NCBI GenBank assembly: GCA_965112155.1
Contig: OZ218110.1
Source of the DNA: Podarcis liolepis
Taxonomy: Eukaryota
Reading direction: 5' to 3' (one strand)
Length of the DNA: 64,000 bases
Shown here: positions 1 to 64,000 of the stretch, one piece after another
How the letters are laid out: each line of letters begins with the position of its first letter
Numbering within the stretch: the stretch's first letter is position 1
The notes under the pieces: generated by a model
The model's database searches: none
What the model was told of the DNA's origin: nothing
Seen by the model: only the letters and a program-made list of their open reading frames with translations
Translations under genes and position numbers: made by a program

Positions 1-61
1 ATGCTGCCTTGTATGTGCAAATTGCACGCTTACTAACCAGATGTGTGTGTGTTGGAATCTA

Positions 62-482
62 GACAATAACATGGCATATAAAAGACAAACACACAGACAA
101 CAGTGAGGTGGGGAATGCAGGTGGACAGAAGGGATTTTCATGAACAGAAGGGATAGAAAAGATCTGCATATATGTTAAGATGATTACAACGAAACAACCT
201 AGTGCTATACTAGAGCTTAGCACAAGAAGCCCAACTTCAACCAGGTAGAGGTTAGAGGAGGAGAGCTTCAGTAATGATGGGATTTCACAGAAGAACTGAT
301 GGACAGCGTTAGAGCAGAAGGTTCTCCCAATATGTAACATGGAACATAAAAGGCAAATAATCCACACAATCACTACCATGCATATACAGGCTCCTTTGCA
401 CATAAATGACTCATATTGAAATAGGTTGCAAATAGCAACCTAGTGATCATATGCCACTAGGAGGCCAAATATGAAGTTCCAG
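62..482 (-). pseudogene. OR14-like olfactory receptor pseudogene fragment (TM3-TM6)
   Basis: Translates to KGACICMVVIVW...HQFFCEIPSLLKLS...YLVEVGLLVLSSSIALGCF, very close to the ORs at 30108 and 35053. The DRY motif is disrupted (AYDH*VAICN, TAG near 440), with internal deletions and a frameshift around the KALSTC region. Confidence 0.9.
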
Positions 483-1070
483 ATAACACAAAATTGAAAT
501 TGTTCCAAGTTCCAAGTCCCATGGTGGCATTTTTTGTGTAGCTGCTTTAGGTTATGACTGGTCATGTATTCCTTGGGTCATCTGAGAATCTTCTAACTTC
601 ACCATTGTCCATACTATCTGGGGATAATTCCACACCACATCCTAGCGCTGTACCTGACTCCATAAACAAAAATTATGAGATTACAACTAATAAATAAGTT
701 TTCTTCAGCTGCTCTGTTCTCTATGAGCAGAATGCATTGGGGACCTAATTATGAACCCTGCAATTATCTAAAATTATGGCAATATTCTTCCTTGCCAAAG
801 ATGGCATGTATTTTCAGTGGCCACTCTCATAAAAAGCAATCATGATGAAAACAGGTATGAAATGTGCCTTTGTTTTTCAGACTGCAGGGTGACAGACTGG
901 ACAAGCAGTGCTGCTGGGAGTTTTATAGGATGCAAAGTGTCACCATTAACCAGTAGAATGTAGAGACATTGTGACTGTGTGCTCTAAATAGGGGAACATT
1001 GTATACTAAAGAAGTAGGTTGGAGCAGTGGATTTTGTTACAGAAGAAAGAGATTCACACCTACAGTTGTA

Positions 1071-1300
1071 ATGCTGATCTTGTTGGTGTGCCTATTAATC
1101 GTATGGTTGGTGTTTCTTCCCCTAACTGATTGCAAGGCACTTCCCTTTACTTGCAACATGAGAGATGCCCTCCAGATCCCACATGAGTATTATCAGCAAG
1201 GTGACCTCATCATTGGCAGTATATTTTCACAATTTTTCTCCTTTTTTGACACTATATCCTTCGAGCAACACCCAAATTTAAAGTTTATTGAAGATGTCCT
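1071..1300 (+). CDS. V2R-1 exon 1 (signal peptide, YYQQGDLIIG)
   Basis: Hydrophobic leader MLILLVCLLIV..., HEYYQQGDLIIG motif, GT donor at 1301 (phase 2). Confidence 0.88.
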
Positions 1301-1906
1301 GTAAGGAAATTATCATTTTACTCCCAAAAATGTTCATGGTCACACTCTAACAATCACAGGTAGATAACAGAAAGACAGTGTTATATCTAGGTTTGGTCAT
1401 ACTCAGATAAGAATCACTGGAATCAATGCATTTCAGAAACTTTAGTACAATAATTCCAGTGGGTGTGCTGTGAATTTAGGCAGTTGTTTAGGAGTCTGCC
1501 ATTTCTCTATAGATTTCTAAATATCCACCTGACCTCCTTATCAGCAATACTCTGTTATATATCATATACTCTTCTCCTTTTTGTTTTTGCTTTCAGGGAT
1601 ATTTCAAGAATATATGAAATGGCATAAAATTATTATTAGTTCTTTCCATTTCTGGATTTCCCACAACTCTTTATTTCAGGATTTATTTCATTGCCTTCTC
1701 TACAATCTGATTTTAAAATATGAACATGGAGGCAGAACTGATTGAAGGATGCTTTGACACAATTCCACCTTCACAAAAGGTTGACAAGCTCTGTCTTGCA
1801 GGGCACTGAACTACATAACCCTCTGAGTCCCTTCAGTCTCTACAATTCTATGAGTCTAACTATGCTCCGTTTATCAGCCAAACAAAGCATCTTACAATAC
1901 TAAAAA

Positions 1907-2161
1907 GAGCCAGTGTGGTGTAGTGGTTAAGAGCAGTAGTCTCGTAATCTGGGAAACCGGGTTCGCGTCTCTGCTCCTCCACATGCAGCTGCTGGGTGAC
2001 CTTGGGCCAGTCACACTTCTTTGAAGTCTCTCAGCCCCACTCACCTCACAGAGTGTTTGTTGTGGGGGAGGAAGGGAAAGGAGAATGTTAGCTGCTTTGA
2101 GACTCCTTTGGGTAGTGATAAAGCGGGATATCAAATCCAAACTCTTCTTCTTCTTCTTCTT
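1907..2161 (+). mobile_element. tRNA-derived SINE (Squam3-like) with (CTT)n tail
   Basis: A/B-box head (tggtgtagtggtt ... ggttcgcgtc), 3' aaagcgggatatcaaatcc plus CTT repeats; a second copy lies at 13083-13313. Confidence 0.8.
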
Positions 2162-2377
2162 AAAAAATAATTTAAAACAATTAACTCACCACAATATTTT
2201 TGCTTACATTTTTCATGTTTTTGAAGCTGTGTGTGTAGATTGATTCTAAAGCTTTATACTCTACTGATGTGCATGCCAGAAAGCAGATGCCTGCGGAAGA
2301 ACAATGTGAACATGGCAAGCAGTTCATGATATCTGGAACATTATTGTGATGCAATGTGGCCTATGCTTTCTTTACAG

Positions 2378-2669
2378 TGTAGTGACAAAATATTACCAGC
2401 ATGTCCTAGCCTTCGTGTTTGCAGTGAAGGAGATTAACGAGGATCCCAAGATCTTACCAAATGTTACATTAGGATTACACGTCTATGACAGCTACTTCAA
2501 TGAAAAGATGACCTACCAGACTACACTGAACCTTCTTTTCAAATTGAAAGAAATGCTACCCAACTACATGTGTGATACAAAGAAGAATGTAATAGCTGTC
2601 ATTGGGGGACTTGACTCTGAAACCTCCCTTTGCATGGCTACCATCTTAAGTCCCTATAAGATTCCTCAG
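2378..2669 (+). CDS. V2R-1 exon 2 (Venus flytrap domain)
   Basis: VVTKYYQHVLAFVFAVKEINEDPKILPNVTLG...YKIPQ; AG at 2376-2377, GT at 2670; 292 nt. Confidence 0.95.
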
Positions 2670-2710
2670 GTATGTATGTGAGGCATGGAGAAGCTTGTAA
2701 AGGAGCACTG

Positions 2711-2712
<2 letters not shown>

Positions 2713-2757
<45 letters not shown>
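2713..2757. repeat. (GT)n microsatellite
   Basis: Uninterrupted GT run in V2R intron 2. Confidence 0.97.
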
Positions 2758-2761
<4 letters not shown>

Positions 2762-2974
2762 GTATTTATTGTTGTATATCTTGCCTGATGAGACGGTTCT
2801 TTGAATTTAAGGCCATTAAACTTGTTCCAGTGCTCTTTTTGTGGTAAACTGTAAGAGAAAGGGACAGACACAAAGTAGGCTATATTAGAAATTTCTATCT
2901 CACCGACAGAGTCTCTCCTGAGTCACTATTTAGAACTTAGAAGTTAACCATCAGCATGATTATCTCACTATAAG

Positions 2975-3390
2975 CTGCAGGAAAAATGCCGAAAGCACAG
3001 GTGCCTCTTTTACATCACCTTCATAAACCTAATGAAGGCCTTTGGCCTTGGCAGCCAAAAGGGACCCTGCACACTGCTCAACAAGATAGGGTTCCCATCT
3101 AAGCTTCACAAGAAGATTGTATCCTTCCATCACCAGCAATTTCTTAATCGATTCTGAACTGAACAAGCATAGTGGCAAGTCAGCTATGACTCACCTCCCC
3201 AAAAGCGTATGGGAGAATGTGATTCTAACTACCAATATCAAGATGAAGGTCTACCAGGATTGTGTGTTGCTTTATAGAAGTGAGTTGTGGGCAATTTACA
3301 ACCACCAGGAGCAATGCTTCAATGCCTTCTACATGTGCTGCATCAGGGACACTTTGGGCATCACATGGCAGGACAGAGTCTCAAGCAAAC
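2975..3390 (+). mobile_element. Degenerate RTE-type LINE reverse transcriptase fragment
   Basis: IDSELNK...KMKVYQ..VLLY.SE.W...C.R..LG.TWQD resembles the RTE/BovB RT C-terminus; deletions present. Confidence 0.65.
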
Positions 3391-4028
3391 AAACAAATGA
3401 AAACAGCTCTCCCAAACCTTGCAGAATGAGTTGTTGTAGAGGTTTGACATGTTCACAGGCCCTATCTGGGTAGGAACAGGCTTACTGTTCTAACTGATTT
3501 TAATACTGCATTTTCACAATGTTTACCCAGGACCTTACAGTGACGAGCGGGTAAGAATACCAATCAGTAAATGATTGTCCTTTGTCCTACCCACAAGGAG
3601 TCAGAAATCCTATATGTTTTTCACAGTGGTGTATTGACTTAGCTCAAGAAAGGCCTTCTCAGCATTTCTGCTTTTCACATCCGAGAATTTGGACAGAGAC
3701 ATTTCTACCTTTAAAAAATACTTTGGGGACTGCTTGAAGGATGAGTTAGAGTGTCATGTCCAATGTTTGCCCTAGAACTATGGAATGGAATGGAACCGAT
3801 CATTTTCAGGATCCTCAGCATTGCAAGATGCAGAGTCTGCTATTAACAGTCATAATATTTTAGAATACCATGAAGCAATGTAGACAAATCAGTTTCAAAA
3901 CTCTTAAAAAATGAGAGAAATTGATGTGGGAGAGAAAAATAATATTTCTCCAGATAGCACTCTCTCAGAAAGCACACTACACTTCCGATCTGTTTTCAGC
4001 AATATGTCTTTATTTTATTTTCTTGTAG

Positions 4029-4877
4029 GTCTCTTATTTCTTATTTGGTCCTTCTCAGAGTATGAAAACCCAGTTCCCTTTCATCTACCGTGTGGTTCCC
4101 AATGAAGAGTATCAGTACCATTTGATTATCCAATTACTTCTGCATTTCCAGTGGACATGGGTTGGGATAGTTACATCAGGCAATGATAAAGGAGAGAATT
4201 TTGTGCAGACCTTGGTTCCAAAGCTTTCCCAGAATGGCCTTTGTTTGGCTTTCACTGACATAATGCCATCTCCGACAGACTTTTCCAACTTGCTTAATGA
4301 GTACCATACATCAAGGGATATAGCCGGCTTTGTTAAAGATCACAAAGCAAAAGCAGTTATTGTTTTTGCAGAAACTGCAGCTATATTTCGTTTTATATTC
4401 TTGCTGTATCAAATACAAACAGTAAATATGGTAGAGACATCTCTAGGAAGAGTATGGATCTTGACAGCTGAGTGGGACTTCCCAGCACTACAGTTTCACA
4501 AGGACTGGAGTATAGAAGTCTTTCAAGGAGCCTTGTCTTTTGCTGTTCACACCAATCAAATAGAGGAATTTCATCATTTCCTTCAGCCTTTAAATCCTTA
4601 CTCACTCAGTGGAGACAGTTTTATCAAGGACTTTTGGCAGCAGGCTTTTGACTGCTTACTTCCAGATTCCCAGGAGTCTGAAGAGAGCTATGGAACTTGC
4701 ACCGGTCAGGAAAAACTGGAGAGCCTTCCAGGACCATTTTTTCAAATGAGCATGACTCCCCAAAGCTACAGTATATACAACGCTGCCTACGTGTTAGCCC
4801 ATGCTTTACATGCAATGTATGTATTAAATCTCAAGCACAAAGCAGCGGCAGCACTTCCAAACTCACAACCATGGCAG
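4029..4877 (+). CDS. V2R-1 exon 3
   Basis: VSYFLFGP...FPFIYRVVPNE...YSIYNAAYVLAHALH...PWQ; canonical AG/GT, 849 nt, open. Confidence 0.95.
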
Positions 4878-5204
4878 GTAATTTTTAATTAAGCAAAGCA
4901 TTTTGACAATCATGAGAAAATGTGTAATACATGGCTGGCCTGAGGCAGACAACTCCGGTGGTTGAATCCTATGGGGCCGCAGCTCTGCGAGCTCCACACC
5001 CACTTTTACCACTGCTGCAAGACCCCAGTAAGTGAGGCTTTGTTGGGCAATGGGGTTGGGTGCCACATGCTTGTTTTGCGTCAGATGGCAAAATGAGATG
5101 GGCTGACCCTGGCTAATATATATTTATTTCATCCAAAACACCATTACCTTGTGGCTTAGAGGGGGAAGTAGATTGCTGGGTTTCAATCTCTTCCATAGCA
5201 ATAC

Positions 5205-5995
5205 ATTTATTTGAATTTTATATACTGCCCCTCAGTGTGCTTCTCAGAATAAAACACAAGATAAAAACAGAAGTAAATAAATAATACAAAAATAATTAAA
5301 CAATAACCGCAGCCCTTCCCACAAATATATTTAAAAGGCTTTGGAATATCCATCAGCCCAATGCCTAGTTGAATGGGAACGTTTTCGCCTGGCGACTATA
5401 TATATATATATATAGAGAGAGAGAAAAGTCATTAGATGAACCTCCCTGGCAAGAGCATTTCACAAATAGGAAGCCACTACAGAAAAGGCCCATTTTCATG
5501 TTGTCTCCCTCCGGACCTCTCGTGGTGGAGAAGGCACATGAATAAGTGCCTCATATTATGAATGCATGTCCCAGGGTGGTTTATATGGGGAGAGGCAGTC
5601 CTCGAGGTAGTACAGTCCTGAGCCATTTAAGTCTTTATAAGTCAGCACTTTGACTTGGGCCTGGAAGACAAGTGGCAGCCAGCGAAGTCAGGTCAGGATT
5701 GGTGTCATATGCTCAAAGCGTCTTGTCCCTGTGAGCAACCTGGTTGCTGAATTCTGCACCAGCGGAAGCTTCCACACCATCTTCAGAGGCAGCCCTATAT
5801 TTAATGCGTTGCAGTAATCTAGCCTAGAGGCTACCAGAGCATAGACAACAGAAGTTAGGCTGGGCCACAAGCTGAAGCTGATGGAAGGCACTCTGCACCA
5901 CTGAGGCCACCTGAGCCTCAAGTGAAAGCAGAGGATACAGAAATACCTCCAAGCTACGTACCTGATCATTCAGAAGGAATGTAACCCCATCAAGA
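5205..5995 (-). mobile_element. L2-type LINE 3' fragment
   Basis: Minus strand ALVASRLDYCNAL..GLPLK..WKL.LVQNSA.RLLTG, an L2 RT C-terminal signature; tail near 5205; interrupted by (TA)n(GA)n at ~5397-5423. Confidence 0.8.
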
Positions 5996-7080
5996 GCAGG
6001 CAGCCTTCCAGCCAGCTACCTTTATGTTTAAATACTGTGTTAACCACAGCACCAAACACCTAGCTTTAATTTCCCAGTTTTCCCCCAGATAGATATGTGG
6101 TTGGAATGGCTGCGTGTCAGAATTCCTTGTTGTGAAGCTGATCCCTACAGAAAGCAGGACTAAAGTTGCTACCTATTAGCTTTGAACATGTTGGATTGGT
6201 TGTGTGGGGAACTCAAACATACAGCCAATCTCTGCAGAAAGCAGGTTCAACATCACAGCTGATAGACAATAACTGTAAACCTCAACTGATCAGCAGTGTT
6301 TTAAAGTACCACACGGGGCTCTTTGGAAGCCCTGAATGGTGCTTTGTGGTCCTGACAATCCATACCTGCTGTCAGTGTGATGTCAGCTGATTGACAAGTG
6401 TTCATTCCCAGCAACCTGCTAAAATTGGCCCACAATTGACAAAGGAGATAAGGATGAGGCTTTCTAATCAGATTCAGTTTCCTTCCTGCTCCAAGCTTAC
6501 CTGATACCAGGGTGGGATGGTGGGGGAAGAAAGAGCAGATGGCAGAGTGGGGTTTCTCACTGGCAGGTCAATCTTATAGTTAGACAGAACAATTTTACCC
6601 AGGAAAGTATGTCCCCTTTCTGTTCTTTCCACCCCAAAATCAATGTAAGAGGTGCCTAGCACAAAGGCTGTGGATAAATTTATGTGCTGTTCAAATTACA
6701 TCTATTTTTGTTAAAAGGAAAATAAATTGTATGTAGTTTTTTTTTATTTCCAAGTAGTGAATGGAGGACAGAAAAATGAGGCAGATGCCCCCATTTCCTG
6801 AGTCAATGGAGAAGCCTCCAAATCAGTTCAGACTGAATCAAACTACATTGCAAAGCACTGATTCACATCTCAACTGAATCTTCTCATTGGCACATACTTT
6901 TGATTGTAACTATTGTTTTTATATTGTTGTTAAATTGTCTTGTATAGCCTGCTGGTTAGAAAAGTGGACTATAGGTATGACCAAAATAAGCAAAACAAAT
7001 TGAAGGATGTTGTAAAAATATTTTTATGATTGTCTCTTATCTATTTTTTAAAAAAACTGATTTTACATCTTCAAATTTAG

Positions 7081-7302
7081 CTTCATCATTTCTTGAGGAG
7101 CATCTCTTTTAACAACAGCATTGGTGGCCACGTGTCTCTGAATGAAAAAGGTGAATTAGAAAGTGGATTTGATATTATAAACTGGATTACTTTCCCAAAT
7201 AGATCTTTCATGAAGGTGAAAGTAGGGAGGATGGATCCATGGGGAGCCAAACAGTTCACCATTAACGAGGAGATCATCACATGGCACAAAGTGTTTAACC
7301 AG
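7081..7302 (+). CDS. V2R-1 exon 4
   Basis: LHHFLRSISFNNS...FDIINWITFPN...WHKVFNQ; AG at 7079-7080, GT at 7303. Confidence 0.95.
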
Positions 7303-9002
7303 GTATGGTCTGACCTTTGGTTTCAGGTACAAAATATCAGTGGATATTCTAGTACGAATCCTCAATGTATTTATTTATTTGCCAGATTTATATCCAATCA
7401 TCTAGGTCTTTAAGGTGGTTTACAAATATATTTGAAAATACTAACTTATGGGAAATTTTCACTTTAAAACATATGGAAACACTCATTCACAGTTCTTTCA
7501 CCTGAGAGATTTCCAAATAAGTAACTTTAACAATTTAAAGTATTTCTCTGTGGAGAGTACAGAGCACCTGTTGTCAACTCAGCATAGGAAATGTTGTGAA
7601 CTATTGGTATGTAATAAAGTAATATTTTGCAAACTGTTATGTCCTTTATTCAAACACTGTGTTGAAGCCTAGTGGAGTTATGTAGGACATGGAATCAATG
7701 AAGTTTTGGTTTGTTCCTCTTAGAGAACATGCTTGCCATATGAGGTTATTGGCCAAACTGAGTATGATGTTAATGGTTAGAATGCAATTAATGCAAATAT
7801 TCTTAAAAATGTAAATAGAGAACATACATGTCCTGAAGAGCAATGGGGCAGGAGGTTCAGCACAGAGTGAGGGTCATTATCAGTCCAGAGCACCACTCCT
7901 AGTTTGTTCTGGCTGTTTTTGATTAATTTACAATGTTAAAAAGCCCATGGTACACATTTAAATGCATTTTCTCTTAGAATGGGGAAAAAATGAAAATGTA
8001 TTTCTTTAAGCTATTCATTTATAACACATATTTTAGTCTTTAGGGTTTTTTAAAGATGTGAACTGCATTGAAATATTTATTAAACTAGAAATAACTAGAA
8101 GGGGAATATGTAGAATAGTTCGTGTTTCATTTGTCCCTTGTCATATAAGTCACTAGCCTTCTATAAGGCCTCAATGGAGCAAGCATTAGGACAGTGAAAC
8201 TTTGTGCAATGTGCATTGTAAGAGAGCACATCTCTTGACCCAGAAATGATGAATTTATTTTGCATCGAACCTGTGTCCTCTCTTATGCCATTACTTTCAA
8301 TGTGATTGATCCATGGAGATAAGAATATACAACAGGTGTGCACCAGTCACAAGATTCATCTAGTATCTGTATTTTGCAGATACAGCCTCTTCACCATGGA
8401 AAAAAGTAATTGCTTCACTGAATCCCATAGGGGAAGGGGTGGTGGTCAAAAGAGGTCATTGATCCTCAAGAAAGAGTTGGGTAGAGAAAATGTCATGGCC
8501 CAGTAAAAACCCTGTTATTCCAAGAATCATTGATGTGGGTGGGCTTCTTCCTACCCCATGGAGTTTTGGGAATACAGCTACTTTTTGCTGGGATAGATCT
8601 CTCCATGAGGAAGAGCCATAGCTTATCAGTAGAACATCTGTTTTGTATGCAGGCAGAAGTCAAGACTGAGCTAGATGGATCAATGTATCTATCAGTAAAT
8701 GGCAGATTCCTATGTTCCCCCTGCAAAGAGATAATGATGGTGGTGAAAACAAATGCAAAATACAGTATATCCATGTGAAAAACAATGCAGCCCTTGCTTT
8801 AGAAATGTGGCAATTTTTATGCAACCTAGTACCAGAGTGACTCAGACCATTAAAGTGTTCATGATCCAGCTCAATACACCCTCAATTTGGGCATGAGAAA
8901 AACTCAGACCACTCCTATTTGCCTTGTAATCTAGGTAGCACACAACCAATTGATGCACATCCTCAGTATACTAGCCCTTTCCTTCATTGCATTTCTGAAT
9001 AG

Positions 9003-9129
9003 ACACCACCTTCTTCTGTGTGTAATAACGTGTGTCATCCAGGGTTTGTGAGAAAAAAGAAGGAGGGGGAGCCATTCTGTTGCTACGATTGTGACCCATG
9101 TGCAGAAGGGAAGATTTCTAATCCAAAAG
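9003..9129 (+). CDS. V2R-1 exon 5 (cysteine-rich domain), GC donor
   Basis: TPPSSVCNNVCHPGFVRKKKEGEPFCCYDCDPCAEGKISNPK; 127 nt; followed by GCAAGT. Confidence 0.92.
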
Positions 9130-9191
9130 GCAAGTGTCAACCATGTTATCACATGAACATGATTCCCCCCTCACCACCAGTGGCTTAATTA

Positions 9192-10511
9192 CCGTATTTT
9201 TCGCCCCATAAGACGCACCGGCCCATAAGACGCACCTAGATTTTAGGGGGGGAAATAAAGGAAAAAAAATTATTTCCCCCCCAGGTGCGCTGCGCTAATC
9301 CAGAAGCTTGGGGCAAGCTGAGGTCAGCGCGCCCCAAGCTTCTGCGTGCCGGCAAGCAGTCCGCTGCCGCCCCAAGCCTCCCGCACCCGGCAGGAGGTCC
9401 CGCTGGGTGCGCAAGGCTTGGGGCGGCAGCGGACTGCTTGCGCGCACCTAGAAGCTTGGGGCGTGCTGAGCTCAGCACGCCCCAAGCTTCTGCATGCCGG
9501 CAAGCAGTCCGCTGCCGCCCCAAGCCTCCCGCACCCGGCAGGAGGTCCCGCCGGGTGCGCGAGGCTTGGGGCGGCAGCGGACTGCTTGCGCGCACCTAGA
9601 AGCTTGGGGCCAGCTGAGCTCAGCCCGCCCCAAGCTTCTAGGTGCGCGCAAGCAGTCCGCTGCCGCCCCAAGCCTCGCGCACCCAGCGGGACCTCCTGCC
9701 GGGTGCGGGAGGATTGGGGCGGCAGCGGACTGCTTGCGCGCACCGAGAAGCTTGGGGCCAGCTGAGCTCAGCCCGCCCCAAGCTTCTAGGTGCGCGCAAG
9801 CAGTCCGCTGCCGCCCCAAGCCTCGCGCACCCAGCGGGACCTCCTGCCGGGTGCGGGAGGATTGGGGCGGCAGCGGACTGCTTGCGCGCACCGAGAAGCT
9901 TGGGGCCAGCTGAGCTCAGCCCGCCCCAAGCTTCTAGGTGCGCGCAAGCAGTCCGCTGCCGCCCCAAGCCTCGCGCACCCAGCGGGACCTCCTGCCGGGT
10001 GCGGGAGGCTTGGGGCGGCAGCGGACTGCTTGTGCGCACCGAGAAGCTTGGGGCCAGCTGAGCTCAGCCCGCCCCAAGCTTCTAGGTGCGCGCAAGCAGT
10101 CCGCTGCCGCCCCAAGCCTCGCGCACCCAGCGGGACCTCCTGCCGGGTGCGGGAGGCTTGGGGCGGCAGCGGACTGCTTGCGCGCACCGAGAAGCTTGGG
10201 GCCAGCTGAGCTCAGCTGGCCCCAAGCTTCTAGGTGCGCGCAAGCAGTCCGCTGCCGCCCCAAGCCTCCCGCACCCGGTGGGACCTCCTGCCGGGTGCGC
10301 GAGGCTTGCAGACACTCGCCCGAAGCAGGGGGAGCCCTCCAGAGGGCTCCCCGTGCTTCGGGCGACAGGCTGCCGCCCCAAGCCTCGCGCACCCGGTGGG
10401 ACCTCCTGCCGGGCGCGCGAGGCTTGCAGGCATTCGCCCCATAAGACGCACCCCGATTTCCCCTTCATTTTTGGAGGGGAAAAAGTGCGTCTTATGGGGC
10501 GAAAAATACGG
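9192..10511. mobile_element. Non-autonomous Tc1/mariner (Tc2-type) DNA transposon with expanded GC-rich internal array
   Basis: Perfect 27-bp TIRs CCGTATTTTTCGCCCCATAAGACGCAC; TA duplication at 9190-9191 and 10512-10513; subterminal CCCATAAGACGCAC repeats. Confidence 0.92.
9301..10430. repeat. 148-bp palindromic tandem repeat (~7 units) inside the transposon
   Basis: The 148-bp period shows in the sequence and in ORF offsets (9346, 9494, 9642, 9790, 9938, 10086, 10234). Each unit is made of inverted halves. Confidence 0.95.
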
Positions 10512-10879
10512 TAAGTTTGTGTGGATTTATTTTATTTTTTAATCATTTTTATTGAGTTTTTTTCTCTTACAACAATATCTGCAATCATTACATTACATGC
10601 AAGTTTCACTTTCCCCTTTTCCCTACTGACATCCCTCAACTTCCGTCCCTGGTTTATTACCTCTCATATTACAATCTGCTGTTTGTGTGGATTTAGATGA
10701 TAAAGCTTGCAGTGTTAAACTTTATCTTTAGATATGGGAATTTTGAAGGCATATGTACATGCAGAAGTCTCTTTCTGCATGATTGTGAACATTGCTTTTC
10801 CAGTATTCTGTATAGTTCAGACATCTACCCATGTGCTAGTTTCATTGACTGAGTTGTGATCATGCCTTTTCCTCTACAG

Positions 10880-11781
10880 ATATGGACAATTGTATAAAAT
10901 GCCCAGAAGATCAATATCCAAATGAAGACCAAGATGGATGTCTCCCCAAGATGCCACACTTTCTGTCCTATGATGAAAATTTGAGCATCACTTTAGCTTT
11001 CATGGCATTTTCATTTTCTGTGATCACTGCTTTGGTGCTTAAAATATTCATTAAATACAATGAAACTCCCCTTGTTAAAGCCAACAATCGTGGTCTCACG
11101 TACACTCTGCTCATCGCCCTTTTGCTTTGCTTCCTCTGCTCCATGCTGTTCTTTGGAAGGCCACAGAAAGTAACCTGCCTCCTTAGGCAAACAGCTTTTG
11201 GCATCATCTTCACTGTGGCTGTTTCTTCTGTGCTGGCAAAAACCATCACAGTGGTTTTAGCATTCATTGCCACAAAACCAGGATCCAGGATAAGGAACTG
11301 GGTGGGGAAAAGACTGGCAGCTTCTATTGTTTTCTTCTGTTCCCTCATTCAAGGAGCTCTTTGTACTGTGTGGCTCTGTACTGCTCCCCCATTCCCACAT
11401 TTGGACATGGACTCTTTGGCTAAAGAAATTGTGGTTGAATGTAATGAAGGGTCTGTCCCTATGTTTTATTCTGTTCTTGGGTACCTGGGGTTTCTGGCTC
11501 TTGTCAGCTTTGTTGTGGCTTTTCTTGCTAGGGAATTGCCTAGCACTTTTAATGAAGCCAAGTTCATCACTTTCAGCATGTTGGTGTTTTGCAGTGTGTG
11601 GGTGTCTTTTGTGCCAACTTACCTGAGCACAAAGGGAAAATACATGGTGGCTGTGGAGATCTTCTCCATTTTAGCCTCTAGTGCTGGATTATTGGGCTGT
11701 ATCTTTTTTCCTAAATGTTATATAATTGTCATGAAGCCTGAACTGAACAGAAAGAAGTACTTAGGAAGGAGAATGAAGTAG
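10880..11781 (+). CDS. V2R-1 exon 6 (7TM domain)
   Basis: [15 protein letters not shown]...TPLVKANN...[18 protein letters not shown]...stop TAG. Confidence 0.97.
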
Positions 11782-12546
11782 ATGTTAGTAGCTTGGGTCA
11801 TTCATTTCTTCTGAGATCCTCACGTGAGTTCTTTACTGGTTTGGAATTCTAAGCTGAAATCTTTCCTTCATTGAGGTTTAAAAACAGATAATCAGTGCTC
11901 AAGGATTTAGGAACTCATTTACAGATTTTGTTTGGTCTCCATTTTTGGAGTGTAGAAATAAATAGAAGCTATCAGAGGTACAGCTATCTTACATCAACCC
12001 ATAGTACACCACAACTTTCTTTCTTTTTTGGAATTGATTTTGGTTTGTTTTCCCCCAACTAGACAAAGGTAATGGCCAGTTCAATAATCCAATAACTTCT
12101 GTTTCCAAAATGCAAAATGCAAATTCCAAAAATTCCTACAGGTAATTGGTTATTTATTCTGTTAGCCACATATGAGAGACTACTTGGGCCAACCTGGATC
12201 TGACATTAAATAATATGAATATGAAATATCAATATTTATATGTTTAAATTAGGGTTGGTGGAATATTCTTATTGTTAATATCAGCTGAATTGGTTTTGTT
12301 CATTTTCTATTGATGATCATCAGGTTTCAAAATAACCTTTTTTTGTTAGGAGAGTTATGGAGGATCTTAGTACAACACATTTTAATGAACTAACTGTCCT
12401 TATAGAATAGTAATGAAGTTGGGGTATATTAATTAATCCCACAGGGACTAAAACAAATAATTCAGTGCTTTGAATGACTGCAGAACATATTTGAGGTTGT
12501 AGAAAATAATGTTGGAGCCTTACCAAGGGAGCTAGGAGACCAAATA

Positions 12547-12769
12547 CAGTGGTACCTCGGATTAAGAACTTCATTCGTTCTGGAGGTCTGTTCTTAACCT
12601 GAAACTGTTCTTAACCTGAGGTACAACTTTAGCTAATGGGGCCTCCCACTGCCGCCACACCGTTGAGTGATTTCTGTTCTCATCCTGAAGCAAAGTTCTT
12701 AACCTGAGGTACTTTTTATGGGTTTGTGGTGTCTGTAACCTGAAGCGTCTGTAACCCGAGATACCACTG
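12547..12769. mobile_element. Tigger/pogo-type MITE
   Basis: TIR CAGTGGTACCTCGG...CCGAGATACCACTG, TA TSD; other copies at 52347 and 55494. Confidence 0.88.
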
Positions 12770-13082
12770 TATCATCAAAATGAACTAAAATAGCCTAATA
12801 ATACATTAATGTTTGACTCTATTAAGGAAATCTGAAGTGGGCCATGTGTGTTTGTCCTCATTCTTCCTTCATGCATATAAAGGTGACATGGAATGGATTT
12901 AGAAATATTTTAAAAAGTTATTGATTTGAAATAGGTCTCCATTTTCCTTCCCCTATGTTTGCATACACATTATAAGAAAGAAATTTGATGAGAGTCAATG
13001 TAATTTAAATGAAATTTAAATGAATAAATTTAAATGAAAAAGTATTAAACCCCTGATGAAATCTGTGAGCGTCAGCTGTTAG

Positions 13083-13313
13083 TGGATTTGATATCCTGCT
13101 TTATCACTACCCAAAGGAGTCTCAAAGCGGCTAACATTCTCATTTCCCTTCCTCCCCCACAACAAACACTCTGTGAGGTGAGTGGGGCTGAGAGACTTCA
13201 AAGAAGTGTGACTAGCCCAAGGTCACCCAGCAGCTGCATGTGGAGGAGCGGAGAAACGAACCCAGTTCACCAGATTACGAGCCTATCGCTCTTAAGCACT
13301 ATACCACACTGGG
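13083..13313 (-). mobile_element. tRNA-derived SINE (Squam3-like)
   Basis: Reverse-complement copy of the SINE at 1907-2161. Confidence 0.8.
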
Positions 13314-15073
13314 TCATGTTACGATGTCAATCACATGTTTTGTGACAGAAGCATTCCTGACATTTACTGGAATATCGTCCCTTTAGTTAGTGACTATAAC
13401 TCATCATACCCAGAAATTACATAACATTTTACAAAGAAGCAGAGCTACAAATAATGAACTGATTTTCACACTTTTTTGCATATATTATGTCATCATTTAA
13501 CAGAATTTGAATAAAATATATTGCATTGTCTTATATGAATATAAGAATATTTAAAAGCATAGTTCTGACTTCAGGAGGGGAGATGGAGTGAGATGGTACA
13601 TAAAGGAGAAAGAAACCAGAACAAAAGAGGGAGGGAACTGAAGCAGAATAAATCCCCACCAGCATTCAACCCATGGAATTGAATGAACTTTTAAACTAGT
13701 CATACAAATAATTGAAAACAACAGTAATTTATTGCTTATACCCCACCCATCTAACTGGATTGCCTCAGCCACTCTGGGTGGGTTCCAACATAATAAAAAC
13801 ACAACAAAATGAATATATTGGCAGTATGTCTTCACATCATATAGTGTATCCATTTTTGTACGTTATTGTCTTCCTAATCAATTCGTGGTTCTTAAATGGG
13901 TTATTATGGGAGAAGGCTCCTATCTCACCTTGGGAGAAAATGAGGTTGGTGTTTTATCAATCTATGTGACAGTAAGTTATACAGAAGTCAGACTAGAACA
14001 CCCTATTCTGAGATTTGCAGCTGTCTGGAATAAAAAGCTGAGAGGTGAAGTATTAAAGTTGATGCTGTATGCTATTGGGAGACCTGATATTGTGTTATAA
14101 CCTTATGCTATCTGATTAAGGTAGGCAAATAGATAAATTACACAGCTTCACAGATGAAAGCTATAAGCTAATGGCACCATAAACCTAGGTTATGGGCACA
14201 ACAGAATGTCTAGGCGCACTTTTTTATAAGAAGAATACAAAGCTGAAAATGAATGAACTGCAGCTAAAATATTATGTTCATTTTCCCCATGATCTAGTCC
14301 TTCCCCAAATATTCTTAAGAGGGTCTCTTCTACAGCCTACAGAGAGTAGCTGGAAGTGGGAAGGCAGAAAAAGGTTCTCCTTTCCTCCCACTCTGCAGTT
14401 TTAATCTGAAATCTTAGGCACAGTACTGCATACAGAGATCAGAAACTGCTCAATCTAATGAAATTCCCTGTAGCAAAATACACCTAGAACAATGGGAATT
14501 TCAAACACTGACCATAAACACCTAGCTGAATGAAAGAATGAATGAATGAATGAAAGCTTGTTCTCTTATAATGGCAATGGCGGGCACTTGAGAGATGCCA
14601 AAACGGAGTTCTCGTGAGTTCCAGCTGAAAAAAAGACATGAATATCTCTTTTGGGGTGCTGAATTCTGGCCTTGTGCAGGGTGCCATTTTATGAAAGATT
14701 ACAGAAGTCTGCCCTGGGGTACAGTTTGTTCATCCCCTCCATCAATATTCCATCAAAACATTCCTGTTTCCTTTATCCTGTTGACCCTGCCTTACAAATG
14801 AATTACTCATACACATTTAAGTTCCTACACTGCAGCCTTCTCATTTTGCTGGTGCAGAATCTCTGTCTGTAGAGAAAAAGAAGAGAGAACTGAAGAAAGC
14901 AGCCACTGAACATATGATATTTATTGTCCAAAGGCCTTATCACTCTCTTCTAGCTGAATGAATACTTGGGAAGGCATGACAATGGAGAAGGCAGATCAGA
15001 AAGGTTACTATATTAAGATCAAGGGTACTAAGGGGTCACGAGTTCAATCCATGATGTTTGGGAAAGCAAGTGC

Positions 15074-16042
15074 TTAATCAACTGTTTTCCCAAATATTGC
15101 ACCAATTTTCTTCACTGCATCTTTTAGCACATCCTTGACTACTTTATTTCTAAAGCTATAGATAATTGGATTAAGTAAAGGAGTAACCACAGTGTTAAGA
15201 ACAGTGGCCACCTTATTAAAATCCATAGAAGAGTTTCCAGCTGGCCTAACATAGATGAATATGGAGCTGCCATAATAGAGAGAGGCCACAGTGATATGAG
15301 AGCTGCAGGTGCTGAAGGCTTTCTTCCTACCTTGGGCTGAGGGCATCCTGACGACAGTAACAATGATGCAGAGGTAGGAGATGGCTGTCACAGAGACGGA
15401 GCTCAGAAGTGTGAAACATGATGAGGCAAATTCAATATTTTCAACCAGGGTGGTGTCTGCACAGAGTAACAGTGTCAACGGGGCTGTGTCGCAGAAGAAA
15501 TGATCGATGACATTGGGGCCACAGTAAGGTAGTCCCGACTTGAAGATGATACCAAGAGCTACACAAATGAAGCCTCCAAACCAACAGAAGAGCATCATCA
15601 GCATGCAGACCTGGCTACTCATGATGGCCGTGTAGCGCAGTGGGTTACAGATGGCTAAGTAACGATCCACAGACATGGCACCAAGCAGGAGAACTTCTGT
15701 GGTCCCACAAAGGAAGTACAGTGTTATCTGGATAGCACATCCAAAAAAGGAGATGGTTTTTTTCTTTGTGATGAGGAGGCTTAGCATTTTAGGTGTGACT
15801 GTGGTGGTGATGATAATCTCCAGCCAGGAGAGTTGGCTCAGAAAATAGTACATGGGTGTGTGAAGGCGGCAGTCAAGGCGGATTATGAGGATGACCAGAG
15901 CATTGCCAATTAATGATAAAGTATACATGACCAGGAAGATGCAGAACAATGGCAACTGCATCCCCCGAAGACCAGAAAAGCCAAGCAACACAAACTCTGT
16001 CACGACTGTTCCCGATATATTTTCTTTTCCATTCAGGATCAT
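15074..16042 (-). CDS. Olfactory receptor, OR6-like, 322 aa
   Basis: LHTPMYYFL, MSVDRYLAICNPLRY, DHFFCD, KAFSTCSSH, PLLNPIIYS. ATG at 16042 matches the paralog start; the track's GTG start at 16075 is not used. Confidence 0.95.
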   Translation of the reverse strand: MILNGKENISGTVVTEFVLLGFSGLRGMQLPLFCIFLVMYTLSLIGNALVILIIRLDCRLHTPMYYFLSQLSWLEIIITTTVTPKMLSLLITKKKTISFFGCAIQITLYFLCGTTEVLLLGAMSVDRYLAICNPLRYTAIMSSQVCMLMMLFCWFGGFICVALGIIFKSGLPYCGPNVIDHFFCDTAPLTLLLCADTTLVENIEFASSCFTLLSSVSVTAISYLCIIVTVVRMPSAQGRKKAFSTCSSHITVASLYYGSSIFIYVRPAGNSSMDFNKVATVLNTVVTPLLNPIIYSFRNKVVKDVLKDAVKKIGAIFGKTVD

Positions 16043-16607
16043 TGTGCCATGAAACTGTAACCAGAACCCCTCCACAAAAGTTTGATGTCACTAAGGATTG
16101 TGCATATGAGGCTGGAAACAATAAAAAGAGTGAAAGAACAAGAATGATATAAGAAATCTGGGCCAAACATTTCCGATAAAATAATTTCGGTAAGATTCCT
16201 CTTTCAGAAAACAGAACATTGAATCTTACTTCAATGCACACAGTCACCAACTAGCTAAAGACTTGGCATGGAGGCTGTCTTTTGTTTCATTTTGTTAGAG
16301 TGTTCAAGATCTTAGGACAGCTTTTAGTTAAAATAGAAAATGCAACAAATAAATTGCATACAAAATTCATACAATTTATATTCAAACTTTTTTGTTTTAA
16401 TTTTGGTTCCTCTGTTTTGTTTTTGCTGGATTGGTGTTGAATAAATTTGTTGGAGTTGGTGGTTATTTTAATTCAGATATAGCTGTAAACTGGTTGTTGT
16501 TGTTGTTTTCTATTTATTTATTTTCTATTTATTGGATTATTTATAGTCTGTATATTCTGTCTTTTAAAGACAGAAATGTCTGGGGAAACCCAGTCAGATG
16601 GGTGGGA

Positions 16608-16608
<1 letters not shown>

Positions 16609-16666
<58 letters not shown>

Positions 16667-16672
16667 ATTATT
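16609..16672. repeat. (TAT)n microsatellite, tail of a short LINE 3'-end remnant
   Basis: TAT run preceded by ctggggaaacccagtcagatgggtggg; related short remnants at ~13725-13790 (-) and ~53000-53060 (+). Confidence 0.85.
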
Positions 16673-17018
16673 TCAGAATTTTTATGTGAATGTCATGACA
16701 GATATGGAAGTTTCTTCTCACTTCCCTCTTCCCCCCCAAAAGCCATGCAATGAACTTCAAGGAAATCAACATTTGTGGCTACTATCATCGTGCCCATCAA
16801 TAATTTGCCGCAAATTTTTGCCTAATGCACAAATCAAAGTAAATATGAGGATTCATATAGAAATTTGAAATAAGAACAAACGATCAATGAAATACATCTT
16901 AGCATTGGTTATGAACAACTCCATAGCCAGCTAACCCACAGACTGCTTTTACCGTTGCTGAGTTGAAGTCAGGGAGATCCAATAGACATGGAACCCATGG
17001 ATCAAACATGCTATGAAC

Positions 17019-17156
17019 CAGATATGGGGAATATTTGGTCATCCAAATATTGCTGAACTACAACTCCCAGCAGCCCCAGCATGCATGGTCAATGGCCAGT
17101 AATGATCCAAGTTGTATTTCAGTAACATCTGGAGGGTGGAAGGTTCCCAATACCTG
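17019..17156. mobile_element. Old hAT-type MITE (URR1/Chap-like)
   Basis: CAG...ggggaa / ttcccaatacctg ends, ctacaactccc core, degenerate 8-bp TSD CTATGAAC/CTTTAAAC; similar remnant at ~56092-56218. Confidence 0.55.
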
Positions 17157-17615
17157 CTTTAAACACATTTATCCCCCAAAGAAAGAGCTTACTAAAATAT
17201 TGTTGATCATGGAAACCATTGCTCACCCACCATATTTTTTTCTTTTCATTCATTGTTGCTAACTGCATCCAAAACAGAGAAGAGGCAGGGAATTAGCCTC
17301 ATGTTCTGAATGAATTCTAAAATGGATGACAGTATGAAACCATCAATACTTACAGCACTGCAGTGACACAAGGCGGTTGGAGTGGGGCAACAGCTGAAGG
17401 CAAGAAAATGTGTTCCAGATTTTCTAGATGAGAAACTCAAAAGCTGATCAAATCAGAAACAGTTTAGTTTATCTTTGTTGTTTAGCAGCTCTCGCTATGT
17501 CCCTTTCTGTATGGCTCCAACTTCAAAACCATAAACTGAAAGCTATTAAACTATGTTGAGGTATCTCATCATCACCATTTGCCTTTCAAGTCATAGTCTG
17601 ACAAAGAAAAACCTA

Positions 17616-17657
17616 GATTCAGGTAGGTAGCCGTGTTGGTCTGACGCAGTCAAAATA
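17616..17657 (-). mobile_element. Penelope-like element extreme 3' remnant
   Basis: Reverse complement tattttgactgcgtcagaccaacacggctacctacctg matches the PLE end at 27601-27638. Confidence 0.75.
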
Positions 17658-17737
17658 CAGGGTGAGTCCTTTAAAAGAGGCCCTGTGAATACAGCACACA
17701 CATGTTCCACGGGTCCTCTTTTAAAAGATTCACCCTG
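17658..17737. mobile_element. 80-bp mariner-type MITE
   Basis: TIRs CAGGGTGAGTCCTTTAAAAGAGG / CCTCTTTTAAAAGATTCACCCTG, TA on both sides. Confidence 0.88.
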
Positions 17738-18967
17738 TATATTAAAAAAATAAGAAAATAATACAAATAAAGAAAATAAAATCCTGATTTAACTAGTGAA
17801 AATTACAAAATTATATGCAGCAAAAAGAGGAAATATCCATATACACCCTGAACTGTTAATTAATTGCCCACTGAAGCAGCTTTTAAACACAACATACCGG
17901 TACTTGATTACAGTAGCCTATTTCATTCTCTTTGTGGCTCATTAAAGCAAGGACAATCACATGGGGATTCCTATCACAACCCTTGAGATTCAGTTGTGTG
18001 AAACCTTGATGTCTGATCTCACTGCCATGACCAGAGATAGACTGGGCTTCCCAGATCCTCCAGGTGACAGGGTTTTCCATTCACCACCACAGAGGCAAAA
18101 GTCTGAAGAACATGTGGGCTACTCACAACCCTGGTGGGTCTTCCTTGTAGCTGCCCTGAAGGTTGCCCACAGCTGCTGAATCCCCCGCCATTGCAAAATT
18201 TTGCATTGTGATTGCAGGGGGGACAACACACACAGGAAGTGCCATCTTGCTCATTCATATCACACTAGCTCCGGTATGCCCCAAAGTTGCAGTGGGAAGC
18301 ATAATTTTTTTTTGGGGGGGGGGGCACACACTGTGCTTTATTATTAAAGATTTTCTTGTTTTACAGAAGTAAGTGTAATGTCTCTCGTATTTTTTCCGTG
18401 TAACATTTTTACAAATCAGTTTCATAATTTACATGAACAGGAGGGAGTGCAGGTAAGGGGATATCAACATGTTGCCCCTGCCTATGTAAATTACACTCTT
18501 GCTAGCCAGGTGTGTTTGTGTGTGTGTGTGCGCGTGTGTGTGTGTGCTTGTAAATGCCCCCCTCAGTCCAGGCACCAGCCACCCCCATTGGCAGGTAGGT
18601 GCTTACTATTGACCCACTACCACATGAGGCAAAAACCTCGCAGCAGATAGCATTTTCCCTTTCCTGGAGAAGGCATTGGGAGGGCCTGTGCCCTTCTGCT
18701 CCCCTTCCAATCATTAGTTCCTATGGCAACCAAGTCACTCTGTAGTTATGCAAAGAGATGCTTAACATATTTTTCTTCACAAATAAAGTGGAAACAGGCG
18801 TGACCATTGTAGTAGTCCCCTTTTTCTGTATTCACCACATTATGTGGTTCTTACTAGTGTATAAAATGGGGGTGCATAGGTGTAATTGTTTGTAAATGAT
18901 GGGATTTATGAGCACTTTTTCTTATATAGAAAAACAGTGTTCAGAGTCAGAATATTCTGAAAAAAAT

Positions 18968-19110
18968 AATAGAATCACAGAATTGTAGAGTTGGAAGGGA
19001 GCCTGAGGGTCATCTAGTCCAATCACTTGCAATGCATCCATGTTTGATAGCCATCAAACCTCTGCTTAAAATCTCCCAATGAGGAAATGGAATCCATTCC
19101 ACTGTCTGCA
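18968..19110 (-). mobile_element. CR1 LINE 3' end
   Basis: Reverse complement of ggactagatgacc...cccttccaactctacaattctgtgattctat, the CR1 tail. Confidence 0.75.
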
Positions 19111-21676
19111 ATGGCAAGTTTGAAGGTCAAATAAGTGCCTTGACCAGTGATACAATTTATTTTTCAAGTCCATCAGGTGTTTATACAGGAGAACATTAAT
19201 TATGTCCAGGAGGAAAACACTGTTGTCATGAATGCAATGGGTAGGTGCACCTTATACAAAAATCCTGAAGCAAAATGGGTTTCAAGAAAGGACACATGTT
19301 ATGTGCAGAAATACTTCTCGTACGTAGTATTGGAAAAGTACTTTAGAGAAGAGGCTGTGTTTGTTGTGGGGGAGTTGTGTTATATCCTCATGGACAATGC
19401 TGGTATCCTTATGCCAAGTCAGTCCATTTTTCTCAGCATTGTCTAGGCTGACTAACAGAGGCTCCCCAGGGATCATGTCCAGCAATATTCAGAAATTGTA
19501 TCTGGGACTTGTCCTATGAAAAGCATATGCTATACAAGTGGTTGCTGCATGTTTTATATTTGCATTCTGCATTTCTTTCATGCTGGAACTCCAGGCATCC
19601 TAAATTGAGCTTCTATACACATATCTGGTTAGCTGCACTGAAAGACTGCTGCAATGCAGTGCCATTTTAGGGGATGGAACTTATTTTTTGCAAATTTCTT
19701 CAGCGAGGGCTCTTAAAAATATGTTTTAAGGTGCAAGAAATTAAAATCCGCTATTATTTCAGTGATTGCACATTTCTCTTGGCAAACCTATGTTTGATGA
19801 TGAAGCACATAAACTGCTTTTAGAAAACCAAAGAATTTAATTTTACCTTCTGAAAATGTCAGCTAATCTTTTTAAATAATTTATATAGAATGTTACAGAC
19901 ACTTTACTCACCAAGCAAAACTAAATTGTATTAATTTAATAAAAATACTGTTTGAATTCCCAAGTCATGTTACAACCTTTTAGCACCCCTCATTTTTGGA
20001 ATATGAAAGTTGAAAAATTCTACACTCACAACTGCTGCATCATGCCCCTTTAAACCCCTTGAAGACAATTACTCTAATTGTCTTTACCTACATTTCTCAA
20101 AAGAACTTGCAGTCAAGAGGGTTGTGGAAAATCTTAATGAATGTATAAAGCAATGCATTTTAATGAAAAGGAGCAATAGAACTGAAATTAAGTTGTAGTA
20201 AGTTAATTATTCTCATGGGGAGGGGAGCAAATAAATTGGAATAAATACAGAATGCAGAAACTTTTAGAGATTCTAGACAATAACATTGACATTCCAAGGC
20301 TCCCAAGGGTGTTAGGAGACCATATGTCTCTGAATTAAATTAAAACAAACTGATAATATGCTGGTTATTTCTAGTTATTCTGTAACATTTGTTAAACTTT
20401 TTAACAATCAACGTCACTATAAAATTTTATATTCAGGATGCTACTGTTGGTAGATATACATAGGTATGCAAGAACCTGCTGCGTTTAGATATTAACTGAG
20501 TATATTTTAAATTATAGGCCCAACAATTATATAATTGGAATCTTCAAGCTTCCAACTGTTTCTACTACATATGTTCCTTGATATTTGAAATCTAGAACCT
20601 TAATTATTGGATGGTGGTAGAAAATCTGAAGTGGATGGCATGGGTTTGTACCCATTCTCCTTCCCTTCCCAAAGAGCTGTTGTTAATGAGCAGCAATGAA
20701 GAAGGTTCACAGCTCCCCCCCCCCATGTTGTGGGAAATGTCCAGATTTGATGAGTGTTGGTGTCAACATTTACATGCAAATTTTGTCAATTTCTATGAAT
20801 GTCAAGGTTTTGGTTGCACACTTCTCTGCTTGTCAAATACAGTATATGAATGCTCATATATATATCACTATAAACATTTTAAAGCAAACTAGTATGGGTA
20901 ACATTCACCAGATTTTGGATAGTAATTGTTAACATGTCAGAAAACCAGTGAATATTGGCATTTAACAATAATTCATACAGTTAAACCTCACGGCCATCAA
21001 ATTCCTGTGGGAATGCCTGCCTGATTTACATCATTTACCAGATTACTGTTGCCTGGATGCAATGTCTATTGCAAGTCTTCTGACATGATTTTTTTTTATA
21101 TTTATTGGGAAACCAAGTGCATTCATTAAGATATTTCACCCCATCTCCAGAACTTATAGGAATTGAAAAGAAGCTGTGAAGAATGAACTATTTCAACATT
21201 ATTACATGGTTTATGGCTTTATTTAAGACTGAAACACCATGTCCTGCTATTAAAGAATATTTTGGTACTCTGGATATTAAAAGATGCAGAAGAAAGCAAG
21301 TACTAAAGTATGACAATGTCCACAAAAATGATAACTCAATCATAAATATTGGGCTTTCTGATGAGGTGTTATTGATCACAGTTGGGACTAAAACTCCAGT
21401 CTTCTCATTTTGCAAGAGCTAGGTCTCTGTCCGATGGTGCTAGTGACCCCAGTAGTGACAGCTGGCTTATACATGATGTGCTGCCATCAAAATGGTGTTC
21501 TGTTAGTAGCAGCAGCTAAGGAAGCAGACACAGAAAATCTGATATTTATTATCTGAAGCACTTTTGCAGTTCCTTCTCCTCTAAGAAGTACTTGAGAAAG
21601 GATGATATTTGACAAGGCATAACAGAAAGGTTCTAAGTTAAGTTAGGAACTCGAGTGACAAAGAAGCAAGAGATGC

Positions 21677-22645
21677 CTAATCGACTGTTTTCCTAAATAT
21701 TGCACCAATTTTCTTCACTGCATCTTTTAGCACATCCTTGACAACTTTGTTTCTAAAGCTATAGATAAGTGGATTAAGGAATGGAGTTATCACAGAGTTG
21801 AACACAGTGGCCACCTTATTAAAATTCATAGAAGAACTTCCAGGTGGTCTGACATAGATGAATATGGAGCTGCCATAATAGAGGATGGCCACAGTGATAT
21901 GGGAGCTGAATGTGCTGAAAGCTTTCCTCCTGCCTTGCGCTGAAGGCATCCTGATCACAGTGAAAATGATGCTCAGGTAGGAGACAGCTGTCACAGAGAC
22001 GGAACTCAGGAGTGTGAAACAGGATGAGGAAAATTCTACGGTTTCAACCAGAGTGGTGTCTGCACAGACCAACTTTAACAAGGGGCCAGTATCACAGAAG
22101 AAATGATCAATGACATTGGGGCCACAATAAGGAAGGCCTGTCTTGAAAACGGCACTAATCGCAACACAAAAGAAACTTCCAAACCAGCAGAAAAGCATCA
22201 TGAGCATGCAGACTTGGTTACTCATGATGGCTGTGTAGCGCAGTGGGTTGCAGATGGCCAAGTAGCGATCCACAGACATGATTCCTAATAGGAGAACTTC
22301 TGTGGTCCCACAAAGGAAGTACAGTGTTAACTGGACAGCACATCCAAAGAAGGAGATGGTATTTTTCTTTGTGATGAGAAGGCTGAGCATCTTAGGTGTG
22401 ACTGTGGAGGTGATGATCATCTCCAACCAGGCAAGGTTGCTGAGAAAATAGTACATAGGGGTATGTAGGCGGGCATCGAGGCGGATTATGAGGATGATCA
22501 GACCATTGCCAATTACTGACAACACATATATGACCAGGAAGAGGCAGAATAATGGCAGGTGCATCTTCTGCAGTCTAGAGAATCCAATCAGCACGAACTC
22601 TGTCACAACTGTTCCTGAGATATTTTCTTTTTCATTCAGGATCAT
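21677..22645 (-). CDS. Olfactory receptor, OR6-like, 322 aa (paralog of 15074-16042)
   Basis: LHTPMYYFL, MSVDRYLAIC, DHFFCD, PFLNPLIYS; KAFSTFSSH variant. Confidence 0.95.
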   Translation of the reverse strand: MILNEKENISGTVVTEFVLIGFSRLQKMHLPLFCLFLVIYVLSVIGNGLIILIIRLDARLHTPMYYFLSNLAWLEMIITSTVTPKMLSLLITKKNTISFFGCAVQLTLYFLCGTTEVLLLGIMSVDRYLAICNPLRYTAIMSNQVCMLMMLFCWFGSFFCVAISAVFKTGLPYCGPNVIDHFFCDTGPLLKLVCADTTLVETVEFSSSCFTLLSSVSVTAVSYLSIIFTVIRMPSAQGRRKAFSTFSSHITVAILYYGSSIFIYVRPPGSSSMNFNKVATVFNSVITPFLNPLIYSFRNKVVKDVLKDAVKKIGAIFRKTVD

Positions 22646-23306
22646 TGTGCCATCATTGAACTGTAACCAAAAGACCCCGATGAAAGAAACATCAATGTGG
22701 CATTACTACTATGCATTATAAAGCTGAGACTAAACCACTGTATATATTGAATGTGTCAATTTTAGCCTTCTGGTCTGATTTATAATAATAGTCCTAGTGC
22801 TGCTTTAGCTAATTATATCCTTGTTGATGGGGAATTTTAAATTGTTTAAGTATTTTGTTTTTGAAAATTTCCTGGAGAACTATAGTTATGGTGTGACTTA
22901 GGTATAGAGCAATACAATAAAAACAAACAAACAAGTAGAAAGGAGAAAAAATGATTTAAATAATCTGAGCCAAAAAGTTGTGACTAAAATTGTTAAATAA
23001 ATAAAACCTTTTCTGTAACATTCTAGTGTCAAAGTTCTGGATTATCTGAGGAAACATCTGAGGGAACATGCTGTCATTTGTGGGAATCCCTTCCCTAGTC
23101 AAGACTAGCATGTAAGTGCCAAAACCAGAAAAAGGATTGTGACAGGCTTCTAAAGGGAGTCTCCACACTGGCTGAATAGGCAACAAAATAGCAAATATGG
23201 TTCACTGTTAACAAGTGAGAGGTGATGCACTATGAGACAAAAAGCCCTGACTGCACACATGTACCCAATGGGGTCATAGCAGACAATGACTGACCAATAA
23301 AGATAA

Positions 23307-23636
23307 GGGTTAAGGACCCCTGGATGGTTAAGTCCAGTCAAAGGTGACTATGGGGTTGTGGCACTCATCTCGCTTTCAGGCTGAGGGAGCCGGCGTTTGT
23401 CCATAGACATCTTTCCAGGTCATGTAGAGCCAGCATGACTAAACCGCTTCTGGCACAATGGAACACCTTGATGGAAACCAGAGCACATGGAAATGCCACT
23501 TACCTTCCTACCTATTTATCTACTTGCACTGGCATGTTTTCAAACTGCTAGGTTGGCAGGAGCTGGGACAGAGCAATGGGAGCTTACTCCATTGCAGGGA
23601 TTCGAACCGCCAACCTTCAGATCAGCAAGCCCAAGA
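23307..23636 (-). mobile_element. Sauria SINE (5'-truncated)
   Basis: Homologous to the copy at 50521-50877; B-box GGTTCGAATCCC on the minus strand. Confidence 0.85.
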
Positions 23637-26052
23637 TAACCTGCATTCATCATGATAGCTCAATGGATATGTTGACTTAGTGAGTAGCAGCTGAGAAAAA
23701 GCCAAATCCCATATGAGGGATCAGTTAGGAAAGGGATTAAAAATGAACCCACCAATTTTGTAATGGTTCAAAAATATTTATAGTGCAACCACATTTGCAA
23801 TACTGTCCACAGCTCTGGTTGCCATACTTCAAAAAGTATCTTGTAGAGTTCAGAAAGGGGTGAGGGGAGGCAACCAAAATGAACATAGAGCTGGAACAAA
23901 TTCCCTTCAAGGAAAGGTTACACTGTTTGGCTTTTTGGTTGGGAAAAGGGGTAAAAAAGAAAATTCTTCTCCCTCCTCCATAATACTAGATCTTGAGGCC
24001 AACCAATGAATGGTGGGAGAATCGGGACAGCTAAAAAGCTTTCACACAGAAAATTGTTAGTAATCTTTGGAAGTCTGGATGGCTTTAAGGTGGTTAGACA
24101 AACTTGAAAAACCTGTACTGTATCCCTCCCTACTCTTTGCTATAAAAACATAAGGTTATTGGCATTTAGTCATATGTTACTCCAGTTTGAAGAGGATGAA
24201 CACTACAAAACTAGAACATTTCACACAAGATAATATTCTTCACAGATGATTGGAACAAAATGGCATTAAATTCATACCATGCACATAGATGCAATTAATG
24301 GATAACAAGAAAATAAATTATTAAATTTTTTGCTTGTACCTGATTTAAAGATGGAGAAAACGTTGATTCCCTCATTTGACAGCACTTATCTAGGTAGCCA
24401 CTTTTGGGGGGGGGGGGTTGAAGGAAACAAAAATAATTGTCTGAGCTTTAGGATATTAAGCAGTTAATTAAATAGCAGAATCTTAACTCTGGGCTATCAG
24501 GCGTCAGAAGATGTGATGTGGGAGCCAGTAGGAATGTTGGTATTCATTTGGAGGCTCCATGGAAGCAGAAATCTTTGAAGATTATAAAACCAAGGGAAAA
24601 GAGAAAGCAAAGAGGGAGAGAGAAATCTAAGTATTTCAGTCCTCATGTTCTCTTCTAGAGGGATAAACTTTCTCTATAATTGTTTTGTGTGTGTGTTGGG
24701 GATGTCTGCAGTGTTTAGTATTATCTGTTGAGCTTGGGGATATGCACACTTGGGGCATTGCTCCTTGCAACATAAGAAAACACAAGAATTCCAAAATGGA
24801 AAGTTACATTGTCTCATCAGTATAATTTGGTTTTGACTGTGAAACAGGCATTCTCCTTATCCACACACAGTTTATAACTAATTAAATTAAAATAGTAATA
24901 AAACTTTCCAAAGTTGCATAAGTATATTCACAAAATCTTCAGAGACTCATTCTGTGAAATAATATCTGACTTCTTATGTTGTGTGACAAATGCATGTTTG
25001 TTTTTTTTGGGGGGGGGGGAATTCAGCTCAGCACTACTAATTACCTTTGTAGTGCATATTGTCTTTTTGCTACTTTTTCGCTTTCCTTATTGGGGGGGAG
25101 CACATTTGCCTGCCCCAGCTAACTTCTTTAACAATTTAAATTAACTTCTGTTCCTTAAAACCACTGATACATTGCAAACTGAAGGGGGCACTGTGGGATT
25201 GCTAAGCAACTTAAGTTATTTGAGTTCAGAAATAGCTACTGTGGACAATGTTTTGTGAGCTGTATGTATTAAGTATGGCAATGTATATTTTGCAGTCAGT
25301 TGCTTTATTTTATTGTTTCACTCTTGTCTCTTATCTTGTGGTTCAATTCAAATGTCTGATGCACATCTGTGTCTCCTGTACAAGGGGAAGCAGGTGAGCT
25401 TTTTCAAAAAGTTGAGTACTACTCAAACACAGTACTCTTCATCAAGAGCAAAAGAATTGAATTGAGTGGCAAGTTCCAAGCCACAAGTTCCAAGCCACAT
25501 GAGCCACAAAGTTCCCAGGAGAACAATAAAGCACACGGACACAAAGTATTTTGGTTTATGGGTTCAAATAGGTCACAACTTTATTGGTTACGAATGTGAG
25601 CAGTTTGGATTAGGCCAGCAATGGAGAGAGAGAGAGGGTGCCAGCTGGTTGTGCCATGGTTAAATGTGCCCGTGGCCCACACAGAGTTCTGATTGGCTGG
25701 GGCTATCCAATAAGGGCAGAACTCCAGCAACAACAACCCAGGAAGCAAATGGACATCATAATAGCCAGTCTCTACCTGAAGAAAGATGGCTGCCTACATT
25801 GATATCTGTATCTATAACTCTTTGTTATGACATGTGGTCCCTGGAAGCACTTTATATGACTTTTTTACCCACATGACAGTCCCATTACTAGCTGCTTTGA
25901 ACATTTAAAAAGAAGTAAGGCAGACTTTGCATCAGCTTTTAAATACATAAATGCTTAGATACGCAAAACAAATTCATCTCCATATCTCTGTTGCAATCCA
26001 CACATGGGACCCAGAGGGACAAAATGTTTAAGCTCACTCCAAAACGTAGACC

Positions 26053-27333
26053 ACAGCGGACCTTGCCACCAAACTCTGCCAATTTGTCCTTACCCACAAC
26101 AACTTCAAATTCGGTGATGACCTGTTCCTTCAGATCAGCGGCACAGCAATGGGCACCCGCATGGCCCCACAGTATGCCAACATCTTCATGGCAGATTTAG
26201 AACAACGTTTCCTAAACTCCTACCCACTCAAACCTCTCTTGTACCTGCGATACATTGACGATATTTTTATCATCTGGACACATGGTCAACAGACCCTGGA
26301 CACCTTTCACCAGAAATTTAATGATTTTCACCCCACAATCAACCTAACAATGAATCAATCCATGCAAGAAATACATTTTTTGGACACTACTATAAAAATA
26401 CAGGATGGGCGCATAGACACCACCTTATACCGTAAACCAACTGACCGACAAATATATCTACATGCCTCTAGCTACCATCCCAAACATACCAAACAGTCCA
26501 TTGTATATAGCCAGGCACTACGTTACAGCCGCATCTGTTCCAATTCTACAGACAGAGACTCTCACCTAAGAGATCTACAGCAAACCTTCTCAGAACTAAA
26601 ATACCCAGCAGATGAAGTTAGACAACAGATCAACAGAGCCCGACTGATACCTAGAGAGAACTTGCTGCAAAACAGACCCAAAAAAGAAAATAACAGAACA
26701 CCTCTAGTCATCACATACAGCTCCCAAGTTAAAACAGTACAACACATCATCAGAGATCTACAACCTCTCCTGGACAATGACAGTTCTCTTTCTCAAGCTC
26801 TGGGAGGAAGACCTTTCATTGCCTACAGACAGCCACCCAATTTTAAACAACTCCTAACCCACAATAATACTACAACCAGGCTTAACACAGACACTGGCAC
26901 CAGAGCCTGCAATAAACCCAGATGCCAACTTTGCTGCCACATACACCCGGACAACACCATTACTGGCCCCAACAACATCACACATACCATCTCGGGACTA
27001 TTTAATTGCTCATCATCTAACACTGTGTATGCCATCAAATGCCAACAGTGTCCTTCAGCTCTCTATATTGGACAAACAGGCCAAATCTTATGCCAAAGAA
27101 TAAACAGACATAAATCTGACATCAAGAATCACAAAACAGAGAAACCAGTAGGAGAACACTTCAATCTCCCAGGACATTCTATACAAGATCTCAAAGTAGC
27201 TGTTTTACTACAAAGGAATTTCAGAAATAGACTGGAAAGAGAAGCTGCTGAATTGCAACTCATTACCAAACTTAAAACCATGGAGAGACCTGGTCTGAAC
27301 AAAGACATTGGATTCTTATCTCATTATACATGA
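26053..27333 (+). CDS. PLE RT C-terminal half plus GIY-YIG endonuclease (truncated, no native start)
   Basis: The frame stays open upstream of the 26149 ATG to the truncation point (TADLATKLCQFVLTHNNFKFG...GTAMG). Confidence 0.88.
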   Translation, partial: TADLATKLCQFVLTHNNFKFGDDLFLQISGTAMGTRMAPQYANIFMADLEQRFLNSYPLKPLLYLRYIDDIFIIWTHGQQTLDTFHQKFNDFHPTINLTMNQSMQEIHFLDTTIKIQDGRIDTTLYRKPTDRQIYLHASSYHPKHTKQSIVYSQALRYSRICSNSTDRDSHLRDLQQTFSELKYPADEVRQQINRARLIPRENLLQNRPKKENNRTPLVITYSSQVKTVQHIIRDLQPLLDNDSSLSQALGGRPFIAYRQPPNFKQLLTHNNTTTRLNTDTGTRACNKPRCQLCCHIHPDNTITGPNNITHTISGLFNCSSSNTVYAIKCQQCPSALYIGQTGQILCQRINRHKSDIKNHKTEKPVGEHFNLPGHSIQDLKVAVLLQRNFRNRLEREAAELQLITKLKTMERPGLNKDIGFLSHYT

Positions 27334-27513
27334 CTAAGCCATTTTTCACCTTCTCACCCCTTGCTTTTTCCTGTAAGACCTATTGCAGTCGTTAAGAGTC
27401 ATCAACAGGCTCATCTCAGCTATCTGCCAATCTCCCATTCCCACCACCCTTCTGAGTAATACCCCACCCCACCTTCTCACTATATAGGAGGATCTGGCAA
27501 CTTCTGTTTCAGT

Positions 27514-27551
27514 GTATCTGAAGAAGTGTGCATGCACACAAAAGCTCATAC
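27514..27551 (+). ncRNA. Minimal type I hammerhead ribozyme, core-mutated copy (GAAA>AAAA)
   Basis: GUAU-CUGAAGA-A-GUGUGCAUGCACAC-AAAA-GC-UC-AUAC. Confidence 0.78.
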
Positions 27552-27779
27552 CAAGAACTAACTTAGTTGGTCTTTAAGGTGCTACTGGAAGGAATTTTTT
27601 TATTTTGACTATGGCAGACCAACACGGCTACCTATCTGTAACTGGATCCAAAACGTAGAGTGAACCAAAATTCTCTGCCATTGCCAATTCAGGCAAAACG
27701 TGCATGTAATATTTATTTGATTATATTTCTGACAAAATCAGAAGAAGCAATAATGAGGGTGAAAATTATTGTTATGAAA

Positions 27780-28039
27780 GTTATTGTTTGGACACATGGG
27801 AGCAATTTGTCAAAGTACCAAAGTGCACATCCAATTAACCTCCTTTCTACATGAGCATCTTTAAAAAGCCAGTTTACAAAGGAGCTGCTACACAATATTC
27901 AGTCAAATCTGAAAAGCAGATGAAAGACTCTCAGATGACCCAAGGGATGCATGATCAGTCATAACCTAAAGCAGCTACCTCCCAAAAATGCCATTTACCC
28001 ACATTGAGCGCCAACTGCTCTTAAAGGGGATAGGTAAGT
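27780..28039 (+). promoter_or_regulatory. Putative OR promoter / non-coding exon 1 ending in a strong donor
   Basis: Conserved in three paralogs (~32690-32947, ~39835-40083). Homeodomain site CAATTA at 27832, O/E-like ACCCAAGGGA at 27938, AG|GTAAGT donors at 28034, 32942 and 40078; acceptors at 30078, 35023 and 41157. Confidence 0.55.
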
Positions 28040-30107
28040 TTTATTTTAATTTTAAAAAATGTAAATTTAATACTATCTACAGTTTTAAAAGTCTGACATT
28101 TCCCCCCTCTTTATTCACTGGCACACCACCTACATTTCTCTCTTACACAACAACATTCCCTTTGAAATCTCCCATTCACTGAAGTCAATGTCATTAAAGT
28201 GTAATAATACAAGCAGTATGCATTAACTGGGGGGCGGGGGCAGCAGTATGTCTGTGGGAAACATCAAGTCAAGACTTCCAAGATGTGGAAGTAACATGTA
28301 AGCATCTTTGTACACTTAACTGAGAAATCTGACCAAAAGAAAAATAATGAAATTGCAAGCAATTAGGGAAAAAGTGGTCTTACAACCAATTCATCCTCCC
28401 ACCTTTATACTTCTCCCATGAGTAGACACTAATGTGATAAATTAATTGTTTGCATGTTGCTGACTGCACCAGAATACAAATCCAGAGTAGGCTAGCAGGA
28501 GGACCAGCAGATCAGTTGGGGCTGATCCAAGGCATTCTTCTGGCTGAGGCAACATATAAGTCGGCACTCCCTGCCACACTCATCAGCATCTTACGCCACA
28601 CCAAAGGCTAGTTTAGGCACCACAAAGCAGGTCACATTACACAAACTTGGTTTATCCTCCAATAGTGTTTGCTCACTCTCCCAATTAGCAGCTATTTTTC
28701 TTATTTTCAAGCAAGTCACCTCCACACCAAGGGGCTAACATTGGATAAGACAGTTCCATAATTATTTCTTAAATATTAAGGCAGCTAAATACTAATGGGG
28801 TGCATGAGGTGTTAGGGGAGGGACAGTACCTCTGGTGGGGGATATGTCATGCTCCATCTGGGGTAGTTTGTTGACCTTTGGTCCCCAACTTGCACTCAGC
28901 TCTCACCTGTGCCTCCTAGGAGCTGTCAGCATGTGACAATGGCCACAAACATGGAACAGCTTTGCCTGGCCAGCTAAACCAGCTGAGGGTAGGCAATGGC
29001 TCTCAAACCCTTGGTGAATTAAGGACTTCCCCCGCATGCAAAGATTTAGCGGATCTGATTCTGGCAAATAAGACCAATGGTGGGTCCAGTGGTAGAGAAG
29101 GTGGTTACTGCAGGTGCTGTAGAGGGAAGTGGGGCAGATGGGGCTTGTCAAACTGGGAAGGTAGCCCATTTAGGAGAAGGAAAACTCTGATCCTAAACCT
29201 CTGCTGCCTTGCAGGATTTCTTCAGGAGATGAAAAGCTAAGAAGTAAACACTACACAAATCTGGAGAGCAGTCCCTCCGACAATTGGATGGTGGCTTGTA
29301 TGCTATTAATAATTGTGTGTAGAGTGATATAGTGAGCTCCTGTACTAGTCTTCAGATATGTTTTTGTGGGTCTATGATACAATGGTGCTGCGTTCATCTG
29401 AGAGCCCTCCATCTTCTAATGGGACCTGACAGAATATTGAGTAGTAGTTTTCTGTTTATGGGGGGTGGGACCTGCTAACTGTGAAAGGGGCCTGCTGTTT
29501 GGTGACCTTTCTGGGGCGGGCAAAGGAACTGGGGCAAATATGTTCACACAGTTTGTGGGAAGGATGGGAGGAAAGGCACAAGTATCTGCATCACCAGTGA
29601 AAATAGTTGATCCACCCTGCCTTCTCAGGATGCATTAAGTTTCATATTTCCTTCCACATCCAGCCAAACACCCAAAAGGAAGGCTATAAGTGAATACTGT
29701 GTGCAAATAATCTGGTAGTTTAATTGAGAACCCTGAATCATTGAGACCTATAGCTTGGTGGTGAACTCCTAGGACATAGATGTGCCTGCATGTTGGCTTC
29801 TCTTTTCTGAGGTCCCTCTGAATGCATAGATGTCAGGAGAAGAGATTATGGATATAGTCAGACCTTGCCCTGAACACATTTGCAACAGATATAGAGGCTC
29901 AATGAGTGGACAGGGATTCTCTCATGACAATACAGAGGGGTCAGACAGCCTGTCATCATATGTCTTCATTTCATATTTCAGCAAAGAAATATCAGCTTCA
30001 TTTGATTATTACACAGAAGGAGTCCACCTTAAATTAAACTGCTTACTCAATATTTCTTTCTATCTTATTCTGGTACAGGTAATATGTGAATATGCCCAGT
30101 GAAAAAA

Positions 30108-31046
30108 ATGCACAATCTTACCTCCATGTCTACATTTCTGCTGCTGGGATTCTCAGACATTCGAGAACTGCAGATCTTGCACTTCTTTGTGTTCCTAGCA
30201 TTGTACATTATAGCAATCATAGGTAATCTCCTCATTGTTGCTGCAATTGTCCTTGATCACCAGCTTCACACACCCATGTACTTCTTTCTACTGAATTTGG
30301 CTATGCTGGACATCGGAACAATTTCCGTCATGGTACCCAAATCAATAGTTCTTTCCCTTCTAAACAGCAGGTTTATTTCTTATTTTGGATGTGTTGCACA
30401 AGTTTTCTTTTTTATGTTATTCGGAACATCAGATGTTGCTCTCCTAACTATAATGGCACATGATCGCTATGTTGCTATCTGCAATCCATTACAATATGAG
30501 TCAATAATGCACAAAGCAGCCTGTATTCGTATGGTAGTGATTGTGTGGACTATTTGTGTTTTATATGCTGCGTTACATACTGGGAGCACCTTTGCAAATA
30601 CCTTCTGTTCTAATGCTGTTAATCAGTTCTTTTGTGAAATCCCACCACTACTGAAGCTCTCCTGCTCTAACTTCTACCTGGTTGAAGTTGGGCTTCTTGT
30701 GCTAAGCTCTGGTATAGCACTAGGTTGTTTTGTTTTCATAATCTTAACATATATGCAGATCTTTTCTACAGTGTTAAAAATCCCCTCCGTTCATGGAAAG
30801 AAAAAAGCCCTCTCCACTTGCCTTCCTCACCTCACTGTTGTCTCTGTGTTTCTTATAAGTGGGGTGTTTGCCTATGCAAGGCCTCCTAGTGATTCTTCTT
30901 CCGATCTGGATATAGGTGTGTCTGTGATGTACACCATAATTCCTCCCACATTGAATCCATTCATCTACAGCATGAGAAACAAAGAAATCAAGACTGCTTT
31001 GTGGAAACTCTTAAATTTTGGGAAATCTTCTAAAGTTTTCTCCTGA
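30108..31046 (+). CDS. Olfactory receptor, OR14-like, 312 aa
   Basis: LHTPMYFFL, MAHDRYVAICNPLQY, NQFFCEIP, KALSTCLPH, PPTLNPFIYSMRNKEIK. Confidence 0.96.
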   Translation: MHNLTSMSTFLLLGFSDIRELQILHFFVFLALYIIAIIGNLLIVAAIVLDHQLHTPMYFFLLNLAMLDIGTISVMVPKSIVLSLLNSRFISYFGCVAQVFFFMLFGTSDVALLTIMAHDRYVAICNPLQYESIMHKAACIRMVVIVWTICVLYAALHTGSTFANTFCSNAVNQFFCEIPPLLKLSCSNFYLVEVGLLVLSSGIALGCFVFIILTYMQIFSTVLKIPSVHGKKKALSTCLPHLTVVSVFLISGVFAYARPPSDSSSDLDIGVSVMYTIIPPTLNPFIYSMRNKEIKTALWKLLNFGKSSKVFS

Positions 31047-34000
31047 GTTGTTCTGTGAAAATGGGATTTTGTGGTCTTCGGTATGAGAATGGTTTCCTTT
31101 AAATAAAGCGCCACACACATTTCAGTAACCAGCAAACATTACTTCTATCACAAATATTACCCTCTGCCCACTCTAGCCTACATTGAATTTCTTTCATCCA
31201 TCATTTTTCATATGCATAGTTTGGCTACAGTCAACCTAATATCAGCTGAGTTATAATCTACGCAGAAATCAACATGACATTCTAATACTGTCTGAACTTT
31301 ATTGATTAGGTTCCTTTTCTAAACACTGGTGTAGGCCTCGTCCCTTGCTACTACCAATAACAATGGGTGAGAATTTCACCTCAGCTCTCATTCTAAACTG
31401 AATCTATCAAATTCACACTTTCAATATACGAACTTGACCACAAATTCAGTTCTCTGAATTTTCCAATGAAGTTTGCCCATAAGCCAATGTTTTAGAAAAA
31501 TCCATATTTTCAGGGAATTTATGTAAATAAATGGATATATTAGTGAACCTAACACAAAAAATGCTTCAAAAATGTGTGCATTAGTAAAAACTGCACGTAA
31601 ATATATTTATTAGAAGATATGCACACTAAAATGCTGAGGAAATGTCATGAGAATATTTTTTTAACAGCGAATTGCTCCAAAAATTGAAAATTGAATTTAT
31701 GGTTAGAAAAAGGTTCAACTGAGATAGGACCTTTCTCTGGGACCAAAGAGAAAATGTTTTTGGACAATGTCAAGGAGTTTCAAAAGACTGGAAATTATTG
31801 CTACTTTGCTTAGAGAAATTTGTTACTTTGCATTTTGTAACATTTTATTTTGTAACTAGTTTAAAACATTTTTGAAGTAAAACTTTTTGGAATTCATTCT
31901 TGTGGTGGAGCTTATTCTCTTCTATGGTGCACAAGATCCAGAGCAGGGATCCATTCTAATATCTCTAACAAGAGGTGCTGAGGGAAGGCACATTCCTTTC
32001 TATTTATGGAGCTTTCTAACCTGCCAGCAATGGCAGAGAGATGCCAGCCGGCTGTGCCACGGTTAAATGTGCCAGTGGCCACACTCACACAGAGTTCTGA
32101 TTGGCTGGGGCTGTCCAACAAGGGCAGAACCCCAGCAACAACAACACAGCTGCCATGACGCAGGGTGAAGGCAGCAACTCTCTGCCCCCTAAGCTGGCAT
32201 ATTGTTGTGACCCAGCTGCCCGGCTGCAATGCCGCCCACTGTGAAAGGTGAGCGGACTTGTGACACATCACTATGGGAAGTTAGTTTTTAAAATGTTCCC
32301 AGGAAGCAAGATGGCTGCCTACATTGATATCTGTATCTATAACTCTTTGTTATGACATGTGGTCCTTGGAAGCACTTTATATGACTTTTTTACCCACATG
32401 ACAGTCACATTACTAGCTGCTTTGACAATTTAAAAAGAAATAAGGCAGACTCTGCATCAGCTTTTAAATACATAAATATGCAAAACAGATTCATCTCCAT
32501 ATCTTTGTTGCAATCCGCACATGGGACCCAAAGGGACAAAATGTTTACGCTCACTCCAAAATGTAGAGTGAACCAAAATTCTCTGCCATTGCCAATTCAG
32601 GCAAAACGTGCATGTAATATTTATTTGATTACATTTCTGACAAAATCAGAAGAAGCAATAATGAGGGTGAAAATTATTGTTATGAAAGTTATTGTTTGGA
32701 CACTTGGGAGCAATTTGTCAAAGTACCAAAGTGCACATCCAATTAACCTCCTTTCTACATGAGCATCTTTAAAAAGCCAGTTTACAAAGGAGCTGCTACA
32801 CAATATTCAGTCAAATCTGAAAAGCAGATGAAAGACTCTCAGATGACCCAAGGGATGCATGACCAGTCATAACCTAAAGCAGCTACCCCCCAAAAATGCC
32901 ATTTACCCACATTGAGAGCCAACTGCTCTTAAAGGGGATAGGTAAGTTTTATTTTAATTTTAAAAAATGTAAATTTAATACTATCTACAGTGATAAAAGT
33001 CTGACATTTCCCCCCTCTTTATTCACTGGCACACCACCTACATTTCTCTCTTACACAACAACATTCCTTTTGAAATTTCCCATTCACTGAAGTCAATGTC
33101 ATTAAAGTGTAATAATACAAGCAGTATGCATTAACTGGGGGGGGGGGGAGCAGCAGTATGTCTGTGGGAAACATGAAGACAAGACTTCTAAGATGTGGAA
33201 GTAACATGTAAGCATCTTTGTACACTTAACTGAGAAATCTGACCAAAAGAAAAATAATGAAATTGCAAGCAATTAGGGAAAAAGGGGTCTTACAACCAAT
33301 TCAGCCTCCTACCATTATACTTCTCCCATGAGTAGACACTGATGTGATAAATTAATTGTTTGCATAAGCTGACTTAAACAGAAAACAAATCCAGAGTAGG
33401 CTAACAGGAAGACCAGAAGGTCACTTGGGGCTGATCCAAGGCATTTTTCTGGCTGCGGCAACATATAAGTCGGCACTCCCTGCGACACTCAATTCCCTAC
33501 TTAAAGACCACGAACGAGGCAGCATCTTACGCCACACCAAAGGCTAGTTTAGGCACCACAACACGATCACATGACACACACTTGGTTTATCCTCCGATAG
33601 TGTTTGCTCACTCTCCCAATTAGCAGCTATTTTTCTTATTTTCAAGCAAGTCACCTCCTCACCAAGGGGCTAACATTGGGCAAGACAGTTCCATAATTAT
33701 TTCTTAAATACTAAGGCAGCTAAATACTGATGGGGTGCATGAGGTGTTAGGGGAGGGGCAGTACCTCTGGTGGGGGATATGTCATGCTCCTTCTGGGGTA
33801 GCTTGTTGACCTTTGGTCCCCACCCTGCACTCAGCTCTCACCTGTGGCTCCTAGGAGCTGTCAGCATGTGACAGTGGCCACAAACTGGGAACAGCTTTGC
33901 TTGGCTAGCTAAACCAGCTGTGGGTAGCCAATGGGTCTCAAACTCTTGGTGAATTAAGGACTTATCCTGCATGCAAAGATTTAGTGGATCTTAATCTGGC

Positions 34001-35052
34001 GGATTGAGCAAACAAGACCAATGGTGGGTCCAGTGGTAGAGAAGGTGGTTTCTGCAGGTGCTGTAGAGGGAAGTGGGGCAGATGGGGCTTGTCAAACTGG
34101 GAAGGTAGCCCATTTAGGAGAAGGAAAACTCTGATCCTAAACCTCTGCTGCCTTGCAGGATTTCTTCAGGAGATGAAAAAGCTAAGAAGTAAACACTACC
34201 CAAATCTGGAGAGCAGTCCCTCCAACAATTGGATGGTGGCTTGTACACTATTAATAATTGTGTGTAGAGTGATATAGTGAGCCCCTGTACTAGTCTTCAG
34301 ATATGTTTATGTGGGTCTATGATACAATGGTGCTGCATTCATCTGAGAGTCCTCCATCTTCTAATGGGACCTGACAGAATATTGAGTAGCAGTTCTTTGT
34401 TTATGGGGGGTGGGACCTGCTAACTGTGAAAGGGGCCTGCTGTTTAGTGACCTTCCTGGGGCAGGCAGAGGAACTGGGGCAAATGTGTCAACACAGTTTG
34501 TGAGAAGGATGGGAGGAAAGGCACCTGTATCTGCATCACCAGTGAAAATAGTTGATCCACCCTGCCTTCTCAGGATGCATTAAGTTTCATATTTCCTTCC
34601 ACATCCAGCCAAACACCCAAAAGGAAGGCTATAAGTGAATACTGTGTGCAAATAATCTGGTAGTTTAATTGAGAACCCTGAATCATTGAGACCTATAGCT
34701 TGGTGGTGAACTCCTAGGACATAGATGTGCCTGCATGTTGGCTTCTCTTTTCTGAGGTCCCTCTGAATGCATAGATGTCAGGAGAAGAGATTATGGATAT
34801 AGTCAGACCTTGCCCTGAACACATTTGCAACAGATATAGAGGCTCAATGAGTGGACAGGGATTCTCTCATGACAATACAGAGGGGTCAGACAGCCTGTCA
34901 TCATATGTCTTCATTTCATATTTCAGCAAAGAAATATCAGCTTCATTTGATTATTACACAGAAGGAGTCCACCTTAAATTAAACTGCTTACTCAATATTT
35001 CTTCCTATTTTATTCTGGTACAGGTAATATGTGAATATGCCCAGTGAAAAAA

Positions 35053-35991
35053 ATGCACAATCTTACCTCCATGTCAACATTTCTGCTGCTGGGATTCTCA
35101 GACATTCGAGAACTGCAGATCTTGCACTTCTTTGTTTTCCTAGCATTGTACATTATAGCAATCATAGGGAATCTCCTCGTTGTGGTTGCAATTGTCCTTG
35201 ATCACCAGCTTCACACACCCATGTACTTCTTTCTACTGAATTTGGCTATGCTGGACATTGGAATAATTTCCGTCATGGTACCCAAATCAATAGTTCTTTC
35301 CCTCCTAAACAGCAGGTTTATTTCTTATTTTGGATGTGTTGCTCAAGTTTTCTTTTTTATGTTATTTGGAACATCAGATTTTGCTCTCCTAACTATAATG
35401 GCACATGATCGCTATGTTGCTATCTGCAACCCATTACAATATGAGTCAATAATGCACAAAGCAGCCTGTATTCGTATGGTAGTGATTGTGTGGACTATTT
35501 GTGTTTTATATGCTGTGTTACATACTGGGAGCACCTTTGCAAATACCTTCTGTTCTAATGCTGTTAATCAGTTCTTCTGTGAAATCCCATCATTACTGAA
35601 GCTCTCCTGCTCTAACTTCTACCTGGTTGAAGTTGGGCTTCTTGTGCTAAGCTCTGGTATAGCACTAGGTTGTTTTGTTTTCATAATCTTAACATATATG
35701 CAGATCTTTTCTACAGTGTTAAAAATCCCCTCCGTTCATGGAAAGAAAAAAGCCCTCTCCACTTGCCTTCCCCACCTCACTGTTGTCTCTGTGTTTCTTT
35801 TAAGTGGGTTGTTTGCCTATGCAAGGCCTCCTAGTGATTCTTCTTCCGATCTGGATATAGGTGTGTCTGTGATGTACACCATAATTCCTCCCACATTGAA
35901 TCCATTCATCTACAGCATGAGAAACAAAGAAATCAAGACTGCTTTGTGGAAACTCTTAAATTTTGGGAAATCTTCTAAAGTTTTCTCCTGA
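35053..35991 (+). CDS. Olfactory receptor, OR14-like, 312 aa (recent duplicate of 30108)
   Basis: Same motifs; 8 amino-acid differences from 30108-31046. Confidence 0.96.
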   Translation: MHNLTSMSTFLLLGFSDIRELQILHFFVFLALYIIAIIGNLLVVVAIVLDHQLHTPMYFFLLNLAMLDIGIISVMVPKSIVLSLLNSRFISYFGCVAQVFFFMLFGTSDFALLTIMAHDRYVAICNPLQYESIMHKAACIRMVVIVWTICVLYAVLHTGSTFANTFCSNAVNQFFCEIPSLLKLSCSNFYLVEVGLLVLSSGIALGCFVFIILTYMQIFSTVLKIPSVHGKKKALSTCLPHLTVVSVFLLSGLFAYARPPSDSSSDLDIGVSVMYTIIPPTLNPFIYSMRNKEIKTALWKLLNFGKSSKVFS

Positions 35992-37254
35992 GTTGTTCTG
36001 TGAAAATGGGATTTTGTGGTCTTCGGTATGAGAATGGTTTCCTTTAAATAAAGCGCCACACACATTTCAGTAACCAGCAAACATTACTTCTATCACAAAT
36101 ATTACCCTCTGCCCACTCTAGCCTACATTGAATTTCTTTCATCCACCATTTTTCATATTCATAGTTTGGCTACATTCAACCTAATATCAGCTGAGTTATA
36201 ATCTATGCAGAAATCAACATGGCATTCTAATACTGTCTGAACTTTATTGATTAGGTTCCTTTTCTAAACACTGGTGTAGGTCTCATCCCTTGCCACTACC
36301 AATAACAATGGGTGAGAATTTCACCTCAGCTCTCATTTTAAACTGAATCTATCAAATTCACACTTTCAATATACGAACTTAACCACAAATTCAGTTCTCT
36401 GAATTTTCCAATGAAGTTTGCCCATAAGCCAATGTTTTAGAAAAATCCATATATTCAGGGAATTGAATTTATGGTTAGAAAAATGTGCAACTGAGATAGG
36501 ATCTTTCTCTGGGACCAAAGAGAAAATGTTTTTGGACAATGTCAAGGAGTTTTAAAAGATTGGAACTTATTGCTACTTTGCTTAGAGAAATTTGTTACTT
36601 TGCATTTTGTAACATTTTATTTTGTAACTAGTTTAAAACATTTTTGCAGTAAAACTTTTTGGAATTCATTCTTGTGGTGGAGCTTATTCACTTCTATGGT
36701 GCACAAGATCCAGAGCAGGAAATTCCACTCTAATATCTCTAACAAGAGGTGCTGAGGAAACAGGAAGGCACATTCCTTTCTGTTAGTGCTTTGACTTGGG
36801 AAGCCTCACACAGATCCCATGTCAACTTGGGGAAATCCAGAATCCACCCTTCTGCCTCCCTCAAGGCACCCTGCTTTGGCTCAGGATGAATTTGGTATTT
36901 GTCTGAATTCACTGCACACATCCTTCATATTAAGTAATCCATGCTCTTTTACAAGACAAATATCACATAAATTGCAGGTCTCCAGCAGGATGGAGGACCC
37001 AGAGTGCTTCTACATAATACAGTGGGGTTTTCTTATTTCTTGGACAATAGCACAATTGGAGGTTACCAGAGTCTGTGTGACGGTAGCCAAGCTATCCCTG
37101 TCCATTAAAGACAATAGTTGTGCACCAGCTGAAGCTTGGCATAAGCACTTCAAGCCACTGACTCCTGATCCCAAGTGATTACGAACCTGCTCCTTTAAGT
37201 AACATTACTCCACCTGGTTGAACCAGTTAGAATATTCAAGGGCAGAAGACTGAA

Positions 37255-37580
37255 ATGTTATAGCCATCTTCAAATATCCAAATATCCAAAGAGCTGTCAC
37301 ATGGAAGATGGCACAAGCTTGTTTTTCACTGCTCCAAAGGGTAGGATTCAAATTACAAGAAAGGAGATTCTGATTGAACATTAGGAAGAACTTTCTGATG
37401 GTAAGAGCTGTTGAACAATGGAACCGACTACCTCAGAAGGTGGTGGACTATTATTCATTGGAGGCTTTTCAATAGAGGTTGGATGGCTCCCTGTCAGGGA
37501 TTATTTACTTGTTATTCCTGCATTGAAACGAGTTGGGCTATATGGCCATTGAGGTCCCTTCCAACTGTTCAATTCTAGGT
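37255..37580 (+). mobile_element. CR1 LINE 3' fragment
   Basis: ggaagaactttctgatggtaagagctgtt...ggtcccttccaact..attcta, CR1 3' region. Confidence 0.75.
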
Positions 37581-37941
37581 ATAATTCAATGCAACAATTC
37601 AAGCAAGAGGTAACCAGAACATGGATTGCTGTGAAAGACTATCTCTATACATAAATGGCAAGAGCTGAGTAATCAGTCAAAGCTGGCAGAATACATTCCA
37701 TGTCACCAAGTGACAATGGTGGATCAAAGATCTCCTTCAAAGTCGTGCAGTTGGCCCTTTTGATGGGGGGTATTGGACTGTAAAAAAATGGTCGAACCTC
37801 ATGGTTTGAAGCTTCATAATGATGATGAAGATGGTTTTACTGTACTTTTATCAGTGAGGTCAGGAAAAGCTGTGTGTGGTGGACATTCCTTTGGTCAGCC
37901 CCCTGAAGACTCAGTAGCCAATCACAGTAAGGTGAAGTGCT

Positions 37942-38314
37942 TGTTAGGATATTTCCGTTCCGCCTTAAAAAGGGGACAGGCTGTTGTGAGTCACAGCCTA
38001 TGTATTTCCTGTTCACAGGATGTTTCTGTTTTGTATATGCTTTCGTTTTCTCTCTGTGCCTGGACATCAAAGCAGGCAGTCATGTTTTCTCTTTGTTCTG
38101 ACCAACGCTGAATAAAGTTGTAAATAATGTTCTCCTGAGTGCATCTGTACGAACTCTGCTGATAGAGCGTGCATCAGTCCTTGGAATGTGGAAAGCTATT
38201 TCCGAGGCTTTTGTCGCTAATTGATTGATACTGCGTTTCTACGGGAGGTTGATGGATCGTCCAGAGACAGTGTGGGGCCATGATGGCTTTTGTCTCCCTG
38301 GCAGTATCCCAACA
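37942..38314 (+). mobile_element. Solo LTR (373 bp)
   Basis: TGTTAGGATA...TATCCCAACA termini, 5-bp TSD GTGCT (37937-37941, 38315-38319), AATAAA at 38111. Confidence 0.88.
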
Positions 38315-39062
38315 GTGCTAGCCAATCAGGGGGGAGTGGAAAAGTAAAAGGTAAAACCTGGCAGTTAAAGTGTTAGATAGGGCTTGGATGGGAGAATAGC
38401 TGAGCAGCTAGAGGTTTGCTAGGCAGGGCAAACCAGATTATTTTATAAAACAATTATAACATATTATATCATAAAGGGGGGCTAGATGTGTTTTACTAGC
38501 ATGGTGGGACAAAGAGCCATTCTAGGATGAATCAGATGATTTAGGAACACTGTTAAAGTCATAAGTAAAAGTCTTAAACACTTCTTTAAAAAAAAAGAAT
38601 TTGACCAAAATCAAGCTTGTACTTTACCAAAGTAACCATCAAGCTGTAACGCTCATTGGGTGTGTATAAATAAAATACCAGTTTTGTTTTAAACATGTCT
38701 AATTTAATTTATTCCCACTTTAAGGGATAAGTGGTCACAGATCATGAGTGAATGCCTGGAACCCCATGGGCTCCTGCCACCGCTCAGCAAAGAGAGAGGG
38801 AGGCACCCAACTTTTGTAACAGTATGTTTTATCTGTATGGTGGACAATTTACCAGGCAATCCAATAAACTTTTTAAAAAAACATGGAAAGAAAGAAGGCA
38901 GTCCTCAGACATCTTCCAAGTACCATTGGAGAACCCATGTATGGATTGATTCATAGATATGCAGACAAATCCTCTTTTCATGTTCCAATGTGCACATAGG
39001 TCTGCCAGAATAAAAAAAATTCCTTCCAGTAGCACCTTAAAGACCAACTAAGTTAGTTCTTG

Positions 39063-39100
39063 GTATGAGCTTTCGTGTGCATGCACACTTCTTCAGATAC
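39063..39100 (-). ncRNA. Minimal type I hammerhead ribozyme (intact core)
   Basis: GUAU-CUGAAGA-A-GUGUGCAUGCACAC-GAAA-GC-UC-AUAC: stem I GUAU/AUAC, palindromic stem II, AGCU in place of stem III. Confidence 0.85.
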
Positions 39101-39558
39101 ACTGAAACATTAGTTGCCAGATCCTTCTATATAGTGAGAAGGTGGGGAGGGGTGTTACTCAGAAGGGTGGTGGGAATGGGAGATAGGCAGATAGCTGAGA
39201 GAGCCTGTTGATGACTCTTAACGACTGTAATAGGTCTTACAGGAAAAGGCAAGGGGTGAGAAGGTGAGAAATGGTTTAGTCATGTATAGTGAGATAAGAA
39301 TCCAATGTCTTTGTTCAGCCCAGCTCTCTCCATGGTTTTAAGTTTGGTAATGAGTTGTAATTCAGCAGCTTCTATTTCCAGTCTATTTCTGAAATTCCTT
39401 TGTAGTAAAACAGCTACTTTGAGATCTTGTATAGAATGTCCTGGGAGATTGAAGTGTTCTCCTACTGGTTTCTCTGTTTTGTGATTCTTGATGTCAGATT
39501 TATGTTCGTTTATTAAAACCATTAACGGTTTATTAAAACCGCTATCTGCCTATCTCCC

Positions 39559-39596
39559 ATATCTGAAGAAGTGTGCATGCACACGAAAGCTCATAC
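39559..39596 (+). ncRNA. Minimal type I hammerhead ribozyme (intact core, stem I shortened by junction)
   Basis: AUAU-CUGAAGA-A-GUGUGCAUGCACAC-GAAA-GC-UC-AUAC. Confidence 0.82.
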
Positions 39597-40205
39597 CAAG
39601 AACTTACTTAGTTGGTCTTTAAGGTGCTACTGGAAGGAATTTTTTTTATTTTGACTATGGCAGACCAACACGGCTACCTATCTACAATAGGTCGGCCAGG
39701 GTCAAGATGGAAAACCTCTCTGTATACGCAGTGCGATCTGGAATCCTCTATAAGACAGTGAGCATATATTAGTTGCTTACATTTGTGACAGAAACAGAGG
39801 AAACAATAATTGGGGAGTTCTGGTTCTGATCAACTGTTTTGGACTCATGGGAGCAATTTGCCACAATGCCAAAGCACATATCCAATTAAGCTCCTTCTAA
39901 CACACACACCTTTTAAAAACCAGTTTATAAATACATCTGTTATACAATATTCAGGCATGTGCCAGAAGAAGAAGAAATCATCTCAGATGTCTCAATGAAT
40001 GTCTGACCAGTCATGGCCTATAGTAGTGAAATGAAAAACTTCACTTACCCAGGCTGAAACTGTTTTAAAAGGAATAGGTAAGTGGTTGGGGTGGTTTTTA
40101 GCTGTGAACTTAACAATACCTGTGGCAAGAAAACTGTAACTCCTTATTTCTTCGCATCATTCTTCATCACCACACCTACATCTTTCTGCATGTTACTCTT
40201 ACACT

Positions 40206-40368
40206 CAGTGCTTTTCTTGGGGGGGGGAGAGATGCATGGGTATGCATACCCCTAAACATTTTGTGAATCTAAGTTTGGCTAATTCAGGGGCAGTATTTCA
40301 ATATGAGTAGGAAAGTGAGAGTACCCCAAACATTTTATATATATATTTTTTTAGGAAAAAAAGCACTG
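40206..40368. mobile_element. hAT-type MITE (163 bp)
   Basis: TIR CAGTGCTTTT/AAAAGCACTG; perfect 8-bp TSD CTTACACT. Confidence 0.88.
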
Positions 40369-41186
40369 CTTACACTGCATTTTGACCTAAACAATTTCTC
40401 AGAACTGAGGTTGATGAATTGAAAGAAAAATAATACAAGCATGTTACATTAACTAGCATTCCTCTATCTGTGGAATGTATCAGAATCAGACTCGGAAGAA
40501 AAGGTGGTAACACTCAAGTATCTTTGTACATTTAAGTTGGAAACATAACAAATCTAAGAATACTGCAAATTGTGATTCCACATACCCACCCATCTCCAGT
40601 AGGGAAGAAGTGGTCTCAGATTAAAATCAGTCTCTCAACAGTATATTGCTCACAGGGCATAGGCAGATTTCTGATGAACTATTTGTGGATATTAGCTGGC
40701 TGAAGAAATGTTTGCACCAGTTGTGTTTTTTAAAAAATCCAGATTAGGACTTCCACCCAGTCAATATATATTGTTTACATTGTGTGTCTTTAGTCTGTCC
40801 ACCTTATCTGGCATCCTGCATAATTGGAGCCAGCAACTGATTGGTGAGCTCCTATGCACATATAAATGTATGCTTGTAACTTCCCTTTCTGATGCTTCAC
40901 TGAATGCATAGATGCCAGGGGAAGGATTTTAGGGAGTATAGACTCACCACACCTTGCCTACATTTGCAAATGGTGTGTGTGGGGGGCACAAGTGGACAGG
41001 GATTATCTGATGAGAAAACAGAGGGGACAACAATTATTGCTGATTATGCAAAGGAATATTTGGTGGACTTGATTTCTAGATCAAAGCAGCTCAGTTTAAA
41101 TTAAATTGATGAATCAATAATTGTACACTAATAGTCCTTATCCTCTTGCTTGTACAGGTAACATGTGGATAAGTGCTGCGAACATA

Positions 41187-42128
41187 ATGCACAATCTTAC
41201 CTCCATGCCTGCATTTCTGCTGCTGGGATTCTCAGATATTCGAGAACTACAGATCTTGCACTTCTTTGTGTTCCTAGCCTTGTACTTGATGGCAATAATA
41301 GGGAATCTTCTAATTGTCATTGTCATTGTCCTTGATCACCACCTTCATACCCCTATGTATTTCTTTCTAATGAATTTGGCCATCATGGACCTTGGAACAG
41401 TTTCAGTTATGGTGCCCAAATCAATGGCTATTTCCCTTTACAACAACAGGTTAATTTCTTATTTTGGATGTGTTGCTCAGGTTTTCTTTTTACATTTATT
41501 TGGAATATCAGATTTTGCTCTCCTAACTATAATGGCACATGACCGTTACGTTGCTATTTGCAGACCACTGCAATATGAGACAATTATGCACAAAGGAGCC
41601 TGTATACGGATGGTAGCCATTGGGTGGATCACAGGCTTTCTTGCTGCCATGTTACATACTGGGAGCACCTTTGGCAATACCTTCTGTGGTAATTCTGTCA
41701 ATCAGTTCTTCTGTGAAATCTCAAAATTACTGAAGATCTCTTGCTCCGACTTTTACTTAGTTGAAGTTCGGGTTCTTGTGATAGCCTTTATTATATCAGT
41801 AGGATGCTTCATTTTCATCATCATAACATACATGCAGATCTTTTCTACAGTGCTCAGAATACCTTCTTTAGATGGTCAGAAAAAAGCCCTCTCCACTTGC
41901 ATTCCCCACCTCACTGTTGTCTCTTTGCTTATGTTCACTGGTGCCTTTGCCTACGCAAGGCCACCCACCGATTCTTCTTCTGATCTAGATATAGTTTTTG
42001 CTGTGATATATACCATAATTCCTCCCACATTAAATCCATTTATTTACAGTATGAGAAACAAAGAAATTAAGACTGCTTTGTGGAAACTGTTCTATAAAAA
42101 TAGTGTTGTATACTGTTCTATATGTTAA
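41187..42128 (+). CDS. Olfactory receptor, OR14-like, 313 aa (in-frame upstream ATG at 41163 could add 8 aa)
   Basis: LHTPMYFFL, MAHDRYVAICRPLQY, KALSTCIPH, PPTLNPFIYS. Confidence 0.95.
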   Translation: MHNLTSMPAFLLLGFSDIRELQILHFFVFLALYLMAIIGNLLIVIVIVLDHHLHTPMYFFLMNLAIMDLGTVSVMVPKSMAISLYNNRLISYFGCVAQVFFLHLFGISDFALLTIMAHDRYVAICRPLQYETIMHKGACIRMVAIGWITGFLAAMLHTGSTFGNTFCGNSVNQFFCEISKLLKISCSDFYLVEVRVLVIAFIISVGCFIFIIITYMQIFSTVLRIPSLDGQKKALSTCIPHLTVVSLLMFTGAFAYARPPTDSSSDLDIVFAVIYTIIPPTLNPFIYSMRNKEIKTALWKLFYKNSVVYCSIC

Positions 42129-42164
42129 AGTTTGGCAATGCCATTTTTAACCCAGCAACACAAC

Positions 42165-42342
42165 TTTTGGTAGAGTATCTGCTTTCCATGCAGGAGGTTC
42201 CTGCCTTTACCCCTGGCAAGTCCTGGCTGGGGGATAATGATTCCACGTCTGAAGTCATAGAGGATTACTGCCAGTCAGTGCTGACAATACTGAACTAAAT
42301 GGACCCAGTGAAATAAGTGTAAACCAGTTTGTTCTGTTCCTG
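42165..42342 (+). mobile_element. Old tRNA-derived SINE (paralogous copy at ~47505-47684, fragment at ~8625-8720)
   Basis: tggtagag..tctgcttt.catgcagga.g.tcc head; gccagtcagtg..gacaatactga.cta.atggacc body. Confidence 0.6.
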
Positions 42343-45300
42343 AATCTGTGATACAAATCATTCCACAATTCCTCCACCTCATTTTTCATATAATTCATCA
42401 TCAATTGATCACGCATTTCACCATCTTCTCAAGACAGTGTATTTCACTTACAAGTGATACATGTATACGACAATCGAATGTAACCATATTAACAAATATT
42501 CCATGTAAACATTTAGTTAGAAAAAGAAAATTGAAGAACATAAAATGTATCATTTCCCCAAAATGTTCTGAACAGAACATGACCTTGTGGGGCATTTTGT
42601 TCTTGATCATTCTACAATACTATAAAATTTATTTTTGCATAAAAATGTCATCTGGCAATTTTCTTTCTTTTATTTTTTAATATTGAATAGTAGAACCATC
42701 TAATTTGAACTTTTGCTGTCCAGTGGGTTGTGTTTGCGATAAATTATCCCTCCAAGAGCTGCATGCCGGAGCTTGGCCTCCACTCTTAGTCTATTATACT
42801 CATACTACACACACCGGCGGACATGCAGCACACAAACCTACAGACATGGACACACACTGATCATAAAAAGAAAACAAGAACACAAGCAGCCCCCCAATTG
42901 ACCCAGTGAGACAGTTCCCTTCATGCGCAGATAGCACTTGTGCAGAGCAAATTTTCACACATCATAGCACAGGACTGCTTGGAGATTGGGGTGACAATAT
43001 GATAAAATTTATACATTCAGAAATTACTAAGCAAAATATTAAATTATTATATGCTATTACGACAGAGATGTGCATAACATTATGCAGAACATTAACACAA
43101 CAAATCTTTAGCATCTCCACTCTTTTCAGTTCACACAACCATCATTTCTAATGTATATGAACACCCTGAATGACAGGAACCCACTGGAAACTAAAAGAAA
43201 AATACAAGGAACAATTACTGACCACATACCCCATCATTCATTAATGGAGGCCATTCCACATGTACTATACTGTGAAGGCTTGAGATCAGTTTACTTGTGA
43301 GCTTGCTATACCCCATTTATGCCCATCTGACTGTTTTTGTCTGTGGAACTGGCAATGTTACAGGTGCCACATACCGGTAATTTAGGACTAAAAAAGAAAA
43401 GAAACTGTTTTTAACTGTTTTTATTAATAATTATATATTTCTTGTTAGCCATGTGGAGGCTTTATTACAATCAAGTGGTATATAAACTTTGTTAACTGAA
43501 ACAAATAAACAGAGGTTATTCCTACAGCAACTGGGTCAGATAGGTCAGTCTGGGACTGACTATCCCAAAGTCACACAATATGTTTTATGACTGATTTTAT
43601 CCATGGTCTCTCACAACCTACTCCACTTAATATTCCTCCATTTTCCCCCCACATACTGGGAAAATGACATAGAAGTGAGTAAACTGGGGGGATGGAAGTA
43701 ATCTTTTCTGATAGGTCTGGAAATGTATTGCAGATAGAGGCACATGACGGCAAATAAATAAATAAAAAATGAAAAATGGAATGGTAGTTAGAATTCTCTT
43801 CAGTTAGAATTACTGCAGCCAGGTTTTGCACTAAAGGAGTCATATTGAAGGGCAGCCCCATGTATAATGCAATATAGCAATTCAGCCAGGATGTAACCAG
43901 GAAATGGAGAGTTTGTGAAAGCCTATCTCTATCTAGAAATGGCTACAGTATTTGGATATAACTAAATAAATAGCCATAGAGTGATCATTTTTCATGTACT
44001 GAAGCACATGTTGTATCTGTTGTTGTTTGTTTGTTTCTACTACCAAAGTCGAAGCAGCAAAATTGCCTTGAGGATTCAGATCAGCTCTGCTGCGCTCTTG
44101 GGAGCAGGATCCCAAGATGCCTAAACAGAATTAACTAACACTCCCTCCCATGCCTGCTGGCACTAATAGCTGATGCTACATTTAGTGACTATTACCTTTA
44201 AACATGGTGTCTTTTTTAAAGGGAAAAAATACTCGGTTACATGTTTGGGGGTACGTGCCAAGGGAAGGTTGAAAGTGCTTGGTTGAGAAGGTACATGGGC
44301 TCTCGCATCTGAAGCATATCATACCCTATGAATTTTACACTTGAAGGTATTTCAATTGCTTGCCAACTTTTTCTAACTGGATTATAATTTTGTTCGATTA
44401 AATCCAGACTTGGTGATGCTATTAGTAGACCCATTGACTGCAGAGGTTCAGTTGCAAGTATATGACTAAATGTGAGTCCAACCCAATACGTTTGATTATA
44501 GTTGTATAATTGTGAGATCTGGTACGTCACATTGAATGGGAAATTGTGACAAAAATGGAAGTGCACAAGCCAAGTTATAAAAGACGATATAAGTATTTTA
44601 TTATTCATGTGATAGTAATAACCGCAAAACCAATACTGTGTGGTGAGCTTTTATGTACATGTATGTGTATGTAGGCTTCTCTTTTGGATGTTCCATCAAA
44701 CGCACAGATATTAGAAGAAGGATTGAGGGGGTATAGTCTATACCCTCCAACATTCCTCATATGAAACTAGGGATATTCTGTTTACATAAGTGTCATTCCA
44801 CCCCATGCCCATTAGACAAAGTCAAGTGAACACCTCAAGCAGCAAATGCTGGGGATTGGTGAAGCAGCAGTGAGGTTGGGAGGTTAGGGCGGCGTGTACA
44901 AGGTGCCCTGCCCTGTATTAACTCATTGTATTCTTATAAGCTGTTTAGGACCATGCCCTCACAATGCGACATACAAACAAGAGCAAGGCAAGATATAAAG
45001 GTATAATAGCTACATGACCAAACATACAACATACTTTAAGAAGCTGTCCTGTAAAACCCAATTATGACCTAAGTTAAAGGTAGCATTAAACATAAAGGTC
45101 TTCACCGCTTGCCTAAGTGCCTGTACACATGGGGTAAGGCACAAGTCAGTAGGAAGGGAGGGTATGAGCTCATGATATAATAAGCCAGAAAATTAACAGT
45201 GAAATATTTGATTTTCCTATCCCTTATTTTTGCAGTCCCAAGCAGAAACCGACCTACCAAACCTTCAGGGAGCCTCTGTTCATGCTGCGTGTTCTGTCTT

Positions 45301-45626
45301 CAATTTACGGAGGTTACCTAATTTGTGCAGGCCTGCTGCAAATTATCCCAAATTAAAAGCATGTGCATGTGTGCATAGTGATAACAAAGTCAGTTTATAC
45401 GAGCTCCAATTCCAGTTCTTACCCGGGTGCTGCTGCAAGCCACTGCCAGACTCAGGAGCACATATATATAATGGGTATAACAGTAACCTGCCATTTGTTT
45501 TGGCTAAAAGAAGTAGATTGATTTTGAGCACATATCTCTGAAATTATTTGATGATATGTGTTGTGCTCTTAACTCTTAATATTGTATAGGTCACATGCAA
45601 GGACATGCAGATTGTTCTGAGTAAAC

Positions 45627-46130
45627 CAGCGACGTAGCGTGGGTTGTCAGCACTCGGGGCAAGGCAAGTAATTTGCGCCCCCTAACCCCTAACCTGCCAC
45701 CGCTGCCAGCTTCTTCTTGCTGCTGCCTGGGCTGGGGTATTTACGGTAAGGTAGCCACGGCGGCGGCAGCGGTGGGTCCATGTCAGGTGATCTGAGGCGA
45801 GTTGCCGCTGGCGCTGCCGCCCAAACGATGCCGCTTGCCTGGAGGAGGAGGGAAGAGAGGCGAGGAAAATGCAACATGGCCCAACAGCTGCAGCAGCAGC
45901 GGCGGGGCTGTGAGGAGGGGCTGCCTGGCGTGCCCTCCGTGGCCCTGACGTGTGGGGACCGCGGCGAGCGCTGAGAGCCGCTGCCAGCTCGTCGGTTCCG
46001 CGAGACATGGGGCTCTGCTACAGCCTGCGCCCGAGGCTCTTCGGCGACTCTGGAGGCGGCGAGTGCGCCCCCCCCAGATGTTGCGCCCGGTGTGGCTGGC
46101 CCCCCCTGCACCCCCCACGCTATGCCACTG
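45627..46130. mobile_element. Non-autonomous hAT element carrying captured host sequence (Pack-TIR)
   Basis: 17-bp imperfect TIRs CAGCGACGTAGCGTGGG / CCCACGCTATGCCACTG; perfect 8-bp TSD GAGTAAAC at 45619-45626 and 46131-46138; CpG-rich interior. Confidence 0.9.
45695..46060 (+). pseudogene. GNAL: Captured fragment of GNAL XL-isoform exon 1 (CpG-island 5' region plus first ~15-18 codons)
   Basis: ATG at 46007 in strong Kozak context (GACATGG) encodes MGLCYSLRPRLFGDSGG. I recall human XLGalpha-olf starting MGLCYSLRPLLFG (12/13 identical). Confidence 0.75.
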
Positions 46131-46494
46131 GAGTAAACAAAACTGCTCTGCAAGAAAGCTCACAATGCAAGTTGAAAATCAGTGTTGCTGGGAGCAATTG
46201 GGACAATCCTGGATAAAATGAGAAGCCAAAATGACTTCTGTAATTCCAGGAGTGTCCTGGGAAAATTGTGACACTTGAAGGCTATGCTAGCCTCCCCACA
46301 CCATGCACAAATTTCAAATAGGTGCTGGGGGGTGGGGTTCAGTGACAATCCAAGGGGGAAAGCATAGAATGCATGGTGGATTTGACTGTTTAAAGGAACT
46401 TTGTTTAAATTAAACGGGTTAATAAATATTTATAAACAAACAATCCTATCTTCTTCCTTGTACAGGTAATGTGTGAACACGTTGTGTGAATAAA

Positions 46495-47433
46495 ATGTCC
46501 AATCTTACCTCCATGTCTACATTTCTGCTGTTGGGTTTCTCAGACATTCGAGAACTACAGATCTTGCACTTTTTTGTTTTCTTGTTGTTGTACTCGGTGG
46601 CAATAATGGGGAATTTTCTCATTATTGTAGTAGTTGTCTTCGATCACCACCTTCACACCCCCATGTACTTCTTTCTCATGAATTTGGCCATGATGGACCT
46701 TGGAACAATTTCTGTCATGGTACCCAAATCGATGGCTATTTCTCTTTTAAACAGCAGGTTCATGTCTTATTCTGGATGTGTTGCTCAAGTCTTTTTTTCA
46801 TATTTATTTGGAACATCAGATCTTGCCCTCCTAACTATAATGGCACATGACCGCAATGTTGCTATTTGCAACCCACTCCAATATGAGTTAATTATGAACA
46901 GAGGAGCCTGTATACGGATGGTAGTCATTGTATGGATTATCAGTCTTCTTAATGCCACCCTACATGTTGGTTGCACCTTTGCAAACATCTTCTGTTCTAA
47001 TGCTGTCAATCAATTCTTCTGTGAAATCCCAAGGTTACTGAAGCTTTCCTGCACTGACTTTTACTTAGTTGAAGTTGGGTTTCTTGTGCTAGGATGGAGT
47101 ATAGGGCTCGGTTGCTTCATTTTCATCATCATAACATACATTCAAATCTTTTCTACAGTGCGTAGAATCCCTTCTGTTCATGGTCAGAAAAAGGCCCTTT
47201 CCACTTGCCTGCCTCACCTCATGGTTGTCTCTGTGTTTATGTTCACTGGAGTATTTGCTTATGCAAAGCCACCCACAGATGCTGCTTCTAATGTGGACAT
47301 AGCTTTTGCTGTGGTCTATACCATCATTCCTCCCACATTGAATCCATTCATCTACAGTATGAGAAACAAGGAAATAAAAACTGCTATGTGGAAACTCTTA
47401 GATTATGGGCATTCTTCTAAAAATATATTTTGA
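46495..47433 (+). CDS. Olfactory receptor, OR14-like, 312 aa (DRY>DRN)
   Basis: LHTPMYFFL, MAHDRNVAIC, KALSTCLPH, PPTLNPFIYS; acceptor at 46464-46465. Confidence 0.93.
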   Translation: MSNLTSMSTFLLLGFSDIRELQILHFFVFLLLYSVAIMGNFLIIVVVVFDHHLHTPMYFFLMNLAMMDLGTISVMVPKSMAISLLNSRFMSYSGCVAQVFFSYLFGTSDLALLTIMAHDRNVAICNPLQYELIMNRGACIRMVVIVWIISLLNATLHVGCTFANIFCSNAVNQFFCEIPRLLKLSCTDFYLVEVGFLVLGWSIGLGCFIFIIITYIQIFSTVRRIPSVHGQKKALSTCLPHLMVVSVFMFTGVFAYAKPPTDAASNVDIAFAVVYTIIPPTLNPFIYSMRNKEIKTAMWKLLDYGHSSKNIF

Positions 47434-49050
47434 GTTTTTAAAAATGGGATTGTATATTCAATGTGAATGTTTTGATATACAGTTTTTAAACTAGCACTAG
47501 AACCTTGGGGTGGACATTTGCTTTGCATGTAGGAAGTTCCTGCTGTAACCCCTGGCATCTGCAGGTGGAGGAATGAATGATTCCATATCTGAAGCCATAG
47601 GGAGCCACTACCAATCAGTGTCAACAATACTGAGCTAAATGGACCAATGGGTTGATTCAGTGTAAAGTAACCTCCTGTGTTCCTCACTCTGCAATGCAAA
47701 TAGTCTTATAATTTATTCACCTTATTCTCCATGCCATTCATTGCCATTTGTTCATCCTCTTCACCCTTTCCCCCCAAAAAATGTGTTTTACTTACTACTG
47801 ATACAAGTATAGTACAATTAGATATACTGTAATTATATCAGCAAATACTATTTCCAATGTCTTTAGTAAGAAAATGAAAGTTCAAAAGCATAAAATGTAT
47901 GTCCCCAAAATAATTATCAATTTTATTATATTTTTGCTTGCCACTCCAATCTCTGAGAAGTGTGAGATTCCAGGGGTTCCAGGAATTTATCCAGGGTTAA
48001 ACTCACAGTACCTAGGAACGTAACCTGAACTCGTGGTGCGTTCAGACGTAACCCCCACTTAATGGAGGTTGCCTATATAGAGCAATCAAATGTAACAAAT
48101 ATTCATTCTAATAAGAAAAAGTGTTGAAAAATGTGTAATTTTCCCATCAGAATTTTCAGTTTTACTGTAGTGTAGACAGAATCATACATTTTGATTGTGA
48201 TCATTCTAAATTATAAAACTTGTTTTTTGATAAAATAATATATGATGTTGCTATATTCCTTCTCTTATTTTGATGATATTAATTGCTAGAAACATTTCCC
48301 TTGCCATATTCCATCTTCCCATCAGTCACCCTGGAGACTGCCTCTACCTCTGGAGTTGTTAGGATCCACCTCTGGCTCAGTCCATTGGGATTTCTTTCCA
48401 CTAAATAGTGCCATTCACCACTCTAAGAGATACTGCTGTCAAAAACCCAGCCACCCTTGCAGTTACTTCCAGGCTAACATAATTAACAGGAAACTAAAAT
48501 ATTATCTTAAAGATATCAAAATAAAACATTACCAAAGGAAATCAAATGCAAAATGCACATTTAAAACAGCACAATTAGGAAGATAATATTATCATAGATA
48601 CCACGCTCTCAGTATCCAGTATCCAGTAACTAGTTGTAATTGCACACTCTAACCACGATGTGCATTCCCTGATGAACCAATTTATCATAGTTGATTCTTC
48701 CATGAAATAATCCATCATGGAATGTGGTATTCTGCCCCCACACCCCGTTCACACAAACTCTCACCTTCGCATTTTTCCAGCACTTTTATTACAGGTAATC
48801 CTAATGTCCAGTTTGCACATTGTGGTCAAATATGCAAACATTATAAACTAACTAACTAACTAAATAAATCATACCCTCACAGCAAACTCATGAAGTACAT
48901 TAGACTGAGAGGCAGCGACTCAGTGAGTTTCATAAGCTGGGTGAAGGGGATAATCTTTTCCTATAGGTCTGGAAATTTATTGGGTTTCTTGTTAGCAGTC
49001 CTATGTAGCACTTTTAAGATTCACCAATTAAGTTTGCTAACCTGTACATA

Positions 49051-49713
49051 CTTATCACAGCTCATTGGCCACTCATTCATGACATTCTACAAGCCTCACT
49101 AGGTCCAATGAGCACCAATTGCCACCAACAGAGCCTGTTATATTAACAGCAGCGGCATTTACAGGGTACCCTGTTAAAGGGGTCTTGAGGGGGAAGTCTC
49201 TGTCCATATAGAGCCAGAAGTGGTTGGCCAGCGGGCCATAGAGGCCCCCCCCCCAACGTTTGGGTTTCCCCATCTCTGAACTGCCCTGAGATCTCTGGGT
49301 ATAGAGCGGTATATAAAGGAGGAGGAGGAGGAGGTGTGTTTTGCTATGGACCCTAAGGATCCCTGGGGGCAGGGACTTTGTGGCTGGGCATGCAACTAGT
49401 CCTCCAACCTCAGCCATAGACACTGTTGGTTAATGGAGTCAAAGGCAAACGAGAGTGAGACCAATTAATACAGCACCCAGGGTTTTGTTTGTTTGTTGCT
49501 AACATACTTTTGAATAAGATAAGGAAAAACAACACATTGATCTAATGTGTTGTATCTACTGTGGAAACCAGCTACAGATAGGACCTGCCTCTCTTTGATC
49601 CACACATAATATAGTTTTGAATATAACAGGCTCTGTCAGTGGCAGTTGGTGCTCACTGGACCTAGTGAGACTTGTAAAATGTCATGAACAAGTGGTCAAT
49701 GAGCTGTGATAAG
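49051..49713. repeat. 94-bp inverted repeat pair with 475-bp spacer
   Basis: 49051-49144 versus the reverse complement of 49620-49713: ungapped, about 9 mismatches. Confidence 0.9.
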
Positions 49714-50520
49714 CTGCGTCGGCCTGATTATAAGTCCAGGGAGTAGACCTGAGTGAAGCCTGCAAAAGCTCCATCCCCCAGGCCACCCTGGATTGGCAAG
49801 ATGCTCCGCGGTAGCCGGGGAGGAACCCAACAGTCAGGGCAACATGGCGAGCCTCCAAGGCTTAGGGAAGCACTGTGGTGGGCTGCAACCGCCACTCACC
49901 GTGGAAGAAGGGTAAGTGGCCATTGTCACTTCACTGGGTAAATGTTATACTCTAGCTCTCCTCTGATCCTTGCACTAAAATTTTGCATGGACTTGTGGAC
50001 TTCCTTACAGATTCAATAGTTTTCCCAAGGGGTGTAAAACAAGATTGATTTTGTGTCCCACTCTTGTATAATTTCTACATAAATACTTCTTTTCCCTACT
50101 GTCAATGTAGAAGCAGTAACTTTCAACAATGTTTTCAGATCAGCTTTGCTGGACTCTTGGGAGTAAGATCTCAAGATGACAAATAAGACTTAAAAGAATG
50201 ATCGTTCCCATGTCTACCGTTGCTAATTTAGTGACTATTATCCTCACATATGCAGTCTATTTAAAGGCGGGGAAAACGGTTACATGTCCTGTGGCAAGTG
50301 CTGCAAGAAGGCCGAAAGAGCTTGGTTGAGAAGATGCATGGATTCTGACATCTTTATCATATTGTCCCCTAAAGTAGCTGGAAAGGAAATTGAATCTTAT
50401 CATTAAAGGTATTTTAAAACGATTTAAGGTGGTTTGGTAGTTTCCTTCTACTCTGATGTAATCTAGATGTGTCTATCAGCATTTTATTTTCTTCTCATCT
50501 TTCAATTTTAAAGGAGTCTT

Positions 50521-50877
50521 AAAGGTAAAGGTAAAGGGACCCCTGGCCATTAGGTCCAGTCGTGGCCAACTCCAGGGTTGCGGCGCTCATCTCACTTTAC
50601 TGGTTGAGGGAGCCGGCATACAGCTTCTGGGTCATGTAGCCTGCATGACTAAGCCGCTTCTGGCGAACCAGAGCAGCGCACGGAAACGCCGTTTACCTTC
50701 CCGCCGGAGCGGTATCTATTTATCTACTTGCACTTTGAAGTGCTTTCGAACTGCTAGGTTGGCAGGAGCAGGGACCGAGCAACGGGAGCTCACCCCACTG
50801 CAGGGATTTGAACCGCCGACCTTCTGATTGGCAAGTCCTAGGCTCTGTAGTTTAACCCACAGTGCCACCCGCATCCC
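50521..50877 (-). mobile_element. Full-length Sauria SINE
   Basis: tRNA-like head on minus (GGGATGCGGGTGGCACTGTGGGTTAAAC...GGTTCAAATCCC), (ACCTTT)n tail, TSD-like AAAGG(A/G)GTCTTA. Confidence 0.92.
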
Positions 50878-51358
50878 AAAGGGGTCTTACATACTCTTGA
50901 ATGCTGATACCAGTCCTTATTAGAGTGCTCAACTTTAAAATGAACAATGACCACCTGGTATATTAAAAAAATTCCTAATGAATGTTCCAAAGGCAAATAG
51001 ATGTAGCTGATGTAGATATATTGCATCATTCAACGGTGTGGTCCGTTTGTGATGCGTGTATGATGGAACTGGGCTGTGTTCTGTTCCAATCAGTCTGTGT
51101 GCTAGAAAAAAGATCCCGATCAAGGCCACAGCTTTCCCCCCAGTAACTGCATAATTTGCAGCAGGTCCCCCCCCCCCCCATGTCAGAAAAACAAAAGTGA
51201 TGACATTAAAATTCATGCTGACAGAACTAGATTTGTGTTACATTTCATGGGGACACAAATATACCCCAGATCATTATCACCCACTGAAGTATTAGAGACA
51301 TATATAGGCACCAACAGTACCACTACCAACCTGTGAAATTCATCAGAAGATTTTATGT

Positions 51359-51616
51359 CAGGGGTCAGCAGACTTTATCAGCAGGGTGGTGGTCCGCTCT
51401 CCCTCAGACCTTGTGGGGGGGGCGGACTATATTTTGAAAATAAATATAACAATGAATGAATTCCTATGCCCCACAAATAATCCAGAGATGCATTTTAATT
51501 AAAAGGACACATTCTACTCATGTAAAAACATGCTGATTCTCGGAATGTCCGTGGGCCGGATTTAGAAGGTGATTCAGCCGGATACGCCCCCCCAGGCCTT
51601 AGTTTACCTACCCATG
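51359..51616. mobile_element. hAT-Charlie-type non-autonomous element
   Basis: CAGGGGTCAGCAGACT...AGTTTACCTACCCATG ends; TSD TTTTATGT/TTTTATGG. Confidence 0.78.
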
Positions 51617-51733
51617 TTTTATGGCAATATAATACATTCAATTTAATATTTATCTGTAGCAGACTACATTCAAAATAGGCTGTTTCCTTAGAATTCTGTC
51701 TTATTAACAAACACATGTATACTCTGTTACTTA

Positions 51734-51992
51734 CCATATTTTTTGCTCTATAAGACTCACTTTTCCCCTCCTTAAAATTAAGGGAAAATGTGTGTGCATC
51801 TTATGGAGCGAATGCAGGCTGCGCAGCTATCACAGAAGCCAGAACAGCAAGAGGGATTGCTGCTTTCACTGTGCAGCGATCTCTCTTGCTGTTCTGGCTT
51901 CTGAGATTCAGAACATATTTTTTCTTGTTTTCCTCCTCCAAAAACTAGGTGCGTCTTGTGGTCTGGTGCGGCTTATAGAGCGAAAAATACGG
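51734..51992. mobile_element. Tc2-type MITE with internal ~70-bp hairpin
   Basis: Ends homologous to the 9192-10511 element, TA TSD, hairpin at 51833-51903. Confidence 0.88.
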
Positions 51993-52062
51993 TAGTTCTG
52001 AAAAACCAGGAGCACCTATAACTGAGGATAGCAGTATGTTATAGTTTCCAATTTCAATACCT

Positions 52063-52065
<3 letters not shown>

Positions 52066-52111
<46 letters not shown>
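52066..52111. repeat. (AT)n microsatellite
   Basis: Pure AT run. Confidence 0.97.
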
Positions 52112-52115
<4 letters not shown>

Positions 52116-52346
52116 AAGATTAGGTAGTGGACTAGTCATGTAGATGTAGACAGTATTTTGCAAGATAGACATATAGAAGAACCCTAATTCAGTGGTATAC
52201 AAAGTGCTTTGTATGCAAGATCTCCCCATTTGACAGATGGTTTCAGGTTTGGGAGCTGCCAGTCCAACACTGTCTTCTTCAAGTGATATCTAAATGCCAT
52301 ATAAAACATATGTTTAACATCATGATTATCTCTTCAAAGATTACTA

Positions 52347-52587
52347 TAGTGGTACCTCGGGTTACATATGCTTCAGGTTACATACGCTTCTGGTTACAGA
52401 CTCTGCTAACCCTGAAATATTACCTCAGGTTAAGAACTTTGCTTCAGGATGAGAACAGAAATCGTGCAGCAGCGGTGCAGGAGCAGCAGGAGCCCCATTA
52501 GCTAAAGTGCTGCTTCAGGTTAAGAACAGTTTCAGGTTAAGAACCGACCTCCAGAACGAATTAGGTTCTTAACCTGAGATACCACTG
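52347..52587. mobile_element. Tigger/pogo-type MITE
   Basis: AGTGGTACCTC...GAGATACCACTG TIRs, TA TSD. Confidence 0.87.
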
Positions 52588-53139
52588 TATAGCAGATGAG
52601 GGTTTGAATTAGGCCACAAGAGATGGGACAGCTCTACAAGTGACATTAATAGCAGCTTCCTTTGTGGGGCAAAGCAACTAAAGGAAGTAGTTAAAAAAAC
52701 CCCAGATAGCTTCATGTTACTGCAAGATTACTTAGAGTCCCCCAAACATGCAGACTGAGCAGAAATAGAAAATATTAGTTAATATATAAAGTTTGGAGTG
52801 AAATCAGTGTTTGAGATACTTTAGATACTTTATATAATAACAGATATGCAAGCTTCAATTTACAAATGGGCTATTTTGGCATAATCTTTAATCTCAATTG
52901 TTTTTACACTACTTGATTAGCAAAAGAATGGGGAATATATAATTAAATTTCAGGAAGCATTTTTTTAAAAAATGTTCTATATTCTGATTTTAATCTGTTG
53001 GGATCAGCCCAGAGTGGCTGGGGAAACTTAGCCCAATGGATGGGGTATAATAAATAAATGATATGATTAGCTCATTAATCATTATTAACATGTTTTAGCT
53101 TCTTCCTCCAACAGAGAGAATGCAAATACTGAAGAAAAA

Positions 53140-54075
53140 ATGAGCAATCTTACTTCCATGTCAACGTTTCTGCTGTGGGAATTCTCAGATTTCCGAGAAC
53201 TACAGATCTTATACTTCTTTCTGTTCTTAGGATTGTACTTGACCACCATGGCTGGAAATCTTCTCATTATTGCTGCAATAGTGCTAGACCATCACCTCCA
53301 TACACCAATGTACTTTTTCCTAACTAATTTGGCAATGATGGACATGGGCTCTGCTTCTGTCATGATGCCCAAATCATTAGCCAATTCCATCATGAACAGC
53401 AGATCTATTTCTTACTCTGGGTGTGTGGCCCAGGTTTTCTTCTATATGTTCTTTGTAGCAGCAGATTTTGCCATTCTAACAGTAATGGCACATGATCGCT
53501 ATGTTGCCATCTGCAACCCGTTACAGTATGAGACAATTATGCACAAAGGAGCTTGTATTCAGATGACCCTCATTGTGTTAATTGCTAGTCTTCTTCATGC
53601 CATGTTACATACTTGTAGCACTTTTGCAATCACCTTCTGTTCAAATGACGTCCATCAGTTCTTCTGTGAAATTCCAACATTACTGAAGCTCTCCTGCTCT
53701 AATATCTACCTTGTCGAAGTAGGGGTTATTGTGTTAGGGTGTTGCCTGGGACTAGGATGCTTCATGTTCATTATCATAACATACATGCAGCTATTTGCTA
53801 CAGTGCGCAGAATTCCTTCAGTACATGGTCAGAAAAAAGCCCTCTCCACTTGCCTTCCCCACCTCACTGTTGTCTCTTTGTTTATGGGCACTGCACTCTT
53901 TGCCTATGCAAAGCCTCCCACTAATGCTTCTTCTGATCTGGATATAGCTTTTGCTGTGATCTATACTGTAATTCCTCCTATGTTGAATCCATTCATCTAT
54001 AGCATGAGAAACAAAGAAATCAAGACTGCTTTGTGGAAACTCTTAGATTTTGGGCATTCTTCTAAAAATAGATAA
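53140..54075 (+). CDS. Olfactory receptor, OR14-like, 311 aa
   Basis: LHTPMYFFL, MAHDRYVAICNPLQY, HQFFCEIP, KALSTCLPH, PPMLNPFIYS. Confidence 0.96.
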   Translation: MSNLTSMSTFLLWEFSDFRELQILYFFLFLGLYLTTMAGNLLIIAAIVLDHHLHTPMYFFLTNLAMMDMGSASVMMPKSLANSIMNSRSISYSGCVAQVFFYMFFVAADFAILTVMAHDRYVAICNPLQYETIMHKGACIQMTLIVLIASLLHAMLHTCSTFAITFCSNDVHQFFCEIPTLLKLSCSNIYLVEVGVIVLGCCLGLGCFMFIIITYMQLFATVRRIPSVHGQKKALSTCLPHLTVVSLFMGTALFAYAKPPTNASSDLDIAFAVIYTVIPPMLNPFIYSMRNKEIKTALWKLLDFGHSSKNR

Positions 54076-54107
54076 ATATATATATATTTCTATAAAACGA
54101 CATCTGC

Positions 54108-54250
54108 AATTCTTCCTGTGAATGGTTGGCCTTGCAATGCCATTGTTCTTTGACCCTCTCACCTTATTATTCATGGAATTCTTCCTGTGAATGGTTGGCC
54201 TTGTAATGCCATTGTTCTTTGACCCTCTCACCTTATTATTCATGGAATTC
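54108..54250 (+). repeat. 69-bp tandem duplication just 3' of the OR stop
   Basis: 54108-54176 and 54177-54245, one mismatch, bounded by AATTC microhomology. Confidence 0.95.
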
Positions 54251-55493
54251 ATCCATTTGTTTTTCATCGCCCACTTTTAAAATTGTATCTTTCATCTGCA
54301 ACTGTTTCAATGATCAGATCTAATTCACCACGTGTCTTCTTAGACGTAATACCTAAAGGAGAGACATTAAGAGTGGGGCAGGGTGGGAAATCAGGAGGGC
54401 TCAGAACCCTCCCCTTCCTATTTCTATTTTCCAATGCAACTGATTTTAAATTATAGATCTGGTTTACTGATCAGTAACAGTGGATGAGTAGGAAAATTCC
54501 AGCCTGATGTTTACACAAGTCCGTGTTGTTATGGTGTTTTAAATTTCATGGTATATATTGTTGTACACCATCCTATGATAATATATGAATTGGTGGTATA
54601 TACCTTTGATATTAAAAACAAATAAACCAGATTTGTGAGAATATCAAGACAGTCGGTGGCTCATAGACAGCAAGACAGTTGTGTGGGTATGGACCTGAGT
54701 AGTCCAAATAGATGGTACTTAGGAAAAAATTGTTTCAAATGTGCAGCCAGTGTTCATGTCTTCCCTAGGTTGATTGTATTGGCTCCTCCGTAACTCTCTC
54801 AAGGTGGTGAGGACAATGGGGTCAGGTCAATGTGCGCACAGAGCAGTAAGACAGGATAGCAAGTCTTTCAATACTGGGGCATGACTGATGCTATGGCTGG
54901 TCATGGCTGTAGCCAATGCCCATCCAACCAGCAAAGGAACTCCCCAAGACCAGGGCCCTTACTGGCCCATTTGAACCTGGCTTTTGACTGGGAGGTAACA
55001 CCCCCATGGTTGCAATGACAGGGGAATTCCCCACTGGCCAGAGACCAGGCAGGTCTGGCCGGCCAGGAAGGAGGCAGAGGGTTAGGGTCTGCAACAGATG
55101 CCCACCAGGGAAGTGGTGAGCATCCATTATAGTAATCATATTCAGGCCTGGAATACAATACAGCAAGTCACTATTTGCTATCAGCAATTCTTAAGAAGGC
55201 CTGGAGGTACACCAAATGGGTTTTAGATATTTTGATCTTTTGAATTCATAGACATATCTCTTTAGTATTTCACTGTAAAACTCTCTTGTTAGACATAACA
55301 CACAATTCCAATTCTAGCCAAAGTTTATTGATGGTCCAAGTTAAAGGTTATATATGTATACTGGAACTGCTGAATAGTTTTGATTTTCCTTATGAGGTTT
55401 AGGTACCTGATCCCCTTAGGACAGCCAAGGGTTGATCTACAGTTTTGGGGATGTGAAAAACTTCCCTGTATCCACAAATTTAGAAACAAAGTA

Positions 55494-55710
55494 CAGTGGT
55501 ACCTCGGGTTACATATGCTTCAGGTTACAGACTCCGCTAACCCAGAAATAGTATCTCAGGTTAAGAACTTTGCTTCAGGATGAGAACAGAACTGCTTCAG
55601 CAGCGCAGCGAGAGGCTTCATTAGCTAAAGTGGTGCTTCAGGTTAAGAACAGTTTCAGGTTAAGAACAGACCTCTGGAACGAATTAAATACTTAACCCGA
55701 GGTACCACTG
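55494..55710. mobile_element. Tigger/pogo-type MITE
   Basis: Perfect TIR CAGTGGTACCTCGGGTTA / TAACCCGAGGTACCACTG, TA TSD. Confidence 0.9.
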
Positions 55711-56282
55711 TATACAATTTTATTAGTTACATGCAACATTCTACATCATGGCAATCAGCATTAAATAATTGTAAAAGGAATACATTTGCATCCATAATTA
55801 ATTATTAGCTAATTAATACAATTTGTATCTCAACCTACATCACTGGAACAAAAACATACATCATGCCTTTCAACCATTAAACTTTTGGGGGGGCGGGTAG
55901 TTGAGGTGTGCTTTGTCCAGGGCTTCTTTCCCCCAGCCAGAATTGAGTTCTGTCCCCTCTCAGGTCAGCGTCTTTGCCATTATAAGAGAACAAGGTGAGT
56001 TCATGATGCATTCCAGCCCCTTGTTATCTAGAAAAATAGCACTACCTTTGCCTCTTACTTCCAGATGTGAAACAAAAGAAAAAGGCATGTTATAGGGTGG
56101 GGAACCTATGGACAGTCATATGTTGTTGGATTCTATGCCCCAGATAGCATGACCTATGGATAGGAATCATGAGAACTGTACTCCAGAACATCTAGAGAGC
56201 ACAGGTTCATCACTTCTGTTCTAGAGAGACAAATAGCTTAGGAAAGAGAAAGAATCAGTCTCACAGGAAAACTGTAGCAAAC

Positions 56283-56717
56283 TGTTATGGCTTGGTCTCT
56301 CCCACAAATGTGAGACGACTCTGCCTGTTAATTATTTCAGATTTATTGCTAAAACAACAAACTAGGATGGAGCTCCTATACTCATCATCCTCCCCAGAGG
56401 ATGGAGTTGCCCGGACTGAGCTCATCCCCGTTCCCCAGCACGGAAGCCCCCACCTTCTCTTCCGGTAACTTTTGCACGTCTTGGCCACTTTTGAGATCCT
56501 ACGAGATTTGGGAGAGAATGTTTCCTGCATTCCAACTTCTGGCTCACTATTGGAACTCCTACACAGCTGCCTGTCACTTTGGCCCTGTTTTTCTCCTCCC
56601 CTTTGTTCCGAGCTCAGATTACAGCTGCTCTCCCCCTCCTCTCTGACTTCCCCTGCTAACTGTTCTCTCCTTATGCCTGCTTCTGATCCTCCTGGCAGCA
56701 CCTGAGCTTCGCTGACA
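56283..56717 (-). mobile_element. Solo LTR (435 bp)
   Basis: TGT...ACA termini, 5-bp TSD CAAAC (56278-56282, 56718-56722), AATAAA on the minus strand at ~56342-56347. Confidence 0.82.
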
Positions 56718-57299
56718 CAAACTCTGGGATAGTCTATGGGATAAGCAGAAATATATCACTGCAAATGAAACACTTGAACTTTGCAAGATAATATTTAATA
56801 CACATAACACATTCATGTGTTCCATTGAACTAAAAATTCAGTTCCATTGAACTGAAAATTCTTAGAAAACTGGTTTCATGGCTGTGACCAAAAAGATGAT
56901 GCATTTAAGTTTCCTTCCTGGCAGTAAGCGGGGGGGGGGGGGGAGGAGAATCCAGAAACAACTTTCAAATCACAAAGCAGTTTCAGAAAAGGTTGCAAAA
57001 CAATATATCCACCAGATGGTGGCCAAAGCAGGGTGGTCATATATGGTGCAGATCAGTGGCAGAGTGTATGCTTTGTAGGCAAAAAGTAAATAAAATGCTG
57101 AATTTCTGGAACCTTGGGTGAAAAGATCCTAAAAGTCAGGTTAGTCAGTTCCGAGAGAAAAAAAAATTTGGAGAGCTTTAGGGAAGACCTGCAAATGGGA
57201 AAATGCCAAGGGTGAATTTCCCAGAGGTATACTAGTGCATATGCATCCAAAAGGTACTGCACAGCAGAATATGACTGAACACAAATACATTTGAGTATG

Positions 57300-58201
57300 T
57301 CATGCTTTTCTTCTTATTATCTGTTCCCTGTTATTCAGCTCAGGCTTCAACACAATGATGTAACATTTGGGGGCAAATATGCACCCCAGCAACCCAGCAC
57401 TAGAGGCTAAAATAGAAAAGATCTCCACAGCTACCATGTACTTTCCCTTGGAGCTCAGATAGGATGGGATAAAGGATAACCAAACACTGCAAAAGACCAA
57501 CATGCTGAAGGTGATGAATTTGGCTTCGTTGAAACTGTCAGGTAACTTTCTAGCAAGGAAAGCCACACTGAAGCTGATAATGGCAAGAAAGCCCATATAG
57601 CCTAAAACACAGTAGAAGAAAGTCAGAGATCCCTCATTGCACTCCAATATAAGTTCTTCTCTTACTGAATGAATGTCAACATCTGGGAATGGGGGAGAAG
57701 TTACCAACCACACAAAGCAAATGCCTGCTTGGATGAATGAGCAGGAAAGAACAATGGAGTTCGCTAATGACTTCCCCACCCAGTTCCTCATGCTGGATCC
57801 TGGTCTGGTGGCCATGAAAGCCAGGACCACTGTGGTGGTTTTGGCCAACACACAAGAAACAGCTACTGAGAATATGATTCCAAAAGCAGTTTGTCGGAGA
57901 AGACATGTCACCTTCTGTGGCTGGCCAATGAATAGCAATGAACAAAGGAAGCAGAGCAAGAGGGAGACAAGGAGAGTGTAGGTGAGGCCCCGGTTGTTGG
58001 CTTTGACAATGGGAGTGCTGCGGTGCTTCAGAAATGCTGCTAGCACCAGAGCTGTGATCAAGGAAGAGAAAAGGGCAAAAAGGGCTAAAGCGACCCCCAG
58101 TGGTTCTTTGAAAGACAAGAAGGAAGCCAGTCTGGGAACACAGGAATCTTGGTTCTTGCTTGGATAGCTTACGTCACTGCATTTGGAACAGTCATTCATA
58201 T
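57300..58201 (-). CDS. V2R-2 exon 6 (7TM)
   Basis: DMNDCSKC...TPIVKANN...[18 protein letters not shown]...; 902 nt. Confidence 0.93.
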
Positions 58202-58529
58202 CTGAAAAGGGAAAGATAGGCGCTTTATGCTGCCATCTCTGCTAGTTCAAGGCAACTGGAGGAATACCAAATGGATACAATGCAAAGTAATGGTTATGTA
58301 CCTTTTTATGTTCATCTGGTAACAGTCTAATGTTTAAGGAGAAGGTGGGGGAAGGTGAGATTTACATCCTTTGGAGCAATAAACTCATAGCCTGCATCTG
58401 CTGCATTGTCGCTTGCTTCTGCTTCCTGGTGCTCTATCTTTGGTGTATCTATCTGTTGTTGTATCTATCTTTGTATCTATCTGTTGTTTATCAAGAAGGA
58501 TTGACATCATTTGGCAATATATTTCTTAC

Positions 58530-58656
58530 CGTGTTGGATGGAAATCTTCCCTTCTGGACATGGGATGCAATCGTAACAGCAAAATGGATCCCCCTCCTTC
58601 ACTTTCTTGCTAAAACCAGGACGACAACTTTCACTACATACAGAATGAGGCTTTGT
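58530..58656 (-). CDS. V2R-2 exon 5 (cysteine-rich)
   Basis: TKPHSVCSESCRPGFSKKVKEGDPFCCYDCIPCPEGKISIQH; 127 nt. Confidence 0.92.
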
Positions 58657-58786
58657 CTAATCCACAAATGAAAGAAAACCATGTAAGTATGAAAGAACGA
58701 AAGAAGAAACAAATATGGCTAAAGGTGATACCACTTTCATTTTACTCTGGCCATGCCAACTGAAATTACTAGCAATTGGCTCCTAC

Positions 58787-59014
58787 CTGATTAAACCAGC
58801 TGTGCCACGTTATGGCACTCTCATTGATGCTGAATACATTGCCCAGAAGACCTTGGGGGTCCACCTGTCCAACTTTCACTCTATGGAAGGATTGGTTTGA
58901 AGAAAAAATCCAGTTGAAAATGTCAAATCCAGCTACTAACTCCCCATTCTGGTCAAAGGAAACCTGGTCACCAGCACTGTTGTTAAAGGAGACTCTTCTC
59001 AGAAAGTGATGGGA
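58787..59014 (-). CDS. V2R-2 exon 4
   Basis: SHHFLRRVSFNNSAG...GFDIFNW...WHSWFNQ; 228 nt. Confidence 0.92.
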
Positions 59015-59510
59015 CTAGAATGCAAAGGGAAATGTAAGAGTGTAGGGCATGATGCATTTTAACAGTAGTGCATTGAATCTTTTAGATGGAGTTATAAAAA
59101 CGCTTTCCCTGAATGAAGAGATGTCCCCCTTCCCTCAAATTGCAGTATAGCAATAAGCAAATGAGAAAAGTTTTCATACATTCAAAGTTTACTTTTGAGA
59201 AGCTTCATTGAAATATTTTTAGTTATTCCTGACTGGTAGCCTCCTTAAAATACACCCAGAAACAAATGGATTCTCATGTTATTATTTTTTTAAACAACAG
59301 TTTTCTGAGTATATAATTGTTTAAAAGGGAAGATAATATCTTGGTGTCAATATAGTTAGATACAGACAGCATTTTCCCTACTTCATAGGGAAATGAAGTA
59401 ATGGGAAATTGGGAGCCATATGCAGCTTGGGAGTCAGTTTACTCGGCATTTTGAGCCTGGTGGAATGTGTGCATAGACACTCTAGGTGCTGTACTCCTTG
59501 GGTCCATTAC

Positions 59511-60373
59511 CTGCCAGAACTGTAGATTCCAAAGCTTCTGCCCCCTTTCAGCCCCCATTGCTCTGTATGGGAGTCTAGATGAGAACATCGTTTGTAAAGC
59601 ATAGGCCACAGCATAGACAGCATTGTAAATGCTGTAGCTGTGGCCAATCATCCTTGTTTCAAAAAAGGGCCCCGGAAGACTCTCCAGTTTCTCTTCCCCA
59701 GTACAAAAATCTCCATCCAATCGCTCAGTTACTCTATTGGCAAATATACAACCAAATGCATGTTGCCAGAAGTCCAGGATAAAGCCATCTCCTTTTGCAT
59801 TCAGAGGTTTCCTATTCCCAACATAATGTTGAAATCCTGAAGGATCCTTGGAGTGAATTGAGAAGGAGAGAGCACCATGGATTATGTCTATACTCCAAGT
59901 CCTTTGATATGTAATAGATGTGAGCTCCATCTGGGCTGTCAGTATCCACACAATACCTTTTTCTTTATTTGTCACATGTTGTTGTTCTGACAGGTATGAG
60001 AACCATCTCAGAAAAACAACTGCCAATGATTCTGCATAGGCAACCACTGCATTGGCTTTACTCTCAATGATTTTATCATGTATTTTTGCCCCCTGAGTAA
60101 ACATGTTATTAATTTCAGTGACAATTGTTTGTTTGTGGCTTCTTTCTATGAAGGCAAAACAGATACCACTCTGGGAGAAAAGTGGAAATACAGTTTGGAC
60201 AAATCTATCTCCATATTCATCGTTGGAGGTAAGGATTCCAATCCATATCCACTTGAAATGCAGAAGCAAAGAGAGAATCCCTGCGTACTGAATGGCTTCC
60301 TGAGGTGTCATCTGGTAAAAAGAAAGGCCTGGGGTTTTGTCATTCATCACTGGAGCAGGGCTATATATATGAG
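59511..60373 (-). CDS. V2R-2 exon 3 (frameshift near 60362-60370)
   Basis: VMNDKTPGLSFYQM...YSIYNAVYAVAYAL...FWQ; acceptor at 60374-60375. Confidence 0.88.
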
Positions 60374-60968
60374 CTAAAGGAGGTGTGGAGGAGAATAGAG
60401 AATGAGAGAAGTTTTTTTTTTTTTCTATTTGAAGTCTTCAAAGTAATCTACATTCATCAAATGAACAATTCTTATAACTCTCCTGGAACATTAAAATTGT
60501 ATTTTTCCCATGCAGCATTGTGGCTTCAGTGACAAGTTACTGAAAAGTAACGCAGCTACTCTGCTACTGGGGAAAATTCACTTTCCAGATGAGGTGCAGA
60601 AGAGGACCCCTCTGACTCCCACTCCCTTTCCATGACCCCTGATGAAACTGGGGTAGGACCCTTATCCAGACCACCGTCCTGATGTTCCCCTTCTGCCAAA
60701 TTGGAGGCTTCCTCCTTCTCCCCTTCAGAATAATCCTGCCAACCTCACTGTGTCCTGATTGTCTTCATGGGACCCACGATAAGTTTATTCTTTTAAAGTA
60801 CATTCTCTTAATTCAGATTTACAAATCAATTCATGTGGGCTGTAATGCTTGGCTTAGATTTGATGTTCATCTCTTTAAAAGAAAAATCTGCCTGTTTGCT
60901 CCAATGGTAAATCCTTCTGTCCCTTTCTCCCTCTGTCTGCCTCTAAAAACTGGAAGGATCTGTCCTAC

Positions 60969-61260
60969 CTGTGGAATCTTGTAAATATCCAAGACAGTTG
61001 CCATGTGCAAGGAGGTCAGTGGGTCCAGTCCTCCAATAACTGCAATGAGGTTATCCTGGATGTCACATTTGTAGTTTGGGAGATGTTTCCATGGTGTGAA
61101 TATAAGTAGCATTGTAGCATGGTAGGTCCCTTTGGCAGTAAAATAGCTGTCATAAATGCGGAAACCCAAGGTGATGTTGGGTAACAGCTGAGGGTTTTCA
61201 TTTATTTCCTTGATTGCGAATGCCAAGGTGAGAATGTGTTGGTAATTCTTTGTTACCACA
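60969..61260 (-). CDS. V2R-2 exon 2
   Basis: [32 protein letters not shown]...YKIPQ; 292 nt. Confidence 0.93.
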
Positions 61261-62193
61261 CTAGAAAGAGAGGTTTGTTCTGTATTAGAATGTCCTTCTG
61301 CACTAGGGTTAGGGCACTGGTGTCCTATAGATAACCAGATCAAACTCGTTAAGCCTTTTCAGCCATTCTCCACCCCAGCAGCGAAATAAATTGACAGGCT
61401 TAAAGCCACCATCTACTGCAGTGTGCTCTCCTTACTGTGCTGCCAAATCATGCTTGGAGCAAGGAGGTAGCTGCAAGGGCTCTTCTGATTTCAGCCAAGC
61501 AGAGCAGCACACCTGCCCTACCTCCTGTATTAGTCCAATTGTACCTATGATTGGCAAAAGCATATATTCATTTTTTTAAAAGGCTGATTCCAAGGAAGCA
61601 ACAATGCATTGCGTCTGTGGAAATACGTTAAATGAACAAACAATTTTTCCCAGCATCAGCTAAGAGGGCAGGAGACAGGAGTTTTAAATATCTCTTTCAG
61701 GTGACATCTCCCCAATGAAGAGGGGGATGTGTATGCATGTGTATTTTGTGTGTGTGCCCTTTATGAATCTGTGCATATTGTGTACAGTACATGTAAATGT
61801 TGTATACAAGAGATTTTAGAGATGTTGGCATGTGACGCTACACACAAAGGGTAGATAAGGACCTTGGCTGAACATTTCCCCTCACCTGTGTACTGCATCT
61901 TGGAAGATGATCCCCATCTTCATTACTAGAGCAATTAAATAGACAATTTATTGAAGCAACACTTGGCTTAGTGGTCCTATATGAAGATTAAATAAGCAAA
62001 CCATATAACAGTTAAATAAGCAAACCATACAAAGGTTGGAGTATTTCCACACAGCAGTTTATTGAGTGCTTGTTGCTGCAAACAATATTAGCGGGGGTTC
62101 CACAGTGGAACTTATTAAAAGTGGAACAACTGCCAAGACACATTACTCAAGTGACAGAAAGAAAGAATAATGCATTAAAAACAAACTCCTTAC

Positions 62194-62411
62194 AGAAGCT
62201 CTTCATGCAGAGTCTGTGGCGGAACTTCTGTGAAGGGGATGAAATTGGAGATGATGATGCTCTGGGAAACAATTCCACCAATGAAGAAGTCACCTGACTG
62301 CTGATAGTCCTGAAGTGGAGGCTGTGGATCTTTAACCCTGCAGTTAACAGTGTGATCCTTGCATGCCTTAGGAAGAAGCAGTATGAGAAGAAATGCTACT
62401 AGAATCTCCAT
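62194..62411 (-). CDS. V2R-2 exon 1
   Basis: Signal peptide MEILVAFLLILLLP, YQQSGDFFIGG; phase-2 GT donor. Confidence 0.9.
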
Positions 62412-62420
62412 CCTGGATAC

Positions 62421-62499
62421 ATTATTATTATTATTATTAGTATTAGTAGTAGTAGTAGTAGTAGTAGTAGAAGAAGAAGTAGTAGTAGTAGTAGTAGTA
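62421..62499. repeat. Compound (TTA)n(GTA)n(GAA)n microsatellite 10 bp upstream of the V2R-2 ATG
   Basis: Directly visible in the sequence. Confidence 0.93.
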
Positions 62500-63122
62500 T
62501 ACAGCCGTTCCTCTGAAGATTGCAGGGCAGTTTACAATATTAAAAAAGACAAGATGTGTAACATAGTAACAAAGGAATTAAGAATGAAAACAAAAATGGG
62601 GAACAAATACAGACCAGTACATGTAATTTTTCTTCTCATGTCCAAAATCAGAAAACAAATTACCATTCAACAGCAATATAGCCTTCATTTTAAAAAGTGT
62701 GCACATTTTCCTTGCCTTTGACATGGATTCTCCTGTTTCCTTCTATTCTCATCTTTTACGGTTCCAACTTAAATGCAAAACATCAGGGATCAAACTGGAA
62801 GTCCTTTGTCTATATTTTCTTCTGGCCCCAAATTGGAATTCTATGAGGTATATTTATATGATCCTACAAATTTTGTAATTCTTTTATTTTCTGTTTTTGG
62901 AGGTGGCCACTGCAACCCCTTGGGGTTTTAGAAAAAGAAGGGAAATAATTATAGTCCTTTTGATAATTAATGGGCAGGCTAATCTCCAGTTTGAAGTTGT
63001 GAATTCTCTGAGGAATTGCTGAAGAAAAACTTCCCCCTCCCCATCTGAAGAGAAGTTTTCCATTTTGTTTAACTAAGTTGAGTCTCTGCCATGGAGAAAA
63101 TGGTCAAAATTCAGGACTGTTA

Positions 63123-63577
63123 CCATATTTTTAGCCCTATAGGACACACTTTTTCCCCCTCCAAAAATGAAGGGGAAATGTGTGTGCGTCCTATGGGGCG
63201 AATGCAGGCTTTCGCTGAAGCCTGGAGAGCGAGAGGGGTCGGTGCGCACCGACCCCTCTCGCTCTCCAGGCTTCGCGGACCTCTCCGCCAGCAGCTGGAG
63301 CGCTCCCGCTGCTTGCGGAGAGTTGCCTGCATGCCGAAGCCTGCGCGCACTGAGATCAGTGCGTCCAGGCTTCGTGGACCTCTCCCCAAGCAGCGGGAGC
63401 CAGCGCTGGGCTCCCACGGCTTGCAGAGAGCTGCCTGTTTGGGGGCTGGAGTCGGGGGAAGCTCGGGCCTCCCCCGCCCCAGCCTGGGGGGAAAATATTT
63501 TTCCCCCCTTTATTCCCCCCCAAAAAAACCTAGGTGCGCCTTATGGGACGGTGCATCCTATAGGGCGAAAAATACGG
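63123..63577. mobile_element. Tc2-type non-autonomous transposon with GC-rich palindromic interior
   Basis: Ends homologous to 9192-10511 in opposite orientation, TA TSD, perfect 58-bp palindrome at 63217-63274. Confidence 0.9.
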
Positions 63578-64000
63578 TATGTTATTTTTAAGGACAAACT
63601 TTAATATTGATTGATTGAATTGAATTGATTGATTGATTGAGTGAATTGAATAATTGTTTGGGGTAGAAACACATGAGCCAGTTTAATTAAAGGGCCACGA
63701 AAACTAGGAATTATTATTATTATTATTAGGAATATTCATTTTTTTTATTGGTTATTTAAACATGATTTTTTAAAAAAGGTACGTAGGACTAGATACGTAA
63801 TTTTGAGGAAGATTTATACTGGGCAGCTGGTGAACAGTAGGTGGTGAACAGCATTTCAGTCCCTGACTACAAGAACGACTCTAGACTTCAGACTGCAAGA
63901 AAATGAAGAGATAATGATACCCTTTTATTTCTTCTTCACGTTAACTTTTCCCTGACTCGAGATATGTACCACTAAGTATGAGTTTTACAGGAAAGCAAGC

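Follow-up and report, generated by a model that had tools for sequence, protein, structure and literature searches.

The EN+ Penelope-like elements (PLEs) of the Neptune clade carry a reverse transcriptase (RT) followed by a C-terminal GIY-YIG endonuclease, with a CX2-5CxxC linker (Arkhipova 2006, via PMC8557442), together with a tailed pLTR 3′ end, a hammerhead-like motif, an inverted 5′ arm and TSDs (PMC8557442). A lizard PLE, the Poseidon element PAc of Anolis carolinensis, has variable tail ends and an endonuclease that cuts both strands and is predicted to dimerize, while its hammerhead is dispensable for insertion (PMC11167929). The SINE Squam3B combines a tRNA-like head with a body of ~240 nt, ends in a (CTT)n-type tail and lacks a clear TSD (PMC7983390). 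Transposon insertions concentrated near transcription starts have been documented (PMC7337890), and repeats are known to drop off at the promoters of mouse olfactory receptor (OR) genes, the cores of which are repeat-free (PMC3247239).

Here we analyse a window of 64,000 nucleotides from the lizard Podarcis liolepis (GCA_965112155.1, contig OZ218110.1), in which a PLE family resembling the Neptune clade in all of the above features has inserted upstream of OR genes. This family has clear TSDs of 9-16 bp and a dyad target preference, AC|12-13|GT, in contrast to the microsatellite bias hypothesised for Neptune elements (PMC8557442). The likeness to PAc extends to the variable tail ends and probably to both-strand cutting, a dimer and a dispensable hammerhead, but PAc belongs to the Penelope/Poseidon clade without the linker that is present here, and its in vitro preference is for an ATT motif (PMC11167929); here the first base after the TSD is G in 30/40 copies. 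Two SINEs at homologous sites share these features of Squam3B and are provisionally assigned to it on that basis (PMC7983390). The predicted promoter cores are repeat-free as in mouse, with insertions concentrated close by; however, the biases in PMC7337890 and PMC3247239 are element-bound and genome-wide, whereas here several types of element fall on one homologous 60-bp stretch, a convergence seen in one gene subfamily and not apparent in other OR clusters.

Two insertions of one element family

The insertions, A and C, consist of the following parts.

26038..26050, plus strand: exact 13-bp TSD on the left side of insertion A
26051..27646, plus strand: insertion A, a 5′-truncated, putatively Neptune-type PLE of simple architecture with a 3′ tail
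26050..27333, plus strand: open frame of 427 aa with the C-terminal part of the RT, a CX4CxxC linker and a GIY-YIG endonuclease
27514..27551, plus strand: minimal hammerhead-like motif of A, with core position 27540 reading A
27647..27659, plus strand: right TSD of insertion A, a CAC|13|GTG site matching the dyad preference of the family
38996..39008, plus strand: left TSD of insertion C, a single copy in the empty allele of run X1
39009..39514, minus strand: inverted 5′ arm of C (inverted over 39013-39514), 96.2% to A; its minus strand holds an intact hammerhead-like motif
39515..39559, no strand: junction filler of C, a short repeated filler and an element piece of ~20 nt
39560..39686, plus strand: forward, tail-bearing 3′ arm of C, with helix I of the motif truncated
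39687..39699, plus strand: right TSD of insertion C, 1 mismatch

The 427-aa frame joins RT with a GIY-YIG domain at the C-terminal end in one ORF, as in EN+ PLEs, although its Pfam matches to RVT_1 (E 5e-6, aa 26-103) and GIY-YIG (E 3.5e-4, aa 325-373) both fall under the gathering cut-off; a PDB sequence search with the ORF gave 0 matches. The C-x4-C-xx-C linker seen in the translation agrees with the CX2-5CxxC linker between RT and EN of Neptune elements and is the single character by which we place the element as probably Neptune-type, Nematis also having the linker; it rules out membership in the Penelope/Poseidon clade, which is recognized by lacking one. Copies end in a pLTR with an optional tail and often carry an inverted, 5′-truncated arm, as described for EN+ PLEs (PMC3846280), and this arm, present in 36/52 young copies, makes the commonest architecture of the family, whose tail ends are variable. 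The family is abundant, with 8,666 exact 3′ ends genome-wide (5.5 per Mb), and 40/52 copies have an exact TSD. The dyad, derived from young copies with exact TSDs, is genomic evidence that fits a PLE endonuclease acting as a dimer to cut both strands; 20 such sites occur in 1.5 kb of B, the duplicate of locus A. A site-specific retroelement is ruled out by the dispersal of copies over many contigs and by a preference comprising only 2+2 bases, with no long target motif. Among the listings of a literature survey, mostly of open-access text, no published case appeared for the locus or for the dyad consensus.

The original prediction held that two Penelope insertions had struck almost the same homologous position as separate events, ~375-380 bp upstream of a conserved donor, and this is borne out. 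Element C spans 39009-39686 within its 13-bp TSD pair, and its right flank aligns with B from 32521 with a score of 382 (shuffles 90±11, maximum 130), so that the TSD starts of A and C lie 34 bp apart. The left flank of C aligns weakly with B (44.5; shuffle maximum 50) and clearly with the paralog at C14:25450400 (99.5; shuffle maximum 47). From the end of the TSD to the conserved GTAAGT, whose GT is a predicted splice donor, we measure 374 nt in A and 378 nt in C. Copying of one event by duplication or conversion is ruled out because the different 13-bp TSDs fit their own local sequences, the elements are 3.6% apart, and B has the site of A once (32555-32567) without an element. Insertion at duplication breakpoints is likewise ruled out, since homology runs on past the zone on both sides. 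The claim that orientations differ applies to the inverted 5′ arm of C and not to its tail-bearing 3′ arm, which is on the strand of A; the two arms differ at 2/92 bases. Insertion C is not fixed, being missing in 1/4 samples. Run X1 gave a single unbranched contig with the exact empty allele; both junctions are seen in X3 and X4 and one in X6, and the runs carrying C span three organism labels.

The pLTR contains the core words of a hammerhead-like motif and a stem with a palindromic loop, but the monomer folds no better than shuffles, and an Rfam search gave 0 matches at the gathering threshold and one irrelevant match at E 1.5. The altered core position of A is G in 72/82 motif copies, A being among the 10 without that G. 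Since the motif lies in the 3′ end that was used to collect copies, it does not single out A and C.

Insertions beside the predicted promoter cores

The receptor genes and the homologous sites are as follows.

30108..31046, plus strand: OR ORF A, intact
35053..35991, plus strand: OR ORF B, intact, differing from A by 2.1% in the CDS and 3.7% upstream
41187..42128, plus strand: OR ORF C, intact
27720..28040, plus strand: predicted promoter core of OR A, with O/E-like motif 27793-27801, homeodomain-like CCAATTAA 27831-27838 and predicted donor GT 28034
32630..32948, plus strand: predicted promoter core of OR B, with O/E-like motif 32701-32709 and predicted donor GT 32942
39775..40084, plus strand: predicted promoter core of OR C, with O/E-like motif 39844-39852, CCAATTAA 39882-39889 and predicted donor GT 40078
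32508..32567, plus strand: empty 60-bp insertion zone in duplicate B, with the C site at 32521-32533 and the A site at 32555-32567
C14:25430314-25430671, minus strand: Squam3B-like SINE at the end of the TSD of C
C14:25444258-25444636, plus strand: Squam3B-like SINE 13 bp before the TSD of C

Pfam assigns the proteins only at the level of olfactory receptor (7tm_4), the OR14 label of the original prediction being putative, and the core motifs are ones that we take to be O/E-like and homeodomain-like. An OR promoter is expected to combine a TSS with nearby O/E and homeodomain sites, a 5′ non-coding exon and repeat depletion. The O/E-like cores are conserved upstream of ORs, on the strand of the gene, and repeat-free, with repeats absent from -90 to +349 at all 39 cores (downstream side, P 0.0006). 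Immediately outside, at 140-190 bp upstream of the conserved predicted core, four of the seven alignable proximal paralogs carry independent insertions in one 60-bp stretch, namely PLE A, PLE C and the two SINEs. A scan of both SINE-holding stretches with ARAGORN gave no tRNA. Among nine further strongly matching cores, two have a repeat about as far away: a third young PLE lies 160 bp from a homologous distal core whose duplicate is empty, and a MITE-like repeat lies 142 bp from another homologous distal core. One of the repeats that support a hotspot adjoins an assembly gap, which counts against it.

A hotspot, as originally proposed, gains some held-out support inside the OR subfamily, but with SINEs and a MITE-like repeat in the pile-up it is not PLE-specific, and it was not replicated in the other OR clusters examined. 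PLEs are not enriched in OR clusters, where their density is ordinary: 1.66 Mb holds 11 exact 3′ ends and 9 are expected (P 0.31). A general link between PLE sites and the O/E-like motif is rejected as well, the motif occurring 120-175 bp from the PLE site on 0/70 flank sides outside the cluster and on 1-3/70 in four other bands.

Explanations for the pile-up

We favour, at about even chances, an insertion-prone zone at the upstream edge of the promoter that is independent of element family and local to the subfamily. Such a zone would be open to any element, selection would probably clear insertions from the core itself, and the germline insertion rate would be raised, for example by accessible or break-prone DNA. 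The zone is separated from the O/E-like site by roughly the length of one nucleosome, and germline accessibility, the promoter and its TSS are all predictions; within the zone the dyad preference may pick the exact base, and the ribozyme would be a passenger.

A serious contender, though one we hold to be somewhat improbable, is chance with ascertainment, whereby elements land at the background rate, purifying selection clears the core, coincidences become visible only where paralogs align, and a large scan picks the best cluster. It fits the ordinary PLE density, the OR-promoter repeat drop-off already known from mouse (PMC3247239) and the behaviour of the other OR clusters (1 Mb), where motif-picked, noisy anchors, found for 57/138 upstream regions, gave 0/54 in the 135-175 band and 6/54 in the 90-280 band against 5.9 expected (control 0.109), hence no excess. 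It also fits the post hoc choice of bands: the plain 0-300 bp band gives 10/36 (P 0.04), weak cores only 6/22 (P 0.10), and the 135-175 band over 37 cores 3/37 (P 0.04). Against it, removal of the discovery pair still leaves four events in the band (P ~0.001-0.01). Leaving out A and C gives an overall P of 0.001-0.04, varying with the band chosen after the data were seen; it is 0.008-0.02 for the third PLE alone, 0.003 for 3/14 strong cores with a repeat in the 135-175 band, 0.001 for 4 events over 14 x 60 bp given a density of 0.55/kb, and 0.01 for 2/5 remaining proximal paralogs. In each of 12 settings, 0/5000 uniform placements brought three PLEs to within 15 bp of one common core distance, and a rough expectation, with gene numbers and alignable lengths assumed, is 0.004-0.08 per genome for PLE pairs no more than 34 bp apart in DNA upstream of OR paralogs. 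Purifying selection accounts for an empty core but not, on its own, for a higher density next to it. Should the zone nevertheless be due to chance, A and C would be unremarkable dead copies of an element that is very common.

Selection may instead have kept any insertion here for its effect on the frequency or strength of receptor choice, for instance by moving an upstream O/E-like site away from the core; this appears improbable to us. Insertion A pushes further O/E-like words, present in A and B and located just upstream of its site (26000-26020), 1.6 kb away; each of the four proximal hosts has an OR match of full or nearly full length, and the spread of C over runs of three organism labels also suits retention, but C is not fixed, given the exact empty allele in X1, and the inserts are of different types and sizes and lie on different strands. 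In the 664-kb cluster, 3/5 exact-match young PLEs lie 151-165 bp from a core, with a further, older copy at 224 bp. This would suit a targeting of OR promoters by PLEs in particular, or retention for the ribozyme; we consider either very improbable, given the SINEs in the same zone, the unenriched OR clusters and the minimal dyad. The ribozyme reading, part of the original prediction, is largely refuted, as the A core is mutated, the motifs of A and C all lie upstream of the predicted promoter, C has only an antisense intact motif and is not fixed, the printed sequence of the SINEs has no such motif, single minimal PLE hammerheads cleave little or not at all (PMC4209133) and the related Poseidon element inserts without its ribozyme (PMC11167929).

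Returning to the insertion-prone zone, a stronger form, which we advance only tentatively and regard as doubtful, is that the sequence of this subfamily's promoters encodes a landing zone in the germline, situated roughly one nucleosome length upstream of the O/E site and used by unrelated endonucleases at ~10x background. If true, such a zone would repeatedly supply, by mutation, cis-regulatory alleles for receptor choice, and insertion C, which is segregating, offers a ready natural test of it. If the zone is real, homologous promoter flanks draw independent insertions of unrelated elements, which would bear on retroposon presence/absence markers in gene families and on OR regulatory variation. 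The filled and empty C alleles and the A/B duplicate pair would permit a direct test of the effect of an upstream insertion on receptor choice.

The OR locus and its two PLE insertions

The window (G000:C14:25358001-25422000 of the assembly searched) lies in a lizard-type cluster of OR and putative V2R-like genes, in which two multi-exon class C GPCR-like genes (2310-11781 and 57300-61358), V2R-like by ORF appearance, are interleaved with the ORs on opposite strands. A GC-rich tandem array of ~148-bp units occupies 9322-10464, and palindromic pieces related to it are present near 51731-52112 and 63120-63579. Two Penelope-like elements (PLEs) are inserted upstream of OR genes A and C:

Insertions A and C (window positions)
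26051-27646, insertion A, exact 13-bp TSD
39009-39686, insertion C, 13-bp TSD with one mismatch, unlike A's TSD in sequence

The target site of A is present as one copy, at 32555, in its duplicate B, and the right flank of C matches B from 32521 onwards (alignment score 382; shuffle maximum 130). The two sites are thus 34 bp apart, and a conserved GTAAGT lies 374 and 378 nt downstream of A and C, respectively. The nearly coincident PLE sites in paralogous OR upstream DNA, the differing TSDs and the empty B of the original prediction are therefore borne out; its differing orientations hold for the inverted 5' arm of C but not for the tail-bearing arm, which is on A's strand. Inversion of the 5' arm is typical of this family (36/52 young copies) and is described for such elements in the available text of PMC3846280. 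Where the two arms of C meet (39515-39559), there is a short repeated filler together with ~20 nt of element sequence out of place, a pattern that template switching or end-joining repair would be expected to leave.

Divergence between A and B is 3.7% in the upstream DNA and 2.1% in the CDS, and since B is empty, insertion A is most simply younger than the A/B duplication. The two arms of C differ at 2 of 92 bases. The state of C could be read from assembled contigs of four sequencing runs: X1 contains an empty allele (one 1243-bp contig spanning the site, a single TSD copy, zero differences), whereas both junctions are present in X3 and X4 and the right junction alone in X6. Thus, C is polymorphic among samples, including two that share an organism label.

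Identity, target preference and hammerhead-like motif of the PLE family

The 427-aa frame of A shows weak RT and GIY-YIG matches and has a C-x4-C-xx-C linker, which, in the available text of PMC8557442, marks Neptune and Nematis and is missing in Penelope/Poseidon. A 26-mer of the PLE 3' end has 8,666 exact matches in 1.574 Gb, i.e., at least 5.5 per Mb. With five occurrences in the surrounding 664 kb and six in 1 Mb of other OR clusters (10 and 14 PLE loci of all ages, respectively), exact 3'-end counts reveal no PLE enrichment in OR clusters (P 0.31). Density is uneven by region, G000:C1:1-8.0 Mb having 100 exact 3' ends (12.5 per Mb, more than twice the genome mean).

An exact TSD of 9-16 bp could be identified in 40/52 young copies, 26 of the 40 being 12-13 bp long. 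These target sites, drawn from across the genome (loci L002-L030 and L198-L227, and OR clusters) and leaving out C because of its mismatch, have G directly after the TSD in 30/40, GT in 22/40 and AC before the TSD in 15/40. The target dyad of this Neptune-type family, AC-(12-13 bp)-GT, is matched fully by A and half by C. Judged from sequence, it is consistent with symmetric nicking of the two strands, each cut falling 5' of G(T), and it accords with what the available text of PMC11167929 reports for Anolis Poseidon, namely cutting of both strands and a predicted dimer. Dyad sites are frequent (20 in 1.5 kb of B), so this preference does not explain the clustering. A, C and the other inserted elements are unremarkable representatives of known types.

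The hammerhead-like motif belongs to the 3' end used to collect copies, and 72/82 motif copies retain the core G, where A has the base A. In C, the forward copy has a truncated helix I and the intact copy is antisense in a 94-bp inverted repeat; all these motifs in A and C lie upstream of the predicted promoter. The selective retention of ribozyme-bearing elements originally proposed is not supported. Cleavage by single minimal PLE hammerheads barely occurs, according to the available text of PMC4209133.

Predicted promoter cores and neighboring insertions

Seven alignable proximal blocks were found with the B and C upstream regions. A profile made from the central 150 bp identified 40 predicted cores that precede ORs and share the strand of the gene; 16 of them scored below E 1e-10 in round 2, 14 of these being training rows (the best reversed-sequence control reached E 2.6 in the first round and E 0.1 in the second). 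Matches were dropped if they were on the opposite strand to the gene, lacked an anchor word or lay over 7 kb from any OR, and removal of one overlapping row left 39. The cores contain an O/E-like word and the proximal ones additionally CCAATTAA. All 39 are free of interspersed repeats between -90 and +349, a resemblance to mouse OR promoters as described in the available text of PMC3247239. Each of three OR genes has two homologous O/E-type cores in tandem, ~1.1-1.5 kb apart, suggesting putative duplicated or alternative promoters:

Tandem core pairs (G000:C14)
25437099 and 25438154
25443367 and 25444823
25449318 and 25450675

At 59-592 lies an OR copy in reverse orientation that has lost internal sequence and retains some of the same upstream block, and a further orphan piece of the block is present at G000:C14:25321165-25321342, 37 kb before the window.

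Insertions in one 60-bp stretch are found in four of the seven proximal paralogs; the empty ones are B, 25438154 and 25450675. In paralog C14:25430835, a minus-strand SINE containing a nested repeat fragment sits at the position of C's TSD end; in C14:25444823, the SINE is on the plus strand, is 89% identical to the former and lies 13 bp before C's TSD start. Both resemble Squam3B (available text of PMC7983390). The nested fragment (~120 bp, with an (AAT)n-type end, in the SINE at G000:C14:25430314-25430671, L048) is one more insertion at that spot and was left out of the counts. A distal core (homology E 0.003 in round 1) has a third young PLE 160 bp away (C14:25448917-25449158; its duplicate is empty), and a MITE-like repeat adjoining an assembly gap is 142 bp from another core.

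Upon excluding A and C, repeats are present 135-175 bp upstream in 3/14 strong cores (P 0.003) and 3/37 cores (P 0.04), at 90-280 bp in 10/36 (P 0.0015) and at 0-300 bp in 10/36 (P 0.04), or 6/22 for the weak cores alone (P 0.10). Counted as events, there are four in 14 x 60 bp, with P 0.001. The distance bands are post hoc choices made with the data already seen. Background density was 0.55 repeat intervals per kb (control fractions 0.021 at 135-175 bp and 0.095 at 90-280 bp), and one duplicated insertion was entered once.

Other OR clusters and the origin of the clustering

Other OR clusters totalling 1 Mb were examined, with 160 OR hits and 138 upstream regions; no core homologous to the profile was found there (best E 0.11), and anchors were assigned from motif and conservation in 57/138. 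Downstream of these anchors, repeats are depleted (P 0.008; 6/57 within 470 bp), an indication that some of the anchors are real. No upstream excess was found in these clusters (6/54 at 90-280 bp, control 0.109; 0/54 at 135-175 bp), and 0/70 flank sides of PLE sites outside the cluster have an O/E-like motif at 120-175 bp. Any insertion zone is therefore restricted to this OR subfamily, or else a fluctuation. The proposed hotspot gains some support from the excess left in the subfamily without A and C (P 0.001-0.04, in the post hoc bands), SINEs and a MITE-like repeat included, but no such excess was found in the other OR clusters. Two PLEs with different flanks (L168 and L170, G000:C14:26845945-26845975 and 26871083-26871257) are each 104 bp beyond the end of an OR-like tblastn match, which may be another such coincidence or reflect incomplete hits.

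The most likely reading, at about even chances, is that the upstream edge of a constrained promoter includes a local stretch prone to insertion by any family of element, for which germline accessibility or breakage might be the cause. Chance plus ascertainment, to which the post hoc bands and the lack of replication are pertinent, is a plausible though lesser contender. Selection on expression is improbable, and PLE-specific targeting or ribozyme retention, given the mutated and truncated motifs, highly so. No report of the locus or of the dyad consensus was found in the literature searched. The convergence of several families and the segregating C allele make the question testable.

Follow-up and report, generated by a model that had tools for sequence, protein, structure and literature searches.

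The window analysed here, a 64-kb (64,000-nucleotide) stretch of Podarcis liolepis DNA, contains at 45627-46130 a mobilised Pack-type hAT element that was amplified after capture of its cargo. Our preferred reading, which is on balance probable, is that of a non-autonomous element with the arms of an abundant lizard MITE family and a GNAL-XL-like cargo, inert in its present position and placed beside an olfactory receptor gene by chance.

The insertion spans 504 bp and has the coordinates at which the original prediction had placed it by sequence inspection, including the 17-bp TIRs and the perfect 8-bp TSD, all of which are present there. The element and its immediate surroundings consist of the following features.

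45619..45626, no strand: left TSD copy, 8 bp, GAGTAAAC (repeat search; empty-site contig joint).
45627..45643, plus strand: left TIR, CAGCGACGTAGCGTGGG; the family majority is CAGTGGCGTAGCGTGGG, with A>G at 45632 in almost every other copy.
45627..45688, plus strand: left arm, common to a very abundant MITE family, ending in one subterminal unit of ~22 bp (..ATTTGCGCCCCCTAACC).
45689..46059, plus strand: CpG-island-like cargo, 371 bp (382 bp if taken to 46070), standing in place of the family's short repeat interior.
45699..45796, plus strand: cargo sub-segment absent from some other copies (contig joints, lower depth).
45985..46059, plus strand: ATG-bearing cargo module; 14 X1 contigs have different sequence before 45985.
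46007..46216, plus strand: ORF of 69 codons plus stop, starting MGLCYSLRPRLFGDSGGG, from the ORF list; it passes through cargo, then right arm, then flank.
46060..46130, plus strand: right arm of the MITE family; canonical copies resume at 46071/46072, and another subfamily has this sequence in common from 46060 onward.
46114..46130, minus strand: right TIR, reverse complement CAGTGGCATAGCGTGGG, with 46123 T>C in most other copies.
46131..46138, no strand: right TSD copy, 8 bp, GAGTAAAC (repeat search; empty-site contig joint).
46486..47433, plus strand: intact olfactory receptor ORF, 315 aa, outside the element (Pfam 7tm_4, E 2e-42).

The TSD GAGTAAAC is identical at 8 of 8 letters on the two sides of the 504-bp element, and the left and right 17-bp TIRs agree at 14 of 17. 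When the 64-kb window was scanned for an 8-bp direct repeat abutting an inverted repeat of at least 14/17, with the two halves 100-3000 bp apart, the element pair was returned together with a palindromic tandem array (9439-10406) and an inverted Penelope-like structure (39078-39581), and nothing more. No TSD/TIR pair arose in 20 composition-preserving shuffles, and Rfam models gave only sub-threshold chance matches on 45400-46500.

Logan contigs from two DNA and two RNA runs were aligned on 45200-47500 and resolve two alleles at this position. In run X1 (organism A), a 1124-nt contig with a depth of 68.5 covers 45200-45618 and then 46131-46529. It leaves out 512 bp, and 8 letters at the joint, which can be assigned to either flank, represent a single GAGTAAAC. 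The 504-bp unit is therefore an insertion, as this contig joins 45618 directly to 46131, and the empty site with one TSD copy that had been suggested as a check on the original prediction is found in organism A. Run X2 (organism B) contains the filled site, with flank contigs at 45200-45651 and 46129-46529 that run into the element; no contig skipping the element was seen in that run. Relative to the window, the flanks carry 5 differences in 818 letters in X1 and about 5 in 850 in X2, so that organisms A and B are about equally close to the reference. As both sets of flanks are nearly equal to the window, the difference between the alleles is recent, and the insertion has the character of a difference that still segregates or became fixed very recently. 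The insertion is thus recent, and it is probably still polymorphic.

The two arms connect the element to a numerous family. Summed contig depth over 45585-45738 and 46047-46200 is 10^5-10^6, compared with 11-68 in the unique flanks; the left arm reaches ~2e6 and the right arm ~4.8e6 where the unique flank has 68.5. The arms are thus those of a dispersed family of very high abundance. In almost every other copy, position 45632 is G and position 46123 is C, and many clipped ends read ...CAGTGG before 45633, from which it follows that the family ends are a perfect CAGTGGCGTAGCGTGGG on both sides; with the majority C at 46123, the right TIR matches this consensus end perfectly. In canonical copies, the match to the window breaks off at 45688 and is taken up again at 46071/46072, their right-hand joints falling at 46068-46072 and skipping 379-383 bp. 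The loose ends behind 45688 read GTGGATTTGCGCCCCCTAACC..., and further loose ends lie before 46059 and 46071/46072. The interior of the canonical family consists of a few letters or of tandem units of ~22 bp (TGTGGATTTGCGCCCCCTAACC), and a contig joint going back 33 shows the same subterminal repeat of ~22 bp.

The 8-bp TSD, the CAGTG ends, and the subterminal repeats fit a non-autonomous MITE of the hAT superfamily, in keeping with the original assignment from the TSD length and CAGTG-type ends. The start of a hAT TIR, YARNG, corresponds to CAGTG in the consensus end CAGTGGCGTAGCGTGGG; in this copy, the left end has CAGCG and the right end CAGTG. When the hAT target pattern nTnnnnAn is compared with GAGTAAAC, which is one site only, the A at position 7 is present and the T at position 2 is absent. 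Such an element would be moved in trans by a hAT transposase, its putative partner. Within the 64-kb window, neither an autonomous hAT with CAGTGGCGTAGCGTGGG ends nor any other copy of the element's ends was seen, and a text search for the TIR string in papers gave no match.

The 371-382-bp interior is foreign to the canonical family. Canonical copies carry short 22-bp repeats in its place, and the term cargo is therefore apt for it. Over 45689-46070, the interior has a GC content of 0.68 and a CpG observed/expected ratio (o/e) of 0.78, whereas the 2-kb flanks have 0.39 and 0.19-0.27, so that the description of a CpG-island-like interior in an AT-rich locus holds. With a length of 382 bp, it lies above all three thresholds of Gardiner-Garden and Frommer (>200 bp, GC >0.5, o/e >0.6). 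None of the ORFs in the cargo contains a Pfam domain, that of a transposase included, and the interior is therefore not a transposase remnant; a transposase-derived interior was considered and rejected on this ground and because the canonical family interior differs. A minus-strand cargo ORF of 154 aa had no match in a protein search, in a collection from which lizard transposon ORFs are apparently absent.

Contigs of X1 and X18 place the same cargo at further loci. Although X1 is without this insertion, 27-69 distinct X1 contigs lie over the listed cargo positions, and every one of them must therefore stem from another locus. At 46051, X1 contigs reach at least 49 nt each way and so extend across the junction between cargo and right arm. 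From run X18, a 422-nt contig spanning 45669-46096, which has 18 mismatches and 13 gap letters, crosses both junctions. Dozens of distinct cargo copies can be claimed on this basis, and hundreds or more are possible; the summed cargo depth, at ~1000-5000x single-copy in X1 and 550-900x in X2, is not itself a copy number. As the same arm-cargo junctions recur at other loci, the chimera was mobilised and amplified after capture. The empty site, together with these other copies, bears out the original proposal that the unit transposed as a whole once the capture had taken place, and the cargo has indeed spread, as was also proposed. Of the dispersed copies then expected, those with the same arm-cargo junctions are found elsewhere (X1, X18), while different 8-bp TSDs do not form part of the contig evidence. 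Intact TIRs and a TSD thus surround an interior unlike the family's own, as in a Pack-TIR, and the X1 cargo contigs, some of them across the right junction, with the X18 contig across both, place it among the multicopy cases.

The cargo is modular among its copies. The sub-segment 45699..45796 is bypassed in other copies by the joints 45682->45797, 45694->45797, and 45698->45789, and the depth in bin 45739-45815 is ~4-fold below that of the following cargo bins; a donor-like CG|GTAAGG lies within this sub-segment at 45746/45747. Different sequence precedes 45985 in 14 X1 contigs, and a different interior precedes 46059 in 37. The sequence CCGCTGCCAGCT, 12 bp long and directly repeated at 45700 and 45978, straddles the breakpoint at 45985, which suggests a microhomology-mediated rearrangement. 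Given that copies break at 45797, 45985, and 46059, the cargo may be a mosaic assembled from several sources.

The right-hand 75 bp of the cargo, 45985..46059, hold a leader of 22 nt, an ATG, and codons 1-17 with two bases of the 18th. A G stands at both -3 and +4 of the ATG at 46007 (Kozak context). This ATG opens the 69-codon ORF, which begins MGLCYSLRPRLFGDSGGGE, continues across the right arm, and terminates at 46214-46216, so that the strong-Kozak ATG running into the right arm that had been reported here is confirmed. From this ATG, the window encodes MGLCYSLRPRLFG..., and the N terminus of human GNAL isoform 1 (XL), which we take to be MGLCYSLRPLLFG, would match it at 12 of 13 residues. 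The original prediction presumed the same MGLCYSLRPLLFG, and this agreement is not an independent one. On the presumed sequence, a GNAL-XL origin of the ATG module is likely. The first exon of GNAL-XL, with its CpG island, would be the likeliest source, and the remainder of the cargo may come from its 5' region or from other captured pieces. If the presumed sequence is right, the direction would have to be from gene to transposon, because the XL exon is common to vertebrates and the insertion is polymorphic in one lizard. One report describes an alternative, longer upstream first exon of GNAL and the XL exon as common to vertebrates (PMC5896119); according to another, which cites Corradi et al. 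2005, the alternative first exons and promoters of GNAL occupy separate CpG islands (PMC2602793). The GNAL-derived portion would amount to at most 18 codons, after which there is no exon end or donor; a complete GNAL-XL first exon with a splice donor to GNAL exon 2 is not present, as the ORF leaves the cargo after those 18 codons.

The main competitor of this assignment accepts a mobile hAT-type subfamily and derives its interior from some other CpG-rich source, with the 13-residue likeness to GNAL-XL arising from an error in the presumed sequence or by chance. Such a source could be the 5' end of another gene or a more ancient internal stretch of the transposon family. The interior is highly repeated, as a family's own sequence would be, and the modularity of the cargo among other copies would suit this reading as well. 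It is also in line with the database and literature searches, in which no protein or literature match ties the ORF to GNAL. A protein search for homologues of the 69-aa ORF at 0.55-1.75x its length, a range below the 450 residues of full-length GNAL, gave no candidate; phmmer returned 0 matches for the first 30 aa among 1.84 billion representatives, where 13-18 residues are near the reporting limit and the representatives may lack the XL exon; and a PDB search for the ATG-ORF peptide gave 0 matches. MGLCYSLRP and its sub-strings yielded nothing relevant in the full-text literature. Metagenome collections, in which little or no lizard DNA is to be expected, contained neither an exact 24-mer from the ATG module nor a 21-mer from the left arm. 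On the other side, a match of this extent to the presumed MGLCYSLRPLLFG, at an ATG in Kozak context, is very unlikely to arise by chance if the presumed sequence is correct, the canonical family interior is made up of different short repeats, and the cargo ORFs are without a transposase domain. A source other than GNAL is therefore, in our estimation, unlikely, although it deserves more weight than any of the alternatives discussed below.

A further question is whether the transposed CpG-rich DNA has any role where it now lies. Eighteen positions differ between this copy and the family majority, and at 14 of the 18, the majority letter restores a CpG; this copy has thus lost at least 14 CpGs, as CpG to TpG/CpA. 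These losses argue against a protected, active CpG island, and they suggest germline methylation in the lineage of this copy. RNA depth over the unique flanks and the olfactory receptor is zero in both RNA runs (tissues not given), which is weak evidence that the locus is silent; those RNA reads that fall on the arms derive from other copies, and 87% of the aligned reads continue into unlike sequence. The earlier idea that the element spreads a promoter is weakened by both the CpG decay, which is typical of methylated DNA, and the lack of RNA in the two runs. This copy would most likely be an inert, methylated passenger.

The element lies 348 bp upstream of the intact olfactory receptor ORF, the likely true start of which is the ATG at 46495, and this receptor is clustered with other olfactory receptor genes and with exons of type-2 vomeronasal receptors. 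It is conceivable that the insertion was co-opted, with the CpG-rich cargo acting as a new promoter or first exon of the receptor 348 bp downstream: the ATG module and the olfactory receptor have the same orientation, the composition is that of a CpG island, and insertion polymorphism would allow allele-specific effects. The zero RNA depth over flanks and receptor speaks against this, as does the stop of the cargo ORF at 46214-46216, 270 bp before the receptor ORF. At least 14 CpGs of the family majority are missing from this copy, which is the pattern of methylated DNA, and paralogous olfactory receptors are intact without the element. We therefore hold co-option to be very improbable. Paralogous olfactory receptors in the window are 78-82% identical and align from 46374 onward, short of the insertion site, so that no paralogous empty site could be reached within the 64 kb. 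Placement beside the olfactory receptor by chance is the better reading, which agrees with the caution expressed in the original prediction: as the family has very many copies and the cargo subfamily at least dozens, the adjacency needs no special explanation. The pairing of Golf with an olfactory receptor carries no weight by itself.

Two further explanations concern the history of the site rather than the role of the element. The filled site could be ancestral and the element old at this locus, with the empty allele in X1 produced by precise excision; the divergence of the element from the family majority at 18 positions or more could suggest such an age. Sequence age does not date an insertion, however, as cut-and-paste elements carry old mutations to a new place, and the CpG decay is compatible with recent insertion for the same reason. 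Excision of hAT elements normally leaves footprints, whereas the empty allele of X1 shows a single GAGTAAAC without any footprint. A clean empty site favors the preinsertion state over excision, and an ancestral filled site is accordingly very improbable. A reading without any transposon, in which a native CpG island happens to be bordered by direct and inverted repeats, has nothing in its favor beyond the imperfect 14/17 TIR and is refuted by the empty site lying exactly at the TSD in run X1, apart from the many further occurrences of both arms elsewhere and the lack of any such pair in the 20 shuffles.

Returning to the preferred reading of a Pack-type element with GNAL-XL-like cargo, a route by which it arose can be proposed. 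A member of the MITE family with CAGTGGCGTAGCGTGGG ends would have suffered a break, either through excision and gap repair or at a stalled replication fork. Synthesis may then have switched to an ectopic CpG-rich template and back, so that ~375 bp of CpG-island DNA replaced the repeat interior. The GC-rich inner ends of the arms, with TGCGCCCCC at 45674 and 46064, could provide microhomology with CpG islands for such a switch. As the chimera would keep both ends, it could be cut and pasted in trans by a hAT transposase and spread to many loci, and one such paste into AT-rich intergenic DNA 348 bp upstream of the olfactory receptor ORF would have duplicated GAGTAAAC. A gap-filling / FoSTeST scheme has been proposed for animal Pack-TIRs, most of which are hAT, and the multicopy ones among them favor GC-rich cargo (PMC8277862). 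A broader possibility, which we put forward tentatively and consider doubtful as it stands, is that a currently or very recently active hAT MITE family repeatedly exchanges its repeat interior for CpG-island promoter and first-exon fragments of many host genes, amplifies them to hundreds or thousands of copies, and is polymorphic, in which case the subfamily with GNAL cargo would be one lineage. Such a family would parallel the Pack-MULEs of plants in a vertebrate and on the scale of a genome, with CpG islands that bear an ATG dispersed by it.

Comparison with known systems places the element within a recognized class. Capture by animal Pack-TIRs is reported to be rare and to yield single copies in nearly all cases, in contrast to plants, where it is well documented; 4 multicopy cases are reported among 370 Pack-TIRs in 100 animal genomes, and the main text of that survey is without a lizard (PMC8277862). 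The closest example is Pack-hAT-N8_XT of Xenopus tropicalis, which contains 291 bp of the CAPSL 5' UTR and is found on three chromosomes (Tan et al. 2021, PMC8277862). Like the lizard element, it is a non-autonomous hAT with an interior of a few hundred base pairs, in its case from the 5' end of a host gene, as is presumed here, and its copies at several loci have their own TSDs and moved as a unit. The two differ in that the parental locus of the lizard cargo is a presumed one, and in that the lizard element is represented by dozens of cargo contigs, and by more when judged from summed depth, is polymorphic as an insertion, and carries a start codon in CpG-island DNA. In X1, the cargo depth of ~1000-5000x the unique flank would be unusually large for a Pack element, bearing in mind that it is not a copy number.

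Further parallels exist outside the animal Pack-TIRs. Pack-MULEs favor the GC-rich 5' ends of genes and can scatter ATG-bearing exons together with promoters. As is proposed for the lizard element, they amplify GC-rich 5' gene fragments within TIR elements, but they are Mutator elements of plants with long TIRs and 9-11-bp TSDs, whereas the lizard element is hAT-like with a 17-bp TIR and an 8-bp TSD. The amplification of gene fragments by such TIR elements is known from rice and other plants (PMC5861414). Ds1-type and heterogeneous Ds elements of maize are short, non-autonomous hAT elements that have only their termini and subterminal repeats in common with the autonomous element (PMC3260210). 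They resemble the lizard element in having unrelated interiors between such ends and, presumably, in being moved in trans, although the Ds1 interior is not a recognizable host gene fragment. In vespertilionid bats, Helitrons have amplified captured promoters and first exons to high copy number. These are, like the lizard element, vertebrate DNA transposons, and they amplify promoter and first-exon pieces, as is presumed here; they differ in being rolling-circle elements that capture by read-through and have no TIRs or TSDs, both of which the lizard element possesses.

In conclusion, the element is a known kind of Pack-TIR that differs from its counterparts by its apparent copy number, its polymorphism, and a start codon in CpG-island DNA. 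A cargo-bearing, multicopy, and probably still polymorphic hAT element means that this route for the duplication of promoter and first-exon sequence has been at work recently in a squamate. The presence/absence allele beside an olfactory receptor could further be used to test the effect of a transposed CpG island on the expression of its neighbor.

Strong strand bias was detected for RNA reads of the public run X23 on the MITE arms, the two ends of the 504-bp hAT-type element (45627-45688 and 46060-46130), which are common to a very abundant dispersed family. The bias is a family-level one. First mates on the arms numbered 109-223 on the minus strand versus 28-47 on the plus strand, and reads at the canonical junction, where arm meets arm without cargo, were divided 108 to 3 in the same direction. 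Both orientations should be expected among thousands of MITE copies. It is conceivable that the bias stems from a few highly expressed host transcripts, from an orientation bias of copies inside genes, or from transcription from the element.

Telomere-like CCCTAA motifs (GCCCCCTAACCCCTAACC) are present in the left arm, towards its inner end (45672-45695), and also within the 22-bp internal unit of the MITE family. Within the cargo, the CpG-island-like interior, a segment absent from some other copies (45699-45796) contains a donor-like CG|GTAAGG (45746-45752), which could be the end of an exon captured from a second source.

Further repeats or possible mobile elements in the window include:

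9439-10406, tandem array with a 148-bp period, made of palindromic 8-mers (TGCGCGCA, TGAGCTCA)
26149-27333, plus strand, 394-aa ORF with weak reverse transcriptase and GIY-YIG matches

The array is the source of most spurious pairs in the window-wide search for target site duplications abutting inverted repeats, and the domain matches of the ORF are consistent with a Penelope-like retroelement.

The chemoreceptor genes include type-2 vomeronasal/class C receptor exons, seen as ORFs with ANF_receptor and 7tm_3 domains, and four paralogues (78-82% identity) of the olfactory receptor ORF 46486-47433 downstream of the element:

4062-4892, plus strand, vomeronasal/class C exon
10882-11781, plus strand, vomeronasal/class C exon
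57300-58199, minus strand, vomeronasal/class C exon
30029-31068, olfactory receptor paralogue
34974-36013, olfactory receptor paralogue
41061-42091, olfactory receptor paralogue
53137-54073, olfactory receptor paralogue

Homology between the paralogues and 46486-47433 starts just 80-110 bp 5' of the ORF, and consequently the sequence farther upstream was either replaced or has diverged fast. With seven olfactory receptor ORFs sharing 64 kb with three type-2 vomeronasal/class C receptor ORFs, the locus is a mixed chemoreceptor cluster.
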